Positions 1 to 64,000 of a stretch of DNA of 64,000 bases are shown here, one piece after another. A model generated the notes under the pieces. The model worked only from the letters and a program-made list of their open reading frames with translations, ran no database searches and had not been told where the DNA came from. Position numbers and translations under genes: made by a program. The first letter of the stretch is position 1; each line of letters begins with the position of its first letter. Origin of the DNA: Macrostomum hystrix (lineage: Eukaryota; Animalia; Platyhelminthes); contig CATNEN010000011.1 of the NCBI GenBank assembly GCA_950097015.1, positions 5,890,001-5,954,000 on the forward strand, given 5' to 3'.

Positions 1-789
1 CTCCAGCCTTCAGCACCGAGAATCACATCCTGCCTCAGGTGGTCTTTGTTTTATATGCTGAGCACACTGACTGACAAGTTACAGTGCTGATGGCAAGTTT
101 GCGTCCAATTTGAACCGGCAAAAAATCTTTCTTTTATTTCCACAAAAAGTAACACGCAACGAGTGAAAATCGCATTGGCTACTGCAACTTACCACGATAT
201 TTAATATGAAAATTTTCCTCAAAATAAAAAACCTAAACAACAAGCTCGAAGTACTACTTGTAGTTATGTCATATTCCTTATAAAATAAAACTACTTCTGG
301 TTAAAAAAGTGAAAACGGAAAACATACTTTTTTATTATACTACTAATAGTATCGGTTTTAGTGCTTTTTATTTAGTTAACTCAAGTTAATCGAGTTATTT
401 AGATGAGCAGTGAACCGTTGTCTGCAGCCACCGAGTTGTTAGAAAAAAAGGCCAAAATTCAATTAGAAAATCAAAATCAAATCAAAATCAAAATCAAAAT
501 GACTGTCATCAAAATGACAGCCATAAAAATCACTGACCCAATTTGACTACAAAAAACTGACTGTAAAAAGTTTGACTACCGAGAATAATTTTGATTTAAA
601 TAGTCATTCATCAAGCTTCTCAGTTAATTACCTGTCATCTGTACAATTCTCTCGTTTAACTTTTACTACTGAACATATTGTGGCAGTCAATTTTGGTAAA
701 CCCCTCAGTTGAAAACCCGGCAATTTCAAAGGCCACGGAGGGGGCACAGCTTGCTACCAGTGAGAGTCTTAATGAGAGAGAGTACATCT

Positions 790-1200
790 CCCTTTATGGT
801 TCAGGAGGACATTCATTGGTCTCCTGGATGCAGGTGACCCAGTCATTAAGCTGCATGACGATTAATGACGGCGGTCGGCATCGGGAACGTCGGCGAGCTT
901 TCCGTTCCCACGGAAACCCATGTAACTGGGAATCCCATGATAGTGTTTGCATCTGCCAAGAGGTTAAGTAACTGGACACAGTCGGAGACTATTCGCTCTG
1001 GCCAATACTCTATTTGCTTTTTAAGCGATGCGGGGCATATGCTTCTAAACCTTCTATGCTTCACCAGCGATGTTGCTGAATAATCTCGTTATTTTAAGTG
1101 CTGCAGAGGGCTTTGAGAGCAGCCTGACAGTCAGAATCGATAACTACTTCTCTGCCACTGAGTCTATTGACGCTGGAGAGTCTTCCAGAAGGTTGCGATC
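790..1200 (-). mobile_element. Decayed RNase H fragment of a non-LTR retrotransposon
   Basis: Minus-strand pieces in shifting frames read EVVIDSDCQAALKAL, RIVSDCVQLLNLLA, W-IPSYMGFRGNGKLAD and CPPEP. These resemble the retroelement RNase H motifs (xDSxxALxAL ... WVPxHxGxxGNExAD). Stops and frameshifts are present. Confidence 0.45.
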
Positions 1201-1727
1201 ACTTGATTGCCTTCCATAAAGTCCGCCTTCAAGTCATCGAGCGACAACTCCATCGACATCGTCAGCTCGACCAGCTTCGACATGTCGCCTGCAGCCTCCG
1301 CCATCGCCGTCTCCTGCCTGTAGCTTCTCACATCGTCCATGTCCCGCTGCCACACACGCGCTGTTTCAATCCGAGCTGTCATCAGGCCTGTCAGTCGATC
1401 TTCACTCGAATCCAGGTATCTCCGCATTGTCTCAAACAGCTGCTTCGCCCGTCGCAGCTGCTCCTCCATCTCGTGAATCCAATCTCCTCCACCACCTGCT
1501 GCACTGCCACCTGCAGCTTCGACATGTAAGTAGCCACGCAGCACCTCATCGACCTTCTCTTTCAGCTTGATGGCATCCGCCACTTCAACACTCAGGTGTT
1601 CCGAGCACAGGTAGCGCCCGGAGAATGGACCCCGGCCGACTGCAGCTTCTTGGCAGACGACGCAGATTGGGATGGCTTCAGGAAGTCCTTCGGAACTCGA
1701 GCTGTCGCTGGAGTCTCCACGCTGCAT
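1164..1727 (-). CDS. Hypothetical protein with B-box-like Cys/His cluster and coiled coil (TRIM-like fragment)
   Basis: 187-aa ORF with CVVC-x(13)-CSEH followed by helical, heptad-rich segments. The 3' end overlaps the RNase H remnant. Confidence 0.35.
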   Translation of the reverse strand: MQRGDSSDSSSSEGLPEAIPICVVCQEAAVGRGPFSGRYLCSEHLSVEVADAIKLKEKVDEVLRGYLHVEAAGGSAAGGGGDWIHEMEEQLRRAKQLFETMRRYLDSSEDRLTGLMTARIETARVWQRDMDDVRSYRQETAMAEAAGDMSKLVELTMSMELSLDDLKADFMEGNQVIATFWKTLQRQ

Positions 1728-2791
1728 TTCAGATTCAAGGTCTGGAAAGAGAGTCGGAAACAGGCCGTGTGAGTTGAAGACTGCTGCTGGAATCTACATC
1801 TGATCGGTATCTCAAAGATGGCTGCTCATGTTAAACGTCGGGATGCTCCAGACGGCGATGAAGGAGACCCCGGTGCCAGGGATGCTGAGAACAAAGGTCT
1901 CTACGACTGATGGACGATGGACGATGGTTCAGATTATTGAACCAATGCGAGCAATGGATTGGCCATAGAGGCTTATGCATAGCATTGTTGTTGTCCTTGT
2001 AGCATATAAGCTGCAGTTTAAGAATGATCGAAAAAAGCGAATAGTCATTGAAGAATGTTAATTTGAACACACACTCAAAAATGCTTTGTTACTGAAGCTA
2101 AAGTTATCGCAAATTATAATAAATCTAATGCATTACAAATGTAATACTCTATAATTTAACAATTTATTTTTTTATTACAAATGCTTTTTAGTTATAGTTA
2201 AGCACTGCATGCGTGCCAACAGGAAGTTGCTTGCTCGAACGTACTACAAGCTGCTTTGTACACCTGAACATTTTCAGATAACTGTCTGCCTAGATATTCA
2301 CTGAAGGCTCTGATCTGCAAACAAATATTTTTATATTCTCAGAAAAATCTTCAAAGGAAACAAACCAATTTGTTAAAATTCTCGACAGAATGCTTAGGTT
2401 AGCCAATAGTTGACCAGTTAGTTTTCGTTCCAGAGATTAACCTTTGAAACCATTGAAGTGGCTCCACGTGGGCAGCTTCACCTGCCGTCCAGTTGAGCTG
2501 GTTATGGGCAAAGCCGTCATAGACGTAATGTCCAGCCCGGACAGCACCGAGGGTGTCAAGACGAGTTTGGCGCGTGGCCGAACTTCCGGCACAGCCGGGA
2601 TCTCCTGTAGACTGGAAGTATGCGTTTGGTTGGGTCCTAAGTGCACGATCTAGACACAATGAGTTAACTCTGATCTATTCTAGAGGCCAAACTACCAGGA
2701 TTACACAAGCTAGTTTGCGAGACACTCAAGCAGCAAGGTCATCAGGGTATAAATGCTCCTTTTCAACATAATAAAAATACAAAAAGCTTAC

Positions 2792-2842
2792 CTTTTATTG
2801 ACAATATAATTCAGTTGACAAGGCTGCGGCTGTGGCGTCTGC

Positions 2843-2912
<70 letters not shown>

Positions 2913-3526
2913 GCTGTTGTCGATGTTTCTTCTTCCGATGGAGCCTAGATTCCGTCGCACCCTGCTTCTGAGTAATCACCAATGCCGACTCCGATGGCCT
3001 GGCTTCCGCTGTGGAGGCAGTTAGAAATCCTTCTTCGCATGAGGAACGTTTCGGTAGCGCCAGACGCTCGTTGGATCCGCGTTGCTGAATTTCTTGTTCT
3101 TTGGACCTCCTATTGTTGCTGTCTGAGTTTTCCACAATGCGCGCCTCTAGAAGAGTCAGTCGAGCCTCAGCCTTCACCAGCTGAGCATCTACAGATGATT
3201 GGTGATGCTCAAGAGACTGCAGCTGCGAGATGAGCAGAATGAGCAGCCGGGTGAGATCGTTGGCAAGTCGAGCATCGGCGGATGGCGACTGATCACCTGC
3301 TGCGACTGTCGACGGTCGAGAATTTCCGTGCAGGCCTTGTGGTACCTGCGACGGTGTTGAAAGCGCAAAATTTGATGATTGCTGCTGTTGCTGTTGCTGT
3401 TGATGATGATGATAATGACGATTCTGCTGCTGCTGAGGATGATGATTCTGTTGCTGCTGCTGAGGATGATGACGATGCTGTTGTTGTTGTTGCTGCTGCT
3501 GCTGCTGCGGCTGGTACGAAAACCCA
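2792..3526 (-). CDS. Internal exon of a Gln/His-rich host gene of unknown function
   Basis: 735-nt stop-free frame that extends the listed ORF 2788-3177 upstream. Acceptor TTTTTTACTTAG|T at 3527/3526 and donor AG|GTAAGC at 2792/2791 are both phase 2. It encodes two polyQ tracts and a coiled coil. Confidence 0.55.
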
Positions 3527-3574
3527 CTAAGTAAAAAATAATATTAAAACTAATATTTGCAGAAGGGCTTTTGA

Positions 3575-3905
3575 TGCATAACATCTAGCGACAGTGGACC
3601 CGCAGCCAGTAAGAAGGAAATTCAGCTCATTTCTGCTGACTCCTGAGTACATGCGCACACAGATACTGAACGCAGGCAAACACTTACACAGATGTGTACA
3701 TCTGCCCTGACTTTCTCATCGTCAGCCAGTGTACACTCTCAGTGTACCTTGGAGGTTGGCTTTTCCAAGGGCGTAAATCGATGAAAAGTCCCCAAGCATT
3801 CTCTCCGCGGCTGCGCCCCAAAGATTGTGGCCTCGCTGCGGAATCGAGCTCAGGAACCTTGGTGCGAGAGGCAGACGCGTTAACCGCTCTGCCACTTGAT
3901 CCGAC
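3575..3905 (-). mobile_element. tRNA-derived SINE, family A copy
   Basis: Roughly 80% similar by eye to 48360-48685 and 54585-54905. The head has an A-box (GTGGCAGAGCGG) and a B-box-like GAGCTCGATTCC. It lies in the predicted intron 4030-3527. Confidence 0.6.
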
Positions 3906-4030
3906 TCACTGAGTTAACGCGCGTGAAAAATGTTTTTAAAGCCAATGATGGTGACTTAAATGGTCCTCTAAATTGCGGTTGTCTCAGTTGTCAAAGTTAC
4001 TGCTAAGTTCTAAAATACAACCTCTTTCAC

Positions 4031-4070
4031 CTGAAATACTTGTTGCACTGATGCCTTTGCTGCTGCTGCT
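4031..4070 (-). pseudogene. 3' part of the host exon interrupted by the Polinton
   Basis: After removing the element and one TSD copy, the frame of ORF 20961-21227 continues as ...QQQQQQRHQCNKYF and ends at donor AG|GTGAAA (4031/4030). This is in phase with exon 3526-2792. Confidence 0.45.
4065..4070. repeat. Left 6-bp target-site duplication GCTGCT
   Basis: Identical to 20966-20971. A 6-bp TSD is typical of Polintons. The exact register is slightly ambiguous because the target is a (GCT)n run. Confidence 0.8.
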
Positions 4071-4214
4071 AGTAGTATAAAAAAATATGAAACAAACGCG
4101 TTTTCCTTATGGAGAAATACATAGGTAGTACCGCATAGGAAATGCCTATACATTTAACTCAAAACGCACCAAAAAATTTCTAAGTCCTAACTCGCACGAG
4201 GAATTTTCTAAGTC

Positions 4215-4251
<37 letters not shown>

Positions 4252-4375
4252 ATCTGTCCTTGGCATGTTGTTTAAAAAATTCCAAGTCCAACTAACTGCT
4301 CATTAAGTTTGCAGGTTAGAATTCAAAGGCGCAGCAACTTTCTGAAACGAGCATGTTGAATCAGTTTCATTGCAA
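4071..4375 (+). repeat. Left terminal inverted repeat
   Basis: Reverse complement of 20645-20965. The outer ~145 bp are nearly identical (I see 2 small differences). It then has a (CT)n tract and a more diverged inner ~130 bp. Confidence 0.95.
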
Positions 4376-4676
4376 GTTGCCACTGTCGAGAGTTAATGCA
4401 CGTCGAATTATTGAGATTGTTACTCTAACTCGCCAAATCATTCAGTCACAAAATGTTGTTACTTTCTTATTCATCAGATTCAGCACGAAGCTTTTCATTC
4501 CTGCAGCAATTTGTCTTTAATTTCGCACATGCTAAAAATCACACATCTCTTCAAACGTGCCTACCATTTACCGATAGTATATATATATATTTCAAGGATT
4601 ATAAGACAAACTACAACTTCAAGCTGGAATTAGCAAGGAATTGAATTGATATTGAATTGAATTGAATTGAATTGAA

Positions 4677-4988
4677 ATGAATTCTGTCAACCTTCCTATC
4701 GTCGGGATAATGCGAAGCCAGCAATCTATAATTCATCAGACGGAGATGAATAATCGTAAATGGGTGCAACTCGTCAAGCTCTTAACTGAGCTAGAAAGCT
4801 TTATCGAGGAGAGCTGGCCCGAGGACACGATATCTGCAACAAGAAAGCGCGGCTACTGGCTGAAGTGCGTTATACGCAGTGCAGCTCGACAAGTCAGGAC
4901 ATGGGCCTCGACACGACTAACCTGGTGGCGTAGCCGACTAGAATTCCAAGTCGAAGCCTGGCAGAGTATCCAGTCACAGCTTAATTAA
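4677..4988 (+). CDS. Possible small orphan ORF of the Polinton (103 aa)
   Basis: ATG-initiated ORF inside an otherwise AT-rich region, preceded by (TA)n, TATAAG (4600) and an (AATTG)n run. No recognisable motif. Confidence 0.3.
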   Translation: MNSVNLPIVGIMRSQQSIIHQTEMNNRKWVQLVKLLTELESFIEESWPEDTISATRKRGYWLKCVIRSAARQVRTWASTRLTWWRSRLEFQVEAWQSIQSQLN

Positions 4989-5886
4989 TTAAGAAATGAC
5001 AAAAATCAACATTTTTATAATTTTGCATTACCTCAATAACTGAATTTTATCAAAGTTTGTAAATATATTTATGCTTTACATCAATACAAAAAAAAAGATT
5101 TTCTTTCTGCTCAAAACATACTTGTTGTGTAATTCTAGCGTGGCTTGTCAATAAATTATTTAAAACTAAGCTTTGTGTTTGAGAAACCATTTTGCTAAAT
5201 TATCTAAAATTATACCGAAACAACGCTCGTAATATCTTAACCTAGCTATGTATATCTAAAGCCAATCTGTTTACTATAAACGTACCGACTTAAAACTGAA
5301 ATCGAAAAAACTCGTATAATTTAAAATTATGTTTTCGACTGGTATATCAAACATTTTATCGTCAACAACTATATGCGTAATCAGTATGCTTCAGTTCATT
5401 ATAAAAATTAATTTAGTAAACTAAGATCTAAGTTCTCCCTCCCACACACCGTTCTCGCTAACTTAGTAAAATATCATGTTACTGAAAACCCACAAGCTTC
5501 TTTTAAGGCAGTACGTGTATTTAATTAACCCTTCAAAGTCAAGAAAATCTAGCTACAAAGATTTATACTATTCAAATTTTTCACTTGTGATGTTTACCGA
5601 ATGATGAAATTCAATAATTAAAGCTCTATACCTATGCAATCAAATCTTATCATTGCTACGTGCCGTCAAAATTGCTTTCAACTGTTGACTCAAATTACAT
5701 TTTAACCTATAGCAAATTAAATTAGTTTCCACATAAAAAGCTTCGTGCAGTTGCTATCAATAGATGAGCTTCAACAATTGACTATAATTTCCTTAATGAC
5801 TTTGACTTGTAAACAAATTAGTTTAATTTCTATCATAAAGCATCGTGCAGTTACTATCAGCAGGTGATTCGTGTTCGATTCGCTTC

Positions 5887-5894
5887 TATAAATA
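5887..5894 (+). promoter_or_regulatory. Canonical TATA box (TATAAATA) of the putative early unit
   Basis: Located 78 nt upstream of the ATG at 5965. It is preceded by a 23-bp direct repeat at 5737-5759 and 5837-5859. Confidence 0.55.
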
Positions 5895-5964
5895 CAAGTT
5901 TCAAAATTTTGGTCTTTTCATAAGCTCCTCGGCTTTCTAATCACTACACCAGCTAGCAGCAAGA

Positions 5965-7288
5965 ATGTCTTACTACGCAGCCGAATCACTGCTAAAGCCT
6001 AACATGAGACCTATCTTCCACATTGGCGAGATTGAGTCGACAGTCAACGGTTCGTGTCTGTTTCGATCGGTGGGTTGGAAGTCAGGTCCAGAGGCAAAGG
6101 GCTGGCACCCGATCATCTTCCAGTCCGCCGGTCCAGTTGAGCTACTTCGAGGCATCACCGAGCGAGCGGAATACGAGACAGCTAGCAAGTATGACTCACG
6201 CGATGTCATCGGCATAACGTTTAGAAAGGAGTGTTGTGATCAGGATTTAGTCGACTGCCTTCGGTGAGTATAATTATGTGTTTTACATTTCCTCATAAAG
6301 CTTGTATTTGTCAATAGTAACCTACCTCATAGTTCTTATAGCCAAATTATAGAGTCTAAGCAACAAAACTAAGACACGAAATTAAATTATGCATTTAATG
6401 GTTTATTATGCATCCACTCTGAATGGAACTAGAGTTTGTTCTCCCTACAACTAATATTTACCTTCAATTCAACCAGCATACAAGTGTACAGGTTATAATT
6501 TTGTAAATTGCTGCAGCTTTTTTATCTAGCGAATAATTTTTTCCTAAACTCAAGCAACGTCTAACTTGGATTTTAATCCTCTCTTTTTATCCAGAGTTAT
6601 CGAAAGAGGTCTCGAAGCTAAACTGCGTGAAATTGGCGATGCACGAACGTTAGCGCGACTAACGAAGACATTGTCAGATGAAGAGGTGCTGAATAATAGG
6701 CAGCAGCAGTGGATCACAATCAAGGCAGCATACCCGTGCGCCACCTTCATGGTGAATGAAGCAAATCCTGACGGAGTCGAAGTTCCGCTGGCCGACTTCA
6801 AGGGTTTGAGCGGAAAATATCTAGTCTCGCTTCAAGGAGTGAGTCTTTTCTCTCCGAAAGGTAGCATCACGTGGAGGTTAACCTTGTGTGTGCGTTCGAT
6901 AATTTTGATTAAGGAGACTCGTCCGACTCCCGATAACAGCATGTTGAGTATAGTGCATCAGCATATCAAGACTGCGATTGGTGAGCACAGAAGCTCTTCT
7001 TCATCCAGAGCCGCTTCACCAAACCCAGCCAACAAGCAGAAAGGCCACGTTCCCGCTCGAAGCCCATCACCAACCAAGAAGCCTGCTGCGAAGAAACGTT
7101 CCAAGCCGGTTACCAGCCCCGCAATCAAGACAAATAAGCGATCAAAGACGGCTACTGACAATAACGATTGGATTCAATCGCCACCAGCCAAGGCTTTGGT
7201 GAGTGCGCCGCAAGAAGGAAACCGAGTGGCGTCGAACTTAGACGATACAGACTCCGACTCTACTGATTCATTGTCTTCAGATGAGTAA
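5965..7288 (+). CDS. Spliced Polinton gene (exons 5965-6263 and 6595-7288, 330 aa); putative OB-fold ssDNA-binding protein
   Basis: Donor CG|GTGAGT (6263/6264), branch point CTAAC (6561-6565) and polypyrimidine tract plus CAG| (6594/6595) join the two listed ORFs in frame. The SSB assignment is an inference from a pattern resembling DUF2738/T7 gp2.5-like SSBs, an acidic C-terminal tail (DDTDSDSTDSLSSDE) and the position before PolB. Confidence 0.7.
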
Positions 7289-7297
7289 ATCATTATT

Positions 7298-8023
7298 GTG
7301 ACTCTTTGCAGGATAACTTCATTATTTGTATTTTTTTTATTTTACCATCCATACGCTCGTATAGGTCTTAATTATTTCGCACGCCACTCGGTTATTCCAA
7401 TTTTTTTATTAGCCGATAAAACTGAAAGCCCATTTTCACAAGTCCTTCCTTACTGTTTCCAGCGGCTTGTTCTCCTAATATTTAGCGCCAGTCTTCTAAA
7501 TCCTAGGCAATGTGAGAATTTCGATTTGAAGCTAATCGAGTTAATTTTACAATCAAAAGGTTGTGCTTGCAAATTATTTCGAAACAGACCAACTATGCTA
7601 AAGACGTGCTTTTCCAATCTAACTGTTCAGTTTTATCCGAGTGGCAAAATTTCAATATTTGGTTGCTTGTCAAATTGGCAATTAATTTGTGCTTTACGCT
7701 TTATTAATGATAACCTTTACGCAATAGATTTCGACTCAATCAGACTTCAAACCAGTACCTATGTAGGTTTTATTGATGATTTTTATTGGCCAAATAACTG
7801 TTTTCAGCTGCTAAAATCAATGATCGGTCATCACTCAAACTATAAAATATCATACGATGTTGAAAACTTTCCTCAAGCAGTTTCAATTCGATCAATTTCT
7901 AATCCTAGGCTTTTTTGTAACATATTTTTTTCAAAAAAATTTGTCATTATGGGTGTACGAGGAGAAAAAGATTTGCAATTCGTGCTCAGTCTTCTTAAAC
8001 ACGCGCTGCAATCAATCTGTTAA
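7298..8023 (+). CDS. TATA-binding-protein-like protein (two TBP repeats); true 5' end uncertain, core from ~7463
   Basis: Repeat 1 reads NFDLKLI...TVQFYPSGKISIFGC. Repeat 2 reads IRLQTSTYV...SYDVENFPQAVSIRSISNPRLFCNIFFSKKFVIMGV. These match TBP SYEPELFPGLIYRM..PRIVLLIFVSGKVVLTGA. There is no in-frame ATG before repeat 1. Confidence 0.8.
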   Translation: MTLCRITSLFVFFLFYHPYARIGLNYFARHSVIPIFLLADKTESPFSQVLPYCFQRLVLLIFSASLLNPRQCENFDLKLIELILQSKGCACKLFRNRPTMLKTCFSNLTVQFYPSGKISIFGCLSNWQLICALRFINDNLYAIDFDSIRLQTSTYVGFIDDFYWPNNCFQLLKSMIGHHSNYKISYDVENFPQAVSIRSISNPRLFCNIFFSKKFVIMGVRGEKDLQFVLSLLKHALQSIC

Positions 8024-8034
8024 TCTGTTAATCA

Positions 8035-8040
8035 AATAAA
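8035..8040 (+). terminator. Polyadenylation signal AATAAA after the TBP-like ORF
   Basis: It lies 12 nt after the stop. I found no AATAAA between the SSB-like stop and the TBP-like ORF. Confidence 0.45.
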
Positions 8041-8218
8041 CCCTTTAAACCAACAATATTTCTTTCATTTAAAAACAAAGTATCTATTATCCTTCCTCTC
8101 GTTTTTTTTTTAAAAAACTTTTATACCTAGTTTGTAAAACAATTACACATTTCAATTTTTTTTTCTATTCACTCATTAACTATTAACCTACTCATTTAAT
8201 TACAGCCATAATGATCAA

Positions 8219-11200
8219 ATGCCTCGAGCAAGGTGCAATGTTTGCCAACGCGTTTTCAGCGGTCAGGCGGAACTGCATGCACACTCGCATGGCGAGTGCT
8301 TTGCGCCTGAAAACCTGCTCTCTGCACCCATTAACCGTCTGACTAACAATCCTCCCAATGATTGGTCTGTTGTGCTACGCGAATCAAGCCACAAGGGACG
8401 TGTCAACTTTGTCGAATTCAGACCACAGCAACAACAGCGACTACCTAGCGAACTGATTGCCAATCTTCGAGAACCGATATACAACCTCTTTGAAAAGATT
8501 GGTTCAGCCGGTCTAATGCTGCGAACCTGTGTCCATCTGAAAGTGAAGTTATCTCGTCCAAAGTCAGAAGATGGTGAGAGTATCGAAACAATTTCTGCCT
8601 ACTTTAACACTAATATGGCAACAATAACATTTGACGAGACGACAATGGCAAATAGTGACTTGACTCTATCACCAGATGCATTCAATGACTGGTTTTCGCG
8701 CGTAATCTCCACTCTAGTAACAAAAATTGACAACTTCCAAACACGCGGTAGTAACTGGCAATTTGAGCACATTGAACAACTTGATCTAATGCTATGCATT
8801 TACCGCAAAACCAGAGCTCGATTAATCAATTCAACCGAGCTTGGAGGTGGCGGAGGAGCCGGCGGGGGGCCCGCCGCGAGGGCGGCGGGCGGGCGGGCGG
8901 GCGGGCGCGCGCGTGGCGACCCGTTCCGAACCGAACCGACCCGATCCGACCCGAAACGACAAGCCTTCAAGGTACCGATTTCTATTGGCCGAAAGACTGG
9001 TGCAGTCTTGTACTTGAAGCCGCACAGAGCTAATCAGTTGGATTGTTTTCGTTGGGCTATTATCGCGAGTGTGTTTCATCCTTACACAACGAACCCAAGT
9101 AAAAAGTCGAGCTATGCGCAGTGGCAGGGAGAGTTCAACTTTGGCCGATTCGCAAATGGACCAGCTAGGCATTCCAAATCATCGTATAGAAAGTTTTGCC
9201 GCAAGAATCCTAAGCTTAGTCTCCGTGTCTTTGTCTGGAATCATGAAGAAAAGACTAATACTCTCTTCTTTTCACATCGAAGCAACAGTGAAGGTGATAG
9301 GTATTTTGCCAATTGCTTGTTTGTACCGCGTTACGGACAATTTGCGTTGGGTCATTACATGCCAGTCAAGAATTTGAATCGTTTAATGAGTACACGCAGC
9401 AAACAACGGAGGTTTTGTCCCGACTGCCTAGTTTCTTTTCCATGCATCACTTCTTGGGATTATATTTTAAATGTGCATTCTTGTGTAAATAATAATAATG
9501 AAAAGTCCACTGCCATCGAAGAGTGGACTTCAGATGTTGTACCACAGATTCGCGAGACAAAGTATAAGCCAGTAGAAAGAATGCCACGAGAAGAGGATGC
9601 ACACGTCAAATTCAAGAGTTTTGAAGCTCAGCTACCGTCACTGTATGTCATGTATGCTGATATGGAGTGTCTTTGCGCGCCGCCAGACAAGCATCAGGCG
9701 GGTAATGTGCTTGAGGTGCATGAACCGATTTGTTTAGCCTATCGACTAGTAACTTGTCCAGAACTGAAATTGACGCCTCGCCTAAAGGCAGCTGTTGGCA
9801 TGAGCAGAGAGAAACCGTGTGAGGTGATTTACACACCGCCAAATGGTGAGAATTGTGTTAGACAATTTTTGCGGCGACTTGAAACGATTGCTAGCGAAAT
9901 TTGTCTACATACACAAAGTGAATCCTACACTCCACTTTTGCGCAAGTATTTACATCTAAGCAAGTCCAAGGCAGAGATTGCAGCGTGTCAATTGTGCAAG
10001 AAATCATTTGAAGAGGATGAAAAGAAGGTACTTGATCATTGTCACTTGACAGGTCTTCCACGTGGCGTGCTGTGTGTCTCTTGCAACAGGAAGTTGACTC
10101 TTAGGCGCTATCGTCTCATTGTTTATTTTCATAACTTAGCCTCGTATGATGGCAAGTTTCTAGTGCGAGAAATTTATGAAGTTTTTTCTGGATCCAAGGT
10201 TCAACTTCATGTGCTACCGGAGAATCGCGAGCGATTCAAGACATTTTCACTTAAGTTTCGTGTAAAGGCAGCTGATCAGACTCACAAGTTTGAAATTTGC
10301 TTCAAAGACACGTTTGCCTACTTGTCAACAAGCTTGTCAACATTGGCAGATCGTCTTCTTCCAGAACAGCTGGTACACACACGAGAACTAATGAATGCAT
10401 ACCCGAGGTTGAAGTTTTCAACTCTTCGTCAAAAGGGTGTCTATCCCTATTCGTTTCTAGACTGTGAGGAAAAGCTGGATAGTGTGACAAGTCTTCCACC
10501 CAAGGCATGCTTTTTCAACAAGCTTACGATGTCAGATTGTTTAGATGTGGACTATGAGCGAGCTCATGCGGCATGGTTCGAGTTTGACTGCAAAAACCTT
10601 AGAGATTATACAACCGCCTATCTTCAACTTGATGTTTTGCTCTTGTGCGATGTCTTTGAAAACTTTCGTCAGACAGCACAGCGAGAGTATGGTCTTGATC
10701 CTAGTCACTTTTTGGGTGCTCCAATGTTTAGCTTGGTAGCATGTTTGCGACAGATTGATCGACCGATTCAATTATTTACCGATGCTAGCATGTATGCTGA
10801 AGTTGAGCATTCGATTCGAGGCGGTTTCAGCTTTGGAACACGACACATAACAACGGCAAACAATCCGTGTGTCGAAGAATGCAGAAGGATCTTAGATCAG
10901 ACTGAAGCAGATTTTTCCAACATGCGACAGAATGCGCCTAGAGATACTTATTTGGCCTACTTGGATGCTAACTCATTGTATTCGAGCTGCATGATTCAAC
11001 CGCTGCCAGTTGGTGACTTTGCTTGGTTGTCACGTAGCGACTTGTCAGCGATTCCGTTTGACAGTCCTTCGGCAGACTATTTTGAGAATCCGACTGTAAA
11101 GAGCCGATTATTGAACTGGTTGGTAAACTATTGCAAAGAGGACCAAGGAGCCATGCTTACAGTTGATTTGTATTATCCGCATTTTCTACATGACAGTACT

Positions 11201-12358
11201 GCTGATTTGCCCCTAGCCATTGCACACGAAATGATTGCCGAAGAGCGACTAACAGATCAGATGAAGGCAGACTGGTTTAGTCTTCAACGTGAACTTAATC
11301 CTGAGCGATATAAGAATGCAACATGCTATGAAGACGTAAAACCATTCAAGAGCCCTACGCGAAAGTTGATTGGATCAGTGCAGCACAAGTTGAAGTATGT
11401 TGTCCACCATCGAGCTCTTAGATTTTACCTAGAGTTAGGTATGCGCGTGACGCGTGTTCATCGTGTGATTCGCTTTACCGAGCTGGCCATTTTAAAAACC
11501 TACATTGAGCGCAATATTGATCAACGAAAAGCAGCTAAGACAGAGTTTGAGAGAGAGTTTTTCAAGCTGCTAAATAATGCTCTCTTTGGCAAGTTTCTGC
11601 AACGAGTTCGCGATCGTCTCATTTACAGAATGTGTTCACTTGCAGAACGGTTTGAGTGCTATATTGGAAGCGCCAACTTTCTGGATGCTATTGTTTATAC
11701 AGAAAGCCTTGCTGGAGTCTCCCTTGCATCAAAGCGTGTAATGTTGGACAAGCCAATTATTATAGGAGCTGCAATTTTGGACATTGCAAAAACTCTAGTT
11801 TATGAGTTTTTTTACAACCATGTTCAATCGCATCGATCACTAGCCAGTGCGCGCGTTCTCGGCGGTGATACGGATAGTCTAATGTTAGCACTTGTAATGC
11901 GACGAAACAATGAGACACCGTACGAGACGCTGTTTAAAGACTTGGCTGAACAAGGTCTCTTGGATACTAGCAACTATCCACCATCGCATCCGTTATACTC
12001 TACAGTCAACAAGGGTAGACTGCTAGCCTGGAAGGATGAGTTCAAGGGACGTGTGCCTTTGGAGCTAGCTTTTCTTCGACCAAAGAACTATTCCTTCTTG
12101 GTTACTGGCGAGAGTATTACACAAATTTCGCGATGTAAGGGTGTCTGCAAAACTGTTGCTCAAAACATTCGCCACACAGATTATCTAAGAGTTCTACACA
12201 AGCGCCAAGTCATGTTTGCACGAATGCAAAGCATCAGATCCCGCAAACAACGCGTGTTTCTACTGCAGCAACGCAAATTGGCCTTGAGTTTTTTTGATAC
12301 TAAGCGCGCGTGGATTAACGACTATAGTTCGCTGCCATTTGGTCATTGGCGTTTGTAA
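8219..12358 (+). CDS. polB: Protein-primed family B DNA polymerase (pPolB) with N-terminal C2H2 finger and endonuclease VII-like Zn insert
   Basis: Exo motifs YADMEC, FHNLASYDG and YLQLDV. Pol motifs YLDANSLY, KLLNNALFGK and GDTDS. CQLC...DHCHLTG..RG..C..CN insert. DCFRWAII and GHY motifs of the N-terminal OTU-like region. Confidence 0.97.
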   Translation: MPRARCNVCQRVFSGQAELHAHSHGECFAPENLLSAPINRLTNNPPNDWSVVLRESSHKGRVNFVEFRPQQQQRLPSELIANLREPIYNLFEKIGSAGLMLRTCVHLKVKLSRPKSEDGESIETISAYFNTNMATITFDETTMANSDLTLSPDAFNDWFSRVISTLVTKIDNFQTRGSNWQFEHIEQLDLMLCIYRKTRARLINSTELGGGGGAGGGPAARAAGGRAGGRARGDPFRTEPTRSDPKRQAFKVPISIGRKTGAVLYLKPHRANQLDCFRWAIIASVFHPYTTNPSKKSSYAQWQGEFNFGRFANGPARHSKSSYRKFCRKNPKLSLRVFVWNHEEKTNTLFFSHRSNSEGDRYFANCLFVPRYGQFALGHYMPVKNLNRLMSTRSKQRRFCPDCLVSFPCITSWDYILNVHSCVNNNNEKSTAIEEWTSDVVPQIRETKYKPVERMPREEDAHVKFKSFEAQLPSLYVMYADMECLCAPPDKHQAGNVLEVHEPICLAYRLVTCPELKLTPRLKAAVGMSREKPCEVIYTPPNGENCVRQFLRRLETIASEICLHTQSESYTPLLRKYLHLSKSKAEIAACQLCKKSFEEDEKKVLDHCHLTGLPRGVLCVSCNRKLTLRRYRLIVYFHNLASYDGKFLVREIYEVFSGSKVQLHVLPENRERFKTFSLKFRVKAADQTHKFEICFKDTFAYLSTSLSTLADRLLPEQLVHTRELMNAYPRLKFSTLRQKGVYPYSFLDCEEKLDSVTSLPPKACFFNKLTMSDCLDVDYERAHAAWFEFDCKNLRDYTTAYLQLDVLLLCDVFENFRQTAQREYGLDPSHFLGAPMFSLVACLRQIDRPIQLFTDASMYAEVEHSIRGGFSFGTRHITTANNPCVEECRRILDQTEADFSNMRQNAPRDTYLAYLDANSLYSSCMIQPLPVGDFAWLSRSDLSAIPFDSPSADYFENPTVKSRLLNWLVNYCKEDQGAMLTVDLYYPHFLHDSTADLPLAIAHEMIAEERLTDQMKADWFSLQRELNPERYKNATCYEDVKPFKSPTRKLIGSVQHKLKYVVHHRALRFYLELGMRVTRVHRVIRFTELAILKTYIERNIDQRKAAKTEFEREFFKLLNNALFGKFLQRVRDRLIYRMCSLAERFECYIGSANFLDAIVYTESLAGVSLASKRVMLDKPIIIGAAILDIAKTLVYEFFYNHVQSHRSLASARVLGGDTDSLMLALVMRRNNETPYETLFKDLAEQGLLDTSNYPPSHPLYSTVNKGRLLAWKDEFKGRVPLELAFLRPKNYSFLVTGESITQISRCKGVCKTVAQNIRHTDYLRVLHKRQVMFARMQSIRSRKQRVFLLQQRKLALSFFDTKRAWINDYSSLPFGHWRL

Positions 12359-12698
12359 TTATATTGATTGCTGTAATTACATCACCCAATGTTGACTTTC
12401 GCTTTAATCATATCAAATGATTTTTCCTTTTTGTGATTTGTATTTCATTCTTGTCAATATAGACATTGATCAAATTATGATTACATTTGAATGTTGTAAT
12501 TATATTGGTGACATTATAAGTATTTATATAATCCAAGTTTGTGTATTTATCTTTAGTTAATTTTTGTAGTACTTAGCTTAGGTATATCACAATCACTAGC
12601 AAGTTTTTGGAGATAATAAATAGATTATAATCAGGATTTAGTTATACTACTTTGTAAAACGCTAACAACCATTTTCCCCTCAGCTCTAAAGTTCTGCA

Positions 12699-13157
12699 AT
12701 GGCAACTGATAGCAACGTCCTGCGTGTGAGGCTTCTTCTGCCAACAGCTAATGTTCCAGTTCGCAAAACTGAAGGCTCAGTTGGCTATGATCTGACTGCT
12801 GCTGTCGAGGGAAGTGTTGGAGGCTACGATCGCCTAACGATTCGAACAGGCGTATCGATTCAAGTACCAAAGGACACCTACGGGAGAATCGCTACGCGCT
12901 CCAGCCTCAGCACAAGAGGCATCACTGTTGAAGGTGGTGTAGTTGATCCGGATTACACGGGCGAAATAATGGTTGTGTTGTACAATCACAGTCCAAATGA
13001 CTTTAATTTTTACCCCGGACTGCGCATTGCTCAACTAATTTTAGAGAAAGCAAGCATTGTACCTGTTTTAGTTTTAGAGGATGAGTCAGTCTGTCACATG
13101 ACTGAACCGTCACTCAAGCGCAAGTATGGTGGGTTTGGTAGCACTGACAACTTTTAG
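12699..13157 (+). CDS. dut: Trimeric dUTPase
   Basis: All five motifs are present: GSVGYDL, RSSL, GGVVDPDYTGEI, RIAQLI and RKYGGFGST. Confidence 0.97.
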   Translation: MATDSNVLRVRLLLPTANVPVRKTEGSVGYDLTAAVEGSVGGYDRLTIRTGVSIQVPKDTYGRIATRSSLSTRGITVEGGVVDPDYTGEIMVVLYNHSPNDFNFYPGLRIAQLILEKASIVPVLVLEDESVCHMTEPSLKRKYGGFGSTDNF

Positions 13158-13249
13158 CGCTGCGAATAATGACACTAATCATATTTTTGTCTCCAATTAT
13201 TATATTCTTGATGTTAATCTTGTTCTTTTTCTTGTTTTTGTTAATACAC

Positions 13250-13255
13250 TATAAG
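13250..13255 (+). promoter_or_regulatory. TATAAG motif 43 nt before the PLA2 gene ATG
   Basis: Same motif and spacing as at 15457 and 17989. Confidence 0.5.
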
Positions 13256-13292
13256 CTAATTCGGAATTTGTTGGTAATTTAAAATCTCCAGA

Positions 13293-13709
13293 ATGGCACG
13301 TAGTAAGAAAAGATCAGCTAAGAGTTTAAGAAAGTCATCATTTCAAATCAAGAGATCAAGTAACTCGATTAAGAAGCAGCGAGGTTTCGGCGTACTGAAC
13401 TGGTTAATCAATCATTTGCCGTTTGAGGCACATTTACCTGGCGGATATCAGTTTTGCGGTCCAGGAACGAAGTTACAAGAGAGACTTACAAAGGGTCAAC
13501 GAGGTAAAAATAGACTTGATAATCTGTGCATGCTTCACGACATAGCGTACGATCAACATTCTGACGTTCAAGAAAGATTAAAGGCTGACCAGGTGCTAGA
13601 ATCAGGAGCACGTGAAATTGCTAACGATCCGTCCACAAGTTGGAGTGAGAAACTAGCTGCCAAACTTGTAACTAAAGTTATGCAGGTGAAGCAACGCTTT
13701 GGTGCTTAG
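13293..13709 (+). CDS. Parvovirus-type phospholipase A2 domain virion protein
   Basis: HLPGGYQFCGPGT Ca-binding loop and LDNLCMLHDIAY catalytic HD motif, with a basic N-terminus. Confidence 0.92.
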   Translation: MARSKKRSAKSLRKSSFQIKRSSNSIKKQRGFGVLNWLINHLPFEAHLPGGYQFCGPGTKLQERLTKGQRGKNRLDNLCMLHDIAYDQHSDVQERLKADQVLESGAREIANDPSTSWSEKLAAKLVTKVMQVKQRFGA

Positions 13710-13711
13710 AA

Positions 13712-14416
13712 ATGGAAATTTTCAACATGCAGTTGGCTCACGATTCAACATTCATTATTGCGGGGCCGTCTAACTCTGGAAAAACTGAATGGACACTTAG
13801 ATTGCTAAGTGAACGAGATAAGCTATTTGATAAGAAACCTCAGCGTCTTCTTTGGTGTCATGGTACAAACCTAACTTCCGACGATCAGCAACGAATAATC
13901 AAGTGTTGGAATAAATCTGGAGATGAACCTGTTCATTTCGTAAATGGATTTCCAGCTCAACTGGCTTCTCGGTTTAAGCCAAACGATCTAGTTGTCGTTG
14001 ATGACCTGCAAAGTGAAGTGACGAAGTCTGCTGAGTTTACTAGCCTGTTTACAAAGCTTGCCCATCATACACCACTCACGTGTCTTTATATTTGTCAGAA
14101 CCTCTTTAATCGATCAGATCCTGAGGCGCGTACGCGAAGTTTATCAGCTAGTTATATTTGCCTAACTCGTAGTGTTCGAGATCGTGCATCAGTTGAGCAT
14201 CTAGCTCGGCAAATGTTTCCACGCAATAGTCGGTTTTTAGTAAATGTATATGAAGATGTAACAAATAATAAGCCATACTCCTATTTGTTCATCGATTTGC
14301 GTCAAAAAACGCCAGATTTTTTACGACTTCGCACAGGTATTTTTCCTGGTGATTGTCATATTGTATACATACGTTCTTCCGAAGCTGGTGTTTCAAACGC
14401 TATAAGCGATTTTTGA
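13712..14416 (+). CDS. A32/FtsK-like genome packaging ATPase
   Basis: Walker A IIAGPSNSGKT, Walker B VVVDDLQ, and downstream Polinton-type CQN and YSYLFIDL motifs. Confidence 0.95.
   Translation: MEIFNMQLAHDSTFIIAGPSNSGKTEWTLRLLSERDKLFDKKPQRLLWCHGTNLTSDDQQRIIKCWNKSGDEPVHFVNGFPAQLASRFKPNDLVVVDDLQSEVTKSAEFTSLFTKLAHHTPLTCLYICQNLFNRSDPEARTRSLSASYICLTRSVRDRASVEHLARQMFPRNSRFLVNVYEDVTNNKPYSYLFIDLRQKTPDFLRLRTGIFPGDCHIVYIRSSEAGVSNAISDF
14401..14406 (+). promoter_or_regulatory. TATAAG motif 62 nt before the minor capsid ATG
   Basis: TATAAGC at the end of the ATPase ORF. Confidence 0.35.
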
Positions 14417-14462
14417 TTTGTACGCTTGATTAATATTTTCGCGCATAAACTTATTTTTGAAA

Positions 14463-15461
14463 ATGAGCTTCTACGTAACATTACCTTCGAACGATACTAG
14501 CTATTCAGATAATTCTCCGAATTATTTTCGAATAAGATTGGCTGAGCCACTCAACTTGTCAGCTGGTTTGTACGAAGTTGCTCTAGTAGAGTTACTCTGT
14601 CGTGGAGCAAATACAACACCGAATGCTCATCGAGAAAGACAATTTGAAGTTCCATACTATGTTAATGTTGAACCAATTTTTGCATCGTCTGTTCCTATTT
14701 GGAAACGTATTTGGGCTGAGGCTGATTTGGAAGCCTACGTTTCTTGGCGAGCTGCTGGATCAATAGAAAGGTTTTCATGGTTTCTGCGCAATGCTGGCGA
14801 AAAAGCGCTTGGAATTGAGCTACCCGCCGCATTTATGGATACCTATCAGTTCAACTCTTGGAAGATAATAACGACTCTAACGTCTGACCTTTCAACGGAG
14901 CCTACAAACGCAAGTTTTCAACCGGCAGATGGGAATTATAAAGATCTTATTAAGAATTCCGTAAAGTCTCTGGTAATTCCTTCGGATCAATTTTTTACAT
15001 TCTATTTTATTCTTCTTCCTGGCCAGGCAATGCGACTCGTTTCAGACGATGTCGAACTGATAAGTACTAGTGATGATAATGCAATATTTCATATGCTCCG
15101 ATATTGGCGAGCTAGACGATTGTGGTGTTTCAAAAAGACCTACTTGGATAGTAATTTGACTCGTCCAATTTCATCAAAAACAGTTTACATGTACTGCTAT
15201 ACCGATATAATCGAACATCAGGCTGTTGGAAGCACTGCAGTCCAATTGCTCCGTGTAGTGGAACTTCAGCAAAAGAAGGACGGCGAACTTACTCGCGAAA
15301 GCAGCACATTCCAAAAGTCATATTACCTAAAAACCAATCGTCAGCGAATAAGTGAGATTGGTATTCGCCTTTCGGATCAGCGTGGACAGGAATTCAATTT
15401 TCATTCGGAGGCGCATGTAGTTGTCGTGCTTCATTTTCGTCTGCGGTCTGATGGTATATAA
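14463..15461 (+). CDS. Minor capsid protein (penton, single jelly-roll; Polinton PX)
   Basis: Typical N-terminus SFYVTLPSN...NYFRIRL..PLNL...YEVAL and C-terminus YCYTDII..Q.VG....LLRVV...IGIRLSDQRG...F. The ATG at 14463 is preferred over the TTG at 14457. Confidence 0.9.
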   Translation: MSFYVTLPSNDTSYSDNSPNYFRIRLAEPLNLSAGLYEVALVELLCRGANTTPNAHRERQFEVPYYVNVEPIFASSVPIWKRIWAEADLEAYVSWRAAGSIERFSWFLRNAGEKALGIELPAAFMDTYQFNSWKIITTLTSDLSTEPTNASFQPADGNYKDLIKNSVKSLVIPSDQFFTFYFILLPGQAMRLVSDDVELISTSDDNAIFHMLRYWRARRLWCFKKTYLDSNLTRPISSKTVYMYCYTDIIEHQAVGSTAVQLLRVVELQQKKDGELTRESSTFQKSYYLKTNRQRISEIGIRLSDQRGQEFNFHSEAHVVVVLHFRLRSDGI

Positions 15462-15462
15462 G
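15457..15462 (+). promoter_or_regulatory. TATAAG motif 42 nt before the ATG at 15499
   Basis: Overlaps the penton stop codon. Spacing matches 13250 and 17989. Confidence 0.45.
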
Positions 15463-15498
15463 CAAATGTGAATTTCTAAAAGAAGCTCATTTCTTGCC

Positions 15499-15930
15499 AT
15501 GACTACCATTACTGAAAACATAAAGCGAAGTGCTCAGTCGCTATCTCAGTGTGCATTTGTTTTACAAGCTGTAAGCCGTCTGAGAAATCCAAAACATCGA
15601 AAAAGCTTTTTGAAAACTCTAACAGAAGCAGAGATTCGCTGTCTAGTGGAGTTTCTGCTAAACATTGTCAACGGACGTGTTCAAGTGAGTTCCTGCAACA
15701 AGACCCGGCTTGAGAAACATAGCAAGTATATCAAAAAGCTATTAAAAAGAGAGACTCCACTTGGTGAGAAAAGAAGAATCCTTGTACAGCACGGTGGGTT
15801 TTTACCGTTCTTGGCTCCTATCATTGCCGCTCTACCTGCTATAGGCACAGCGTTAGGAATTACTTCTGGTGTTGTTGGAACTGCCGCCGGTGCAGCAAAC
15901 TTAGTTAGAGCAATTCAGCGAAAAAACTAA
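15499..15930 (+). CDS. Conserved Polinton small virion protein with QxGGF motif and hydrophobic/amphipathic C-terminus (possible membrane-lytic peptide)
   Basis: The pattern CLVEFLLNIVNG...RRILVQHGGFLPFLAPII resembles a recurrent Polinton ORF. The function is an inference. Confidence 0.7.
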   Translation: MTTITENIKRSAQSLSQCAFVLQAVSRLRNPKHRKSFLKTLTEAEIRCLVEFLLNIVNGRVQVSSCNKTRLEKHSKYIKKLLKRETPLGEKRRILVQHGGFLPFLAPIIAALPAIGTALGITSGVVGTAAGAANLVRAIQRKN

Positions 15931-15932
15931 AC

Positions 15933-16616
15933 ATGCAGTCTCGAAATGCGAATGAACTACAGCGAATGTTTCTGATTCCTGAAAGCATGTATCAATCAAT
16001 GCAACAGAGACAGGACGAAATACTATCAAGCAGCTTAGTACGTAAAACAGATGCTCTGGAGACACCGCGAGATGTACTAGCAAAGAATATAGTTTCAATG
16101 CGAGAAGAAATTGATGCTCTAGATGATGTAATTGAAAAGCAGCCCTCCTCTACAGCTCAACTGAAAAGATCTGACTTGGAGAGTAAATTGTTAAAGTCAC
16201 GTAGAGTCTACCACACTGGAGTGGAAAGACCAGCACCTGTTCGCGAAAGTTTTTCAAGTCAATTCGAAATGCAAGATCGAATGCAAATTCCTAAGGCTTT
16301 CCGCTCTCGGCTGGATAGACTCGCTAAAAATCTATTCTCAAACGATTCATCGTTGGAACCTCTACCCGAAGATTTTTCTGAAAATGAAATTCAAGATTTA
16401 ATGGAATATATTGTTCGTGATAAACCGCTAAAGCGAAACGAAAAAGAACCTCCAATCGGTCTTCAACATTTCCTTGAATTTCTTCGGAAACGAGGCGTTA
16501 CAGCTAGCCAAGTCGGTCGTCATGTGCGAAAGGAGTTTGAGACTGCCATTGCTGAGGAACCTGAGGTGAACCTCGAAGATTTAAGTCTGCTCGAAAATTA
16601 TCAGAGAGATGTTTAG
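15933..16616 (+). CDS. Polinton hypothetical protein (227 aa)
   Basis: Clean ATG ORF tightly packed 2 nt after the previous stop, with an N-terminal MFLIP motif and helical content. AATAAA follows at ~16673. Confidence 0.7.
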   Translation: MQSRNANELQRMFLIPESMYQSMQQRQDEILSSSLVRKTDALETPRDVLAKNIVSMREEIDALDDVIEKQPSSTAQLKRSDLESKLLKSRRVYHTGVERPAPVRESFSSQFEMQDRMQIPKAFRSRLDRLAKNLFSNDSSLEPLPEDFSENEIQDLMEYIVRDKPLKRNEKEPPIGLQHFLEFLRKRGVTASQVGRHVRKEFETAIAEEPEVNLEDLSLLENYQRDV

Positions 16617-16845
16617 TATAAGCGTGCTTTTAATTATTGTATGGTATAATGCATTATTGACACTTGATAATTAATAAATTTGTAAGTCATGAGCTGTTCA
16701 AACCTAAGAGTTTTGTTGCAGAGTTTCTTTGATTATTTGCAGCTAGAAACTTGCTGTCCGCTCATATTTAACTCCTGCTTTGAAAGCGAGACAACCGACG
16801 GTGATTCAGTTATCGACGTAAGCTTCATTTGCTGCAATACAATCA

Positions 16846-17997
16846 ATGCAAGGAATACGTAAAAGTATTGCTCAGTTTCTATCTGATTCTTTCTTCAACT
16901 TGGAAAATCCGACTTCGTTCTCAGGTAATAGATCTGAACTTGTTCGTGCTGTGCGCAAAGAATTTCCACAGATAAAATATGAAGACGCACGAAAGGAAGT
17001 ACAAAGTTGGGTACGATCAACAAAAGAGCACCATTTATTTCAAAAGTTGCCTAAAAAATTTCTGACACCAAAAATTAGTGTACCACCCGTGGCACGATTC
17101 CAGTTTCAAATCGATTTAGCCGACCTGCCGCAGTATAAAACTGAAAATCGAGGTTATCGTTTCATACTAGTTCTAATTGACTGCTTCACGCGAAGCATTC
17201 GACTTAGGCCATTAAAGACAAAGAAACCTAGCGAAGTGAGTCGAGTGCTGCAAGATATTTTTCGAAGTGGTTTCAAACCAGTTTATTTACAAGGCGACGC
17301 AGGCATGGAGTTTCTTGGAAAATCAACGCGACAAATGCTAAAACAGGAGGGAGTGAGGTTTTTCGTTTCTCAAAGTTCCTACAAGGCTAGCCTGGCAGAA
17401 AGATTTATTCGATCTCTAAAAGAACGCCTGCAACGATACTTTCGAGCTAAGAATCTAGCACGTTGGTTTGACATATTGCCACAGTTGGAGAAAAATTTCA
17501 ACGCAAGTCCACATCGAGCTTTAAGTGGAGAAACACCGAAACGAGTAGAGAATGATGAACATCTTCAAGGAATTCTATGGGACAAAATGTTTACACAAGT
17601 GCGCACTTCAAAACCAAAATTCAAAGTTGGTGATTGGGTGCGAATTCTCCGACGACGAGGAATTTTTGAAAAGGGTTACACAACAATTTGGAGCAATTCA
17701 AAGTTTCGTGTTCATCATGTTCACCTGTCTGACCCGCCAATGTATGAATTAGCTGATTCAGAAGATAATTTCGATTTGCTAGAAGGAAGATTCAACGAGG
17801 ATGAACTTCTACTCGTGAATGAAGTGGATGAGGAACCTGTCGATATAGAAAAGGTTCTCGAAACAGATCGTTCGCAGAAGGGTAATCGTTTGTATTTAGT
17901 AAAGTGGAAAGACATGCCAATTTCACGGAGTCAGTGGCTGAGTGAAAAAGATCTCGATGCAAAGACTGCTAGACTGTTTGCTCGTGTGTATAAGTAA
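16846..17997 (+). CDS. Retroviral-like DDE integrase with C-terminal chromodomain
   Basis: QIDLAD (D1), QGDAGMEF (D2), AERFIRSLK (E), KFKVGDWVRI, and chromodomain IEKVL...YLVKWKD...SQWL. Confidence 0.97.
   Translation: MQGIRKSIAQFLSDSFFNLENPTSFSGNRSELVRAVRKEFPQIKYEDARKEVQSWVRSTKEHHLFQKLPKKFLTPKISVPPVARFQFQIDLADLPQYKTENRGYRFILVLIDCFTRSIRLRPLKTKKPSEVSRVLQDIFRSGFKPVYLQGDAGMEFLGKSTRQMLKQEGVRFFVSQSSYKASLAERFIRSLKERLQRYFRAKNLARWFDILPQLEKNFNASPHRALSGETPKRVENDEHLQGILWDKMFTQVRTSKPKFKVGDWVRILRRRGIFEKGYTTIWSNSKFRVHHVHLSDPPMYELADSEDNFDLLEGRFNEDELLLVNEVDEEPVDIEKVLETDRSQKGNRLYLVKWKDMPISRSQWLSEKDLDAKTARLFARVYK
17989..17994 (+). promoter_or_regulatory. TATAAG motif 42 nt before the core-protein ATG
   Basis: Encoded in the last two integrase codons. 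Spacing matches 13250 and 15457. Confidence 0.45.
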
Positions 17998-18030
17998 AGC
18001 TGAAAAACTGATATCGCTTAATAATAAGTC

Positions 18031-18465
18031 ATGGATCCGATATTCGCCTTCTATTCCGGTCCAAATAATTCAATCGGTGGACGAGGAGCATCTGCAATCC
18101 CCGTCTACGAAGGATACGGATTCCTATCAAACTTGGCTGAAAGACTGCTATTTCCTGTAATACGTAATGCTAAAAAGGATCTTCTGGATCGCAGCCTAGA
18201 TTATTTTAAAAGCGCTGCCAGCAAAATCGGTATGGGGCGCAAGCGGCACGCGAACTCAACTTCTGAAGAAGACATGTTTGACACGCCTACCTTAACCAAC
18301 AAGCGACGAAAGAGAGCAGCTAGACCTATAAGCTTAAGACGTAAAGGAAAAAAACGAGGTGTAACAAGACGACGAGGAGGACGAAGTACCTACAGAGTCA
18401 AGAAACGAAGAGGAAAGCAAAACTCCGCTGCAAGCAAGAAGCTTTTTAGTTTATTCGGAAAATAA
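18031..18465 (+). CDS. Arg/Lys-rich putative DNA-condensing core protein
   Basis: Gly-containing N-terminus and a very basic C-half (RRKGKKRGVTRRRGGR). It lies directly before the major capsid gene. Confidence 0.75.
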   Translation: MDPIFAFYSGPNNSIGGRGASAIPVYEGYGFLSNLAERLLFPVIRNAKKDLLDRSLDYFKSAASKIGMGRKRHANSTSEEDMFDTPTLTNKRRKRAARPISLRRKGKKRGVTRRRGGRSTYRVKKRRGKQNSAASKKLFSLFGK

Positions 18466-18466
18466 C

Positions 18467-19789
18467 ATGAATCAACTTCTCGGTCCCGACATTGCTGCAT
18501 TGAAAAGCGAACTCTCTCTCTTTGACCAGACACCTGTTCAATTCAGTGTTTTAGAAAGTCGCTACACAGACATTCAACCACAACATGGGATAACAAAAGG
18601 TTCTCCAATCGAGTTTGAGATTGTACCGCCTGGAGATCTGTATTTAGATCTGCATGATACTGTGCTAACAGTTAGCTTCCGCGTCAGCGACGGAGAAGGT
18701 AACGCAATTGATGCTGCAAAAAACTATGTGTGTGTAAACAACTTAGCAATCGCAACATTGTTTGAAGATGTGCAATTTACTATTGGAGACACTGTTGTTG
18801 AAGGTGGAAGCTTCATGTATCCCTACAAGGCAATGCTTCTAACACTTCTTGAGTATGGACACACAGCACAGAAGTCAGGTCTGGTGCCTTGGGGTTTCTA
18901 CAAAGATACTGCTGGTAAAATGAATTCAACAAACGATAACGAAGGACGAACGAAGAGGCGATCGTTGATTGCTGAAAATCGACATTGTACAGTGTCTGGT
19001 CCTCTATTTTTAGATCTTTTTCGTCAACCGCGATATCTACTTTCAAAGACACCAATGCGTATCAAATTAACACCAGCAAAAAGCAAATTTGTTTTGAGTG
19101 GTGCATCAATAGGAAGCGATGTGCAACTTAAAGATTATGAAATTAGGTTCTTGCGAGCAGAATTACGACTGCGACTTGTCCAACCATCACCTAGCGTTAC
19201 TAGTGCTCATGCACATGGTCTGAAAAGCCACAATGCTCTATATCCCCACCGGAGTCTAAGCATGGGAACATTTACTATTCCTCGCGGATCATCCAGCCAC
19301 ACGCACGAGAATTTATTCCCAAGTGGAGTTCCACGGCTTTTATTATTAGCTTTTGTAAATAACCGAGCATTCAATGGAAGCATGGACACGAATCCATTCA
19401 ACTTTGAGCATGCTAACGTTAACAGCATCGGTGTGTTTGTAAATGGAGAGTCAATGCCATGTCGACCGCTGCAAACCAACTTTGAAGGTGACTGTGTGAC
19501 AGAGTATACTTTTCTTCTACAGCAACTGGGTCTTTATCTGCAAGGACGTGACATTGGTTTCACTATGGGTGAATATGCGAATGGATACTCTATTTTTGCC
19601 TTTAGTCTCGGTAGTGAACCAGGTATCGGACATGGTGTTCAACTGTATAAGGAAGGAAATGTGAAAATTGAGCTGCGATTCAGTTCTGCAACTAGCACTG
19701 TGTACAACGTCATATTTGGAGGAATTTTTGACAAGCAATTGCAACTAACTGAGCTTCGTGACGTTGTTCCTGGAACTGCATGGAAGTAA
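18467..19789 (+). CDS. Major capsid protein (double jelly-roll; Polinton PY)
   Basis: ELSLF...Q...Y..I.P...PIEF.I...YLDL..T.L, VNN..ATLF, YPYKA, LFRQPRYL, NPFNF and YSIFAF motifs in a 440-aa ORF. Confidence 0.95.
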   Translation: MNQLLGPDIAALKSELSLFDQTPVQFSVLESRYTDIQPQHGITKGSPIEFEIVPPGDLYLDLHDTVLTVSFRVSDGEGNAIDAAKNYVCVNNLAIATLFEDVQFTIGDTVVEGGSFMYPYKAMLLTLLEYGHTAQKSGLVPWGFYKDTAGKMNSTNDNEGRTKRRSLIAENRHCTVSGPLFLDLFRQPRYLLSKTPMRIKLTPAKSKFVLSGASIGSDVQLKDYEIRFLRAELRLRLVQPSPSVTSAHAHGLKSHNALYPHRSLSMGTFTIPRGSSSHTHENLFPSGVPRLLLLAFVNNRAFNGSMDTNPFNFEHANVNSIGVFVNGESMPCRPLQTNFEGDCVTEYTFLLQQLGLYLQGRDIGFTMGEYANGYSIFAFSLGSEPGIGHGVQLYKEGNVKIELRFSSATSTVYNVIFGGIFDKQLQLTELRDVVPGTAWK

Positions 19790-20349
19790 TTGATTCTATT
19801 CTACAAAACGGTGTTACAGATCGATTTCTTCGGTCTATTGCTACAAAACTGTGCGCTTATTTTTCGCATGCTGTCTTCTTAGGAGTATTCCCCCAAGATT
19901 TTGTATTAAGTATTAAGCATCTTCCACTTAATGAAAAGGATTATTTTTTTATTGTAAACACAGACACTTCTAATCTACCTGGAAAACATTGGGTTTGTGT
20001 TTGGGTGCATGGAAATACGTCCTATGCAGGTCGACAGGGTAAAAGATATGGAGAATATTTCGATTCACTTGGACTCCATCCGATTGCATCTGTGGCACGT
20101 TGGTTAGGAATACAATGTGGTGGGGCAAGAAATTGGAGTTATACTCGCTTTGCTGTTCAAGACCCTCGAAGCGGTAGCTGTGGCTTTTGGGCTGTATTTT
20201 ATGTCTTTTATAAATTGACTATTCGAAAAACTCTGCACGTCTTTCTAAAGAGTATTTCTAAGCGCAATGTCTCGCGAAGTGATTCTTTCCGAAAAGCCTA
20301 TGTTAAACTGCGATCTTTTGTTTTACGAATTTTAATTCATTATCTGTGA
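19780..20349 (+). CDS. Adenain-like (C5 family) cysteine maturation protease
   Basis: FLGVFPQD, VNTD...PGKHWVC (His), EYFDSLG (Asp) and Q...SGSCG (Gln, Cys). Confidence 0.96.
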   Translation: MEVIDSILQNGVTDRFLRSIATKLCAYFSHAVFLGVFPQDFVLSIKHLPLNEKDYFFIVNTDTSNLPGKHWVCVWVHGNTSYAGRQGKRYGEYFDSLGLHPIASVARWLGIQCGGARNWSYTRFAVQDPRSGSCGFWAVFYVFYKLTIRKTLHVFLKSISKRNVSRSDSFRKAYVKLRSFVLRILIHYL

Positions 20350-20644
20350 CTGTTGGTCATGTTAACGGTTTAAGTATACTGTAAGTGCATTAAGAGATGC
20401 ATAAAATGGTGCGATGCTTCAAAGCAAGTCTTGAATTATTTTATGGCTAGTTGGTTCGACAATATTTTAGCATGTGTCATATGATACCGCGTGTGGAATT
20501 AAATAAAAATTTCTGTTTCAACAAAAAGCTTCGTACCGAATCTGATGAATAAGACAGAAACATTAATTTGTGATAGAATATTTTGTCAAGTTAGTGTGAC
20601 AATGTCACTAAGTCTGTGTGCAGCAACTCTCGCTAGAGGTAGCT

Positions 20645-20965
20645 TTAAATAAAACTGATTCAACATATCAGATTCAACATATCAACATTTCAGATTGTTA
20701 GCGTGTCTCTGAATTCTTATCTGCACACTAAATGAGCAGTTAGCTTGGACTTGGAATTTTTTAACAACATGCCAAGGACAGAGATAGAGAGAGAGAGAAG
20801 AGAGAGAGATAGACTTTGACTTAGAAAAATTCCTCGTGCGAGTTAGGACTTAGAAAATTTTTGGTGCGTTTTGAGTTAAATGTATAGGCATTTCCTATGC
20901 GGTACTACCTATGTATTTCTCCATAAGGAAAACGCGTTTGTTTCATATTTTTTTATACTACTACT
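20645..20965 (-). repeat. Right terminal inverted repeat
   Basis: Reverse complement of 4071-4375. It ends with three ACT units, whereas the left end has two AGT units. Confidence 0.95.
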
Positions 20966-20971
20966 GCTGCT
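20966..20971. repeat. Right 6-bp target-site duplication GCTGCT
   Basis: Identical to 4065-4070. Confidence 0.8.
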
Positions 20972-21227
20972 GCTGCCGCTTTTGATGTCCTTTCTGCCAG
21001 GTTATCGCATAGTTGTCGATTATTTCGCTGTCACTCATTAAGAAGTCTTCAGTGACACTGTCGTCAGTCTCGTCAATTTGAGTCTCCAGACACTGATGGG
21101 GCGAATTTCCCGCTGTGATATGCAACATTGAGCCACAGCAGCAGCATCCGCCAGAATTACTACTGCACCGTTTGCTCTTCGATACAGTTCTGACTGCTTC
21201 GATGGGATTTCGCTGCTTCCAGGACAT
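20972..21227 (-). pseudogene. 5' part of the host exon interrupted by the Polinton
   Basis: ATG ORF whose CAG run is now terminated by a TAG supplied by the element end. The frame continues at 4070 in the reconstructed empty site. Confidence 0.45.
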
Positions 21228-22293
21228 GGGACGGACCCATTAATGCTTTGGCTCGAAACGCATGCAATAAAACAAGCGAGACAAGAACCTCAGATTGTTG
21301 CACCTTGTGCTTAACTCACTCTATGGCCCAATCTCCCACACGATCTGCAAGTTTAAAATAGAAAAATATAACTGCTAATTCAGGTAGGTCAGGTAGTAGA
21401 TTTCTATCTACTTCTCTCTTTGACTGAGTTCTCTTATCTACTGCGCTTCCTAAAGTCTCTCTGACTGCTTCTTATATCTCTTGCTAGAACTAAGCACTTA
21501 AGTCTTTCTCCAATCTACTTCTCTGCATCACTCCAATCTACTTCCCCGCATCTGTCTAATCCACTTCTCTGCCTTCTTGTAATTTCTTCCCCCTTCTCTC
21601 CGTGCTTGTTTACGCTCGCGCACCCTCTTATTGTACTTTGTCCTCTCTCTGTCTGTTCAACTTAAATTAGCTAACCTTCACTTGTCTTTCCATTCCCTGG
21701 TCTCTGATTGGTTAGCTGCTCGTCTCTCTTTCCTCACCCCTCCTTTTCAGCTCTTACCCTCCGGCGCATCCTTACTTGTGTTTGTGTTCTGTCCCTCCTT
21801 ATCTATTGGTTAATACTTGTATATTTCATGGACGGCTTCGGACAGACTACTTAATGCGAAGACTCAATTTAATTTAAGAAGTCACTACATGCCTCTCAAA
21901 TCTACTTTTCTGTCTCTCTTCAATACTCTTATTTATATGCATGTTTCCTATATACTTTTCTGTCTCCAATCTACTTGTCTCTTCCCAATCCAATTCTCTG
22001 CCTCTCTTCTAACTAATTTTGCTTCTATCTACTTTATTTATAAGAATAATGAAGTGTCTCAATTACAAACCGAAAAAAGACAAAAAATCTATGAAACTGT
22101 GTAATTTTAGGAATTTTTTTAGATTGAAACTGACAAACGTACTTTTTGTTGGTTTTATTTATTTATTTGATCTATTCACTATCTTTTTAGCCAATTCAAA
22201 CATGAAAGTCTTAATATGAAACCGAGGTTTAGAATTATACAGTAATGATTACTGCGCAACTGACAGTTTTAAAAAACACTATTTAAAGTGCAA

Positions 22294-23825
22294 TTATTTT
22301 GCAAAGTCCCCCAGCCACTGAAATAAGCCTAGTCCGAACTTGGAGAACATTGTGACATAGCACAGTCTCTGCTCGCGAAAGTGCACAGTCAGGCAGCATA
22401 GGTGAGCCTGAAAACTGCACATTACAATACAGAAGCCCAATTGAATGTTGGACATGAAGTACAACAAAATGTAGCTATCCACGAAGCAGATGAAATCGAA
22501 GTTTCTGATTACAGTGTGGTGCTCTTGTGTGCCTGAAACGGCGAAGAAAAAAGACCATTATAAAATCGCATATTAAACGGTTCAAGATCTATAGTAAAAT
22601 TCTAAACAAAAAAGACAAGTATGTTTCGAAATGACTGAAGTTGGTTCAATTGTCTAGCTTACAATAGGCTTGGCCGTGCAGTCACAGGGTGCTAGATTGT
22701 CAATAGCATATTTGCATCCGATGATTGGCCATTATACTAGTTACTGGTCTACTGTTTAAAGTATAAGTCAATAATCGCTTCAATTGCTATCTAGTTTACG
22801 ATATAGTATAACGAATATAATGACAGGTATACGACAGGTGTCACTACACTGTCAGTTGTCCTCACCAGACTGACAGGTGTCATTACCAGACTGACAGATG
22901 TCATCACCAGACTGAAAATCATCACTAGACTGACAGGTGACGTCACCAGACTGACAATCATCACTAGACTGACAGATGTCATCACCAGACTGACAGGCGT
23001 CGTCACCAGACTGACAATCATCACTAGACTGACAGGTATCATCACCAGAATGACAATCATCACTAGACTGACAGGTGTCATCAACAGACTGACAATCATC
23101 ACTAGACTGACAGGTGTCATCACCAGACTGACAATCATCACTAGACTGACAGGTGTCATCACCAGACTGACAATCATCACTAGACTGACAGGTGTCGTCA
23201 CCAGACTGACAATCATCACTAGACTGACGGGTGCCATTACCAGACTGACAATCATCACTAGACTGACAGGTGTCGTCACCAGACTGACAATCATCACCAG
23301 ACTGACAATCATCACTAGACTGACAGGTGTCGTCACCAGACTGACAATCATCACTTGACTGACAGGTGTCATTACCAGACTGACAGGTGTTCAGCGCCGC
23401 TGTATTCCAGAGAACTCACCGTTGAGCCCAAGCAGCGGCAGTGGCAAAGATCTGGTAGACAGCTCGGTGACCAGGGATGCGGCACAATGTGCGAATCCCA
23501 GCGGTGGCAGCAATACGGCTAAACAGGAGCAATTGGCCAATAGGCAGGCGTAGATGTAACCGCACGTGCTCCACATCCGGACGCCACGAATCAAAAAGCC
23601 GCAGACTATAAGACAGACGGCGCAGATCATATTGCACAGATGAATTATTGGCCTCAATTTGTCCCCATCCGGCTTAGTATTAATAATCATCTGCAGCACA
23701 GTGGTAAACAGGATGCTAATACCGAAGCTGAGTTGCAGAGCGCCGATCTTCTCCATCCAGGCGATGTTCTCGCGAATCACTAGCAGGTCGCTGCGCCACT
23801 GATTAGCTCGGCGATTGGGACTCAT
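22294..23825 (-). CDS. Four-transmembrane MS4A/CD20-like protein (exons 23825-23420 and 22532-22294; 214 aa)
   Basis: Donor G|GTGAGT and acceptor TTTTTCTTCGCCGTTTCAG| join two hydrophobic ORFs in frame. There are four hydrophobic segments, and TM1 begins IGALQLSFGI. The family call is an inference. Confidence 0.55.
22840..23390. repeat. Intronic minisatellite, 39-bp composite of 18- and 21-bp subunits
   Basis: Unit ACCAGACTGACAATCATC + ACTAGACTGACAGGTGTCATC. Confidence 0.9.
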
Positions 23826-24367
23826 TGTTGAAGTTTGCTTCGCCTTGGCTAGCACGTTTGCTCGCTTTACTTAAATTTTTCTAGATTTTCCTCTAGGCTG
23901 ATTGTTTAATATTGTTTAATATACATCAATATTGTTTAACGTCATATACTTGCCATAGACTAAGATTAAAAAACTTTTTTTAAGTTATTGTGCTAAGAAC
24001 AACTTAGACGTAGACAACTTAGCTATAGACGTTTTTGCCTCGAGTGAATAAACTCAATTAAACCACTAAAAGGCTACTTTGCAGAAGTTTATATGTTCCG
24101 GGGATTGGTGCAAGTTTAACTAGCAAATAATTTTTGCCATAGACAACAATCAAACAGCAAACGTGGAAAAGTGCTGAACCTTTTTAACAAAGTGCATATA
24201 GCATGCACTTTCAGCAGACTTCGTCCATAGAACTATCTTCAATCTATACCAAAGATTATAAAAGGGTATTTATAATCTTTGATGTATACCTTTGATTGTT
24301 GATGGTCACATTTCAGTCTTTGAAGTTGAATCGACTGAGCTTGGGCCGTACGATAAACGACACTTCT

Positions 24368-24660
24368 TTTCGCTTCTTCTGAAACAAGAATCAAGTCACC
24401 AGCCCTTCAGACCGTAGAGATATTCAGCGCTAGTGTATATCATACACCCCTATACACGAATTAGCACTGTGCCTCAGTGCGGCCTTGCCAGGCCTTCAAA
24501 ATTGATCAGCATGTCACCCAAGTGTGCCTGCAGCATCTCCGTCTTCGGTGGTCACCTAACTTTATCTAGACGGATTTGCTGGACCTTCAATGGCTACAAC
24601 AGGTGGCACTAGGCCACTATGGACACCCTGACGCAAATTTATCCAATTTCACTGATCAAT
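24368..24660 (+). repeat. Interspersed repeat family B (unclassified)
   Basis: Clearly homologous to the reverse complement of 54148-54462. Confidence 0.75.
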
Positions 24661-25054
24661 AAATATATAGTTGTCAACACTGAGTAATATTAAGCTTATA
24701 TACTTTCTAAAAAAATCTTACATGTATAGCCAGACATCATCGGAAAGTACACATTTTTTGCCTAAAGTGTTATCACAAAAACTATTAAGCAATTGCCCTC
24801 CCCAAAGTCCAGTGCTATGGTGTCAAATTTCCTTGATCATTATAAAAATATTTGCTACAAAAATGGCTCTGTTTGTTGTGGAAAAGTGTGAGAAATTCGA
24901 TGCGAAAATGGGAAAACTCTCGGACTAGCGACCCAAGAGGCTTCTTTAAGTGCCTGATGGACACTTCTGAGGCGCGATCCAACATTTTCTGAGTCTCAAC
25001 AAATATTAATCTGCAGCCTTTCTATCTTGTTGAATGAGTGAACCTTTCAGAGTC

Positions 25055-25181
25055 ATCAGGGTCCTGAAGGATCAGGGTCCTGAAGGATCAGGGTCCTGAA
25101 GGATCAGGGTCCTGAAGGATCAGGGTCCTGAAGGATCAGGGTCCTGAAGGATCAGGGTCCTGAAGGATCAGGGTCGTGAAG
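25055..25181. repeat. 16-bp tandem repeat (GGATCAGGGTCCTGAA), ~7-8 copies
   Basis: Read directly from the sequence. Confidence 0.95.
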
Positions 25182-25194
25182 AAGAATCGATTCC

Positions 25195-25812
25195 TTTAGC
25201 AAAAATCTTATACTATTTTGCAAGAATCTGTCGCAGTTTAGCAAAAATCTAGTACAGTTTAGCAAGAATCTAATGCAGTTCAGCAAGAATCTAATGCAGT
25301 TAAGGAATAATGTAATGCAGTTTAGCAAGAATCTAATGCAGTTTAGGAAGAATGTAATGCAGTTTAGCAAGAATCTAATGCAGTTCAGCAAGAATCTAAT
25401 GCAGTTTAGGAAGAATGTAATGCAGTTTAGCAAGAATCTAATGCAGTTCAGCAAGAATCTAATGCAGTTTAGCAAGAATCTAATGCAGTTCAGCAAGAAT
25501 CTAATGCAGTTTAGCAAGAATCTAATGCAGTTCAGCAAGAATCTAATGCAGTTTAGCAAGAATCTAATGCAGTTCAGCAAGAATGTAATGCAGTTTAGGA
25601 AGAATGTAATGCAGTTTAGCAAGAATCTAATGCAGTTCAGCAAGAATCTAATGCAGTTTAGCAAGAATCTAATGCAGTTTAGCAAGAATCTAATGCAGTT
25701 TAGCTAGAATCTAATGCAGTTTAGCAAGAATCTAATGCAGTTCAGCAAGAATCTAATGCAGTTTAGCAAGAATCTAATGCAGTTCAGCTAGAATCGAATG
25801 CAGTTCGTTCAG
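25195..25812. repeat. 21-bp tandem repeat (TTTAGCAAGAATCTAATGCAG), ~29 copies
   Basis: Read directly from the sequence. Confidence 0.95.
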
Positions 25813-26386
25813 CAAGAATCTATAAATACGTGTACATTAGTCCAAAAATTCGGCAATTTTAAGTGAAGTGAGATAATCGGTGGAGCCGTTGGCGAGAATA
25901 ATCAATTAGAAGCAAGCAAGAAAGATTTTCATTTTCAGAATAGGAGGATTTACTTGTTTCAGACCTAAAAGATCTTTGCCCGAGGTTTGAGGGCAGATCA
26001 AATTGTCTGTGTGCCGGCAGCTAGTCCATAAACCCAGATAAAATTCCTGTTTTCTAAAATGTCTACCGCTGCACTAATTTTGTATGATTGGGTCCAATCG
26101 CCATTCGATGTCTGGTTTATTTTTATTTATTATAGACGCACATATTTTTATCGAATGTAAATTTAAATGCCCACAGCAGATATGGATGCATATTGGCTCA
26201 GACACGAAGCTATGGAGGCATATCAGAAGGCCTGAGAATTCAGGCTGTAATCGAACCGACCAATGGCATAAAAGCTCCCCTCTTCCACTGGAATATAAGC
26301 TGACAAAATTTCATCTCAAGTTCAGACAGTCCGCCGAGAGGCTCAGCAAAAATTGATCAGCGGAGAGCCAATTCCACCGCCAAGCC

Positions 26387-29300
26387 ATGATGAACGGCCT
26401 GAGCGTGATGAGCAAGAAGACGCTGCGCAAGCAGGTGATGCTGAGCCGTCTGCAGCAGCTGATGAACAGCTCAACAGCTCACGGCATGAACAAACTCGTG
26501 CAGGCCGACTCCAACTGGCCCATGAAGGTGGCCTGGTTTATTATCTTCATCAGCGCCGTCTGCGGCGTGACGATTCACACGGCCACGGTCATCAGGCTCT
26601 ATTTCAGCTATCCCGTCAGCTCGACTGTCAGACAGAAGGTCAACGGCTTCGAGTTTCCTGACGTGACCATCTGCGACACGATGCTGAAGAAGTTCTTTCT
26701 CTATAATGTGTCTTACTACGACCAGCGCACAGCAGACAGGGACTACAGCAGGTACTCGCAGGTGGTCCAGACAATGCTGGGCTACCAATTCGGCTGGGAG
26801 AGCAAGAAGTTCCTGAAGGCAATCTACATCGCCTCCGGGCACAAGTTCAACATGTCCGAGGTGAGCGCCAGGGCCGAGGACTTCGTGCTCTACTGCGAAT
26901 TCGATCAGAAGCCCTGCAGCTTCGAGAACTTCAGCCTGTACTATGACAGGGTGTACGGCAACTGCTACACCTTCAGGCCGCAGTCGAGAGAGCTGGAGAA
27001 GGCTGGCGCCGAGATGGGCCTAATCATGGTGCTGTATCCGCCGTCTGTCGACGCCAACTTTGATGAGGACCGCATCATGAAGACGACAACGGGGCTGGAG
27101 AGCAAGGGCTTCCAGATCACCGTCCACCAGCGCGACACCCAGCCCGACCCTCACGAGTTTGGTATCACCGCCCCAGTCGGCATGCGGGCAGATTTCGCGC
27201 TGTCGCAGACTCAAATCCGGCTGGCCAATACCAACACAAGACCCTGCTCGCCAGCTGGCAAGCAGACCTTCTGGAATCCCTTTCTGCGGACTCGGCAGGA
27301 GTATGAGAACCGGCTGTACAACTGTGTCGACAACGAGGACGCCAATCACATCCAGAGCGTCTGTCGGTGCACCATCGAGGGCTTGATCCCTGTGACGGAG
27401 AAGCGGCTGCGAACCGCCGACTACTGCCACGACATCCTCGACATGCAGCGATTCAACGCCACTCGCTTTCGCAAGCTGTCAGATCTGGTGCAGAAGGTGT
27501 GGAGTCGCTATAGCGAGGTTGTTAAGAGAAAGTATGCCAGGCTGATTGTTAAGGTGGCTGGAAGCCAGGTAGGTTTCAAGTTAATACTAGACTGTGAATT
27601 TATTTTTCTAGATGGATACGACTCTTGTCTACGAACTTGTTAACGATTGGATAATTTACCAGTTAATGTTGGGATAATTTGCCTGTTGGGAAACTTGTTA
27701 AAGAGGAGAAAACGGTCATTCAGAAGGAAGTTTATAATATTATCTTACTAATGACATGCACTAAACGTGAGAAGCATTGAGGGAATTCAATTGAGGAATT
27801 CAAAAGAATGTTCAGTCAAACCGTGCTCTACGAAGGGTGGGGCTGACCGTGCTAGAAATATTCCCTAGAAACAAAAAAGCAAAGAAAAACTTTTTTGCCC
27901 CCCTCCTTATGCTTTCTTTCACATGCGTCAACACACACGCATCACATAGTTCACATCCTGATTAATCAGTCCGATACTTGGCCTTACACACTGGCAGGGC
28001 TAGACAAGAAATGATCTTATTCACATCCTGGACTAGTGTTGATCACGTGCAGCAGTAGCATCTAATTATCATCATTCGTATGCATATATAACAACGGAAC
28101 CGTAGCCTCAAATATAATCAAAGTGAACATAATTTCTAACCCCCTAAAACACCCACCCCAGTGAGTTGCATCCAATCTATAAAATGAAATTGTACATACT
28201 TTCTAACCCCCTAGAACACCCACCCCAGTCGTAGCCTCCAATCTATAAAATGAAACTGTACATACTTTTCTAACCCCCTAGAACACCAACCCCAGTCGTA
28301 GCCTCCAATCTATAAAATGAAATTGTACATACTTTCTAACCCCCTAGAAAACCCACCCCAGTCGTAGCCTCAAATCTATAAAATGAAATTGTACATACTT
28401 TCTAGCATCCAATCAAACTCCAGCAAACAACAACAAAATGGCTCTTCAAGTTTGGGGTTTCTCTCCTTGGAGTTCTGTTCCTAGAAGATACTCCTAGTTT
28501 CTCTCTATGTAGTCTAGCGGTTTAGTGGCAGTCTCGGTGACTCGATGGCTATAACTATTCACGACTATCGATACTCAGTAACACTGGATCCGCAACTCGG
28601 TTATCGGAGTTCAGACCGAGAAAGAACACAAACAAAGTCTTATTTTCTAATTTGCAACCTAATATAGCTTAAAGACTAGCTCTCTAAAATCGCGGCGGTG
28701 GCGGAGCTTTCGCGCCCCGCTCTGCCTTGTATTTTATTTCAAACCCCTTATTTCCAACATTACGCAACATTACGCAAGATAGTCTGTGAAGATTGGTGTC
28801 GCAGCCCCGAGCCTAGCACAGCGCCACACGTTAAACTACTTGGTTGGTAGGCACACCAACTCCTCTACCCCTTATCAGGTCCAGGCCTTCTCCAGCTCTC
28901 GTCTCCAGGTGGGGTCCAGGCCGGATCCGCCTCATCTCGTGGTCCTAGGGTTCGACGTCCACCCCCGATCGATTCTCCTCCTGTCGGTCTCCCCCGTGGG
29001 CCGGTTCCGATTTTGCTGTCCGTCCAGGCCGAGTTCGCGCTGTAATTGATGGGTGCGCCCTAGGCGTGTCTTCATCTAACCTCTGCTTTCCGGTGCTTGC
29101 CCTCTCGGCTGTTGCCAAGTTTACACAAAGTTGACCTGGAGCTCTGTTATGCTACTTTCAGATTTCTAACTCTTATAAACCCAAAAGGCACAGCGAGAAG
29201 AATGTCACACTGCTTGACGATTAGGCAGAAGTGCTCACAGACCACGTAAATATATGACACTATCTTCCCTCCGACAGGCAATCAGCAGCTTCCCAGAGCT

Positions 29301-30102
29301 GGCCGAACGCCTTCGCAATGTCGAATGCGCCAACAACTTCTCGCCGAAGCAGACAAAGTCGGAGTGCCTGAACGAGTGCCAGTACAGCGAGTACGCATCG
29401 GCCATCGCCCTGGCCGAGTGGCCCGACCGCTCCTTCACCAGCCGGGGCAGCCTGATTCGCACCAAGAAGCTCGGCAGCGTGCTGGCTGACTACACTCGCC
29501 GAGTAGCCAACTGCAGCCCACCGGTGGCTCTCGTCACCTCTCTGCGTATCAGCAACAGAAACGTGTCTGGCTGCAAAGAGGACGACCATCCAAACTACGA
29601 CCGAGTGCCTCTGGAGAACACAACGTGCCGTGACCTGCAGTCGTTTGTCAGCAACACCCTCGTACAGGTGAGGGTCTATCCCAAAACCCTGACAATCCGG
29701 ATGCTGCTGGAGGTGCGCTCCTACGAGCTGGAGAAACTATTCAGCGACATCGGCGGCATCCTCGGCCTCTGGGTTGGCATCAGCGTCATCACCATCTTCG
29801 AGCTGGGTGAGATTGCCATCCTGACTGCAGTTTACCTGTACAATTTGCTGCACACCAAGGCACACGGGATTAGAGATCTGCGGTGCCGCTGTCCCAGTCA
29901 TTGCTGCGAGGGAGCCGCCGAGGATCAACGCGACGAGAGCCAGCAGCCCTGCTGCAATGGCACAGTTCAACACGAACATCAGCAGCTGCAGCCGGCGCAT
30001 CTAGAACAGGAGCCTCCGTGGCTGAAGTCACTCTCAGGAGCTGGCAGCAGTAGCTGCAGATCAGTGATGTGTATCCGCTATGATATCGAGACGAATTTGT
30101 GA
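26387..30102 (+). CDS. DEG/ENaC (amiloride-sensitive channel family) subunit; exons 26387-27568 and 29278-30102, ~668 aa
   Basis: STAHG motif, TM1, FPDVTIC, YGNCYTF, Cys-rich thumb, SAIALAEWP, and SDIGGILGLWVGISVIT (TM2). A phase-0 donor CAG|GTAGGT matches acceptor CAG|GCA. Confidence 0.92.
28125..28405. repeat. ~63-64-bp tandem repeat, ~4 copies (ENaC intron)
   Basis: Unit approximately TTTCTAACCCCCTAGAACACCCACCCCAGTCGTAGCCTCCAATCTATAAAATGAAATTGTACATAC. Confidence 0.85.
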
Positions 30103-30404
30103 GGCCTGTTAGTCTAAGCGCTGAACTGAGTGTACTTTATCGCACCTGGCTGTGACGCAGGGAATCTAACATATGCACTTTTACCTGCCACTGTTAATTA
30201 TCCCAATTGAAGGAATTATCCCTACTGTAAAAGTGCGATTGCTAAAAATTGCGTATTTTTTAATTTTGTTATTTAGGGAATGTGTTAAAAATGTTGTTTT
30301 AATGAAAAACACACTGATTCTAGGAAAGGGTTGCATTGTCTTTGTCAATTAAACAATCGTGAGACATATAGCATATAAACCGGCGATCCCGACTTTAATA
30401 TAGC

Positions 30405-32015
30405 ATTAAGGAACAGGTAAATGAGAATTGAATGGGTCATGAAGGAACAGGTAAATGAGAATTGAATGGGTCATGAAGGAACAGGTAAATCAGAGCTGAA
30501 TGTGTCCTGAAGGAACAGGTAAACAGAGCTGAATAAGGGATGAAGGAACAGGTAAATCATAGCTGAATAAGGGATGAAGGAACAGGTAAATCAGAACTGA
30601 ATGGGTCATAAAGGAACAGGTAAATCAGAACTGAATGGGTCATAAAGGAACAGGTAAATGAGAACTGAATGGGTCATAAAGGAACAGGTAAATGAGAACT
30701 GAATGGGTCATGAAGGAACAGGTAAATGAGAACTGAATGGGTCATAAAGGAACAGGTAAATGAGAACTGAATGGGTCATGAAGGAACAGGTAAATCAGAA
30801 CTGAATGGGTCATAAAGGAACAGGTAAATCAGAACTGAATGGGTCATGAAGGAACAGGTAAATCAGAACTGAATGGGTCATAAAGGAACAGGTAAATCAG
30901 AACTGAATGGGTCATGAAGGAACAGGTAAATCAGAACTGAATGGGTCATAAAGGAACAGGTAAATCAGAACTGAATGGGTCATAAAGGAACAGGTAGATC
31001 AGAACTGAATGGGTCATAAAGGAACAGGTAAATCAGAACTGAATGGGTCATAAAGGAACAGGTAAATGAGAACTGAATGGGTCATGAAGGAACAGGTAAA
31101 TGAGAATTGAATGGGTCATGAAGGAACAGGTAAATGAGAACTGAATGGGTCATGAAGGAACAGGTAAATGAGAACTGAATGGGTCATGAAGGAACAGGTA
31201 AATCAGAGCTGAATGTGTCCTGAAGGAACAGGTAAACAGAGCTGAATAAGGGATGAAGGAACAGGTAAATCATAGCTGAATAAGGGATGAAGGAACAGGT
31301 AAATCAGAACTGAATGGGTCATAAAGGAACAGGTAAATCAGAACTGAATGGGTCATAAAGGAACAGGTAAATCAGAACTGAATGGGTCATAAAGGAACAG
31401 GTAAATGAGAACTGAATGGGTCATAAAGGAACAGGTAAATGAGAACTGAATGGGTCATGAAGGAACAGGTAAATCAGAACTGAATGGGTCATAAAGGAAC
31501 AGGTAAATCAGAACTGAATGGGTCATAAAGGAACAGGTAAATCAGAACTGAATGGGTCATGAAGGAACAGGTAAATGAGAACTGAATGGGTCATAAAGGA
31601 ACAGGTAAATGAGAACTGAATGGGTCATAAAGGAACAGGTAGATCAGAACTGAATGGGTCATAAAGGAACAGGTAAATGAGAACTGAATGGGTCATAAAG
31701 GAACAGGTAGATCAGAACTGAATGGGTCATAAAGGAACAGGTAGATCAGAACTTAATGGGTCATAAAGGAACAGGTAGATCAGAACTGAATGGGTCATAA
31801 AGGAACAGGTAAATGAGAACTGAATGGGTCATAAAGGAACAGGTAAATGAGAACTGAATGGGTCATAAAGGAACAGGTAAATGAGAACTGAATGGGTCAT
31901 AAAGGAACAGGTAGATCAGAACTGAATGGGTCATAAAGGAACAGGTAGATCAGAACTGAATGGGTCATAAAGGAACAGGTAAATGAGAACTGAATGGGTC
32001 ATAAAGGAACAGGTG
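30405..32015. repeat. 34-bp minisatellite (AAGGAACAGGTAAATCAGAACTGAATGGGTCATA), ~47 copies
   Basis: Read directly from the sequence. Confidence 0.95.
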
Positions 32016-32524
32016 AATCCTATCCTAAAGAATACTGGACATTCTGTAGTAACTAGCCTAAAAAGTGAGTAAAAAGACCTAATTGCAAATACACCAATGT
32101 CAGTCATAAGCAGCAGCAGCAGCAGCAGCAGAGCTGCCTAATTAGACGTGCCTATAAAATGGCTAACCTGGTTAACCAGTCAGGCACAGCAACACCGGTG
32201 AGTCTGTACTCAGTCAATCAGTAGCCCGAAGGCTAGGCCAGTTCCCAGAGATGAAAGAAATGCGTGTGGCGGCTGGAAGTTTTTTTTATCAACCGTTTCG
32301 CGGGCAGCGACTGGAAGTGATTGTTATTTGGGAAAGACAAATATGCACAGCTGGTTGCCATGGGCGCTGACTGGGGCGGCTAACTTGCTACTGGAATGAT
32401 TCGCTTACCATCACTTTCGAGGGATGAGGGACTCCAGTGTTTTCGGACTCTTTTAAACATCAAACACTGGCCGCACTTTTCGTGCTCGCATTTGCCTCAC
32501 CAGATGCCCTTCATTTGCTCACTT

Positions 32525-33305
32525 GTTCACCTCACACCTCATCAGCTCATTCACACCTCATCAGCTGCTCACTCACAGCTCATCAGCTGATCATTCACAC
32601 CTCATCAGCTGCTCACTCACACCTCATCAGCTGATCATTCAGACCTCATCAGCTCATTCACACCTCATCAGCTGCTCACTCACACCTCATCAGCTGCTCA
32701 CTCACACCTCATCAGCTGCTCATTCCACAGCTCATCAGCTGCTCACTCACACCTCATCAGCTGCTCATTCACACCTCATCAGCTGCTCATTCACACCTCA
32801 TCAGCTGATCATTCACACCTCATGAGCTGCTCACTCACACCTCATCAGCTGATCATTCAGACCTCATCAGCTGCTCATGCAGACCTCATCAACTGCTCAT
32901 TCAGACCTCATCAGCTGCTCATTTACATCGCATCAGCTGCTCATTCAGACCTCATCAGCTGCTCATTCACACCTCATCAGCTGCACATTCATACCTCATC
33001 AGCTGCTCATTTACATCTCATCAGCTGCACATTCATACCTCATCAGCTGCTCATTCACACCTCATCAGCTGCACATTCATACCTCATCAGCTGCTCATTT
33101 ACATCTCATCAGTTGCACATTCATACCTCATCAGCTGCTCATTCACACCTCATCAGCTGCACATTCATACCTCATCAGCTGCTCATTTACATCTCATCAG
33201 CTGCTCATTCACATCTCATCAGCTGCTCATTCAGACCTCATCAGCTGCTCATTCACACCTCATCAGCTGATCATTTACATCTCATCAGCTGCTCATTCAC
33301 ATCTC
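32525..33305. repeat. 22-bp minisatellite (TCATCAGCTGCTCATTCACACC), ~35 copies
   Basis: Read directly from the sequence. Confidence 0.93.
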
Positions 33306-33789
33306 ATGAACAGTTCTCGTAAGAGAACAGACGAAACCGCAAGACGCTTTCATACTTGTAGATTTTCTAAGAAACAACTAGACAGGGACGCGATCCCTTC
33401 TCGACTTGGCTAGATCCAAATCCAACGAGTCCATTTCTTATCCCTAAATAATCCCAGAAAAAAACACGCTGACCTACAGTTATAAAAAAGTTAATCTACA
33501 AATGACTAACGAAAATTTTTTTTTCTTTCGGGACAAATCACTACAAGGATCAAGCCTAGTCGCATTGCTAAGCGCGTATTTGTATTAGACTTTTTGAACA
33601 CTCAGCCACAGATCCTCTGTGCGAATGTGTGAAGCTTCTGTGTGGCATTTCACGGCCTATGTCATGCCAAAAGAAATCTGGAAACCCACATGACTAAGAA
33701 ATAAATATATTAGTTTTCTTCCCGTCAACTAGCAAAAAAACTTCTGCTACACAATATTAACCTGGAAACTCTAAAGACAAACGGGTCTT

Positions 33790-36700
33790 TTTGAGATCTC
33801 ACCCCAGAGAAACCAGGCTAAATGAGATCTCACCCCAGAGAAACCATACTATATGAGATCTCACCATAAAGCAACCATACTATATGAGATCTCACCAAAA
33901 AGCAACCATACTATATGAGATCTCACCATAAAGCAACCATACTATATGAGATCTCACCATAAAGCAACCATACTATATGAGATCTCACCATAAAGCAACC
34001 ATAATATATGAGATCTCACCATAAAGCAACCATACTATATGAGATCTCACCATAAAGCAACCATACTATATGAGATCTCACCATAAAGCAACCATACTAT
34101 ATGAGATCTCACCATAAAGCAACCATACTATATGAGATCTCACCATAAAGCAACCATACTATATGAGATCTCACCATAAAGAAACCATACTATATGAGGT
34201 CTCACCATAAAGAAACCATACTATATGAGATCTCACCATAAAGAAACCATACTATATGAGATCTCACCATAAAGAAACCATACTATATGAGATCTCACCA
34301 TAAAGAAACCATACTATATGAGATCTCACCATAAAGAAACCATACTATATGAGATCTCACCATAAAGCAACCATACTATATGAGATCTCACCATAAAGAA
34401 ACCATACTATATGAGATCTCACCATAAAGCAACCATACTATATGAGATCTCACCCCAGAGAAACCATACTATATGAGATCTCACCATAAAGCAACCATAC
34501 TATATGAGATCTCACCATAAAGCAACCATACTATATGAGATCTCACCATAAAGCAACCATACTATATGAGATCTCACCATAAAGCAACCATACTATATGA
34601 GATCTCACCATAAAGCAACCATACTATATGAGATCTCACCATAAAGCAACCATACTATATGAGATCTCACCATAAAGAAACCATACTATATGAGATCTCA
34701 CCATAAAGCAACCATACTATATGAGATCTCACCATAAAGCAACCATACTATATGAGATCTCACCATAAAGAAACCATACTATATGAGATCTCACCATAAA
34801 GAAACCATACTATATGAGATCTCACCATAAAGCAACCATACTATATGAGATCTCACCATAAAGAAACCATACTATATGAGATCTCACCATAAAGCAACCA
34901 TACTATATGAGATCTCACCATAAAGAAACCATACTATATGAGATCTCACCATAAAGAAACCATACTATATGAGATCTCACCATAAAGAAACCATACTATA
35001 TGAGATCTCACCATAAAGAAACCATACTATATGAGATCTCACCATAAAGAAACCATACTATATGAGATCTCACCATAAAGAAACCATACTATATGAGATC
35101 TCACCATAAAGAAACCATACTATATGAGATCTCACCATAAAGAAACCATACTATATGAGATCTCACCATAAAGAAACCATACTATATGAGATCTCACCAT
35201 AAAGAAACCATACTATATGAGATCTCACCATAAAGAAACCATACTATATGAGATCTCACCATAAAGAAACCATACTATATGAGATCTCACCATAAAGCAA
35301 CCATACTATATGAGATCTCACCATAAAGCAACCATACTATATGAGATCTCATTATAAAGAAACCACAATATATGAGGTCTCACCATAAAGCAACCATACT
35401 ATATGAGATCTCACCATAAAGCAACCATACTATATGAGATCTCACCATAAAGCAACCATACTATATGAGATCTCACCATAAAGCAACCATACTATATGAG
35501 ATCTCACCATAAAGAAACCATACTATATGAGATCTCACCATAAAGCAACCATACTATATGAGATCTCACCATAAAGAAACCATACTATATGAGATCTCAC
35601 CATAAAGAAACCATACTATATGAGATCTCACCATAAAGAAACCATACTATATGAGATCTCACCATAAAGAAACCATACTATATGAGATCTCACCCCAGAG
35701 AAACCATACTATATGAGATCTCACCATAAAGCAACCATACTATATGAGATCTCACCATAAAGAAACCATACTATATGAGATCTCACCCCAGAGAAACCAT
35801 ACTATATGAGATCTCACCATAAAGCAACCATACTATATGAGATCTCACCATAAAGAAACCATACTATATGAGATCTCACCATAAAGAAACCATACTATAT
35901 GAGATCTCACCATAAAGAAACCATACTATATGAGATCTCACCATAAAGCAACCATACTATATGAGATCTCACCCCAGAGAAACCATACTATATGAGATCT
36001 CACCATAAAGCAACCATACTATATGAGATCTCACCATAAAGCAACCATACTATATGAGATCTCACCATAAAGCAACCATACTATATGAGATCTCACCATA
36101 AAGAAACCATACTATATGAGATCTCACCATAAAGCAACCATACTATATGAGATCTCACCATAAAGCAACCATACTATATGAGATCTCACCATAAAGAAAC
36201 CATACTATATGAGATCTCACCATAAAGCAACCATACTATATGAGATCTCACCATAAAGAAACCATACTATATGAGATCTCACCTTAAAGCAACCATACTA
36301 TATGAGATCTCACCATAAAGAAACCATACTATATGAGATCTCACCATAAAGAAACCATACTATATGAGATCTCATTATAAAGAAACCACAATATATGAGA
36401 TCTCACCATAAAGAAACCATACTATATGAGATCTCATTATAAAGAAACCACAATATATGAGATCTCACCATAAAGAAACCATACTATATGAGATCTCACC
36501 ATAAAGCAACCATACTATATGAGATCTCACCATAAAGAAAGCACAATATATGAGATCTCACCATAAAGAAACCATACTATATGAGATCTCACCATAAAGC
36601 AACCATAGTATATGAGATCTCACCATAAAGCAACCATACTATATGAGATCTCACCATAAAGAAACCATACTATATGAGATCTCACCATAAAGCAACCATA

Positions 36701-37845
36701 CTATATGAGATCTCACCATAAAGCAACCATACTATATGAGATCTCACCATAAAGCAACCATACTATATGAGATCTCACCATAAAGAAACCATAATATATG
36801 AGATCTCACCATAAAGCAACCATACTATATGAGATCTCACCATAAAGAAACCATACTATATGAGATCTCACCATAAAGCAACCATACTATATGAGATCTC
36901 ACCATAAAGAAACCATACTATATGAGATCTCACCATAAAGAAACCATACTATATGAGATCTCACCATAAAGAAACCATACTATATGAGATCTCACCATAA
37001 AGCAACCATACTATATGAGATCTCACCATAAAGCAACCATACTATATGAGATCTCATTATAAAGAAACCACAATATATGAGATCTCACCCCAGAGAAACC
37101 ATAATATATGAGATCTCACCATAAAGAAACCATAATATATGAGATCTCACCATAAAGAAACCATAGTATATGAGATCTCACCATAAAGAAACCATAGTAT
37201 ATGAGATCTCACCATAAAGAAACCATAATATATGAGATCTCACCATAAAGCAACCATACTATATGAGATCTCACCATAAAGAAACCATAGTATATGAGAT
37301 CTCACCATAAAGAAACCATACTATATGAGATCTCACCATAAAGAAACCATACTATATGAGATCTCACCATAAAGAAACCATACTATATGAGATCTCACCA
37401 TAAAGAAACCATAATATATGAGATCTCACCATAAAGCAACCATACTATATGAGATCTCACCATAAAGAAACCATAGTATATGAGATCTCACCATAAAGAA
37501 ACCATAGTATATGAGATCTCACCATAAAGAAACCATAGTATATGAGATCTCACCATAAAGAAACCATAGTATATGAGATCTCACCATAAAGAAACCATAA
37601 TATATGAGATCTCACCATAAAGAAACCATACTATATGAGATCTCACCATAAAGAAACCATAGTATATGAGATCTCACCATAAAGCAACCATACTATATGA
37701 GATCTCACCATAAAGAAACCATACTATATGAGATCTCATTATAAAGAAACCACAATATATGAGATCTCACCCCAGAGAAACCTTAATATATGAGATCTCA
37801 CCCCAGAGAAACCATAATATATGAGATCTCACTCCAGAGCAACCC
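33790..37845. repeat. 31-bp satellite (GAGATCTCACCATAAAG[A/C]AACCATACTATAT), ~130 copies
   Basis: Read directly from the sequence; highly homogeneous 4-kb array. Confidence 0.97.
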
Positions 37846-38534
37846 AAGCTTATCAGTGCGTTCCACACGCTAAAGATCTAATTGAAACTCAATCAGTTGG
37901 TCATCTCACTCACTCTCTCGTTATTTGTGTCTGAAACTAGCTTCCAAACTCCAGTGCTCAAATCTGACAGGGACTCAACTCAAGCCTCAACAGTGCTCAA
38001 CGCTTGCACTGCTCAATCAGTGTCCTTAGCTATGCTCAATATTATGATTATGACTACGGGAGGCTAGGAATGGAAATTAATGGAGAAATTAGGACTGAGA
38101 GATTTTGTCCGCCAACTAAGGCGACAAGTAGAAGGCCGGGGCAGCAGACAGTAAGTTATTTTCTAATCCGCCATCGAGGGAGTCGGAGAGACACGGCGGC
38201 TTAGCCAATCCGCGGATTATCGAATGATCTGCACTTTAAATTGGCGAAAATATTTTTTTGCACACAATTAAACAGTCTTTTCTGCCTTTTATCGGCACTA
38301 AACAGCCGCACAATTTGTGTAGCATTGTTGTTTTGTTTCAGCAACCGCCAAACTTTATATTTTATTTTCTGAAAAAAACTTCTGGGTGCAAAAAATTTAT
38401 CGAATATTTACTTATTATAATCCGCACAGTTATTCTAAACGATAGAACATGATTTAAAAGCTTCTGAGATTGAAAATGCGAAAATTAGTAGATAGAATTC
38501 TTGCACAAAAAACAGGTAGGTTCTGATGCCTGAA

Positions 38535-39590
38535 GAAACAGAGGACAATTAGTAGGACTGATGCCTGAAGGCCTGAAGAAACGGAGGATGAGTAAGAGCT
38601 GAAGCCTGAAGGCCTGAGGAGGATAATGATAATGATTCCTGAGGAGGAATCGGAGGATGATGAGCAGGTGCTGAATGCCTGTAGGTCGACTGAAGAATCG
38701 GAGGATAATGAGCAGGGGCTGATGCCTAAAGGCCTCCTGAAGAATCGGAGGATAATGAGCAGGGGCTGATGCCTGAAAGCCTCCTGAAGAATCGGAGGAT
38801 AATGAGCAGGGGCTGATGCCTGAAGGCCTCCTGAAGAATCGGAGGATAATGAGCAGGGGCTGATGCCTGAAGGCCTCCTGAAGAATCGGAGGATAATGAG
38901 CAGGGGCTGATGCCTAAAGGCCTCCTGAAGAATCGGAGGATAATGAGCAGGGGCTGATGCCTAAAGGCCTGAAGAATCGGAGGATAATGAGCAAGGCCGG
39001 AGCCTGAAGGTCTCCTGAAGAATCGGAGGATAACGATCAGGGACTGACTCCTGAAGGTCTCCTGAAGAATCGGAGGATAACGATCAGGGGCTGATGCCTG
39101 AAGGTCTCCTGAAGAATCGGAGGATAATGAGCAGGGGCTGATGCCTAAAGGCCTGAAGAATCGGAGGATAACGATCAGGGACTGAAGGTCTCCTGAAGAA
39201 TCGGAGGATAATGAGCAGGGGCTGATGCCTAAAGGCCTGAAGAATCGGAGGATAACATGGGTAGGGGCTGATGTCTGTGGGCCTGAAGAATCGGAGGATA
39301 ATGAGCAGGGGCTGATGCCTGAAGGTCTCCTGAAGAATCGGAGGATAATGAGCAGGGGCTGATGCCTGAAGGCCTCCTGAAGAATCGGAGGATAATGAGC
39401 AGGGGCTGATGCCTAAAGGCCTGAAGAATCGGAGGATAATGAGCAAAGGCTGATGCCTGAAGGCCTCCTGAAGAATCGGAGGATAACGAGCAGGGGCTGA
39501 TGCATAAAGGCCTGAAGAATCGGAGGATAATGAGCAGGGGCTGATGCCTAAAGGCCTGAAGAATCGGAGGATAACATGGGTAGGGGCGCA
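38535..39590. repeat. 42/47-bp degenerate minisatellite (CCTGAAGAATCGGAGGATAATGAGCAGGGGCTGATG...)
   Basis: Read directly from the sequence. Confidence 0.9.
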
Positions 39591-39955
39591 CATGCAATGG
39601 GGACAAAATGCCGAAGGCAGGATGAGAAATTCACAAGAAAACGGAACGCACTAGCAAGCTATAGTGTCCTGCAGAACAATATAGGAAATCGCAGCTTTTC
39701 TAAAAAAAACCAAAATGCCATTCATTCGATGCGAGCCTTCTGAGGGGCCTTAGAGAGAAGACACGCAATAAGTTTAGGGATTAAGGGGATTAAAGCGAAT
39801 AAGAAATTTACAGCAGCTTTTACCTCTCGCTAATCCATTTCTTTATTCAGGAAAAACTATGAAGGAAAGAAACTAGTGCGTAGGCCAATTATATCGATCA
39901 GATGTTTGCGGAATATTTTCAGCTGAAAATCTAGAAAGCATTTTTTTTGTTTTTA

Positions 39956-42900
39956 CTAAGACTTTTGAGAATTGAAATCAGAGTCTGCGCTGGCAGCAGC
40001 AGCAGCAGCAGCAGTCTCCAACAGTTTCTTAGTTCGCTTATCAGTGTGAGGCACAGCGCCTGAGGCCAATTGGAATCGACAGAGTGCCCGGATGGGTCCC
40101 AGAACAGCTGCCAGACAGTCCGACCTGCGTTCAAGAGAGTCCAAAGCCATCGCGGCGGCCTCGGCAGTGCACAGACACCCGGCGTCGGGCTGGGTTCTGA
40201 TGACGTAGGCAGACGACGAGTCAGACGCAGCGTTAACTCGGAGATGAGGCAGTTTGTGCAGAAAGTCATTGTGAAAGTGCAGCCCGCTAGCCTGCTGCCA
40301 GGTACCATCCAGAACTATCAGCGTGCTGACACTGCCAGGAGGTACAGAATCGGCTAGGACCGCATCGCTAGACGGATAGAGAACAGCGCAGCCGGGTGAG
40401 TCCAGTTCCCGCCGCCGACGATGACCGGCAAAGTGCCGACCGCGCCAGATTTCAACTCGGCCTGGCGACGCGGCTAGTTGAAGCATCCGAGCCGTCTGCA
40501 GCTTGCGCTTGTCCTGATGGAGAATGTGGTCAAGCCGGTTCAATTTGCCAGATATTACACTGTCTGAGTCGCTAGAATTGAGTTTTAGTTGTTAAAAGTA
40601 GAGTTTGAGTCGTTAGAGTAGAGTTTGAGTCGCCAGAGTAGAGGTTGAGTTGTTAGAGTAGAGTTTGAGACGGTAGAGTAGAGTTTGAGACGGTAGAGTA
40701 GAGTTTGAGACGGTAGAGTAGAGTTTGAGACGCCAGAGTAGAGGTTGAGTTGTTAGAGTAGAGTTTGAGACGGTAGAGTAGAGTTTGAGACGGTAGAGTA
40801 GAGTTTGAGACGTTAAAACAAAATTTGTGTTGTTAGAGTAGAGTTTGAGTTGTTAGAGTTGATTTTGAGTCGTAAGAGTAGAGTTTGAGAAGCAATAGTA
40901 AAGTTTGAGTCGTTAGAGTAGAGTTTGAGAAGCAATAGTAAAGTTTGAGTCGTTAGAGTAGAGTTTGAGAAGCAATAGTAAAGTTTGAGTCGTTAGAGTA
41001 GAGTTTGAGAAGCAATAGTAAAGTTTGAGTCGTTAGAGTAGAGTTTGAGAAGCAATAGTAAAGTTTGAGTCGTTAGAGTAGAGTTTGAGACGTTAGAGTA
41101 GAGTTTGAGACGTTAGAGTAGAGTTTGAGACGTTAGAGTAGAGTTTGAGTCCTTAGAGTAGAGGTTGAGTTGTTAGAGTAGAGGTTGAGTCGCAATAGTA
41201 AAGCTGGAGTCTTGAGAGTAGACCATATGAGTCGTTATTCAACCAATTCCACCTGCGACCACACTGCTAATTCCCAAAATATGAGGAAAAAGGAAGAATA
41301 AATTACAGCATCCCAAAAGTCTTCCATTTCTTTTGTCATGCACAGGTCCCAGTTTGTTTGTCTACACACAACACTGCACCATGCGACTTACTAATACAGC
41401 ATCCAAAAGAAGACAAACAATTCAATGCTGAAAATCTGAATTCAATGCCTAGGCTATGGCAGAGTGCAAATAAGACACTGGGGGGACAAAGTCTTCTGAA
41501 AAAATATGAAGCTGACATTTAGATCACAAAAGAGAAGCAACTAACTAAGCTTAGTGACAGGTAAGGCCACGTGGAGGGATAATTGACAGATTGCCTCTAA
41601 AAAGTTTAAGAAAAAGCATTCCTAAAAGATAGGGTAAAGCAGTCTTGCATGAGAGCGTGGAGCAGTCCTGAAGGTCAGGGTGGAGCAGTCCTGAAGGACA
41701 GGGTGGAGCAGCCCTGAAGGTCAGGGTGGAGCAGTCCTGAAGCTCATAGTGAGTCCTGAAGGTAAGGGTGGAGCAGTTCTGAAGGTAAGGGTGGAGCAGT
41801 CCTGAAGCTCATAGTGAGTCCTGAAGGTAAGGGTGGAGCAGTTCTGAAGGTAAGGGTGGAGCAGTCCTGAAGGACAGGGTGGAGCAGTCCTGAAGGTCAG
41901 GGTGGAGCAGTCCTGAAGGACAGGGTGGAGCAGCCCTGAAGGTCAGGGTGGAGCAGTCCTGAAGGACAGGGTGGAGCAGTCCTGAAGGTCAGGGTGGAGC
42001 AGTCCTGAAGGACAGGGTGGAGCAGCCCTGAAGGACAGGGTGGAGCAGTCCTGAAGGACAGGGTGGAGCAGTCCTGAAGGACAGGGTGGAGCAGCCCTGA
42101 AGGTCAGGGTGGAGCAGTCCTGAAGGACAGGGTGGAGCAGTCCTGAAGGTCAGGGTGGAGCAGTCCTGAAGGACAGGGTGGAGCAGCCCTGAAGGACAGG
42201 GTGGAGCAGCCCTGACGGTCAGGGTGGAGCAGTCCTGAAGGACAGGGTGGAGCAGTCCTGAAGGACAGGGTGGAGCAGTCCTGAAGGACAGGGTGGAGCA
42301 GCCCTGAAGGTAAGGGTGGAGCAGTCCTGAAGGTAAGGGTGGAGCAGTCCTGACGGTCAGGGTGGAGCAGTCCTGAAGGTCAGGGTGGAGCAGTCCTGAC
42401 GGTCAGGGTGGAGCAGTCCTGAAGGACAGGGTGGAGCAGCCCTGAAGGACAGGGTGGAGCAGTCCTGCAGGACAGGATGCAGCAGTCCTGAAGGTCAGGA
42501 TGAAGTTGTTTTAAAGGAAAAGAAAATTGGACAATTCTACCGAAATTAAGGATTATTTGAAGCAGAGCAGAAGCAGTTTGCTACTTTCAACATCAACCGA
42601 CAGTTTGCTTCAGACTGTTGAAATTTAAACACAGATCTTGAAGAACCAAGTGAGAAAAAGCTCTATTTAAAAAGTCTGCATTAGCACTTTGAGCACTCTG
42701 TGCGAATTTCCCCCAGGCAGTAGCGGATTCCTCTCCCAGGAGAAACGGTGCATTATAGGCGACTGACAAACACAGAATGCTCAGAGCAATCTAGAATTCG
42801 CACGAATTCAAATATACCTACAAGAGGTAAAACAGTATTAAAAAATGCCAGACGTGTGCGTATATTCTAGTCAAATCTTCAAGTGTAGTTTTGCAGGGAG

Positions 42901-44460
42901 TCGAGAACACCTCAGGGGACATTAATGCCCAGCGGAACGGGGCCGCGAGGTCTAGACTCAGAAAATACGGGTTGGGGAGCCAAATAGGCAGGGGAGATGA
43001 TCCCGGCCAGATAGGGGGCAGGCGGAAAGATAACACTCAAACATGCAGAGAGGAAGCCGTAAGAAATTGTGGGATTGCCGGCTGGGAAGAGATGGTCACG
43101 CTTGGATACAGGCGAGTTGAGGCAGACTGTGTTGAATTCTGATTCACTAGGAATGACGGAGCGACGGGGTGAGGCCAGCAATCGCAGTGCAGGCTATATA
43201 AATTTAACCAGAATTCCCAGAACTCTTATCTACTGCAGTCTAAAGAACTGTCAAATAATCAACCAATGAACCAATCGACCTGGGATAATTATTCCCTTCA
43301 CCTGGGAATTCAGCGCCAGATATTTGGATCTTTAGAGGAGGAAGGAGAGGCTGTGAAGGTCGATATAGTCCAACAATAAATACTGAGGATTTTTTTATCT
43401 GAATCTGGCTGAGAAATCATAAAAGATACTGGGGATCTGAGAAGACATTAAAATCCCAAACTGGGGATCAGAGAAGACATCGAAATCCCAAACTGGGGAT
43501 CAGAGAAGACATCGAAATCCCAAACTGGGGATCAGAGAAGACATCGAAATCCCAAACTGGGGATCTGAGAAGACATTGAAATCCCTAACTGGGGATCTGA
43601 GAAGACATTGAAATCCCTAACTGGGGATCTGAGAAGACATTGAAATCCCAAACTGGGGATCAGAGAAGACATCGAAATCCCAAACTGAGGATTTGAAAAG
43701 ACATCGAAATCCCATACTGGGCATCTGAGAAGACATCGAAATCTCAAACTGGGGACCTGAAAAGACATCGAAATCCCATACTGGGGATCTGAGAATACAT
43801 CAAAGTTCCATACTGGGCATCTGAAAAGACATCAAAATCCCGAAGTGATGATCTGAGAAGACATTAAAATCCCAAACTGGCCATTTGAGAATACATTGAA
43901 ATCCCATACTGGGGATCTGAGGTCCATAAAAATCCCAAAAATACCTAGACGTTTAGTCTGGCCATTCCGTTTTTAATACAGAGCCTAACTTGATTTTTGT
44001 CATAAAAAATGAAGAAAATATCCGGACAAAAGGAAAGGAAAGAAAGATAAAAATTATCATATAATCTCCCCACTATTTATCCTTTAATCTGCTTGACCCT
44101 TCATTCTATAATCTCCTTAAACCCTTCATCCTATAATCTCCTTAAACCCTTCATCCTATAATCTCCTAGACCCTTTATCTCATATTCACACTGACCACTT
44201 CATTCTATAATTAGCAATAAAATGTCTGCGAGTGGCTACTATAAGTAAGTAAGTGATTTCGGACACAATGAGGCACCAACACTTACCTCAAATGGATGCT
44301 GCAGAATGATAACCTTGGTGGCAATATCTACTGGCACTTTGGGAAGGGACGGGCACCAACAGGTTGGGCTGGGTCGGCCACACCTGACACAGGTGGCTCG
44401 CTTTATGTGGATGGCCTCATGTGTGTCAGCTAGCTGACTGAGGTCGCCAAAATTGTCCAT
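39956..44460 (-). CDS. DTWD2: tRNA-uridine aminocarboxypropyltransferase 2 (DTW domain); exons 44460-44287 and 40513-39956, 243 aa
   Basis: C.RC.RP...CWC, IILQHPFE|DKRKLQT, LIVLDGTW, Y.IRTQP and LCTAEA motifs. Phase-0 GAG|GTAAGT and CAG|GAC junctions. Confidence 0.92.
40590..41230. repeat. 20-bp minisatellite (GTTAGAGTAGAGTTTGAGAC-type), DTWD2 intron
   Basis: Read directly from the sequence. Confidence 0.9.
41655..42500. repeat. 23-bp minisatellite (CAGGGTGGAGCAGTCCTGAAGGA), DTWD2 intron
   Basis: Read directly from the sequence. Confidence 0.93.
43405..43930. repeat. 32-bp minisatellite (GAAGACATCGAAATCCCAAACTGGGGATCAGA), DTWD2 intron
   Basis: Read directly from the sequence. Confidence 0.9.
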
Positions 44461-45334
44461 TTTCAAGGAAACTTTTGTTTCTTTTCTTTTTAATACTTGA
44501 GAATCTAGAAATTTATGCAAGAAAATTAATTTTTTTATTACTTTAAATGCATTTATGTTAGTTAATCAGGCATTATAGGACTTTGTTTATTCAAAGTAGA
44601 CTAATTAGTTCATTTAGTTGTTAATTTTTAAAAATCATAAACCTGTGGTTATTTATAAAGGTAGTTGAAAAAAATATCAGCAAATCTAATACTGTCATAG
44701 CTATCCTTATTATGGTTGCAATCTTCAATTTCAATAGAATCTGTAAATATATTGACATTTAACCATATATTGTACAAAAATATGTAAAAAAACTACTAGG
44801 CGTGACAGTGCTACAATTTTTAGACTGTGCATGGTTGCTATAGAAGAATGAAATGTCCAATTGAGCTGAATTTCTAGTTACTAGCTACTCCATGCACATC
44901 TGCTTTATAAAACAGCATACAAATTCAACATACCATACAAAACTTATAGTAGTTCTATTGCAGACAGTGCTACCATTACCATCCATTAAGGTATTTGTAC
45001 CCTGGATTGCTTGGTAACACTTGTAAACTGGAATCAAGCCTTCATAATTAAAAAAATATAAATTGTAATGTAATAATATTCAAAATGAATCAATGGATTA
45101 ACTACATACATGTGCAACGCCAACCTCCCAAATCTTAGCCAGCCATGCGACTTAGTTTTTGCTCTATTTACAACTTAGTTTGCTCTCATTTGCTCTATTT
45201 TTCTCTCCCCTTTTTCCTCTTCTTCACACCTTCCTTTTTTGTCCCTTGGTCCCCCCTTTCATTTTTTTGCGCTTGGTTGATTGGTTTTTGTAACTTACCT
45301 TGCTTGGCCCTCGTTTCACCTGGCCAGTTCAGCC

Positions 45335-45935
45335 GGGTGTTGCACATGTATGATTAACTATCTCAGTATGTATGCAACTTTGGTGTTGCACATGTATGAT
45401 TAACTATCTCAGTATGTATGCAACTTTGGTGTTGCACATGTATGATCACTATCTCAGTATGTATGCAACTTTGGTGTTGCACATGTATGATCAACTATCT
45501 CAGTATGTATGCAACTTTGGTGTTGCACTTGTATGATCAACTATCTCAGTATGTATGCAACTTTGGTGTTGCACATGTATGATTAACTATCTCAGTATGT
45601 ATGCAACTTTGGTGTTGCACATGTATGATTAACTATCTCAGTATGTATGCAACTTTGGTGTTGCACATGTATGATTAACTATCTCAGTATGTATGCAACT
45701 TTGGTGTTGCACATGTATGATCAACTATCTCAGTATGTATGCAACTTTGGTGTTGCACATGTATGATTAACTATCTCAGTATGTATGCAACTTTGGTGTT
45801 GCACATGTATGATCAACTATCTCAGTATGTATGCAACTTTGGTGTTGCACTTGTATGATTAACTATCTCAGTATGTATGCAACTTTGGTGTTGCACTTGT
45901 ATGATTAACTATCTCAGTATGTATGCAACTTTGGC
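45335..45935. repeat. 46-bp minisatellite with internally palindromic unit, ~13 copies
   Basis: Unit GTTGCACATGTATGATTAACTATCTCAGTATGTATGCAACTTTGGT. Confidence 0.93.
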
Positions 45936-47693
45936 TGTTTCATCAACTACTTTTTTAACTAGCCAAGCAATGCAGCATGCACTATGCAACATGACCATAA
46001 AATGAACATTAAATGCACTTAGCTTACTGCATACACTCCTACTTTATTCCCCCCACCAGTCATTGAATCCAGTCCTCCACCTTTACTCTCAACATAATGC
46101 GGAAAGTAAACAGATGATTGACAACAATGTACATGTAATTGTATGTGAACATGTATGTCCCCAATAATGGCCAAGGGCCAACAGAATTGCCACCTGATGT
46201 GCATGAGTTTACATATACACTGGGTCCTCTTTCCTCAGACATGATTCCAGGGATGCCTGTTGCATTATTTGCAAGCAATCTTTGGCCACTTGCAGAGTGT
46301 GGGCTTGCAATGGACCTATCTAGAAGATCTAGGCACATGTGAGTTCACTTGCATGCTCATTGCTTTGCCTCATCTGCCAGGAGAGCACATGGGCGATGGC
46401 TTGATCCATACTGTTGCTAGAGTTCTAAACTGGGATTTTAAACTCTATCTGCTCCTCTACCTGCTGTACACTGAGTGTACATGTTGGCCCAGCTGGTGTC
46501 AGTTCAAGTTACTCTGGTGCATGAGCACCAAGCATGGTATGAGTGGCTGCAGACACAAGTCAAGACCAACTAGGCTAGGCAAAGTATTTATAGTATATAT
46601 AGTATAGGCCTATATATAGTATATATAGACTATAAGTGTGTATTAGTTAACAGTAGAAAATTAACAGTATCACATATAGGCCTAGCACAAAGCTTAGAAA
46701 ATCGTAGCTATAAAACTAGTTAAAAGAAAACTATTTGTATGGATTTTGTACACTTTACAGGCCTAGCTAGGCTACTTTGTCATTAAAAGCTACTCAGTAC
46801 TCGTACTCAGCATTCACTTATGATAGTCGAGTAGAAAAGCTATAGTCATAAAGTTCGCACACGCGTGCGAAGATACTTGTATTTTATATTTGAATTCGCG
46901 CTAACCGTGCACTGGAAAGTTATGCGAATCTGTCGTTGACACTAAGGCGTTTCATTTAGCCGACTCCGGAACGGTTCCGAAACTCTTGGAAAAAAAAGCA
47001 ACATGACTTTGAGCACCTTCGAGAGTGAGCAACGCAAAAAATAAAGATTGTATCTATTGGAGACATTTATTTGTAGTTTGAGAGAAAATGAACAGAAAAG
47101 AAGAATATGATTTTTGGTTCCTGGACGCTTCGTTATCCTAACCTCTTCGTCATCTATTTATAAATATGCTTTTGGATGTTTCATCTTCTACGATTTCTTA
47201 ATCTGCCATATACATTGGATACTTCGTCATACTCTTATGAACAAGTTACTTTAGCTTTTTTGATGATGACTGCAGATGTTCGCAGGGTGACACAAATAAT
47301 GATGGTGTTATGTAATGTCTTTTCAGCAACTAGGCAACCAAACAACCCACCAATGCACCCTTTGGCTTACAGATTTCGACCAACAATTGGATAAAAATCT
47401 GTTTTAATTCCTTACTCCACTAATATTGTATTAAAAAATAACTTTAAAATATATGAATAAGCCTATATGCAGGTACACAATTGCATACCAAAATAATACG
47501 CGATGTTCAGCAAAACTTGTATTTTTAATTTATTCTTGTTAAACAGCATTTTAATTTTGTCAGTATATAGGTAGTAAGATATAGATATTAAACGATTACT
47601 TCCACGTCGTTGTTCTCATATTCTATAGATCTTCTCATACATTATAGATCTTTGGGGACACAATCAAAGATGAACTGACAATCGATCATATTT

Positions 47694-50600
47694 TTATTTC
47701 GGCTGTGGCTGACTGCTCTCTCCTAAGCATTGTGCTTCGACATTCATCTTTAAGGGCAATTCTTTAGTCGTCGAACCTGAAGAATCATCAGTCTGGCCAT
47801 TGTGCTTGAGTGCAGACTGTTGCGCAATATCACGCATCATGGCCTGCATAGACCTTCGATGCCTAAAGTGCTGGCTTCTGTGGCGCCGCGCCCTCGTCTG
47901 CTTAAGCTCCCTGACATTGCCTGCAGCCAGAGTGTAGCCTTTGTGCAGTGTGAGTAGTACGCCGCACAATGACGCGCCGACACTCCACACCGACTGGGTG
48001 CGGACCACATGCGACTCGGCCAAAATGCAGCTCTTCCACTCAAAGAATAGAAAGAATTGTTTTTTTCTCTTTTTCCGTCTTGAGTTTCTCTGATTTTTCC
48101 GCTGGCGCCTTTCATCTTGGCTGGTGGAGTTGCTTCGCAATGTCCGATTCGCCTGTAGATCGCCCAACTGCTCTTCCGGGGAGTTCTCCGTGAAATACGA
48201 AGTCGCAAGTGAGCTCTGTGAGTTTGAGTACATTATAGAATATAGCACGTGTATGTCCAGGTAGAACATCCCCTTTATATACCCCCCTGAAACATGACAT
48301 CGATACATGGCTTCTTTGTAGCTGCTGCTGAAGTTCGATTACGATTCTTACGTACCAAGGCTCCGGGTGTGAGTGGCAGAGCGGTCAAACGCATTTGCCT
48401 CTCGCACCGAGATCCATGAGCTCGATTCCGTGGCGAGGCCACATTCATTTGGCGCGCAGCCGCTGAGAGAAGGCTTTGGTGGCTTGTCGTGCAATTTTCG
48501 CCCTTGAGGGCCAACCTCCAAGGCGCAGTGAGAGTGTACACTGCCTGACGATGAGAAAGTCAGGGCAGATGTACACACCTGTGTGAGCGTGTGCCTGCGT
48601 ACAGTGTCTGTGTCAGGGAAATGTGGAGAATTGCCTCCTCATTGGCTGCGGGTCTAGTGTCACCAAATGATGTGGCATTGCCTGCAGCCTCTTGCTAGTA
48701 TATTAATATTATTAAATACCAAGGCTACGGCTAGAATTTCAGCTGCGATTCCGCGACTAGCTCGTACTATTCTAACTGCTACTATGTCAACTTTATCTCC
48801 GCTACTCGCCTCCAATTCTAGCACAGTTCTGGCCGGTCCCTCGCCATCTTCCAGGTGCAGCTGAGTCATGGTCATCTTGGCCCACAGGCGCAGTCCAGCT
48901 GAGGCGGTGTACAGTGACTCCTCAGCATGAGCCCGAGCTATGCGACTGATTCGGTCCGAATCTGGACTGTATTTTGAGCGCATGAGTAGAGGTTGTTTGT
49001 CTGATTTCTAATGAACTTTTAATGCTTTCAAATCTAATGCCACAATTATAATAGCTCACAGTTGACTAAATTCCGAAAAGTTATGCAACAGTAGAAAGGA
49101 CATTGTATAGAAGTCCTGACTGTTGCCATGGGTGATAAAGTGAAGAAACACGGTCTCCTTTTCGCTGACCCGACTGGGACCGCGAAACACAATGACCGGA
49201 TGCGTGTCGTTGGGCCGCAACGAGTAAGGATCATTGTACTGAACTGGGATGAAGCTGCAGTTTACTGTACGAAGATTCCAATCTGAGGCATTGTCTGAAA
49301 TTAAACAGTCTTGAATGAACACACGAACAAACAATTACAAAGAAGCAAAAAAATAAACTGATAAACTAACAAATTAACAAATCATCTCGTTAATTTGTTA
49401 ATTTAGTTAATTAATTTTAGTTAATTTAAATAAAAAACTAACAAACAAACAAGCAAGCAAGCAAACAAGCAAGCAAACAAACAAACAAACAAACAAACAA
49501 ACAACCAACAAACAAACAAGCTAACTAACTAACGAACAAACTAACTAACTAACAGCAAACCAGCAAACCAGGCTATCGTTACTCACTCCAGAACTCCATC
49601 TGCAGCTCGTTGAAGTGATTGCACGACTCCAGGTGGGCCTTCTCCATAAACACGATAATTGCTATGGAATTGTTCGTGTTGAAATTCATTAGAATTAATT
49701 AAAGTACATAGTGTACTCTGTAACATAAGTAAATTGTCCTATCTTATGAGTTAAATACGAGGTATTGCAGCATACCACGCTTAATCTAAGCCAGGGCGGA
49801 AATAAGACAGTCTATAAAGGACATGCAATTAATCAAATCAAGTTTAAACAACGATTAATTCGAAGTGCATCAGCTTCAAAAGTCGAACCGCAGAACACTT
49901 TTTGTTATTTGAAAATCACGAAATCATACATTGCTGTGCACGATAAAAATAAAGCACTGAGAATATATCTCAGTGCCGTTGTATGACTAGAAAATTGCTG
50001 ATGTCTCGACATGCGTTCCGCTTCCGGCTTTTAAACTAAAAATTCTGATCTCAACAAAGCGAGAGTTCGTTTTTGGATGTTAAACAAAGTGCAGAAGCAT
50101 CTATCGGCTCCGAATTCGGCAGTGTCAGAAGGTACGTTTCGGATTCACAAAATTGCTTGGTGAGGATAAATCGTCAGCGATTTTGTCTGCTAGTACTCAT
50201 TTAAAATACATGCTATTTAAACATACTTTCCTTTCTGGTGTCAAATGAGGTTTATCTGGATAGACACTGTGTGAAATGAATAATTATAAAAAAGTATCCG
50301 ATTTTCAGTGGATTGTTATAGATGGTTTAAAATGCTAAAATATCATAATGATTGTCAAAGATTTCAATGATTCTAAAATATTTAGAATGATAGTAAAATA
50401 TCGGCGTTTAGATAGTCAAAGACTGTTAATGATTGTCAAAGATTGTCAGTGATTGTCGAATAATTCTATGACTGTCAATGACTGTGATTTTGAATTAATA
50501 TCAAGGATTGTCAAACATTTTCAAGTATCATTTCATTTTCAAACAATTTGAAATAATTTTCAAAGATTGCAAAAGCATAATTTACCCACCAGGTGCTTCG

Positions 50601-50932
50601 AACTGGGACACAGGCCTGTGCTTGAGTGATCGCACCGGAAACCGCAGCGCCAACAGCAGCTCGTCGAACAGCTGCACGGCGAACAAACAAGCCGCCAAGC
50701 CGAAGGTCGTCAGAGCGGCTGTGCAGAACAGACGAAAAAGGTACTCGCATCGCGACAGGTGACGTTCCCCCGGTGGCGAACCCAAGTCTACTTTGCTAGC
50801 TAATGAGTCGCTCTGCAGACCGCGCTTCTTGCTCGAAGCTTTTGCTCTGCCAGCGAAGCCAAAATGAACCAGACGACGTCCTCGCAACCACGTTCGCTGG
50901 CGATGAGTCTTCTGCTCCGGCTGGTGTTGCAT
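47694..50932 (-). CDS. PACC1: Proton-activated chloride channel (TMEM206/PAC) homologue; exons 50932(?)-50590, 49661-49587, 49294-49060, 48966-48810, 48215-47694 (~443 aa)
   Basis: Exons match the human protein as I recall it, in order: LRFPVRSL..RPVSQFEAP~LKHPVMSV..KEVDRYDAP; IIVFMEKAHLESCNH~IALYPGQAQLLSCKH; FRGPSRVSEKETVFLHF~VQGPREVKKRELVFLQF; SAGLRLWAKM~SGGFRTWVKM; FFEWK...W....LCGVLLTLHK~VFEWK...W...LCGAFLALFK. Splice phases are consistent. The N-terminal exon structure is uncertain. Confidence 0.85.
48360..48685 (+). mobile_element. tRNA-derived SINE, family A copy (in PAC intron)
   Basis: A-box GTGGCAGAGCGG and B-box-like GAGCTCGATTCC; homologous to the copies at 3575 and 54585. Confidence 0.65.
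49440..49570. repeat. Compound (AAAC)/(AAGC)/(AACT) microsatellite
   Basis: Read directly from the sequence. Confidence 0.85.
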
Positions 50933-51054
50933 TGTCGGACACCTGCAGAATGATGGATGACTGGCAAATGTAGTCCGGGATATTGTCTTCACCGAGGTTG
51001 CTGCCAGTCTGCAGTGTTTCAATACAATCAATACAACTGTCTCCACCTTCGATT

Positions 51055-51255
51055 CTACCGACCACTCTTGATACGGTTCAAGCTACGACTCTTGATACAG
51101 TTCTAGCTACGACTCTTAATACGGTTAAAGCGACGACTCTTGATACGGTTCAAGCTACGACTCTTGATACGGTTCAAGCGACGACTCTTGATACGGTTCA
51201 AGCTACGACTCTTGATACAGTTCTAGCGATTGTTCTTGATACGGTTTTAGCTACG
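51055..51255. repeat. 24-bp tandem repeat (ACGACTCTTGATACGGTTCAAGCT), ~8 copies
   Basis: Read directly from the sequence. Confidence 0.85.
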
Positions 51256-51987
51256 GCTCCTGCAATGGTTTTAGCTGCAATACAGAACTTATCAGCTTAA
51301 TTACGAAGCACATCGAGTAGCATTACTGGTTATTCAGACCAGAAAATGGCCTCGCTGCAAATATTGCTGGCTATTATAAAGAATCAAAGCAAAAAATTAA
51401 CCTCGTTTGGAAGTCCTGCTGTTGTTCAGTTTCCTCGCCATCTACTTGGTCTGAAGTCGGATCCTCATCTGCTAGCGGCATTGAGGAACTACAAACAGTA
51501 CATTTAATCAGACGCTGAGTTCTCTAATAGGACGCGAAAGGGTACAACACTGTCAGCAGCCTCGGTGTTGCGCAGTTAGATAAATGTCTGAGTCTATAAA
51601 TGGTTGCACTCACTGATAAGCTGAATCAGTTAGTTGCTGGTTGGTTGGCATGAATTAAGCAGCTCGGAGATTATTATAATGCCAATTTTAAGCGAATAGC
51701 TGCGTGCAATTCCCAGAGGCCATTTTAGCCGAGCCTGTCCACTGGATTGGGGATAAACTATACAGCCCCTTCGAGACTTGCGACATCCCATCTGTGATGG
51801 AGAATGAAACGTCTGTTTGCTCGCTAAGACTAATACGGACCGTGACAGCTTAATTTCCGCAATCTGTCAGCTACGAGCGTACCTGCCCCAGAAGTCACAG
51901 TGCCACGTAGGCCTGCTACATTTTCAATAGAATTAATTGATTTGTTCTCTGGACTGGGTGCAGAATTTTAGGGGAAACGATAATTTA

Positions 51988-52486
51988 CAGTAGACAGACC
52001 AAGCGGGTATTTCAAATACCCACAGATATTCATTTTTTTCTAAAATCTTCAACCTATCGCAATGAAAATCTCGAACACGGGCTAAGATTTTCCGCTCTAT
52101 CTGATGAAACAACTTCCAGAATCACAAAACATCGGCATCGTGAAGATCATCAACGATTCTCGTCAGGGTGTCAGGTGGCAAAAACCACCAATGCAAACAT
52201 TAATTTTCTGCTCACAAAATTACATAATGTAACCACCTCGGCTATTATTATTATTATATAGTTAATTATTAGACTATTGAACCGATTGGGATTCGCCATA
52301 GAGGTTATTGCAGAGCAATGTTTTTTGTCCTTGTCACTAGGGTCTTCGCAATAATAGTCGAATAGTGTAAGCGACGGAAAATTTCGACCCAGATGGCGAA
52401 CTTTCACGAAAATCGGTCATTCGTTTTGGGAGTTACCGTGAAGTAGGCAGTGGGTATTTGAAATACCGCCTGTGGTCTATCTACTG
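51988..52486. mobile_element. Tc1/mariner-type MITE (~500 bp)
   Basis: ~36-bp imperfect TIRs CAGTAGA[C/T]AGACC...GGTATTTCAAATACCCAC. TA precedes the left end; the right flank is TT, so the TSD is imperfect. Confidence 0.7.
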
Positions 52487-52589
52487 TTTAATGTTGGGAA
52501 ACGTAGTTTATGGCACAATCCAGATAAACCGTACATAAGCATGCACCCATGATAGCACCCATAAAAACGATGGGTTGATCAAGGTACAA

Positions 52590-53167
52590 CTCTTTTTACT
52601 TAATTGCAGGGGGGCCTGGGGCACTTGACGCACAAGCGCAGGAACGGCATGCCCCCAGGCCGGCGAACTAGGCGGGAGTCGCCCATCGCGCCATCTAGAC
52701 CCCTGAACACAGGCACCTCATACACAGCCGCAAGCCAAGCGGGGAAGGGGGCGGCAGCCGGAGTGCCTCTCACCCCAGGCCCGCACACGCACAGAGCTGA
52801 CCAAACAAGGGGAGGACTTACATGCCTGAAGGGTAGGGACGAGAGGAACAAGCCACGCGCGCAGACGGCTGGTGAAACCTCGCCGCTCAGAGCACGCATG
52901 GCTGGTGCACACCCGCCCCACCCCCCATACAACGCCTCACACCCGGCCCAACGCACAAACACAAACACAAACAAGCAGGCATGCAGAAGGCAGGAGCGAA
53001 GCTATTATTTCAAGCTTTGATTGCACGAAATATGGTGCACCTCCGCCGGTCGCTACTGTCCAAACCCCCCAACAAGTCCCGAAATTAATCGTGACTTGAA
53101 GGGTGAATCGAACTAGCGTCCTTTGGAGTGCGAGGCAGCGACGTTAGCCGCTGACCCACTCGCCCCC
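52590..53167 (-). mobile_element. Probable second tRNA-derived SINE (family C)
   Basis: Minus-strand head with A-box GTGGGTCAGCGG and B-box GTTCGATTC, followed by a GC-rich body and an A-rich end. It is single-copy in this window. Confidence 0.45.
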
Positions 53168-53311
53168 TAAGGTCAACTCACTAGCAATCTCGTCTTGGTG
53201 TTGAATAGCATAGTATTACGAAGTATGTAAATAGTAGTATCTGTGAATAAACTTGGACTTCAGAGCGATGGTTTAGGTGACGGTCAACAAGCTCCAGTAG
53301 AAGCTCTAGGC

Positions 53312-53692
53312 CAGGGGTCGGCAAACTTTTTAGCGAGCGGGCCACGGAGAGAACCTATAGGACGACAGCGGGCAGTATTAACTGTAGGAATATGAGAAAG
53401 GGGAGAGATGACACACAGGATAGATGAGAAATAGGAGAGATGATAAATGGGAGAGATGGGACACAGGATAGACGAGACAGGGGAGGGATGAGCCAGAGAT
53501 GAGAATAGATAAGACTGGAGAGAGACGGGAGACACGGCAGAGATGAGACAGTGGAGAGATAATTTGACACAGGACAGATAAGACACTGGAGAGATGAGAC
53601 AGGATACTATAGGTGGTGGAAGGGGCAACGGGCCAGATTTAGGGGCTTCGAGGGCCGCATCTGGCCCGTGGGCCGGAGTTTGCCGACCCCTG
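53312..53692. mobile_element. hAT-family MITE (381 bp)
   Basis: TIR CAGGGGTCGGCAAACT / AGTTTGCCGACCCCTG with a perfect 8-bp TSD CTCTAGGC (53304-53311, 53693-53700). Confidence 0.92.
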
Positions 53693-54147
53693 CTCTAGGC
53701 CTTGAACAGTTTATTTATTGTGCTAACAGGTGGGGTATAAACCGACAAGGGAGGGGTGGGTTTGAGAGGGGTACAGCTGAGTGCGCATAGCTGACAATAA
53801 CAAGATAGAGTGGGGCGATCGATAAGTTACTACATGTACATTAATTGAACGGAGTGGTGAGCGCATCAAAGCAGTGATGAGAAATAGATAGAGACTAATG
53901 GTAAAATTACTGGACAGTAGCACTTTTCCGCGACAGCATCTTTCGTATTTTGTTAGCTTTATTTTTCTATAGGACATTTTTAAAGGAAAAAAGTTTTTCT
54001 AAAGAGCTCTACTTAGAAAAGCAACAGCTTAGTATGCTTCTTTTCGTTGGTCATAACTTTGTACACTGCATGACGCTGTTTTTAGATGCTCCTCTACTTT
54101 ACATGCTCCTCTAGTCCGTAGTTGAGTGTTGCCCAATGTCGAGGCTT

Positions 54148-54462
54148 GATCAGCGAAAGTAGAGAAATTCGCTTTAGGGACTCCATAGTCGGCTGGTGCC
54201 ACTTGTTGAAGGTCCAGCAGCTCCGTCTAGATAAAATTCGGTGACCGCCGAAGTCGGAGATGATGCAAGCACATTCGGGTGACATGCTGAAAAAGTTTGA
54301 AGGTCTGGAAAGGCCGCACTGAGGCGCAGTGCAAATTCGTGTATAGGGGTGTATGAAATACACTAGCTCTTATGGGAAAAATCGGACCATCGGCCAGAAA
54401 CATTGAATATCTCGACGGTCTGAAGAGCTGGCGACTTGTTTCTTGTTTCAGAAGATGCGCAA
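54148..54462 (-). repeat. Interspersed repeat family B, second copy
   Basis: Inverted homologue of 24368-24660. Confidence 0.75.
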
Positions 54463-54584
54463 CAAAAAGTTGGCATTATTCCGTTCGGGTGCAGCAAAAA
54501 AGGGGAAATCCCCCCCTTGGTATAAAAACGGGCGGCAAAATGGCTTGGTAGTCCTACTGTTAATATGGTTTTTGTATGGCGGGG

Positions 54585-54905
54585 GGGTAAATGGCATGTG
54601 GTCCAAAGCGTTTGCCTCTCGCACAAAGGTCCACGAGTTCGCTCCGTGGCGAGGCCACATTCATTTTGGGGCGCTGCCGCGGAGAGAAGGCTTTGGCTTG
54701 TCGTGCAATTTTCGCCCCTTGAGGGCCAACCTACAAGGCACAGTGAAAGTGTACACTGCCTGAATGAGAGAGTCAGTGCAGATGTACACATGTGCCTTGC
54801 GTACAGTATCCGTGTGAGTGTATGCTCAAGAGTCAACGAAATGGGCAGATTTCCCTTCTCGTTTGCTGCACGTCTAGTGTCACCAAATATCATGTGTCAT
54901 TGCCC
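54585..54905 (+). mobile_element. tRNA-derived SINE, family A copy
   Basis: Homologous to 48360-48685, with B-box GAGTTCGCTCC. Confidence 0.6.
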
Positions 54906-55521
54906 GCTGCCTTCCTGCAATTGTTAATGTTGTTATAATTATACTGGCGCAAATAATGACTAAATTAACGAATACATTTGTTTAATCCAAACATAAAATA
55001 AAAAGTACGTTTTTTGTTTTCTGTTTTTTTTCGAATCGAATCGAAAAAACCATTAGTGTGCCTGCACTAACAGGCATGCTATTTACGAGTTATTGAAATA
55101 AATTCTTTCAATGTTTAAACATTTAGAAATAGTAAAATAATTGAATAAAATAAGGAAATAAAACAAAAACATCATTTGAACAAACTGGGAAGAAAAGAAT
55201 CATGTATGTGTACATTGGCTATGTACATTTCTAGCCAATGATGTCTCAGAAGATAAAAAGGAATAGCCACTTCGACAGTGGTGCATGCACTACACTACAG
55301 AGTCACGTGGCAACTGATTGGGCATAACAACGGAACAGGAAATATATTTTGGGATAGATCTTTATGGATTCTCATTGGATTACAATAATACTTCGCTGGG
55401 AAACAAATATGAGTGCTAAAACTTGAAAAACAAAAAAGCTGGCGAAAAAATATTCGTTGATAGAGAAGCCATATTCAACTGTTAATTTCCAACGACCATT
55501 TTTAAGCCTCTAGCGGGAGCC

Positions 55522-57129
55522 TTAGCCATACGAACTGGCCAGGACAGTGTTGGAGCAAACAATCGAATCAGGGGCCGGGTAGGTCTTTGAGAAGATGTTC
55601 CAGAAGATGCCGAACACGAACATGCACGCCAGAACCACCCAGCACACGATGGACACTTTGCCCTCCCACGGCTTCTTGTCGATGTTTCGTAGAATCGGGA
55701 CTCCAGCAAAGAAGCCAGCAAGCAGGCCGCCGATGTGAGCCGCGACACTCACCGGCAGAGTCTGGGTGCCTGAGTAGCGGCCGTAGAAGGTGATGCCGAA
55801 GTCAAGGATGATGAGAAGCGTCAGATACACCAGTCTCATGATGCCACTCAGCAGAAACTTGAGCGGATTTCCTTTGATGTTCAGCCAGTCGTCCTGTAGC
55901 TCCTCCCAGTTCATCAGCACGGTAGCATAGTGAGCTCCGAAGAGGGCGTAGACGCCGCCAGAGGCTCCGATGAGCATTGTGCTCGGATCGGCGATGCTGC
56001 TGGCCATCGAGCCAATCACGACACCGATCAGGAACACTGAACCAACTCTCCAGAACTTGTGGACACACTCCAGCGGTACTCCAAGCAGTATTGACAGAAT
56101 CGTGTTGAAGACGATGTGGTGGTAGCCATTGTGCAGGAACATATAGGACAGGAAGCGCCACGCCTGCTGACGGATGCTCGGGCAGAACACGAGCGGGCTG
56201 TAATACGGAAATCCCTTGTCCCAGCCGACCTGGTTCCACTCGGGTCCCTTGGACATTTCCACAGCATAAATTATGAAGAAGATCCACACAGCGACGTAGA
56301 AGAGGGGAATGAAGAGCGGAGGCGGTCGGCAGTTGTAGGCCTCCAGGTAGCTCTCCTCGGGGATCGGCTCACCCGCTTGAGCAGCGTCCAGCTTCTCCTT
56401 CTTGAGCTTCTTCTTCGCGGCGGGCGTCATTCCTTCCACGAAGGCGTTGATCGCCCTCTTGGATCGGGACACCTCGGACTTTTTCGTGTACTTCATTCCG
56501 GTGAAGAACTCGTCCCACGACACTCGCTGATTCCCGTCCTTGTCGAGCCTCTTGAACAGGCCCTGCAGATTGCGCGATCGGTTGAAGTTGACAGCGCTTG
56601 CCATGTCCATGAACTCCTTCAGCGGCATGCCACCGGCCACTTCGTAAGGATCGAAGCGGAACTTGAAGTTGGTCGTGAGCCACTCTCGGTACTGGTCCTC
56701 AGACATGTGCTCCGCGTTGCCGCACACAGACGAGGCGCACACGCTGACAGCTGCACTGCCGCCTCCATGGCTGCCATCGGGCCTATCGTGTCCAGCTGGA
56801 GGCACTGACAGCAAGTTCCGTCCAGTCGTCGAAGCTGTGAACGTCGGCTGCTGCATCTCGAGCTTCTGGTTCTGAAACTGGGTCTTCAGCGAGTATCCCG
56901 TGCCGTTCGATGACACTCCGCCAGCGAGATTTCTCGAGTAGTTTCCTCCAGCGGGATACTGCTCACCTGTGTCGAGCTGCACCCGAACTTCGGGTACGCT
57001 GTATCCGTACTGGAGCTGCCCGGACGCTGTTGTTGTGGTGACCCTCTGCTGAGTCTGGGACTGGTAGCCTTGAGACTGGTACGACTGCTGGCCCTGCGGC
57101 TGCATTGTGTAGAAGCCGCGATTGTCCAT
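55522..57129 (-). CDS. Rhomboid intramembrane serine protease with EF-hand (RHBDL-like), copy 1, intronless
   Basis: EF-hand DKDGNQRVSWDEF, WRFLSYMFLH, catalytic GASGG (Ser) and AHIGG (His). Confidence 0.95.
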   Translation of the reverse strand: MDNRGFYTMQPQGQQSYQSQGYQSQTQQRVTTTTASGQLQYGYSVPEVRVQLDTGEQYPAGGNYSRNLAGGVSSNGTGYSLKTQFQNQKLEMQQPTFTASTTGRNLLSVPPAGHDRPDGSHGGGSAAVSVCASSVCGNAEHMSEDQYREWLTTNFKFRFDPYEVAGGMPLKEFMDMASAVNFNRSRNLQGLFKRLDKDGNQRVSWDEFFTGMKYTKKSEVSRSKRAINAFVEGMTPAAKKKLKKEKLDAAQAGEPIPEESYLEAYNCRPPPLFIPLFYVAVWIFFIIYAVEMSKGPEWNQVGWDKGFPYYSPLVFCPSIRQQAWRFLSYMFLHNGYHHIVFNTILSILLGVPLECVHKFWRVGSVFLIGVVIGSMASSIADPSTMLIGASGGVYALFGAHYATVLMNWEELQDDWLNIKGNPLKFLLSGIMRLVYLTLLIILDFGITFYGRYSGTQTLPVSVAAHIGGLLAGFFAGVPILRNIDKKPWEGKVSIVCWVVLACMFVFGIFWNIFSKTYPAPDSIVCSNTVLASSYG

Positions 57130-58449
57130 CGTAATTTTCTATAGTTTACCTATCGTCTGGCGGAGTTTGTAGATTTTTAGCCTACTTAAAAGCATTTGTC
57201 ATTTGCTGTACAATTAATTTTTATACCGAGGAGCTAGGCGTGGTCAGACATTCATTCTTTCCTGACCCACCTCTTGGCTTACACCGCATGACGAGGCGTA
57301 TGGTACAGTTAATAGCGCGCCCTGGTTTCCACTGCGCATTATTGAGATTTAGGTCGCTCTTTCTCAGCCAATGCCGTGCGAGGAACTGCAAGCTTCGGGA
57401 GGTGCTTCGCTTTTGCTGTGGCTTTTGTGTCCCACTTTCCGCTCGTCTAGTCTCCGATTTCGAATAGCCATTTCTTCCTTTTTGAGCAATTGAGCTCTGA
57501 GGCCTAATTGTTAGAGCATCGTAGAGTTCTAATCTTCCGAAAAGTTACGTCCACGGACTGAACTGAATGTACGCACAGACACTGGCTGTACATATCGTTA
57601 AGTAGTTTCTTTCCAACAGTAAAACAAGAAACTAAAAGTTTGATGACGAATCTGGAAACAAAAATGCAAGAAAACTGGCCATTCGCCTTAATTCCCAAAG
57701 CTTGCTAAACTTTTCTTCCATTTGAGAAAACAAATGCGAGTTTGAGTGCAATTTTTTTCGAACCAGAAATATGCTCGTAGTTAATACTTTCGAGGAAAGT
57801 CTATCATGGAGTGGCTTGAAGGCAGGTCATGAGGTGTGCCATGGTGGTTTAACACCCCGTGTGAGGCAGAGAACAATGGCTCGGAAAACTCTATTGACTG
57901 TGTACTCAGCGGAATGGCCCCAATAGTGCTGAGCTGTAGCTTGAGTCTAATATAGTAAAATAAGCAAAAATACAATTTTGTGCATGACTGGCGAAGCAGT
58001 TTATGGTCGCACAGTGGGTCAGACATTGTGCTGAACTATAGAAAATCATGAAACAGAAAGAATGTTTAAATGGGAACGAAGTAATATTGCTGCTTTAGTC
58101 TAGTTGCCAATGCCTTCACTGGCTTCTTAGTCGGGCCAACAAGGCATGCACCATAGCTGAGAAGGTTGGGTTGGAGTTGAGAGATCGAAGGCACAGCACT
58201 CATAAGCTCGCAAAAGCTCGGATAAGCTCTAGCCTACTCTATTCCCTTACAGTAGAAGCAGATCTGCAGGTCAGTCGCATTCTGCATGCATTTTTGTCCT
58301 GAGCAGGGAAAGGGCGAAGTCATACTAGCACGCGTGTGCTTGTGTTGCACTGACAAAACCTTGGGCGAGCCCAGTTAGACTTAAAAACACAATTAGGCAG
58401 TTAGTTTTGAGTAGCGTTTCATTTTGTTTTGTTTTATAGTAGCTCATGC

Positions 58450-58626
58450 AAAGGTGTCCTCATCAGTTCAAACTCTATCATGCTCAAGCGGTGTACAGTC
58501 ATAGCTTTGGGTTGGGGGTTAGCTAATAGGGGATATAAATTGCACAACAAGCCTCCAAACCTTCGAGGATTCGAGCTCAGGGACCTCGGAGTTGGACTTT
58601 TTACCGCCCAGCCAATCAACACCGGC
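58450..58626 (-). mobile_element. Diverged partial SINE family A copy
   Basis: The minus strand reads TTGGCTGGGCGGT...GAGCTCGAATCC...TTGGAGGCTTGTTGTGCAATT, matching family A. Confidence 0.45.
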
Positions 58627-59105
58627 CTGTTTGAGAGTTTGTCCACAAGTACATGATAATTATTTATTCGTTGTGAACACATTTAGATGAAAATTGATTT
58701 CTGAACACCACGTTCACAAAAAGGGCGTTCACGCTTGAGTTAAAATCATTTATGACGGTCCAGGTCGACACAATGCCCAAACCCAGTACAAACTGCTATG
58801 ATAGTTAATACTCTACTAAGTACGGGAAGCAGAACAGTCCAGCTCCAAAAGACAGTGTCCAGAACAAATCATAAAAGGGCCCAATGACAAAATGACAAAA
58901 AGGCATCAAGGAACTGAATCAAATATAAAAAAGTGATATGGAACAATGATCGGAAAAAGGTTCTTAAATTTTCGCCAAAATGTACATCTGATGGAAAATT
59001 GATGCGCTATTGCGACACCAGCACGAAGAAAAATTAATTAGTTGCTAAGTCTTGAGAAAATGTTTGTCCAAGCGGAGACAGCTGTGAGGGGACGCATGAG
59101 CACAC

Positions 59106-60713
59106 TTATCCGAATGACTCAGCTAGGACAGTGTTGGAGCAAACAATCGAGTCAGGGGCCGGGTAGGTCTTTGAGAAGATGTTCCAGAAGATGCCGAACA
59201 CGAACATGCACGCCAGAACCACCCAGCACACGATGGACACTTTGCCCTCCCACGGCTTCTTGTCGATGTTTCGTAGAATCGGGACTCCAGCAAAGAAGCC
59301 AGCAAGCAGGCCGCCGATATGAGCCGCGACACTCACCGGCAGAGTCTGGGTGCCTGAGTAGCGGCCGTAGAAGGTGATGCCGAAGTCAAGGATGATGAGA
59401 AGCGTCAGATACACCAGTCTCATGATGCCACTCAGCAGAAACTTGAGCGGATTTCCTTTGATGTTCAGCCAGTCGTCCTGTAGCTCCTCCCAGTTCATCA
59501 GCACGGTAGCATAGTGAGCTCCGAAGAGGGCGTAGACGCCCCCAGAGGCTCCGATGAGCATTGTGCTCGGATCGGCAATGCTGCTGGCCATCGAGCCAAT
59601 CACGACGCCTATCAGAAACACTGGACCAACTCTCCAGAACTTGTGGACACACTCCAGCGGTACTCCAAGCAGTATTGACAGAATCGTGTTGAAGACGATG
59701 TGGTGGTAGCCATTGTGCAGGAACATATAGGACAGGAAGCGCCACGCCTGCTGACGGATGCTCGGGCAGAACACGAGCGGGCTGTAATACGGAAATCCCT
59801 TGTCCCAGCCGACCTGGTTCCACTCGGGTCCCTTGGACATTTCCACAGCATAAATTATGAAGAAGATCCACACAGCGACGTAGAAGAGGGGAATGAAGAG
59901 CGGAGGCGGTCGGCAGTTGTAGGCCTCCAGGTAGCTCTCCTCGGGGATCGGCTCACCCGCTTGAGCAGCGTCCAGCTTCTCCTTCTTGAGCTTCTTCTTC
60001 GCGGCGGGCGTCATTCCTTCCACGAAGGCGTTGATCGCCCTCTTGGATCGGGACACCTCGGACTTTTTCGTGTACTTCATTCCGGTGAAGAACTCGTCCC
60101 ACGACACTCGCTGATTCCCGTCCTTGTCGAGCCTCTTGAACAGGCCCTGCAGATTGCGCGATCGGTTGAAGTTTACAGCACTTGCCATGTCCATGAACTC
60201 CTTCAGCGGCATGCCACCGGCCACTTCGTAAGGATCGAAGCGGAACTTGAAGTTGGTCGTGAGCCACTCTCGGTACTGGTCCTCAGACATGTGCTCCGCG
60301 TTGCCGCACACAGACGAGGCGCACACGCTGACAGCTGCACTGCCGCCTCCATGGCTGCCATCGGGCCTATCGTGTCCAGCTGGAGGCACTGACAGCAAGT
60401 TCCGTCCAGTCGTCGAAGCTGTGAACGTCGGCTGCTGCATCTCGAGCTTCTGGTTCTGAAACTGGGTCTTCAGCGAGTATCCCGTGCCGTTCGATGACAC
60501 TCCGCCAGCGAGATTTCTCGAGTAGTTTCCTCCAGCGGGATACTGCTCACCTGTGTCGAGCTGCACCCGAACTTCGGGTACGCTGTATCCGTACTGGAGC
60601 TGCCCGGACGCTGTTGTTGTGGTGACCCTCTGCTGAGTCTGGGACTGGTAGCCTTGAGACTGGTACGACTGCTGTCCCTGCGGCTGCATGGTGTAGAAGC
60701 CGCGATTGTCCAT
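59106..60713 (-). CDS. Rhomboid with EF-hand, copy 2, intronless
   Basis: Same motifs as copy 1. It differs from copy 1 at 3 amino acids (S/P, S/E, Y/F). Confidence 0.95.
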   Translation of the reverse strand: MDNRGFYTMQPQGQQSYQSQGYQSQTQQRVTTTTASGQLQYGYSVPEVRVQLDTGEQYPAGGNYSRNLAGGVSSNGTGYSLKTQFQNQKLEMQQPTFTASTTGRNLLSVPPAGHDRPDGSHGGGSAAVSVCASSVCGNAEHMSEDQYREWLTTNFKFRFDPYEVAGGMPLKEFMDMASAVNFNRSRNLQGLFKRLDKDGNQRVSWDEFFTGMKYTKKSEVSRSKRAINAFVEGMTPAAKKKLKKEKLDAAQAGEPIPEESYLEAYNCRPPPLFIPLFYVAVWIFFIIYAVEMSKGPEWNQVGWDKGFPYYSPLVFCPSIRQQAWRFLSYMFLHNGYHHIVFNTILSILLGVPLECVHKFWRVGPVFLIGVVIGSMASSIADPSTMLIGASGGVYALFGAHYATVLMNWEELQDDWLNIKGNPLKFLLSGIMRLVYLTLLIILDFGITFYGRYSGTQTLPVSVAAHIGGLLAGFFAGVPILRNIDKKPWEGKVSIVCWVVLACMFVFGIFWNIFSKTYPAPDSIVCSNTVLAESFG

Positions 60714-62012
60714 CGCTCTTCAAGGGTTTCGTGTTGCCTTTGTCAAGATTCGAAACTAAGGAGCATTCGACGTGAACTTTCTTTTACTGTATTAGCTTTT
60801 AGTCTTTGAGGCTCCTGAACTGTCTGATGCAGCCCCTTTTGTACCCCTAAAAATTGTCCTTAGTTGATTGTTAGAATTCTCTAGCTTCAAGTGCTAGGCA
60901 CCACTTGGTCTCGGCGATTTTCAACCAGTCCGACTGCTTCCAGGGCCACCCTTCTCATTTCTCATTTTCGTTTACAGCCCCTCGAATCACCAAAGTGATA
61001 TGCAGAACTTTTGTGTGTGCTCTGCTATGCAGTTTCTAGCTGGGTGCTTTGCTGTATTAACAAAAATTTGTCTATCGCGTCCAACTACTCTGCTCTGAGA
61101 AGTCTCAAGCCTTTCTTTTGTGGGACTGCGCCAACAATAATGCAACACGAGAGTTGGTCGAGTGTTGTGTGTCTCCAATGCCCCCACTTGTCTTTTAAAT
61201 GGGCTTGGTCTAGGCTTGTGCAGCATTCTGCGACGACGCATTCTGAATTTTAAATTATTAGTTTTCCTGCCAATTGTCTACGAACGAAATAAAAGCTTCA
61301 AATGGTTGGTACACATCCATTTGCTTATGCGGGTCTGCTTCTATTCTAGCTGAGCCCGATGCGAAACGTGCTCGATACCCCAAAGAAAGATTTGGTTTTG
61401 TGCAGCACAGTTCATCATCTCAATTTGAACAATGGACTGCACTGCCTGGCCCCACAGGCTCAGCTAGCAACATTATTTTCTGAGCTCAGGGGCTGTATAA
61501 TATGAGCGCATTTAGTTGGCCAGAGGTTGCCAAAACCCTTTGCCTTATGCCATATATTACAATAGCTTTATAGGTGAGCCGCTTTGGTCCACGTAGCAAC
61601 AGACGATGAAAAGGAAATCACAAAAGCCCAATTTCGTCATAATGCTTCTTTTCTAACAAACCAGAATGCACTTTTCTAAGATTATCTGTTTTTAGTGTGT
61701 CAACATCGAAACGAAAAAAATAGATATCGATTTATATCCATCCAATTTGGCAGCCTTGCGTTTGTCATTTTTTTGGCTTTTAAGACTGTATCGAGAGTAA
61801 ATAACAATAATTATCAGCATTTACTCAATAGACTGCAGCAGGCAGTCTAGACGAGATTTATTTTTTATAGCGCAAGAAAATATAGGACAAATAAGAAGCT
61901 AGAAAAAAATAAGTGTTTGAAATAAAAGGACAGCAATATAGAAACAGTAGATTAAAAAGGCCAGGTTGTCTAGAAATCAGATGGACGAACATCAATCAAC
62001 CAATCAGCAGGT

Positions 62013-64000
62013 TCAGTCGAGGTTGAAACTTCGCTGTCGACCCCGCACTCCCGAACTTCGAGCCAACACTGGGTCGCCCTGGCGGCCGTCTGTGGCCGTC
62101 ACTACAATGCGCGGATTGTCGAGCGGCCCGGCTCCATCGCCGCCGAAGCGACCTTTGTTACGATCCTTATCGAAATCAAAACGATCGCTGCCTTTATCAA
62201 AGCCCGAACCACTTCGACCGCTTCTGCTCAAGTCTGAGCGATCTTGGCCTCCGTCAAAGTTCAACCCGCTGCGACCTCCTCTGTTGAAGCTCAAACTGTC
62301 TTGTCCTCTGTCAAAGCTCGCGCCGCCTCGACCGCTTTTGCTCAGGTCCGAGCGGTCTTGTCCTCGATCAAAGCTTGAGCCGCCTCGACCGCTTTTGCTC
62401 AGGTCCGAGCGGTCTTGTCCTCGATCAAAGCTTGAGCCGCCTCGACCGCTTTTGCTCAGGTCCGAGCGGTCTTGTCCTCGATCAAAGCTTGAGCCGCCTC
62501 GACCGCTTTTGCTCAGGTCCGAGCGGTCTTGTCCACGATCAAAGCTTGAGCCGCCTCGACCGCTTTTGCTCAGGTCCGAGCGGTCTTGTCCTCGGTCAAA
62601 GCTTGAGCCGCCTCGACCGATTTTGCTCAGGTCCGAGCGGTCTTGTCCTCGGTCAAAGTTCGAGCCGCCTCGACCGCTTTTGCTCAGGTCCGAGCGGTCT
62701 TGTCCTCGGTCAAAGTTCGAGCCGCCTCGACCGCTTTTGCTCAGGTCCGAGCGGTCTTGTCCTCGGTCAAAGTTCGAGCCGCCTCGACCGCCTTTGCTCA
62801 GGTCTGAACGGTCCTGACCATTTTCTAGTCGACCCGAGCCTAGAGCAGCGAGGTCGTCTTCATCGCGAGCGATTCGACCAAAGCGTGAGAATCGGTCTTT
62901 GTCGGCGTCAAAGCGATCCAGATTTCGATCTAGGTTGCGCGGACTTTGCCTCAGGCCCTTGTCAGAGTCTGTCCGTCCACGTCCCCTCTCGAGGTCCGGC
63001 GGGCTCCTAGACTCTGCACGACCGCGGCTTCTGTCCCAGTCTCGAGGGCTGCGCTTGAGATCGCTTTCAAAGTCTGTTGCTCTGGCTGCTCGCCTGTCAG
63101 AATCAAGGCCTCCGCTTGGCTTCTTGTCCGGCAGTGGCTTCTTATCTGTCGCTGATTTTTCCTGGCTGGGTCGGGCATTCAGACTGCGGCCTGGAATTTT
63201 ATCCGAATTCTGGCGACTCCGATCATCCAGAAGATTCCTGGGACTGCGCTTTTGATCCTTGTCAAGCGGAAGCTCTTCTGCGGCCCTGGTGGATCGCTTT
63301 GCTTCAAGACTTCCACTGACCCGTCTCTCCGGATGCTTCTTGTCGGGTGACTTCTCACTGTCGAGAGTCTTTTTGCGAAGCTTCGACTTGCCAAATGCGT
63401 CCAGCGAGCTCTCACTGTCGGATGAGACACGGCTGGTGCGACTCAACATCTTCTTTTTGTCCAACGGCGCCGGCGACTTGCTCAGCGGTCGCCGCTTTCG
63501 GCTTGCGGCATCAGACGATGAAGATGAACCCGAGGAGCTGGTAGAAGTGGCGCGACCTCGAGACGACTTGGAGCGGTCATTGGACTTCCTTGGGCCAGCT
63601 CGTTTCTGCTCCTGCAGCTTCCTGCGCTTCTTCTCCAGCAATTTTTTATTCTTCTCCTCCTCAGCGCGCTGCTTCTCCAGCAACTCCTGGCGGATGCGTT
63701 CAAAGCTCTCATTGTCGCTGCGCAGACGCAGGTCCTTGAACAGAAATTTACCGGCATCAGAAGCCTGCAGCTCCACAGATTTGTCCTTTTTTAGCCAAGA
63801 ATCGTCTTTGCTGCGCGGAGCGAACGACACCTGAACGGCGTAGGGCAGGCGAACGCAGCCGTGCTCGGGATTGTAATCATCGTGCGACTTCACCGAGTCA
63901 TTTGAGTCGCTGCTTGTTGCTTCGCTCTCGCTTTTAGTCGAGTCACCATCTTGGTCGCTGCTGCTCGGCATTGAACTCTTGAGGCTGGATCTTCGGCGGC
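62013..64000 (-). CDS. Charged low-complexity protein exon with 19-aa (57-bp) tandem repeats; the frame stays open past the window edge
   Basis: At least 652 aa are open. Repeat FDRGQDRSDLSKSGRGGSS occurs ~10 times at ~62200-62815. There is no in-frame stop between 63971 and 64000. Confidence 0.7.
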   Translation of the reverse strand, partial: RRRSSLKSSMPSSSDQDGDSTKSESEATSSDSNDSVKSHDDYNPEHGCVRLPYAVQVSFAPRSKDDSWLKKDKSVELQASDAGKFLFKDLRLRSDNESFERIRQELLEKQRAEEEKNKKLLEKKRRKLQEQKRAGPRKSNDRSKSSRGRATSTSSSGSSSSSDAASRKRRPLSKSPAPLDKKKMLSRTSRVSSDSESSLDAFGKSKLRKKTLDSEKSPDKKHPERRVSGSLEAKRSTRAAEELPLDKDQKRSPRNLLDDRSRQNSDKIPGRSLNARPSQEKSATDKKPLPDKKPSGGLDSDRRAARATDFESDLKRSPRDWDRSRGRAESRSPPDLERGRGRTDSDKGLRQSPRNLDRNLDRFDADKDRFSRFGRIARDEDDLAALGSGRLENGQDRSDLSKGGRGGSNFDRGQDRSDLSKSGRGGSNFDRGQDRSDLSKSGRGGSNFDRGQDRSDLSKIGRGGSSFDRGQDRSDLSKSGRGGSSFDRGQDRSDLSKSGRGGSSFDRGQDRSDLSKSGRGGSSFDRGQDRSDLSKSGRGGSSFDRGQDRSDLSKSGRGGASFDRGQDSLSFNRGGRSGLNFDGGQDRSDLSRSGRSGSGFDKGSDRFDFDKDRNKGRFGGDGAGPLDNPRIVVTATDGRQGDPVLARSSGVRGRQRSFNLD

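Follow-up and report, generated by a model that had tools for sequence, protein, structure and literature searches.

Polintons are regarded as related to the ancestors from which many eukaryotic dsDNA viruses descend. To our knowledge, transcription machinery is absent from their core gene set. Virus-encoded TATA-binding proteins (TBPs) are known mainly from giant viruses, in which they are paired with a matching viral TFIIB. Giant viruses with a TBP almost always encode their own TFIIB-like partner (PMC7221094). Among the cellular paralogues, TLF/TRF2 (TBPL1) is ~40% identical to the TBP core (PMC3142196). In addition, the KSHV ORF24 family is reported to supply a viral factor resembling TBP, through which host Pol II is directed to viral promoters bearing a non-canonical TATA-type element (PMC7498053 and PMC12529657). 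Moreover, a gene labelled “TBP” occurs in MELD viruses with an adintovirus-like PolB (Starrett et al. 2021, PMC8502044, Fig. 5 legend). Its carrier, like that of the gene described below, is a midsize virus-like element of the PolB/integrase type. However, it is a figure label only, given without analysis in a section on non-animal datasets, whereas the present family resides in a flatworm genome, is predicted to be spliced and is syntenic with pPolB. The label tempers the statement, made in an initial annotation of this locus, that the canonical Polinton gene set includes no basal transcription factor.

The window (the whole stretch of DNA analysed here, 64,000 nt) harbors a 16.9-kb Polinton, as shown by the presence of the protein-primed polymerase pPolB, an rve integrase and long terminal inverted repeats (TIRs), and the TBP homologue lies among them as initially annotated, with pPolB as the next gene downstream (Table 1). 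The recognised genes are all on the plus strand, and every element gene examined is open. The TIR arms are ~460 nt long, and their outer 165 nt are complementary at 94% between left and right. The pPolB is 72% identical to the Macrostomum lignano protein P0001, and the integrase is 77% identical to its counterpart in L001, an element of M. lignano; the host genome of the Polinton is metazoan and Macrostomum-like. In the 383-aa integrase ORF, the PF00665 match (E = 4.6e-7, 30.5 bits) is slightly below the cut-off of 32.6, whereas the chromodomain scores above its cut-off. Of a Polinton morphogenesis module (double and single jelly-roll capsid proteins, FtsK-type ATPase, adenain-like protease), our scans gave weak hints for the ATPase and the protease (E = 0.05-0.3), and the ORFs at 14457-15461 and 18467-19789 have no family match.

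Table 1. Features of the Polinton and of its TBP-containing gene (positions within the window)
Feature	Position	Strand	Remarks
Whole Polinton/Maverick	4070..20963	+	16,894 bp; from inverted repeats, outer ends via register extension
Left terminal inverted repeat	4070..4528	+	inverted-repeat comparison
TATAAATA	5887..5894	+	78 nt upstream of the exon 1 ATG
Predicted exon 1 of the TBP-containing gene	5965..6263	+	ATG at 5965; ends in phase 2 before GTGAGT
Predicted intron 1	6264..6594	+	331 nt, GTGAGT...CAG
Predicted exon 2	6595..7198	+	globular region, then basic Ser/Pro/Lys-rich linker (pI 11.9)
Predicted intron 2	7199..7462	+	264 nt, GTGAGT...CCAG
Read-through tail within intron 2	7199..7288	+	29 codons plus stop; acidic, Ser-rich, exon-like GC
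Predicted exon 3, two-repeat TBP-like core	7463..8023	+	186 aa plus stop; own start codon absent
AATAAA poly(A)-signal-like hexamer	8035..8040	+	12 nt past the exon 3 stop
pPolB	8219..12358	+	PF03175, E = 1.3e-19; 1379-aa uninterrupted ORF
dUTPase	12699..13157	+	PF00692, E = 4e-29
Candidate packaging ATPase ORF	13712..14416	+	weak P-loop hints; AAA-type families at E = 0.05-0.3 only
Retrovirus-like integrase (rve core) with C-terminal chromodomain	16846..17997	+	Pfam match
ORF with weak Ulp1/adenain-type cysteine protease hints	19780..20349	+	E = 0.05
Right terminal inverted repeat	20491..20963	-	inverted-repeat comparison

The TBP homologue was initially assigned to an open frame of 241 codons (7298..8023, plus strand), which is indeed present, and its C-terminal 186 codons (7463-8020) are predicted to encode a genuine, complete and highly divergent two-repeat TBP core. 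Profile search revealed a PF00352 match of the window protein in two stretches at 29.8-30.9 bits (cut-off 22.9; E = 5.4e-7 at 29.8 bits), in agreement with the two saddle repeats recognised at the outset, and all six family members (6/6) matched PF00352 with a best E of 3.2e-8. Searched against the PDB, the family profile retrieved 35 TBP sequences (E = 9e-7 to 6e-3) and only two non-TBP matches, both at E > 0.5, and hhalign paired the core family with a canonical-type TBP at a probability of 95.4%. The AlphaFold (AF2) model of the core has a pLDDT of 88.7 and a pTM of 0.73, and displays the element order S1-H1-S2..S5-H2 twice. Structural similarity search using Foldseek revealed that the top 44 PDB matches of this model are all TBPs (E = 1e-8, TM 0.67-0.74 over the full length), the first match after them being at TM 0.3. 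As modelled, the core shares with cellular TBPs (eukaryotic/archaeal, PF00352) a saddle of two S1-H1-S2-S5-H2 lobes, despite an identity of only 17-23% to the solved structures. Neither the 241-aa ORF nor exon 2 together with the read-through tail gave a match when used as query in a word-indexed protein search.

The core model also resembles the TBPs of giant viruses (Nucleocytoviricota), which are virus-encoded proteins of the same two-lobe fold. The matches, with Foldseek E-values of 5e-9 to 1e-5 and TM of 0.6-0.69, include a putative TBP of Heterosigma akashiwo virus, the B263R homologue of Abalone asfa-like virus and the TBP of Terrestrivirus. In both groups the nucleic-acid-binding aromatic signature is kept and the other surfaces have diverged (PMC7221094). 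There are also differences, in that the Polinton core fits the cellular TBPs slightly better than the viral ones, its carrier is a 17-kb integrating element that lacks its own RNA polymerase, and the Polinton ORFs scanned include no recognisable TFIIB-like gene, none of them matching a TFIIB/cyclin-type family. Unlike the metazoan TBP paralogues, the core belongs to a mobile element, and its divergence far exceeds that of all of them. It resembles TLF/TRF2 in combining the TBP fold with a probably altered recognition of DNA and a possible use of TFIIA/TFIIB (PMC3142196), but it is only ~20% identical, and no closer match to a metazoan paralogue was found among 1.84 billion representatives. The KSHV ORF24 family, a TBP mimic for the late genes of beta- and gamma-herpesviruses, offers a functional analogy only, conceptual in nature; its architecture is unlike that of the Polinton protein, and we saw no sequence or structural match.

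Homologues of the core are located directly upstream of pPolB or dNK-pPolB in the elements L001, L003, L005 and L006, and partial ones were found in L002 and L004. Apart from L001, these contigs represent four to five further divergent elements. L001 has its TBP-like gene in the same place as the window element and is the only relative with an identified host. The gene order is TBP-like, dNK in some copies, and pPolB, which is followed by dUTPase in the window. The open frame of the core is intact in all seven copies reached (7/7), so the breakage in sister copies that would have spoken against a functional gene is not seen. The alignment has 39 invariant columns, and dN/dS of the core is 0.06-0.14, with dS saturated. 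These data indicate that the TBP exon is under purifying selection among elements as distant as 46% pPolB identity. A non-functional passenger, either a decaying captured fragment of host TBP or a chance ORF, would account for an AT-rich and very divergent sequence that lacks its own start codon. Nevertheless, it would not explain a frame that stays intact across saturated synonymous divergence, the invariant columns, the confident fold prediction, or the conserved position and splice signals. In L001, moreover, the core is intact beside at least four neighbouring genes with frame changes. The passenger reading is already contradicted by the present data, and we consider it extremely improbable.

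The family is rare, forming four clusters among the 1.84 billion representatives, where the only non-family match is at E = 5.5e-4. Its profile found no relatives among IMG/VR viral contigs and JGI metagenome contigs. The gene is also absent from the NCBI annotation of the M. lignano contig and from protein databases; annotation based on ORFs overlooks spliced Polinton gene structures.

The frame 7298..8023 does not hold as the coding unit. It opens with GTG, a start codon under the bacterial code only, its first ATG is codon 103, so that the core has no ATG to begin with, and similarity to the relatives begins exactly at codon 56 (nt 7463), right after a polypyrimidine-CAG acceptor. The initial 55 codons are therefore assigned, by sequence comparison, to an intron. 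A polypyrimidine-(C/T)AG acceptor before the core is common to seven copies and in phase 0 relative to the core frame in each of them. Upstream, each of the four copies long enough to include it has a GTRAGT donor at one and the same codon boundary of the preceding ORF, and the Val-Ser at this donor is spelled GTRAGY in 4/4 copies (P ~2e-4, given each copy's own codon usage). The donor and acceptor of intron 2 are at the same codon boundaries in the window and its relatives, whereas the intron length varies from 264 nt in the window to 350, 715 and 805 nt in the relatives, with every junction in frame. In L001, the frame of the upstream ORF differs from that of the TBP ORF, and the AG of the acceptor belongs to an in-frame TAG. 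The donors of the TBP gene agree with the cis-donor motif of M. lignano, GT[G/A]AG (PMC8629364). A splice from 7199 to the “ttgcag” at 7311 was rejected, for it shifts the frame into an early stop.

Further upstream, exon 1 is 43% identical to L001 7060-7350 and shares its donor position; the L001 counterpart of intron 1 is 90 nt long and at the same codon position. Exon 2 ends in the invariant motif D-W-x-x-x-P-P-x-K-x-L and has no Pfam or PDB match. Likewise, the N-terminal domain of ~230 aa has no Pfam family and no PDB profile match, and its single-sequence AF2 model (pLDDT 46.7) is unusable. Joining the exons yields uninterrupted ORFs of 487 aa and 517 aa. The cis-splicing of the core exon to exons 1-2 would thus give a 487-aa protein in the window, and, if this fusion holds, the protein would resemble cellular TBPs in having a variable N-terminal extension ahead of a core of ~180 aa.

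The base composition fits less well with a single transcript. As stated in the initial annotation, the TBP exon is AT-richer than its neighbours (GC 0.34 and GC3 0.29, compared to 0.45-0.52), and the same contrast is kept in all relatives. Exons 1-2 have a GC3 of 0.51-0.58, and such a gap to the TBP exon is odd if all three are in one mRNA. In addition, the read-through tail is kept in four copies; being conserved and exon-like, it suggests that the upstream ORF might be a gene complete in itself. The core might accordingly be a stand-alone TBP of 187 aa, produced by spliced-leader (SL) trans-splicing at 7462|7463 with the leader ATG as start codon, and the upstream ORF and tail would form another gene of a polycistronic unit. 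All reported flatworm SLs carry a 3' ATG able to act as a start codon (PMC12582326). The SL of the host ends in such an ATG, which would be in frame at the acceptor, itself in phase 0 with the core in 7/7 copies. The acceptors of the window, L003 and L004 match the trans-acceptor motif [T/C]TNCAG, and the location of all element genes on one strand, the conserved tail and the distinct composition of the TBP exon also fit a polycistronic unit. However, the acceptors of L001, L002 and L005 do not match YTNCAG. Moreover, the upstream GTRAGT donor is kept at one codon boundary beyond the expectation from codon usage, and where a cis donor lies upstream of an acceptor, cis-splicing is the expected outcome (rule cited in PMC8629364). 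No poly(A) signal was found between the tail stop and the exon 3 acceptor in the window or L001, and SL-type acceptors precede only 1/9 of the other element genes, which equals the background. Altogether, we regard trans-splicing, the rival route to the core, as rather unlikely.

If intron 2 were retained, the upstream ORF would yield a 330-aa product with an acidic Ser-rich tail. We therefore also entertain, tentatively and as rather unlikely, that in a lineage of animal Polintons one early gene is alternatively spliced to give two regulators with a common N-terminal domain, namely an activator-like product with this acidic tail and a product with a re-tuned TBP saddle, which would recognise a core-promoter sequence specific to the element and attract TFIIB and Pol II of the host. 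If so, no basal transcription factor would have been shown for a Polinton before, and the element would gain a promoter code of its own without its own polymerase or TFIIB. The conserved introns, together with a likely dual product, would mean that Polinton genes can have host-like, regulated structures.

The DNA-facing residues of the core were compared with those of human TBP, in which the DNA is kinked by the pairs Phe193/210 and Phe284/301 at a spacing of 17 residues (PMC3142196). The four kink positions, assigned by HMMER, MAFFT and hhalign, are core residues 39, 58, 136 and 155, occupied by F/Y, Y, F and F, with the last three invariant. The first position is alignment-dependent, either F39 or R42, and F39 agrees with the aromatic-pair spacing of 19/19 residues in the two repeats, compared to 17 in canonical TBP. 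By all three methods, the invariant Arg-Pro near F39 is a two-residue insertion relative to canonical TBP, and F39 is aligned to the first canonical Phe. The initial annotation, which had Pro replacing this Phe (NRP for KRF), was thus misled by a misalignment. By contrast, the other loss it reported in repeat 1 is real, the Tyr of YPSGK being invariant (Y58), and the two Phe residues it assigned to repeat 2 (F136 and F155) are invariant in six family members. Both stirrups (S2-S3 hairpins) are also two residues longer than in canonical TBP.

In canonical TBP, the Asn residues of S1/S1' and the Thr residues of S4/S4' presumably form hydrogen bonds with the center of the TATA box. At the positions where the canonical-type TBP P0006 has N, T, N and T, the family shows L/Q, F/Y/L, T/S and M, respectively. 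The early idea of an altered specificity or a dominant-negative behaviour would have its basis in these Asn/Thr-aligned positions and the longer stirrups, not in the residues first named.

On the TFIIB-facing side, two acidic residues of the C-lobe (C.L3.2 and C.L3.4) touch TFIIB/TFB (PMC7221094). The Glu aligned to the second of them, mapped here to C.L3.4, is invariant in the family. Two positions before it, the window and L001 have Asp, whereas the remaining four copies have Asn or Ser. The C-lobe stirrup motif Glu-x-Phe-Pro, a further likeness to cellular TBPs, is invariant as well and resembles the TFIIB-binding stirrup. Judged by alignment, the core may bind DNA and may contact TFIIB.

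A decoy could likewise combine the invariant Glu with altered stirrups and replaced Asn/Thr-aligned positions, titrating host TFIIB, TFIIA, NC2, Mot1 and TAF1 and so reprogramming host transcription in favour of the element without productive DNA binding. TLF/TRF2, which binds TFIIA and TFIIB without binding TATA, provides a precedent among the TBP paralogues (PMC3142196). Nevertheless, the Polinton core is basic (pI 9.1) and has aromatic residues at all four kink positions, and aromatic kink residues and basic lobes are the signature of nucleic-acid binding in TBP lobes (PMC7221094). Moreover, at 17-23% identity most of the partner surfaces of the N-lobe are not recognisably conserved. Such a dominant-negative protein appears quite improbable to us.

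We propose instead, with a confidence that is evenly balanced, that the TBP core is joined by splicing to exons 1-2 and that this Polinton gene encodes the promoter-recognition factor of the element. In the 487-aa protein, a basic NLS-like linker would connect an N-terminal domain to the TBP core. The core would function as a DNA-binding and DNA-bending saddle, the sequence preference of which probably differs from that of host TBP, since the Asn/Thr-aligned positions are replaced, one Phe is a Tyr and the stirrups are two residues longer. Its likeliest role would be to recruit the TFIIB and Pol II of the host to genes of the element itself, because the Glu at the TFIIB position is invariant, the window has an Asp nearby and no TFIIB-like gene was found in the element. 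The roles suggested in the initial annotation, a late-gene activator or a hijacker of host TFIID/TFIIB, would be candidates as well. A selected TBP core in a 17-kb element without TFIIB suggests that small integrating elements can encode their own promoter recognition, probably via host TFIIB. In any case, the family is a natural, very divergent TBP for asking which features of TBP are essential.

A search for the targets of such a factor found TATAWAW ahead of exon 1 only among the element genes. The block around TATAAATA is conserved in L001, where it reads TACAAATA. The sequence TTTGTAAAAC, present upstream of pPolB and dUTPase, was rejected as a shared promoter motif; its frequency does not exceed that in shuffles, and it is not conserved in L001. 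The regions upstream of the element's genes yielded no conserved candidate for a target motif.

The core might otherwise act as an architectural DNA-bender in replication or integration, assisting protein-primed initiation or end synapsis at AT-rich termini without any role in transcription. No origin factor with a TBP fold is known to us. The gene is always in the replication/nucleotide module, with dNK in some copies, pPolB, and dUTPase in the window, and TATAAAAAAATA occurs seven bases in from each terminus of the window element, which would suit a protein of this kind. However, the invariant Glu-x-Phe-Pro motif points toward TFIIB, and the TATA-like run as such is not kept in L001, the termini of which read TATACG and then T7. 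We consider an architectural role improbable. At the left terminus of the window element, an A7 run comes after (T)AGTAGTATA, and the termini of the window element and L001 share (T)AGTAGTATA together with a run of A7 or T7, a conservation that would likewise suit such a protein. Outside the termini, (CTG)n flanks the element on both sides, so that a target-site duplication of any length up to ~12 bp, the 6 bp of Polintons included, is compatible with the flanks.

The 16,894-bp element is bounded by inverted repeats of ~460 nt that end at 4070 and 20963, with (CTG)n microsatellite on either side (4055-4069 and 20964-20978); as both flanks are (CTG)n, a target-site duplication is compatible but not measurable. 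Every recognised element gene lies on the + strand, and the TBP-like ORF sits inside the element, 195 nt upstream of the protein-primed PolB (pPolB). The closest pPolB among 5.8 billion proteins comes from the flatworm Macrostomum lignano, where it is annotated as a hypothetical protein (72% identity), and the genes flanking the element are metazoan, encoding a DEG/ENaC channel, a rhomboid with EF-hand and TMEM206. The inverted repeats, the gene set, the metazoan flanks and the M. lignano match indicate a Polinton/Maverick in a Macrostomum-like genome. Domain searches gave weak hints of an ATPase in one element ORF and of a cysteine protease in another, and recognised no capsid genes among the element ORFs. 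The Endonuclease VII domain of pPolB covers residues 575-626; this protein also has a weak C2H2-like zinc-finger hint at its N-terminus and, near residue 210, a low-complexity stretch of Gly, Ala and Arg. The termini of the element (4070-4090 and 20943-20963) and those of a related element on M. lignano contig NIVC01000084.1 (L001; about 2296 and about 21877) have (T)AGTAGTATA in common; the window continues with A7, so that TATAAAAAAATA arises, and L001 with CG plus T7. Another terminal block, CCTTATGG-GAAATACATAG, is also kept between the two.

Genes, predicted exons and predicted upstream intron of the Polinton
Feature	Position	Strand	Remark
Exon 1, ATG-initiated	5965-6263	+	
Upstream intron, phase 2	6264-6594	+	common to window and L001 (90 nt there); joins exon 1 to exon 2
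Exon 3, TBP-like core, 186 aa plus stop	7463-8023	+	
pPolB, 1379 aa, with Endonuclease VII domain	8219-12358	+	
dUTPase	12699-13157	+	
rve integrase with chromodomain	16846-17997	+	

That this Polinton encodes a TBP homologue with both repeats, as the initial annotation claimed, is borne out by domain, profile and fold comparisons. The window ORF matches the Pfam TBP family PF00352 in two stretches with 29.8 bits (E = 5.4e-7), above the curated cut-off of 22.9 bits, and so do all six family members. A PDB search with the single window sequence gave weak TBP matches (best E = 0.006); the profile of six members retrieved 35 distinct TBP sequences with both repeats aligned (E = 9.4e-7 to 6e-3), and its sole two non-TBP matches lie at E > 0.5. 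Alignment by hhalign against the canonical-type TBP P0006 gave 95.4% probability over 157 columns. The AlphaFold2 model of the core, predicted from a five-sequence alignment with a mean pLDDT of 88.7 and a pTM of 0.73, adopts the two-repeat TBP fold, in which the topology S1-H1-S2-S3-S4-S5-H2 occurs twice. A Foldseek structural similarity search of the PDB placed TBPs in all of the top 44 ranks (E = 1e-8 to 7e-6, TM 0.67-0.74) at 17-23% sequence identity, and the first non-TBP appears at TM 0.31. Of the predicted structures of viral proteins, those of TBP-like proteins from giant viruses match best (TM 0.6-0.69).

The gene order of the window is shared by L001, whose TBP-like sequence is 56% identical, the similarity setting in precisely at nt 7463, codon 56 of the window ORF. 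Exhaustive searching of 1.84 billion representatives with HMMER yielded five proteins at E <= 1e-3, four of which are relatives of 41-47% identity from short contigs of Logan assemblies and ENA metagenomes; the fifth is a canonical-type TBP (E = 5.5e-4). No relatives of the TBP-like family were found in IMG/VR and JGI metagenome contigs. On contigs long enough to show it, the relatives have the order TBP-like gene, deoxynucleoside kinase (dNK), pPolB, and the pPolBs on these contigs are 46-47% identical to that of the window. The core frame is open throughout in all seven copies, so the refuting case named in the initial annotation, an ORF broken in most sister copies, does not apply. Between pairs of copies dN is 0.23-0.56 and dS is saturated (> 3.8), which places the pairwise dN/dS of the core at <= 0.06-0.14 given this saturation. 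In L001 (9264-17719), the frame changes between tblastn segments in at least four genes neighbouring the TBP gene (at least two changes in pPolB, at least one each in the dUTPase, ATPase-like and 15933-type homologues), which could be real decay or long-read assembly indels; all three exons of its TBP gene are clean. These conservation data contradict the reading of the TBP-like gene as a non-functional passenger. A selected TBP-fold module, structurally complete in its predicted fold, belongs to this Polinton lineage.

The dUTPase lies downstream of pPolB in the window and L001, and L002, L003, L005 and L006, contigs with more distant copies, instead have a dNK between the TBP-like gene and pPolB; one and the same module has a different accessory gene for nucleotide metabolism in each group. 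The AT-richness noted earlier for the window ORF recurs in every copy, with GC3 of 0.28-0.41 in the TBP exon (window 7463-8020; L001 8478-9032; L002-L005) against 0.39-0.79 in the upstream exons, dNK and pPolB of the same elements. The difference from the upstream exons is a conserved contrast within one transcription unit.

The ORF initially annotated at 7298-8023 (+) does exist as an open frame of 241 codons; however, it is not the coding unit, given that homology starts from codon 56 and that it opens with a GTG, counted as a start by the ORF lister only under the bacterial code. Its first ATG is codon 103, within repeat 1. Each of the seven copies has a polypyrimidine tract and (C/T)AG directly before the start of its conserved core, and the in-frame sequence 5' of the core resembles a translated pyrimidine tract. 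In L001 the acceptor AG falls in an in-frame TAG, and the first 43 conserved codons lack a start codon. The upstream ORF (6566-7288) has homologues in L001, L003 and L004, and in these four copies GT(A/G)AGT occurs at one codon boundary, following the invariant motif D-W-x-x-x-P-P-x-K-x-L. Intron 2 measures 264, 350, 715 and 805 nt, lengths that between them leave every possible remainder on division by 3, and all junctions are in frame across the four copies, though the two ORFs of L001 differ in frame. From each copy's codon usage, the chance that Val-Ser at the donor is spelled GTRAGY in all four is ~2e-4, an estimate that treats synonymous sites as independent; the saturated dS roughly warrants this. 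The predicted product joining three exons is an uninterrupted ORF of 487 aa in the window and 517 aa in L001. A block conserved with L001 contains TATAAATA 78 nt before the exon-1 ATG, reading TACAAATA in L001; AATAAA occurs 12 nt past the exon-3 stop and is absent from intron 2.

Alternatively, spliced-leader (SL) trans-splicing at the phase-0 acceptor would yield a stand-alone TBP of 187 aa, the leader supplying an in-frame start: the M. lignano SL has a terminal ATG (PMC8629364), as have all reported flatworm SLs (PMC12582326). However, the upstream donor is conserved beyond codon-usage expectation, and cis-splicing is the expected fate of an acceptor that has a cis donor upstream of it; for these reasons we rank cis-splicing to the upstream exons first on the sequence data. 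An intron-retained product of 330 aa is probably also made, since in each of the four copies the 29 codons between the donor and the stop (7286-7288 in the window) are open, conserved (41-48% identity) and exon-like in GC. This tail is acidic and Ser-rich, and the remainder of intron 2 is AT-rich. An acceptor-like TTACAG|CC is conserved just 5' of the pPolB start (window 8200-8218, L001 about 9185-9200), which hints that the pPolB mRNA may be spliced too, in cis or to the SL.

In human TBP, DNA is kinked by Phe193/210 and Phe284/301, 17 residues apart in each lobe (PMC3142196), a spacing that P0006 shares. The wider spacing in the family makes each S2-S3 hairpin (stirrup) two residues longer, and the lobe-1 insertion contains an invariant Arg-Pro. 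Three alignment methods agreed on the kink positions; the strand pattern of the predicted model leaves a small doubt at position 1 (F39 versus R42). The initial annotation was right about both repeat-2 Phe and the repeat-1 Tyr, and its Pro in place of Phe in repeat 1 is an artefact of aligning without the two-residue Arg-Pro gap.

Predicted DNA-contacting positions in the canonical-type TBP P0006 and the Polinton family
Position	P0006	Family
Kink position 1	Phe	core 39: F, F, F, Y, Y, Y
Kink position 2	Phe	core 58: Tyr, invariant
Kink position 3	Phe	core 136: Phe, invariant
Kink position 4	Phe	core 155: Phe, invariant
Aromatic spacing within each lobe	17 and 17	19 and 19
S1	Asn	L or Q
S4	Thr	F, Y or L
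S1'	Asn	T or S
S4'	Thr	M

The S1/S1' Asn and S4/S4' Thr are the four polar residues that we take to read the TATA-box centre. The core is basic (pI 9.1), and its C-lobe stirrup retains Glu-x-Phe-Pro-Gln. Two acidic TBP positions contact TFIIB (PMC7221094); the Glu aligned to the second is invariant in the family, and the residue two before it is Asp in the window and L001, Asn or Ser in the others. Viral TBPs are nearly always accompanied by a viral TFIIB (PMC7221094), whereas no TFIIB-like domain was found in the window element.

As the most likely function, we propose that the core would bind and bend DNA with a sequence preference different from that of host TBP, and that the protein would work with host TFIIB in transcribing the element's own genes; a search for a conserved candidate target motif found none. 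A rival reading makes the protein a decoy for TFIIB/TFIIA. Another, in which it bends the element termini as a replication or integration factor, is consistent with the location of its gene in the replication module and with the TATA-like A-run at the window termini, but this A-run is not conserved as such in L001.

No paper with an analysis of a TBP from a Polinton turned up in full-text literature searches. Starrett et al. 2021 (Fig. 5) list TBP among the genes of MELD viruses with adintovirus-like PolB (PMC8502044), and there are scattered mentions of TBP-like genes from other algal mobile elements (PMC10675990), so that such a gene is not wholly without precedent in this broad class. The novelty lies in the conserved family of flatworm elements, in the spliced structure and probable dual product of its gene, and in its residue pattern.

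In the surrounding host DNA, two 535-aa ORFs encoding a rhomboid protease with EF-hand (55522-57129 and 59106-60713) lie about 3.6 kb apart, contain the same nested ORFs and stem from a host gene that was recently duplicated in tandem. A dense minisatellite field at 22841-45939, including 31 bp x 130 (33792-37832), 34 bp x 48 (30404-32019) and 21 bp x 29 (25195-25805), accounts for the extreme GC and AT skews at 30-43 kb. An amiloride-sensitive sodium channel (DEG/ENaC) is matched in its N-terminal part by the ORF at 26387-27643 and in its C-terminal part by that at 29254-30102; the two are probably exons of a single host gene adjoining the element.
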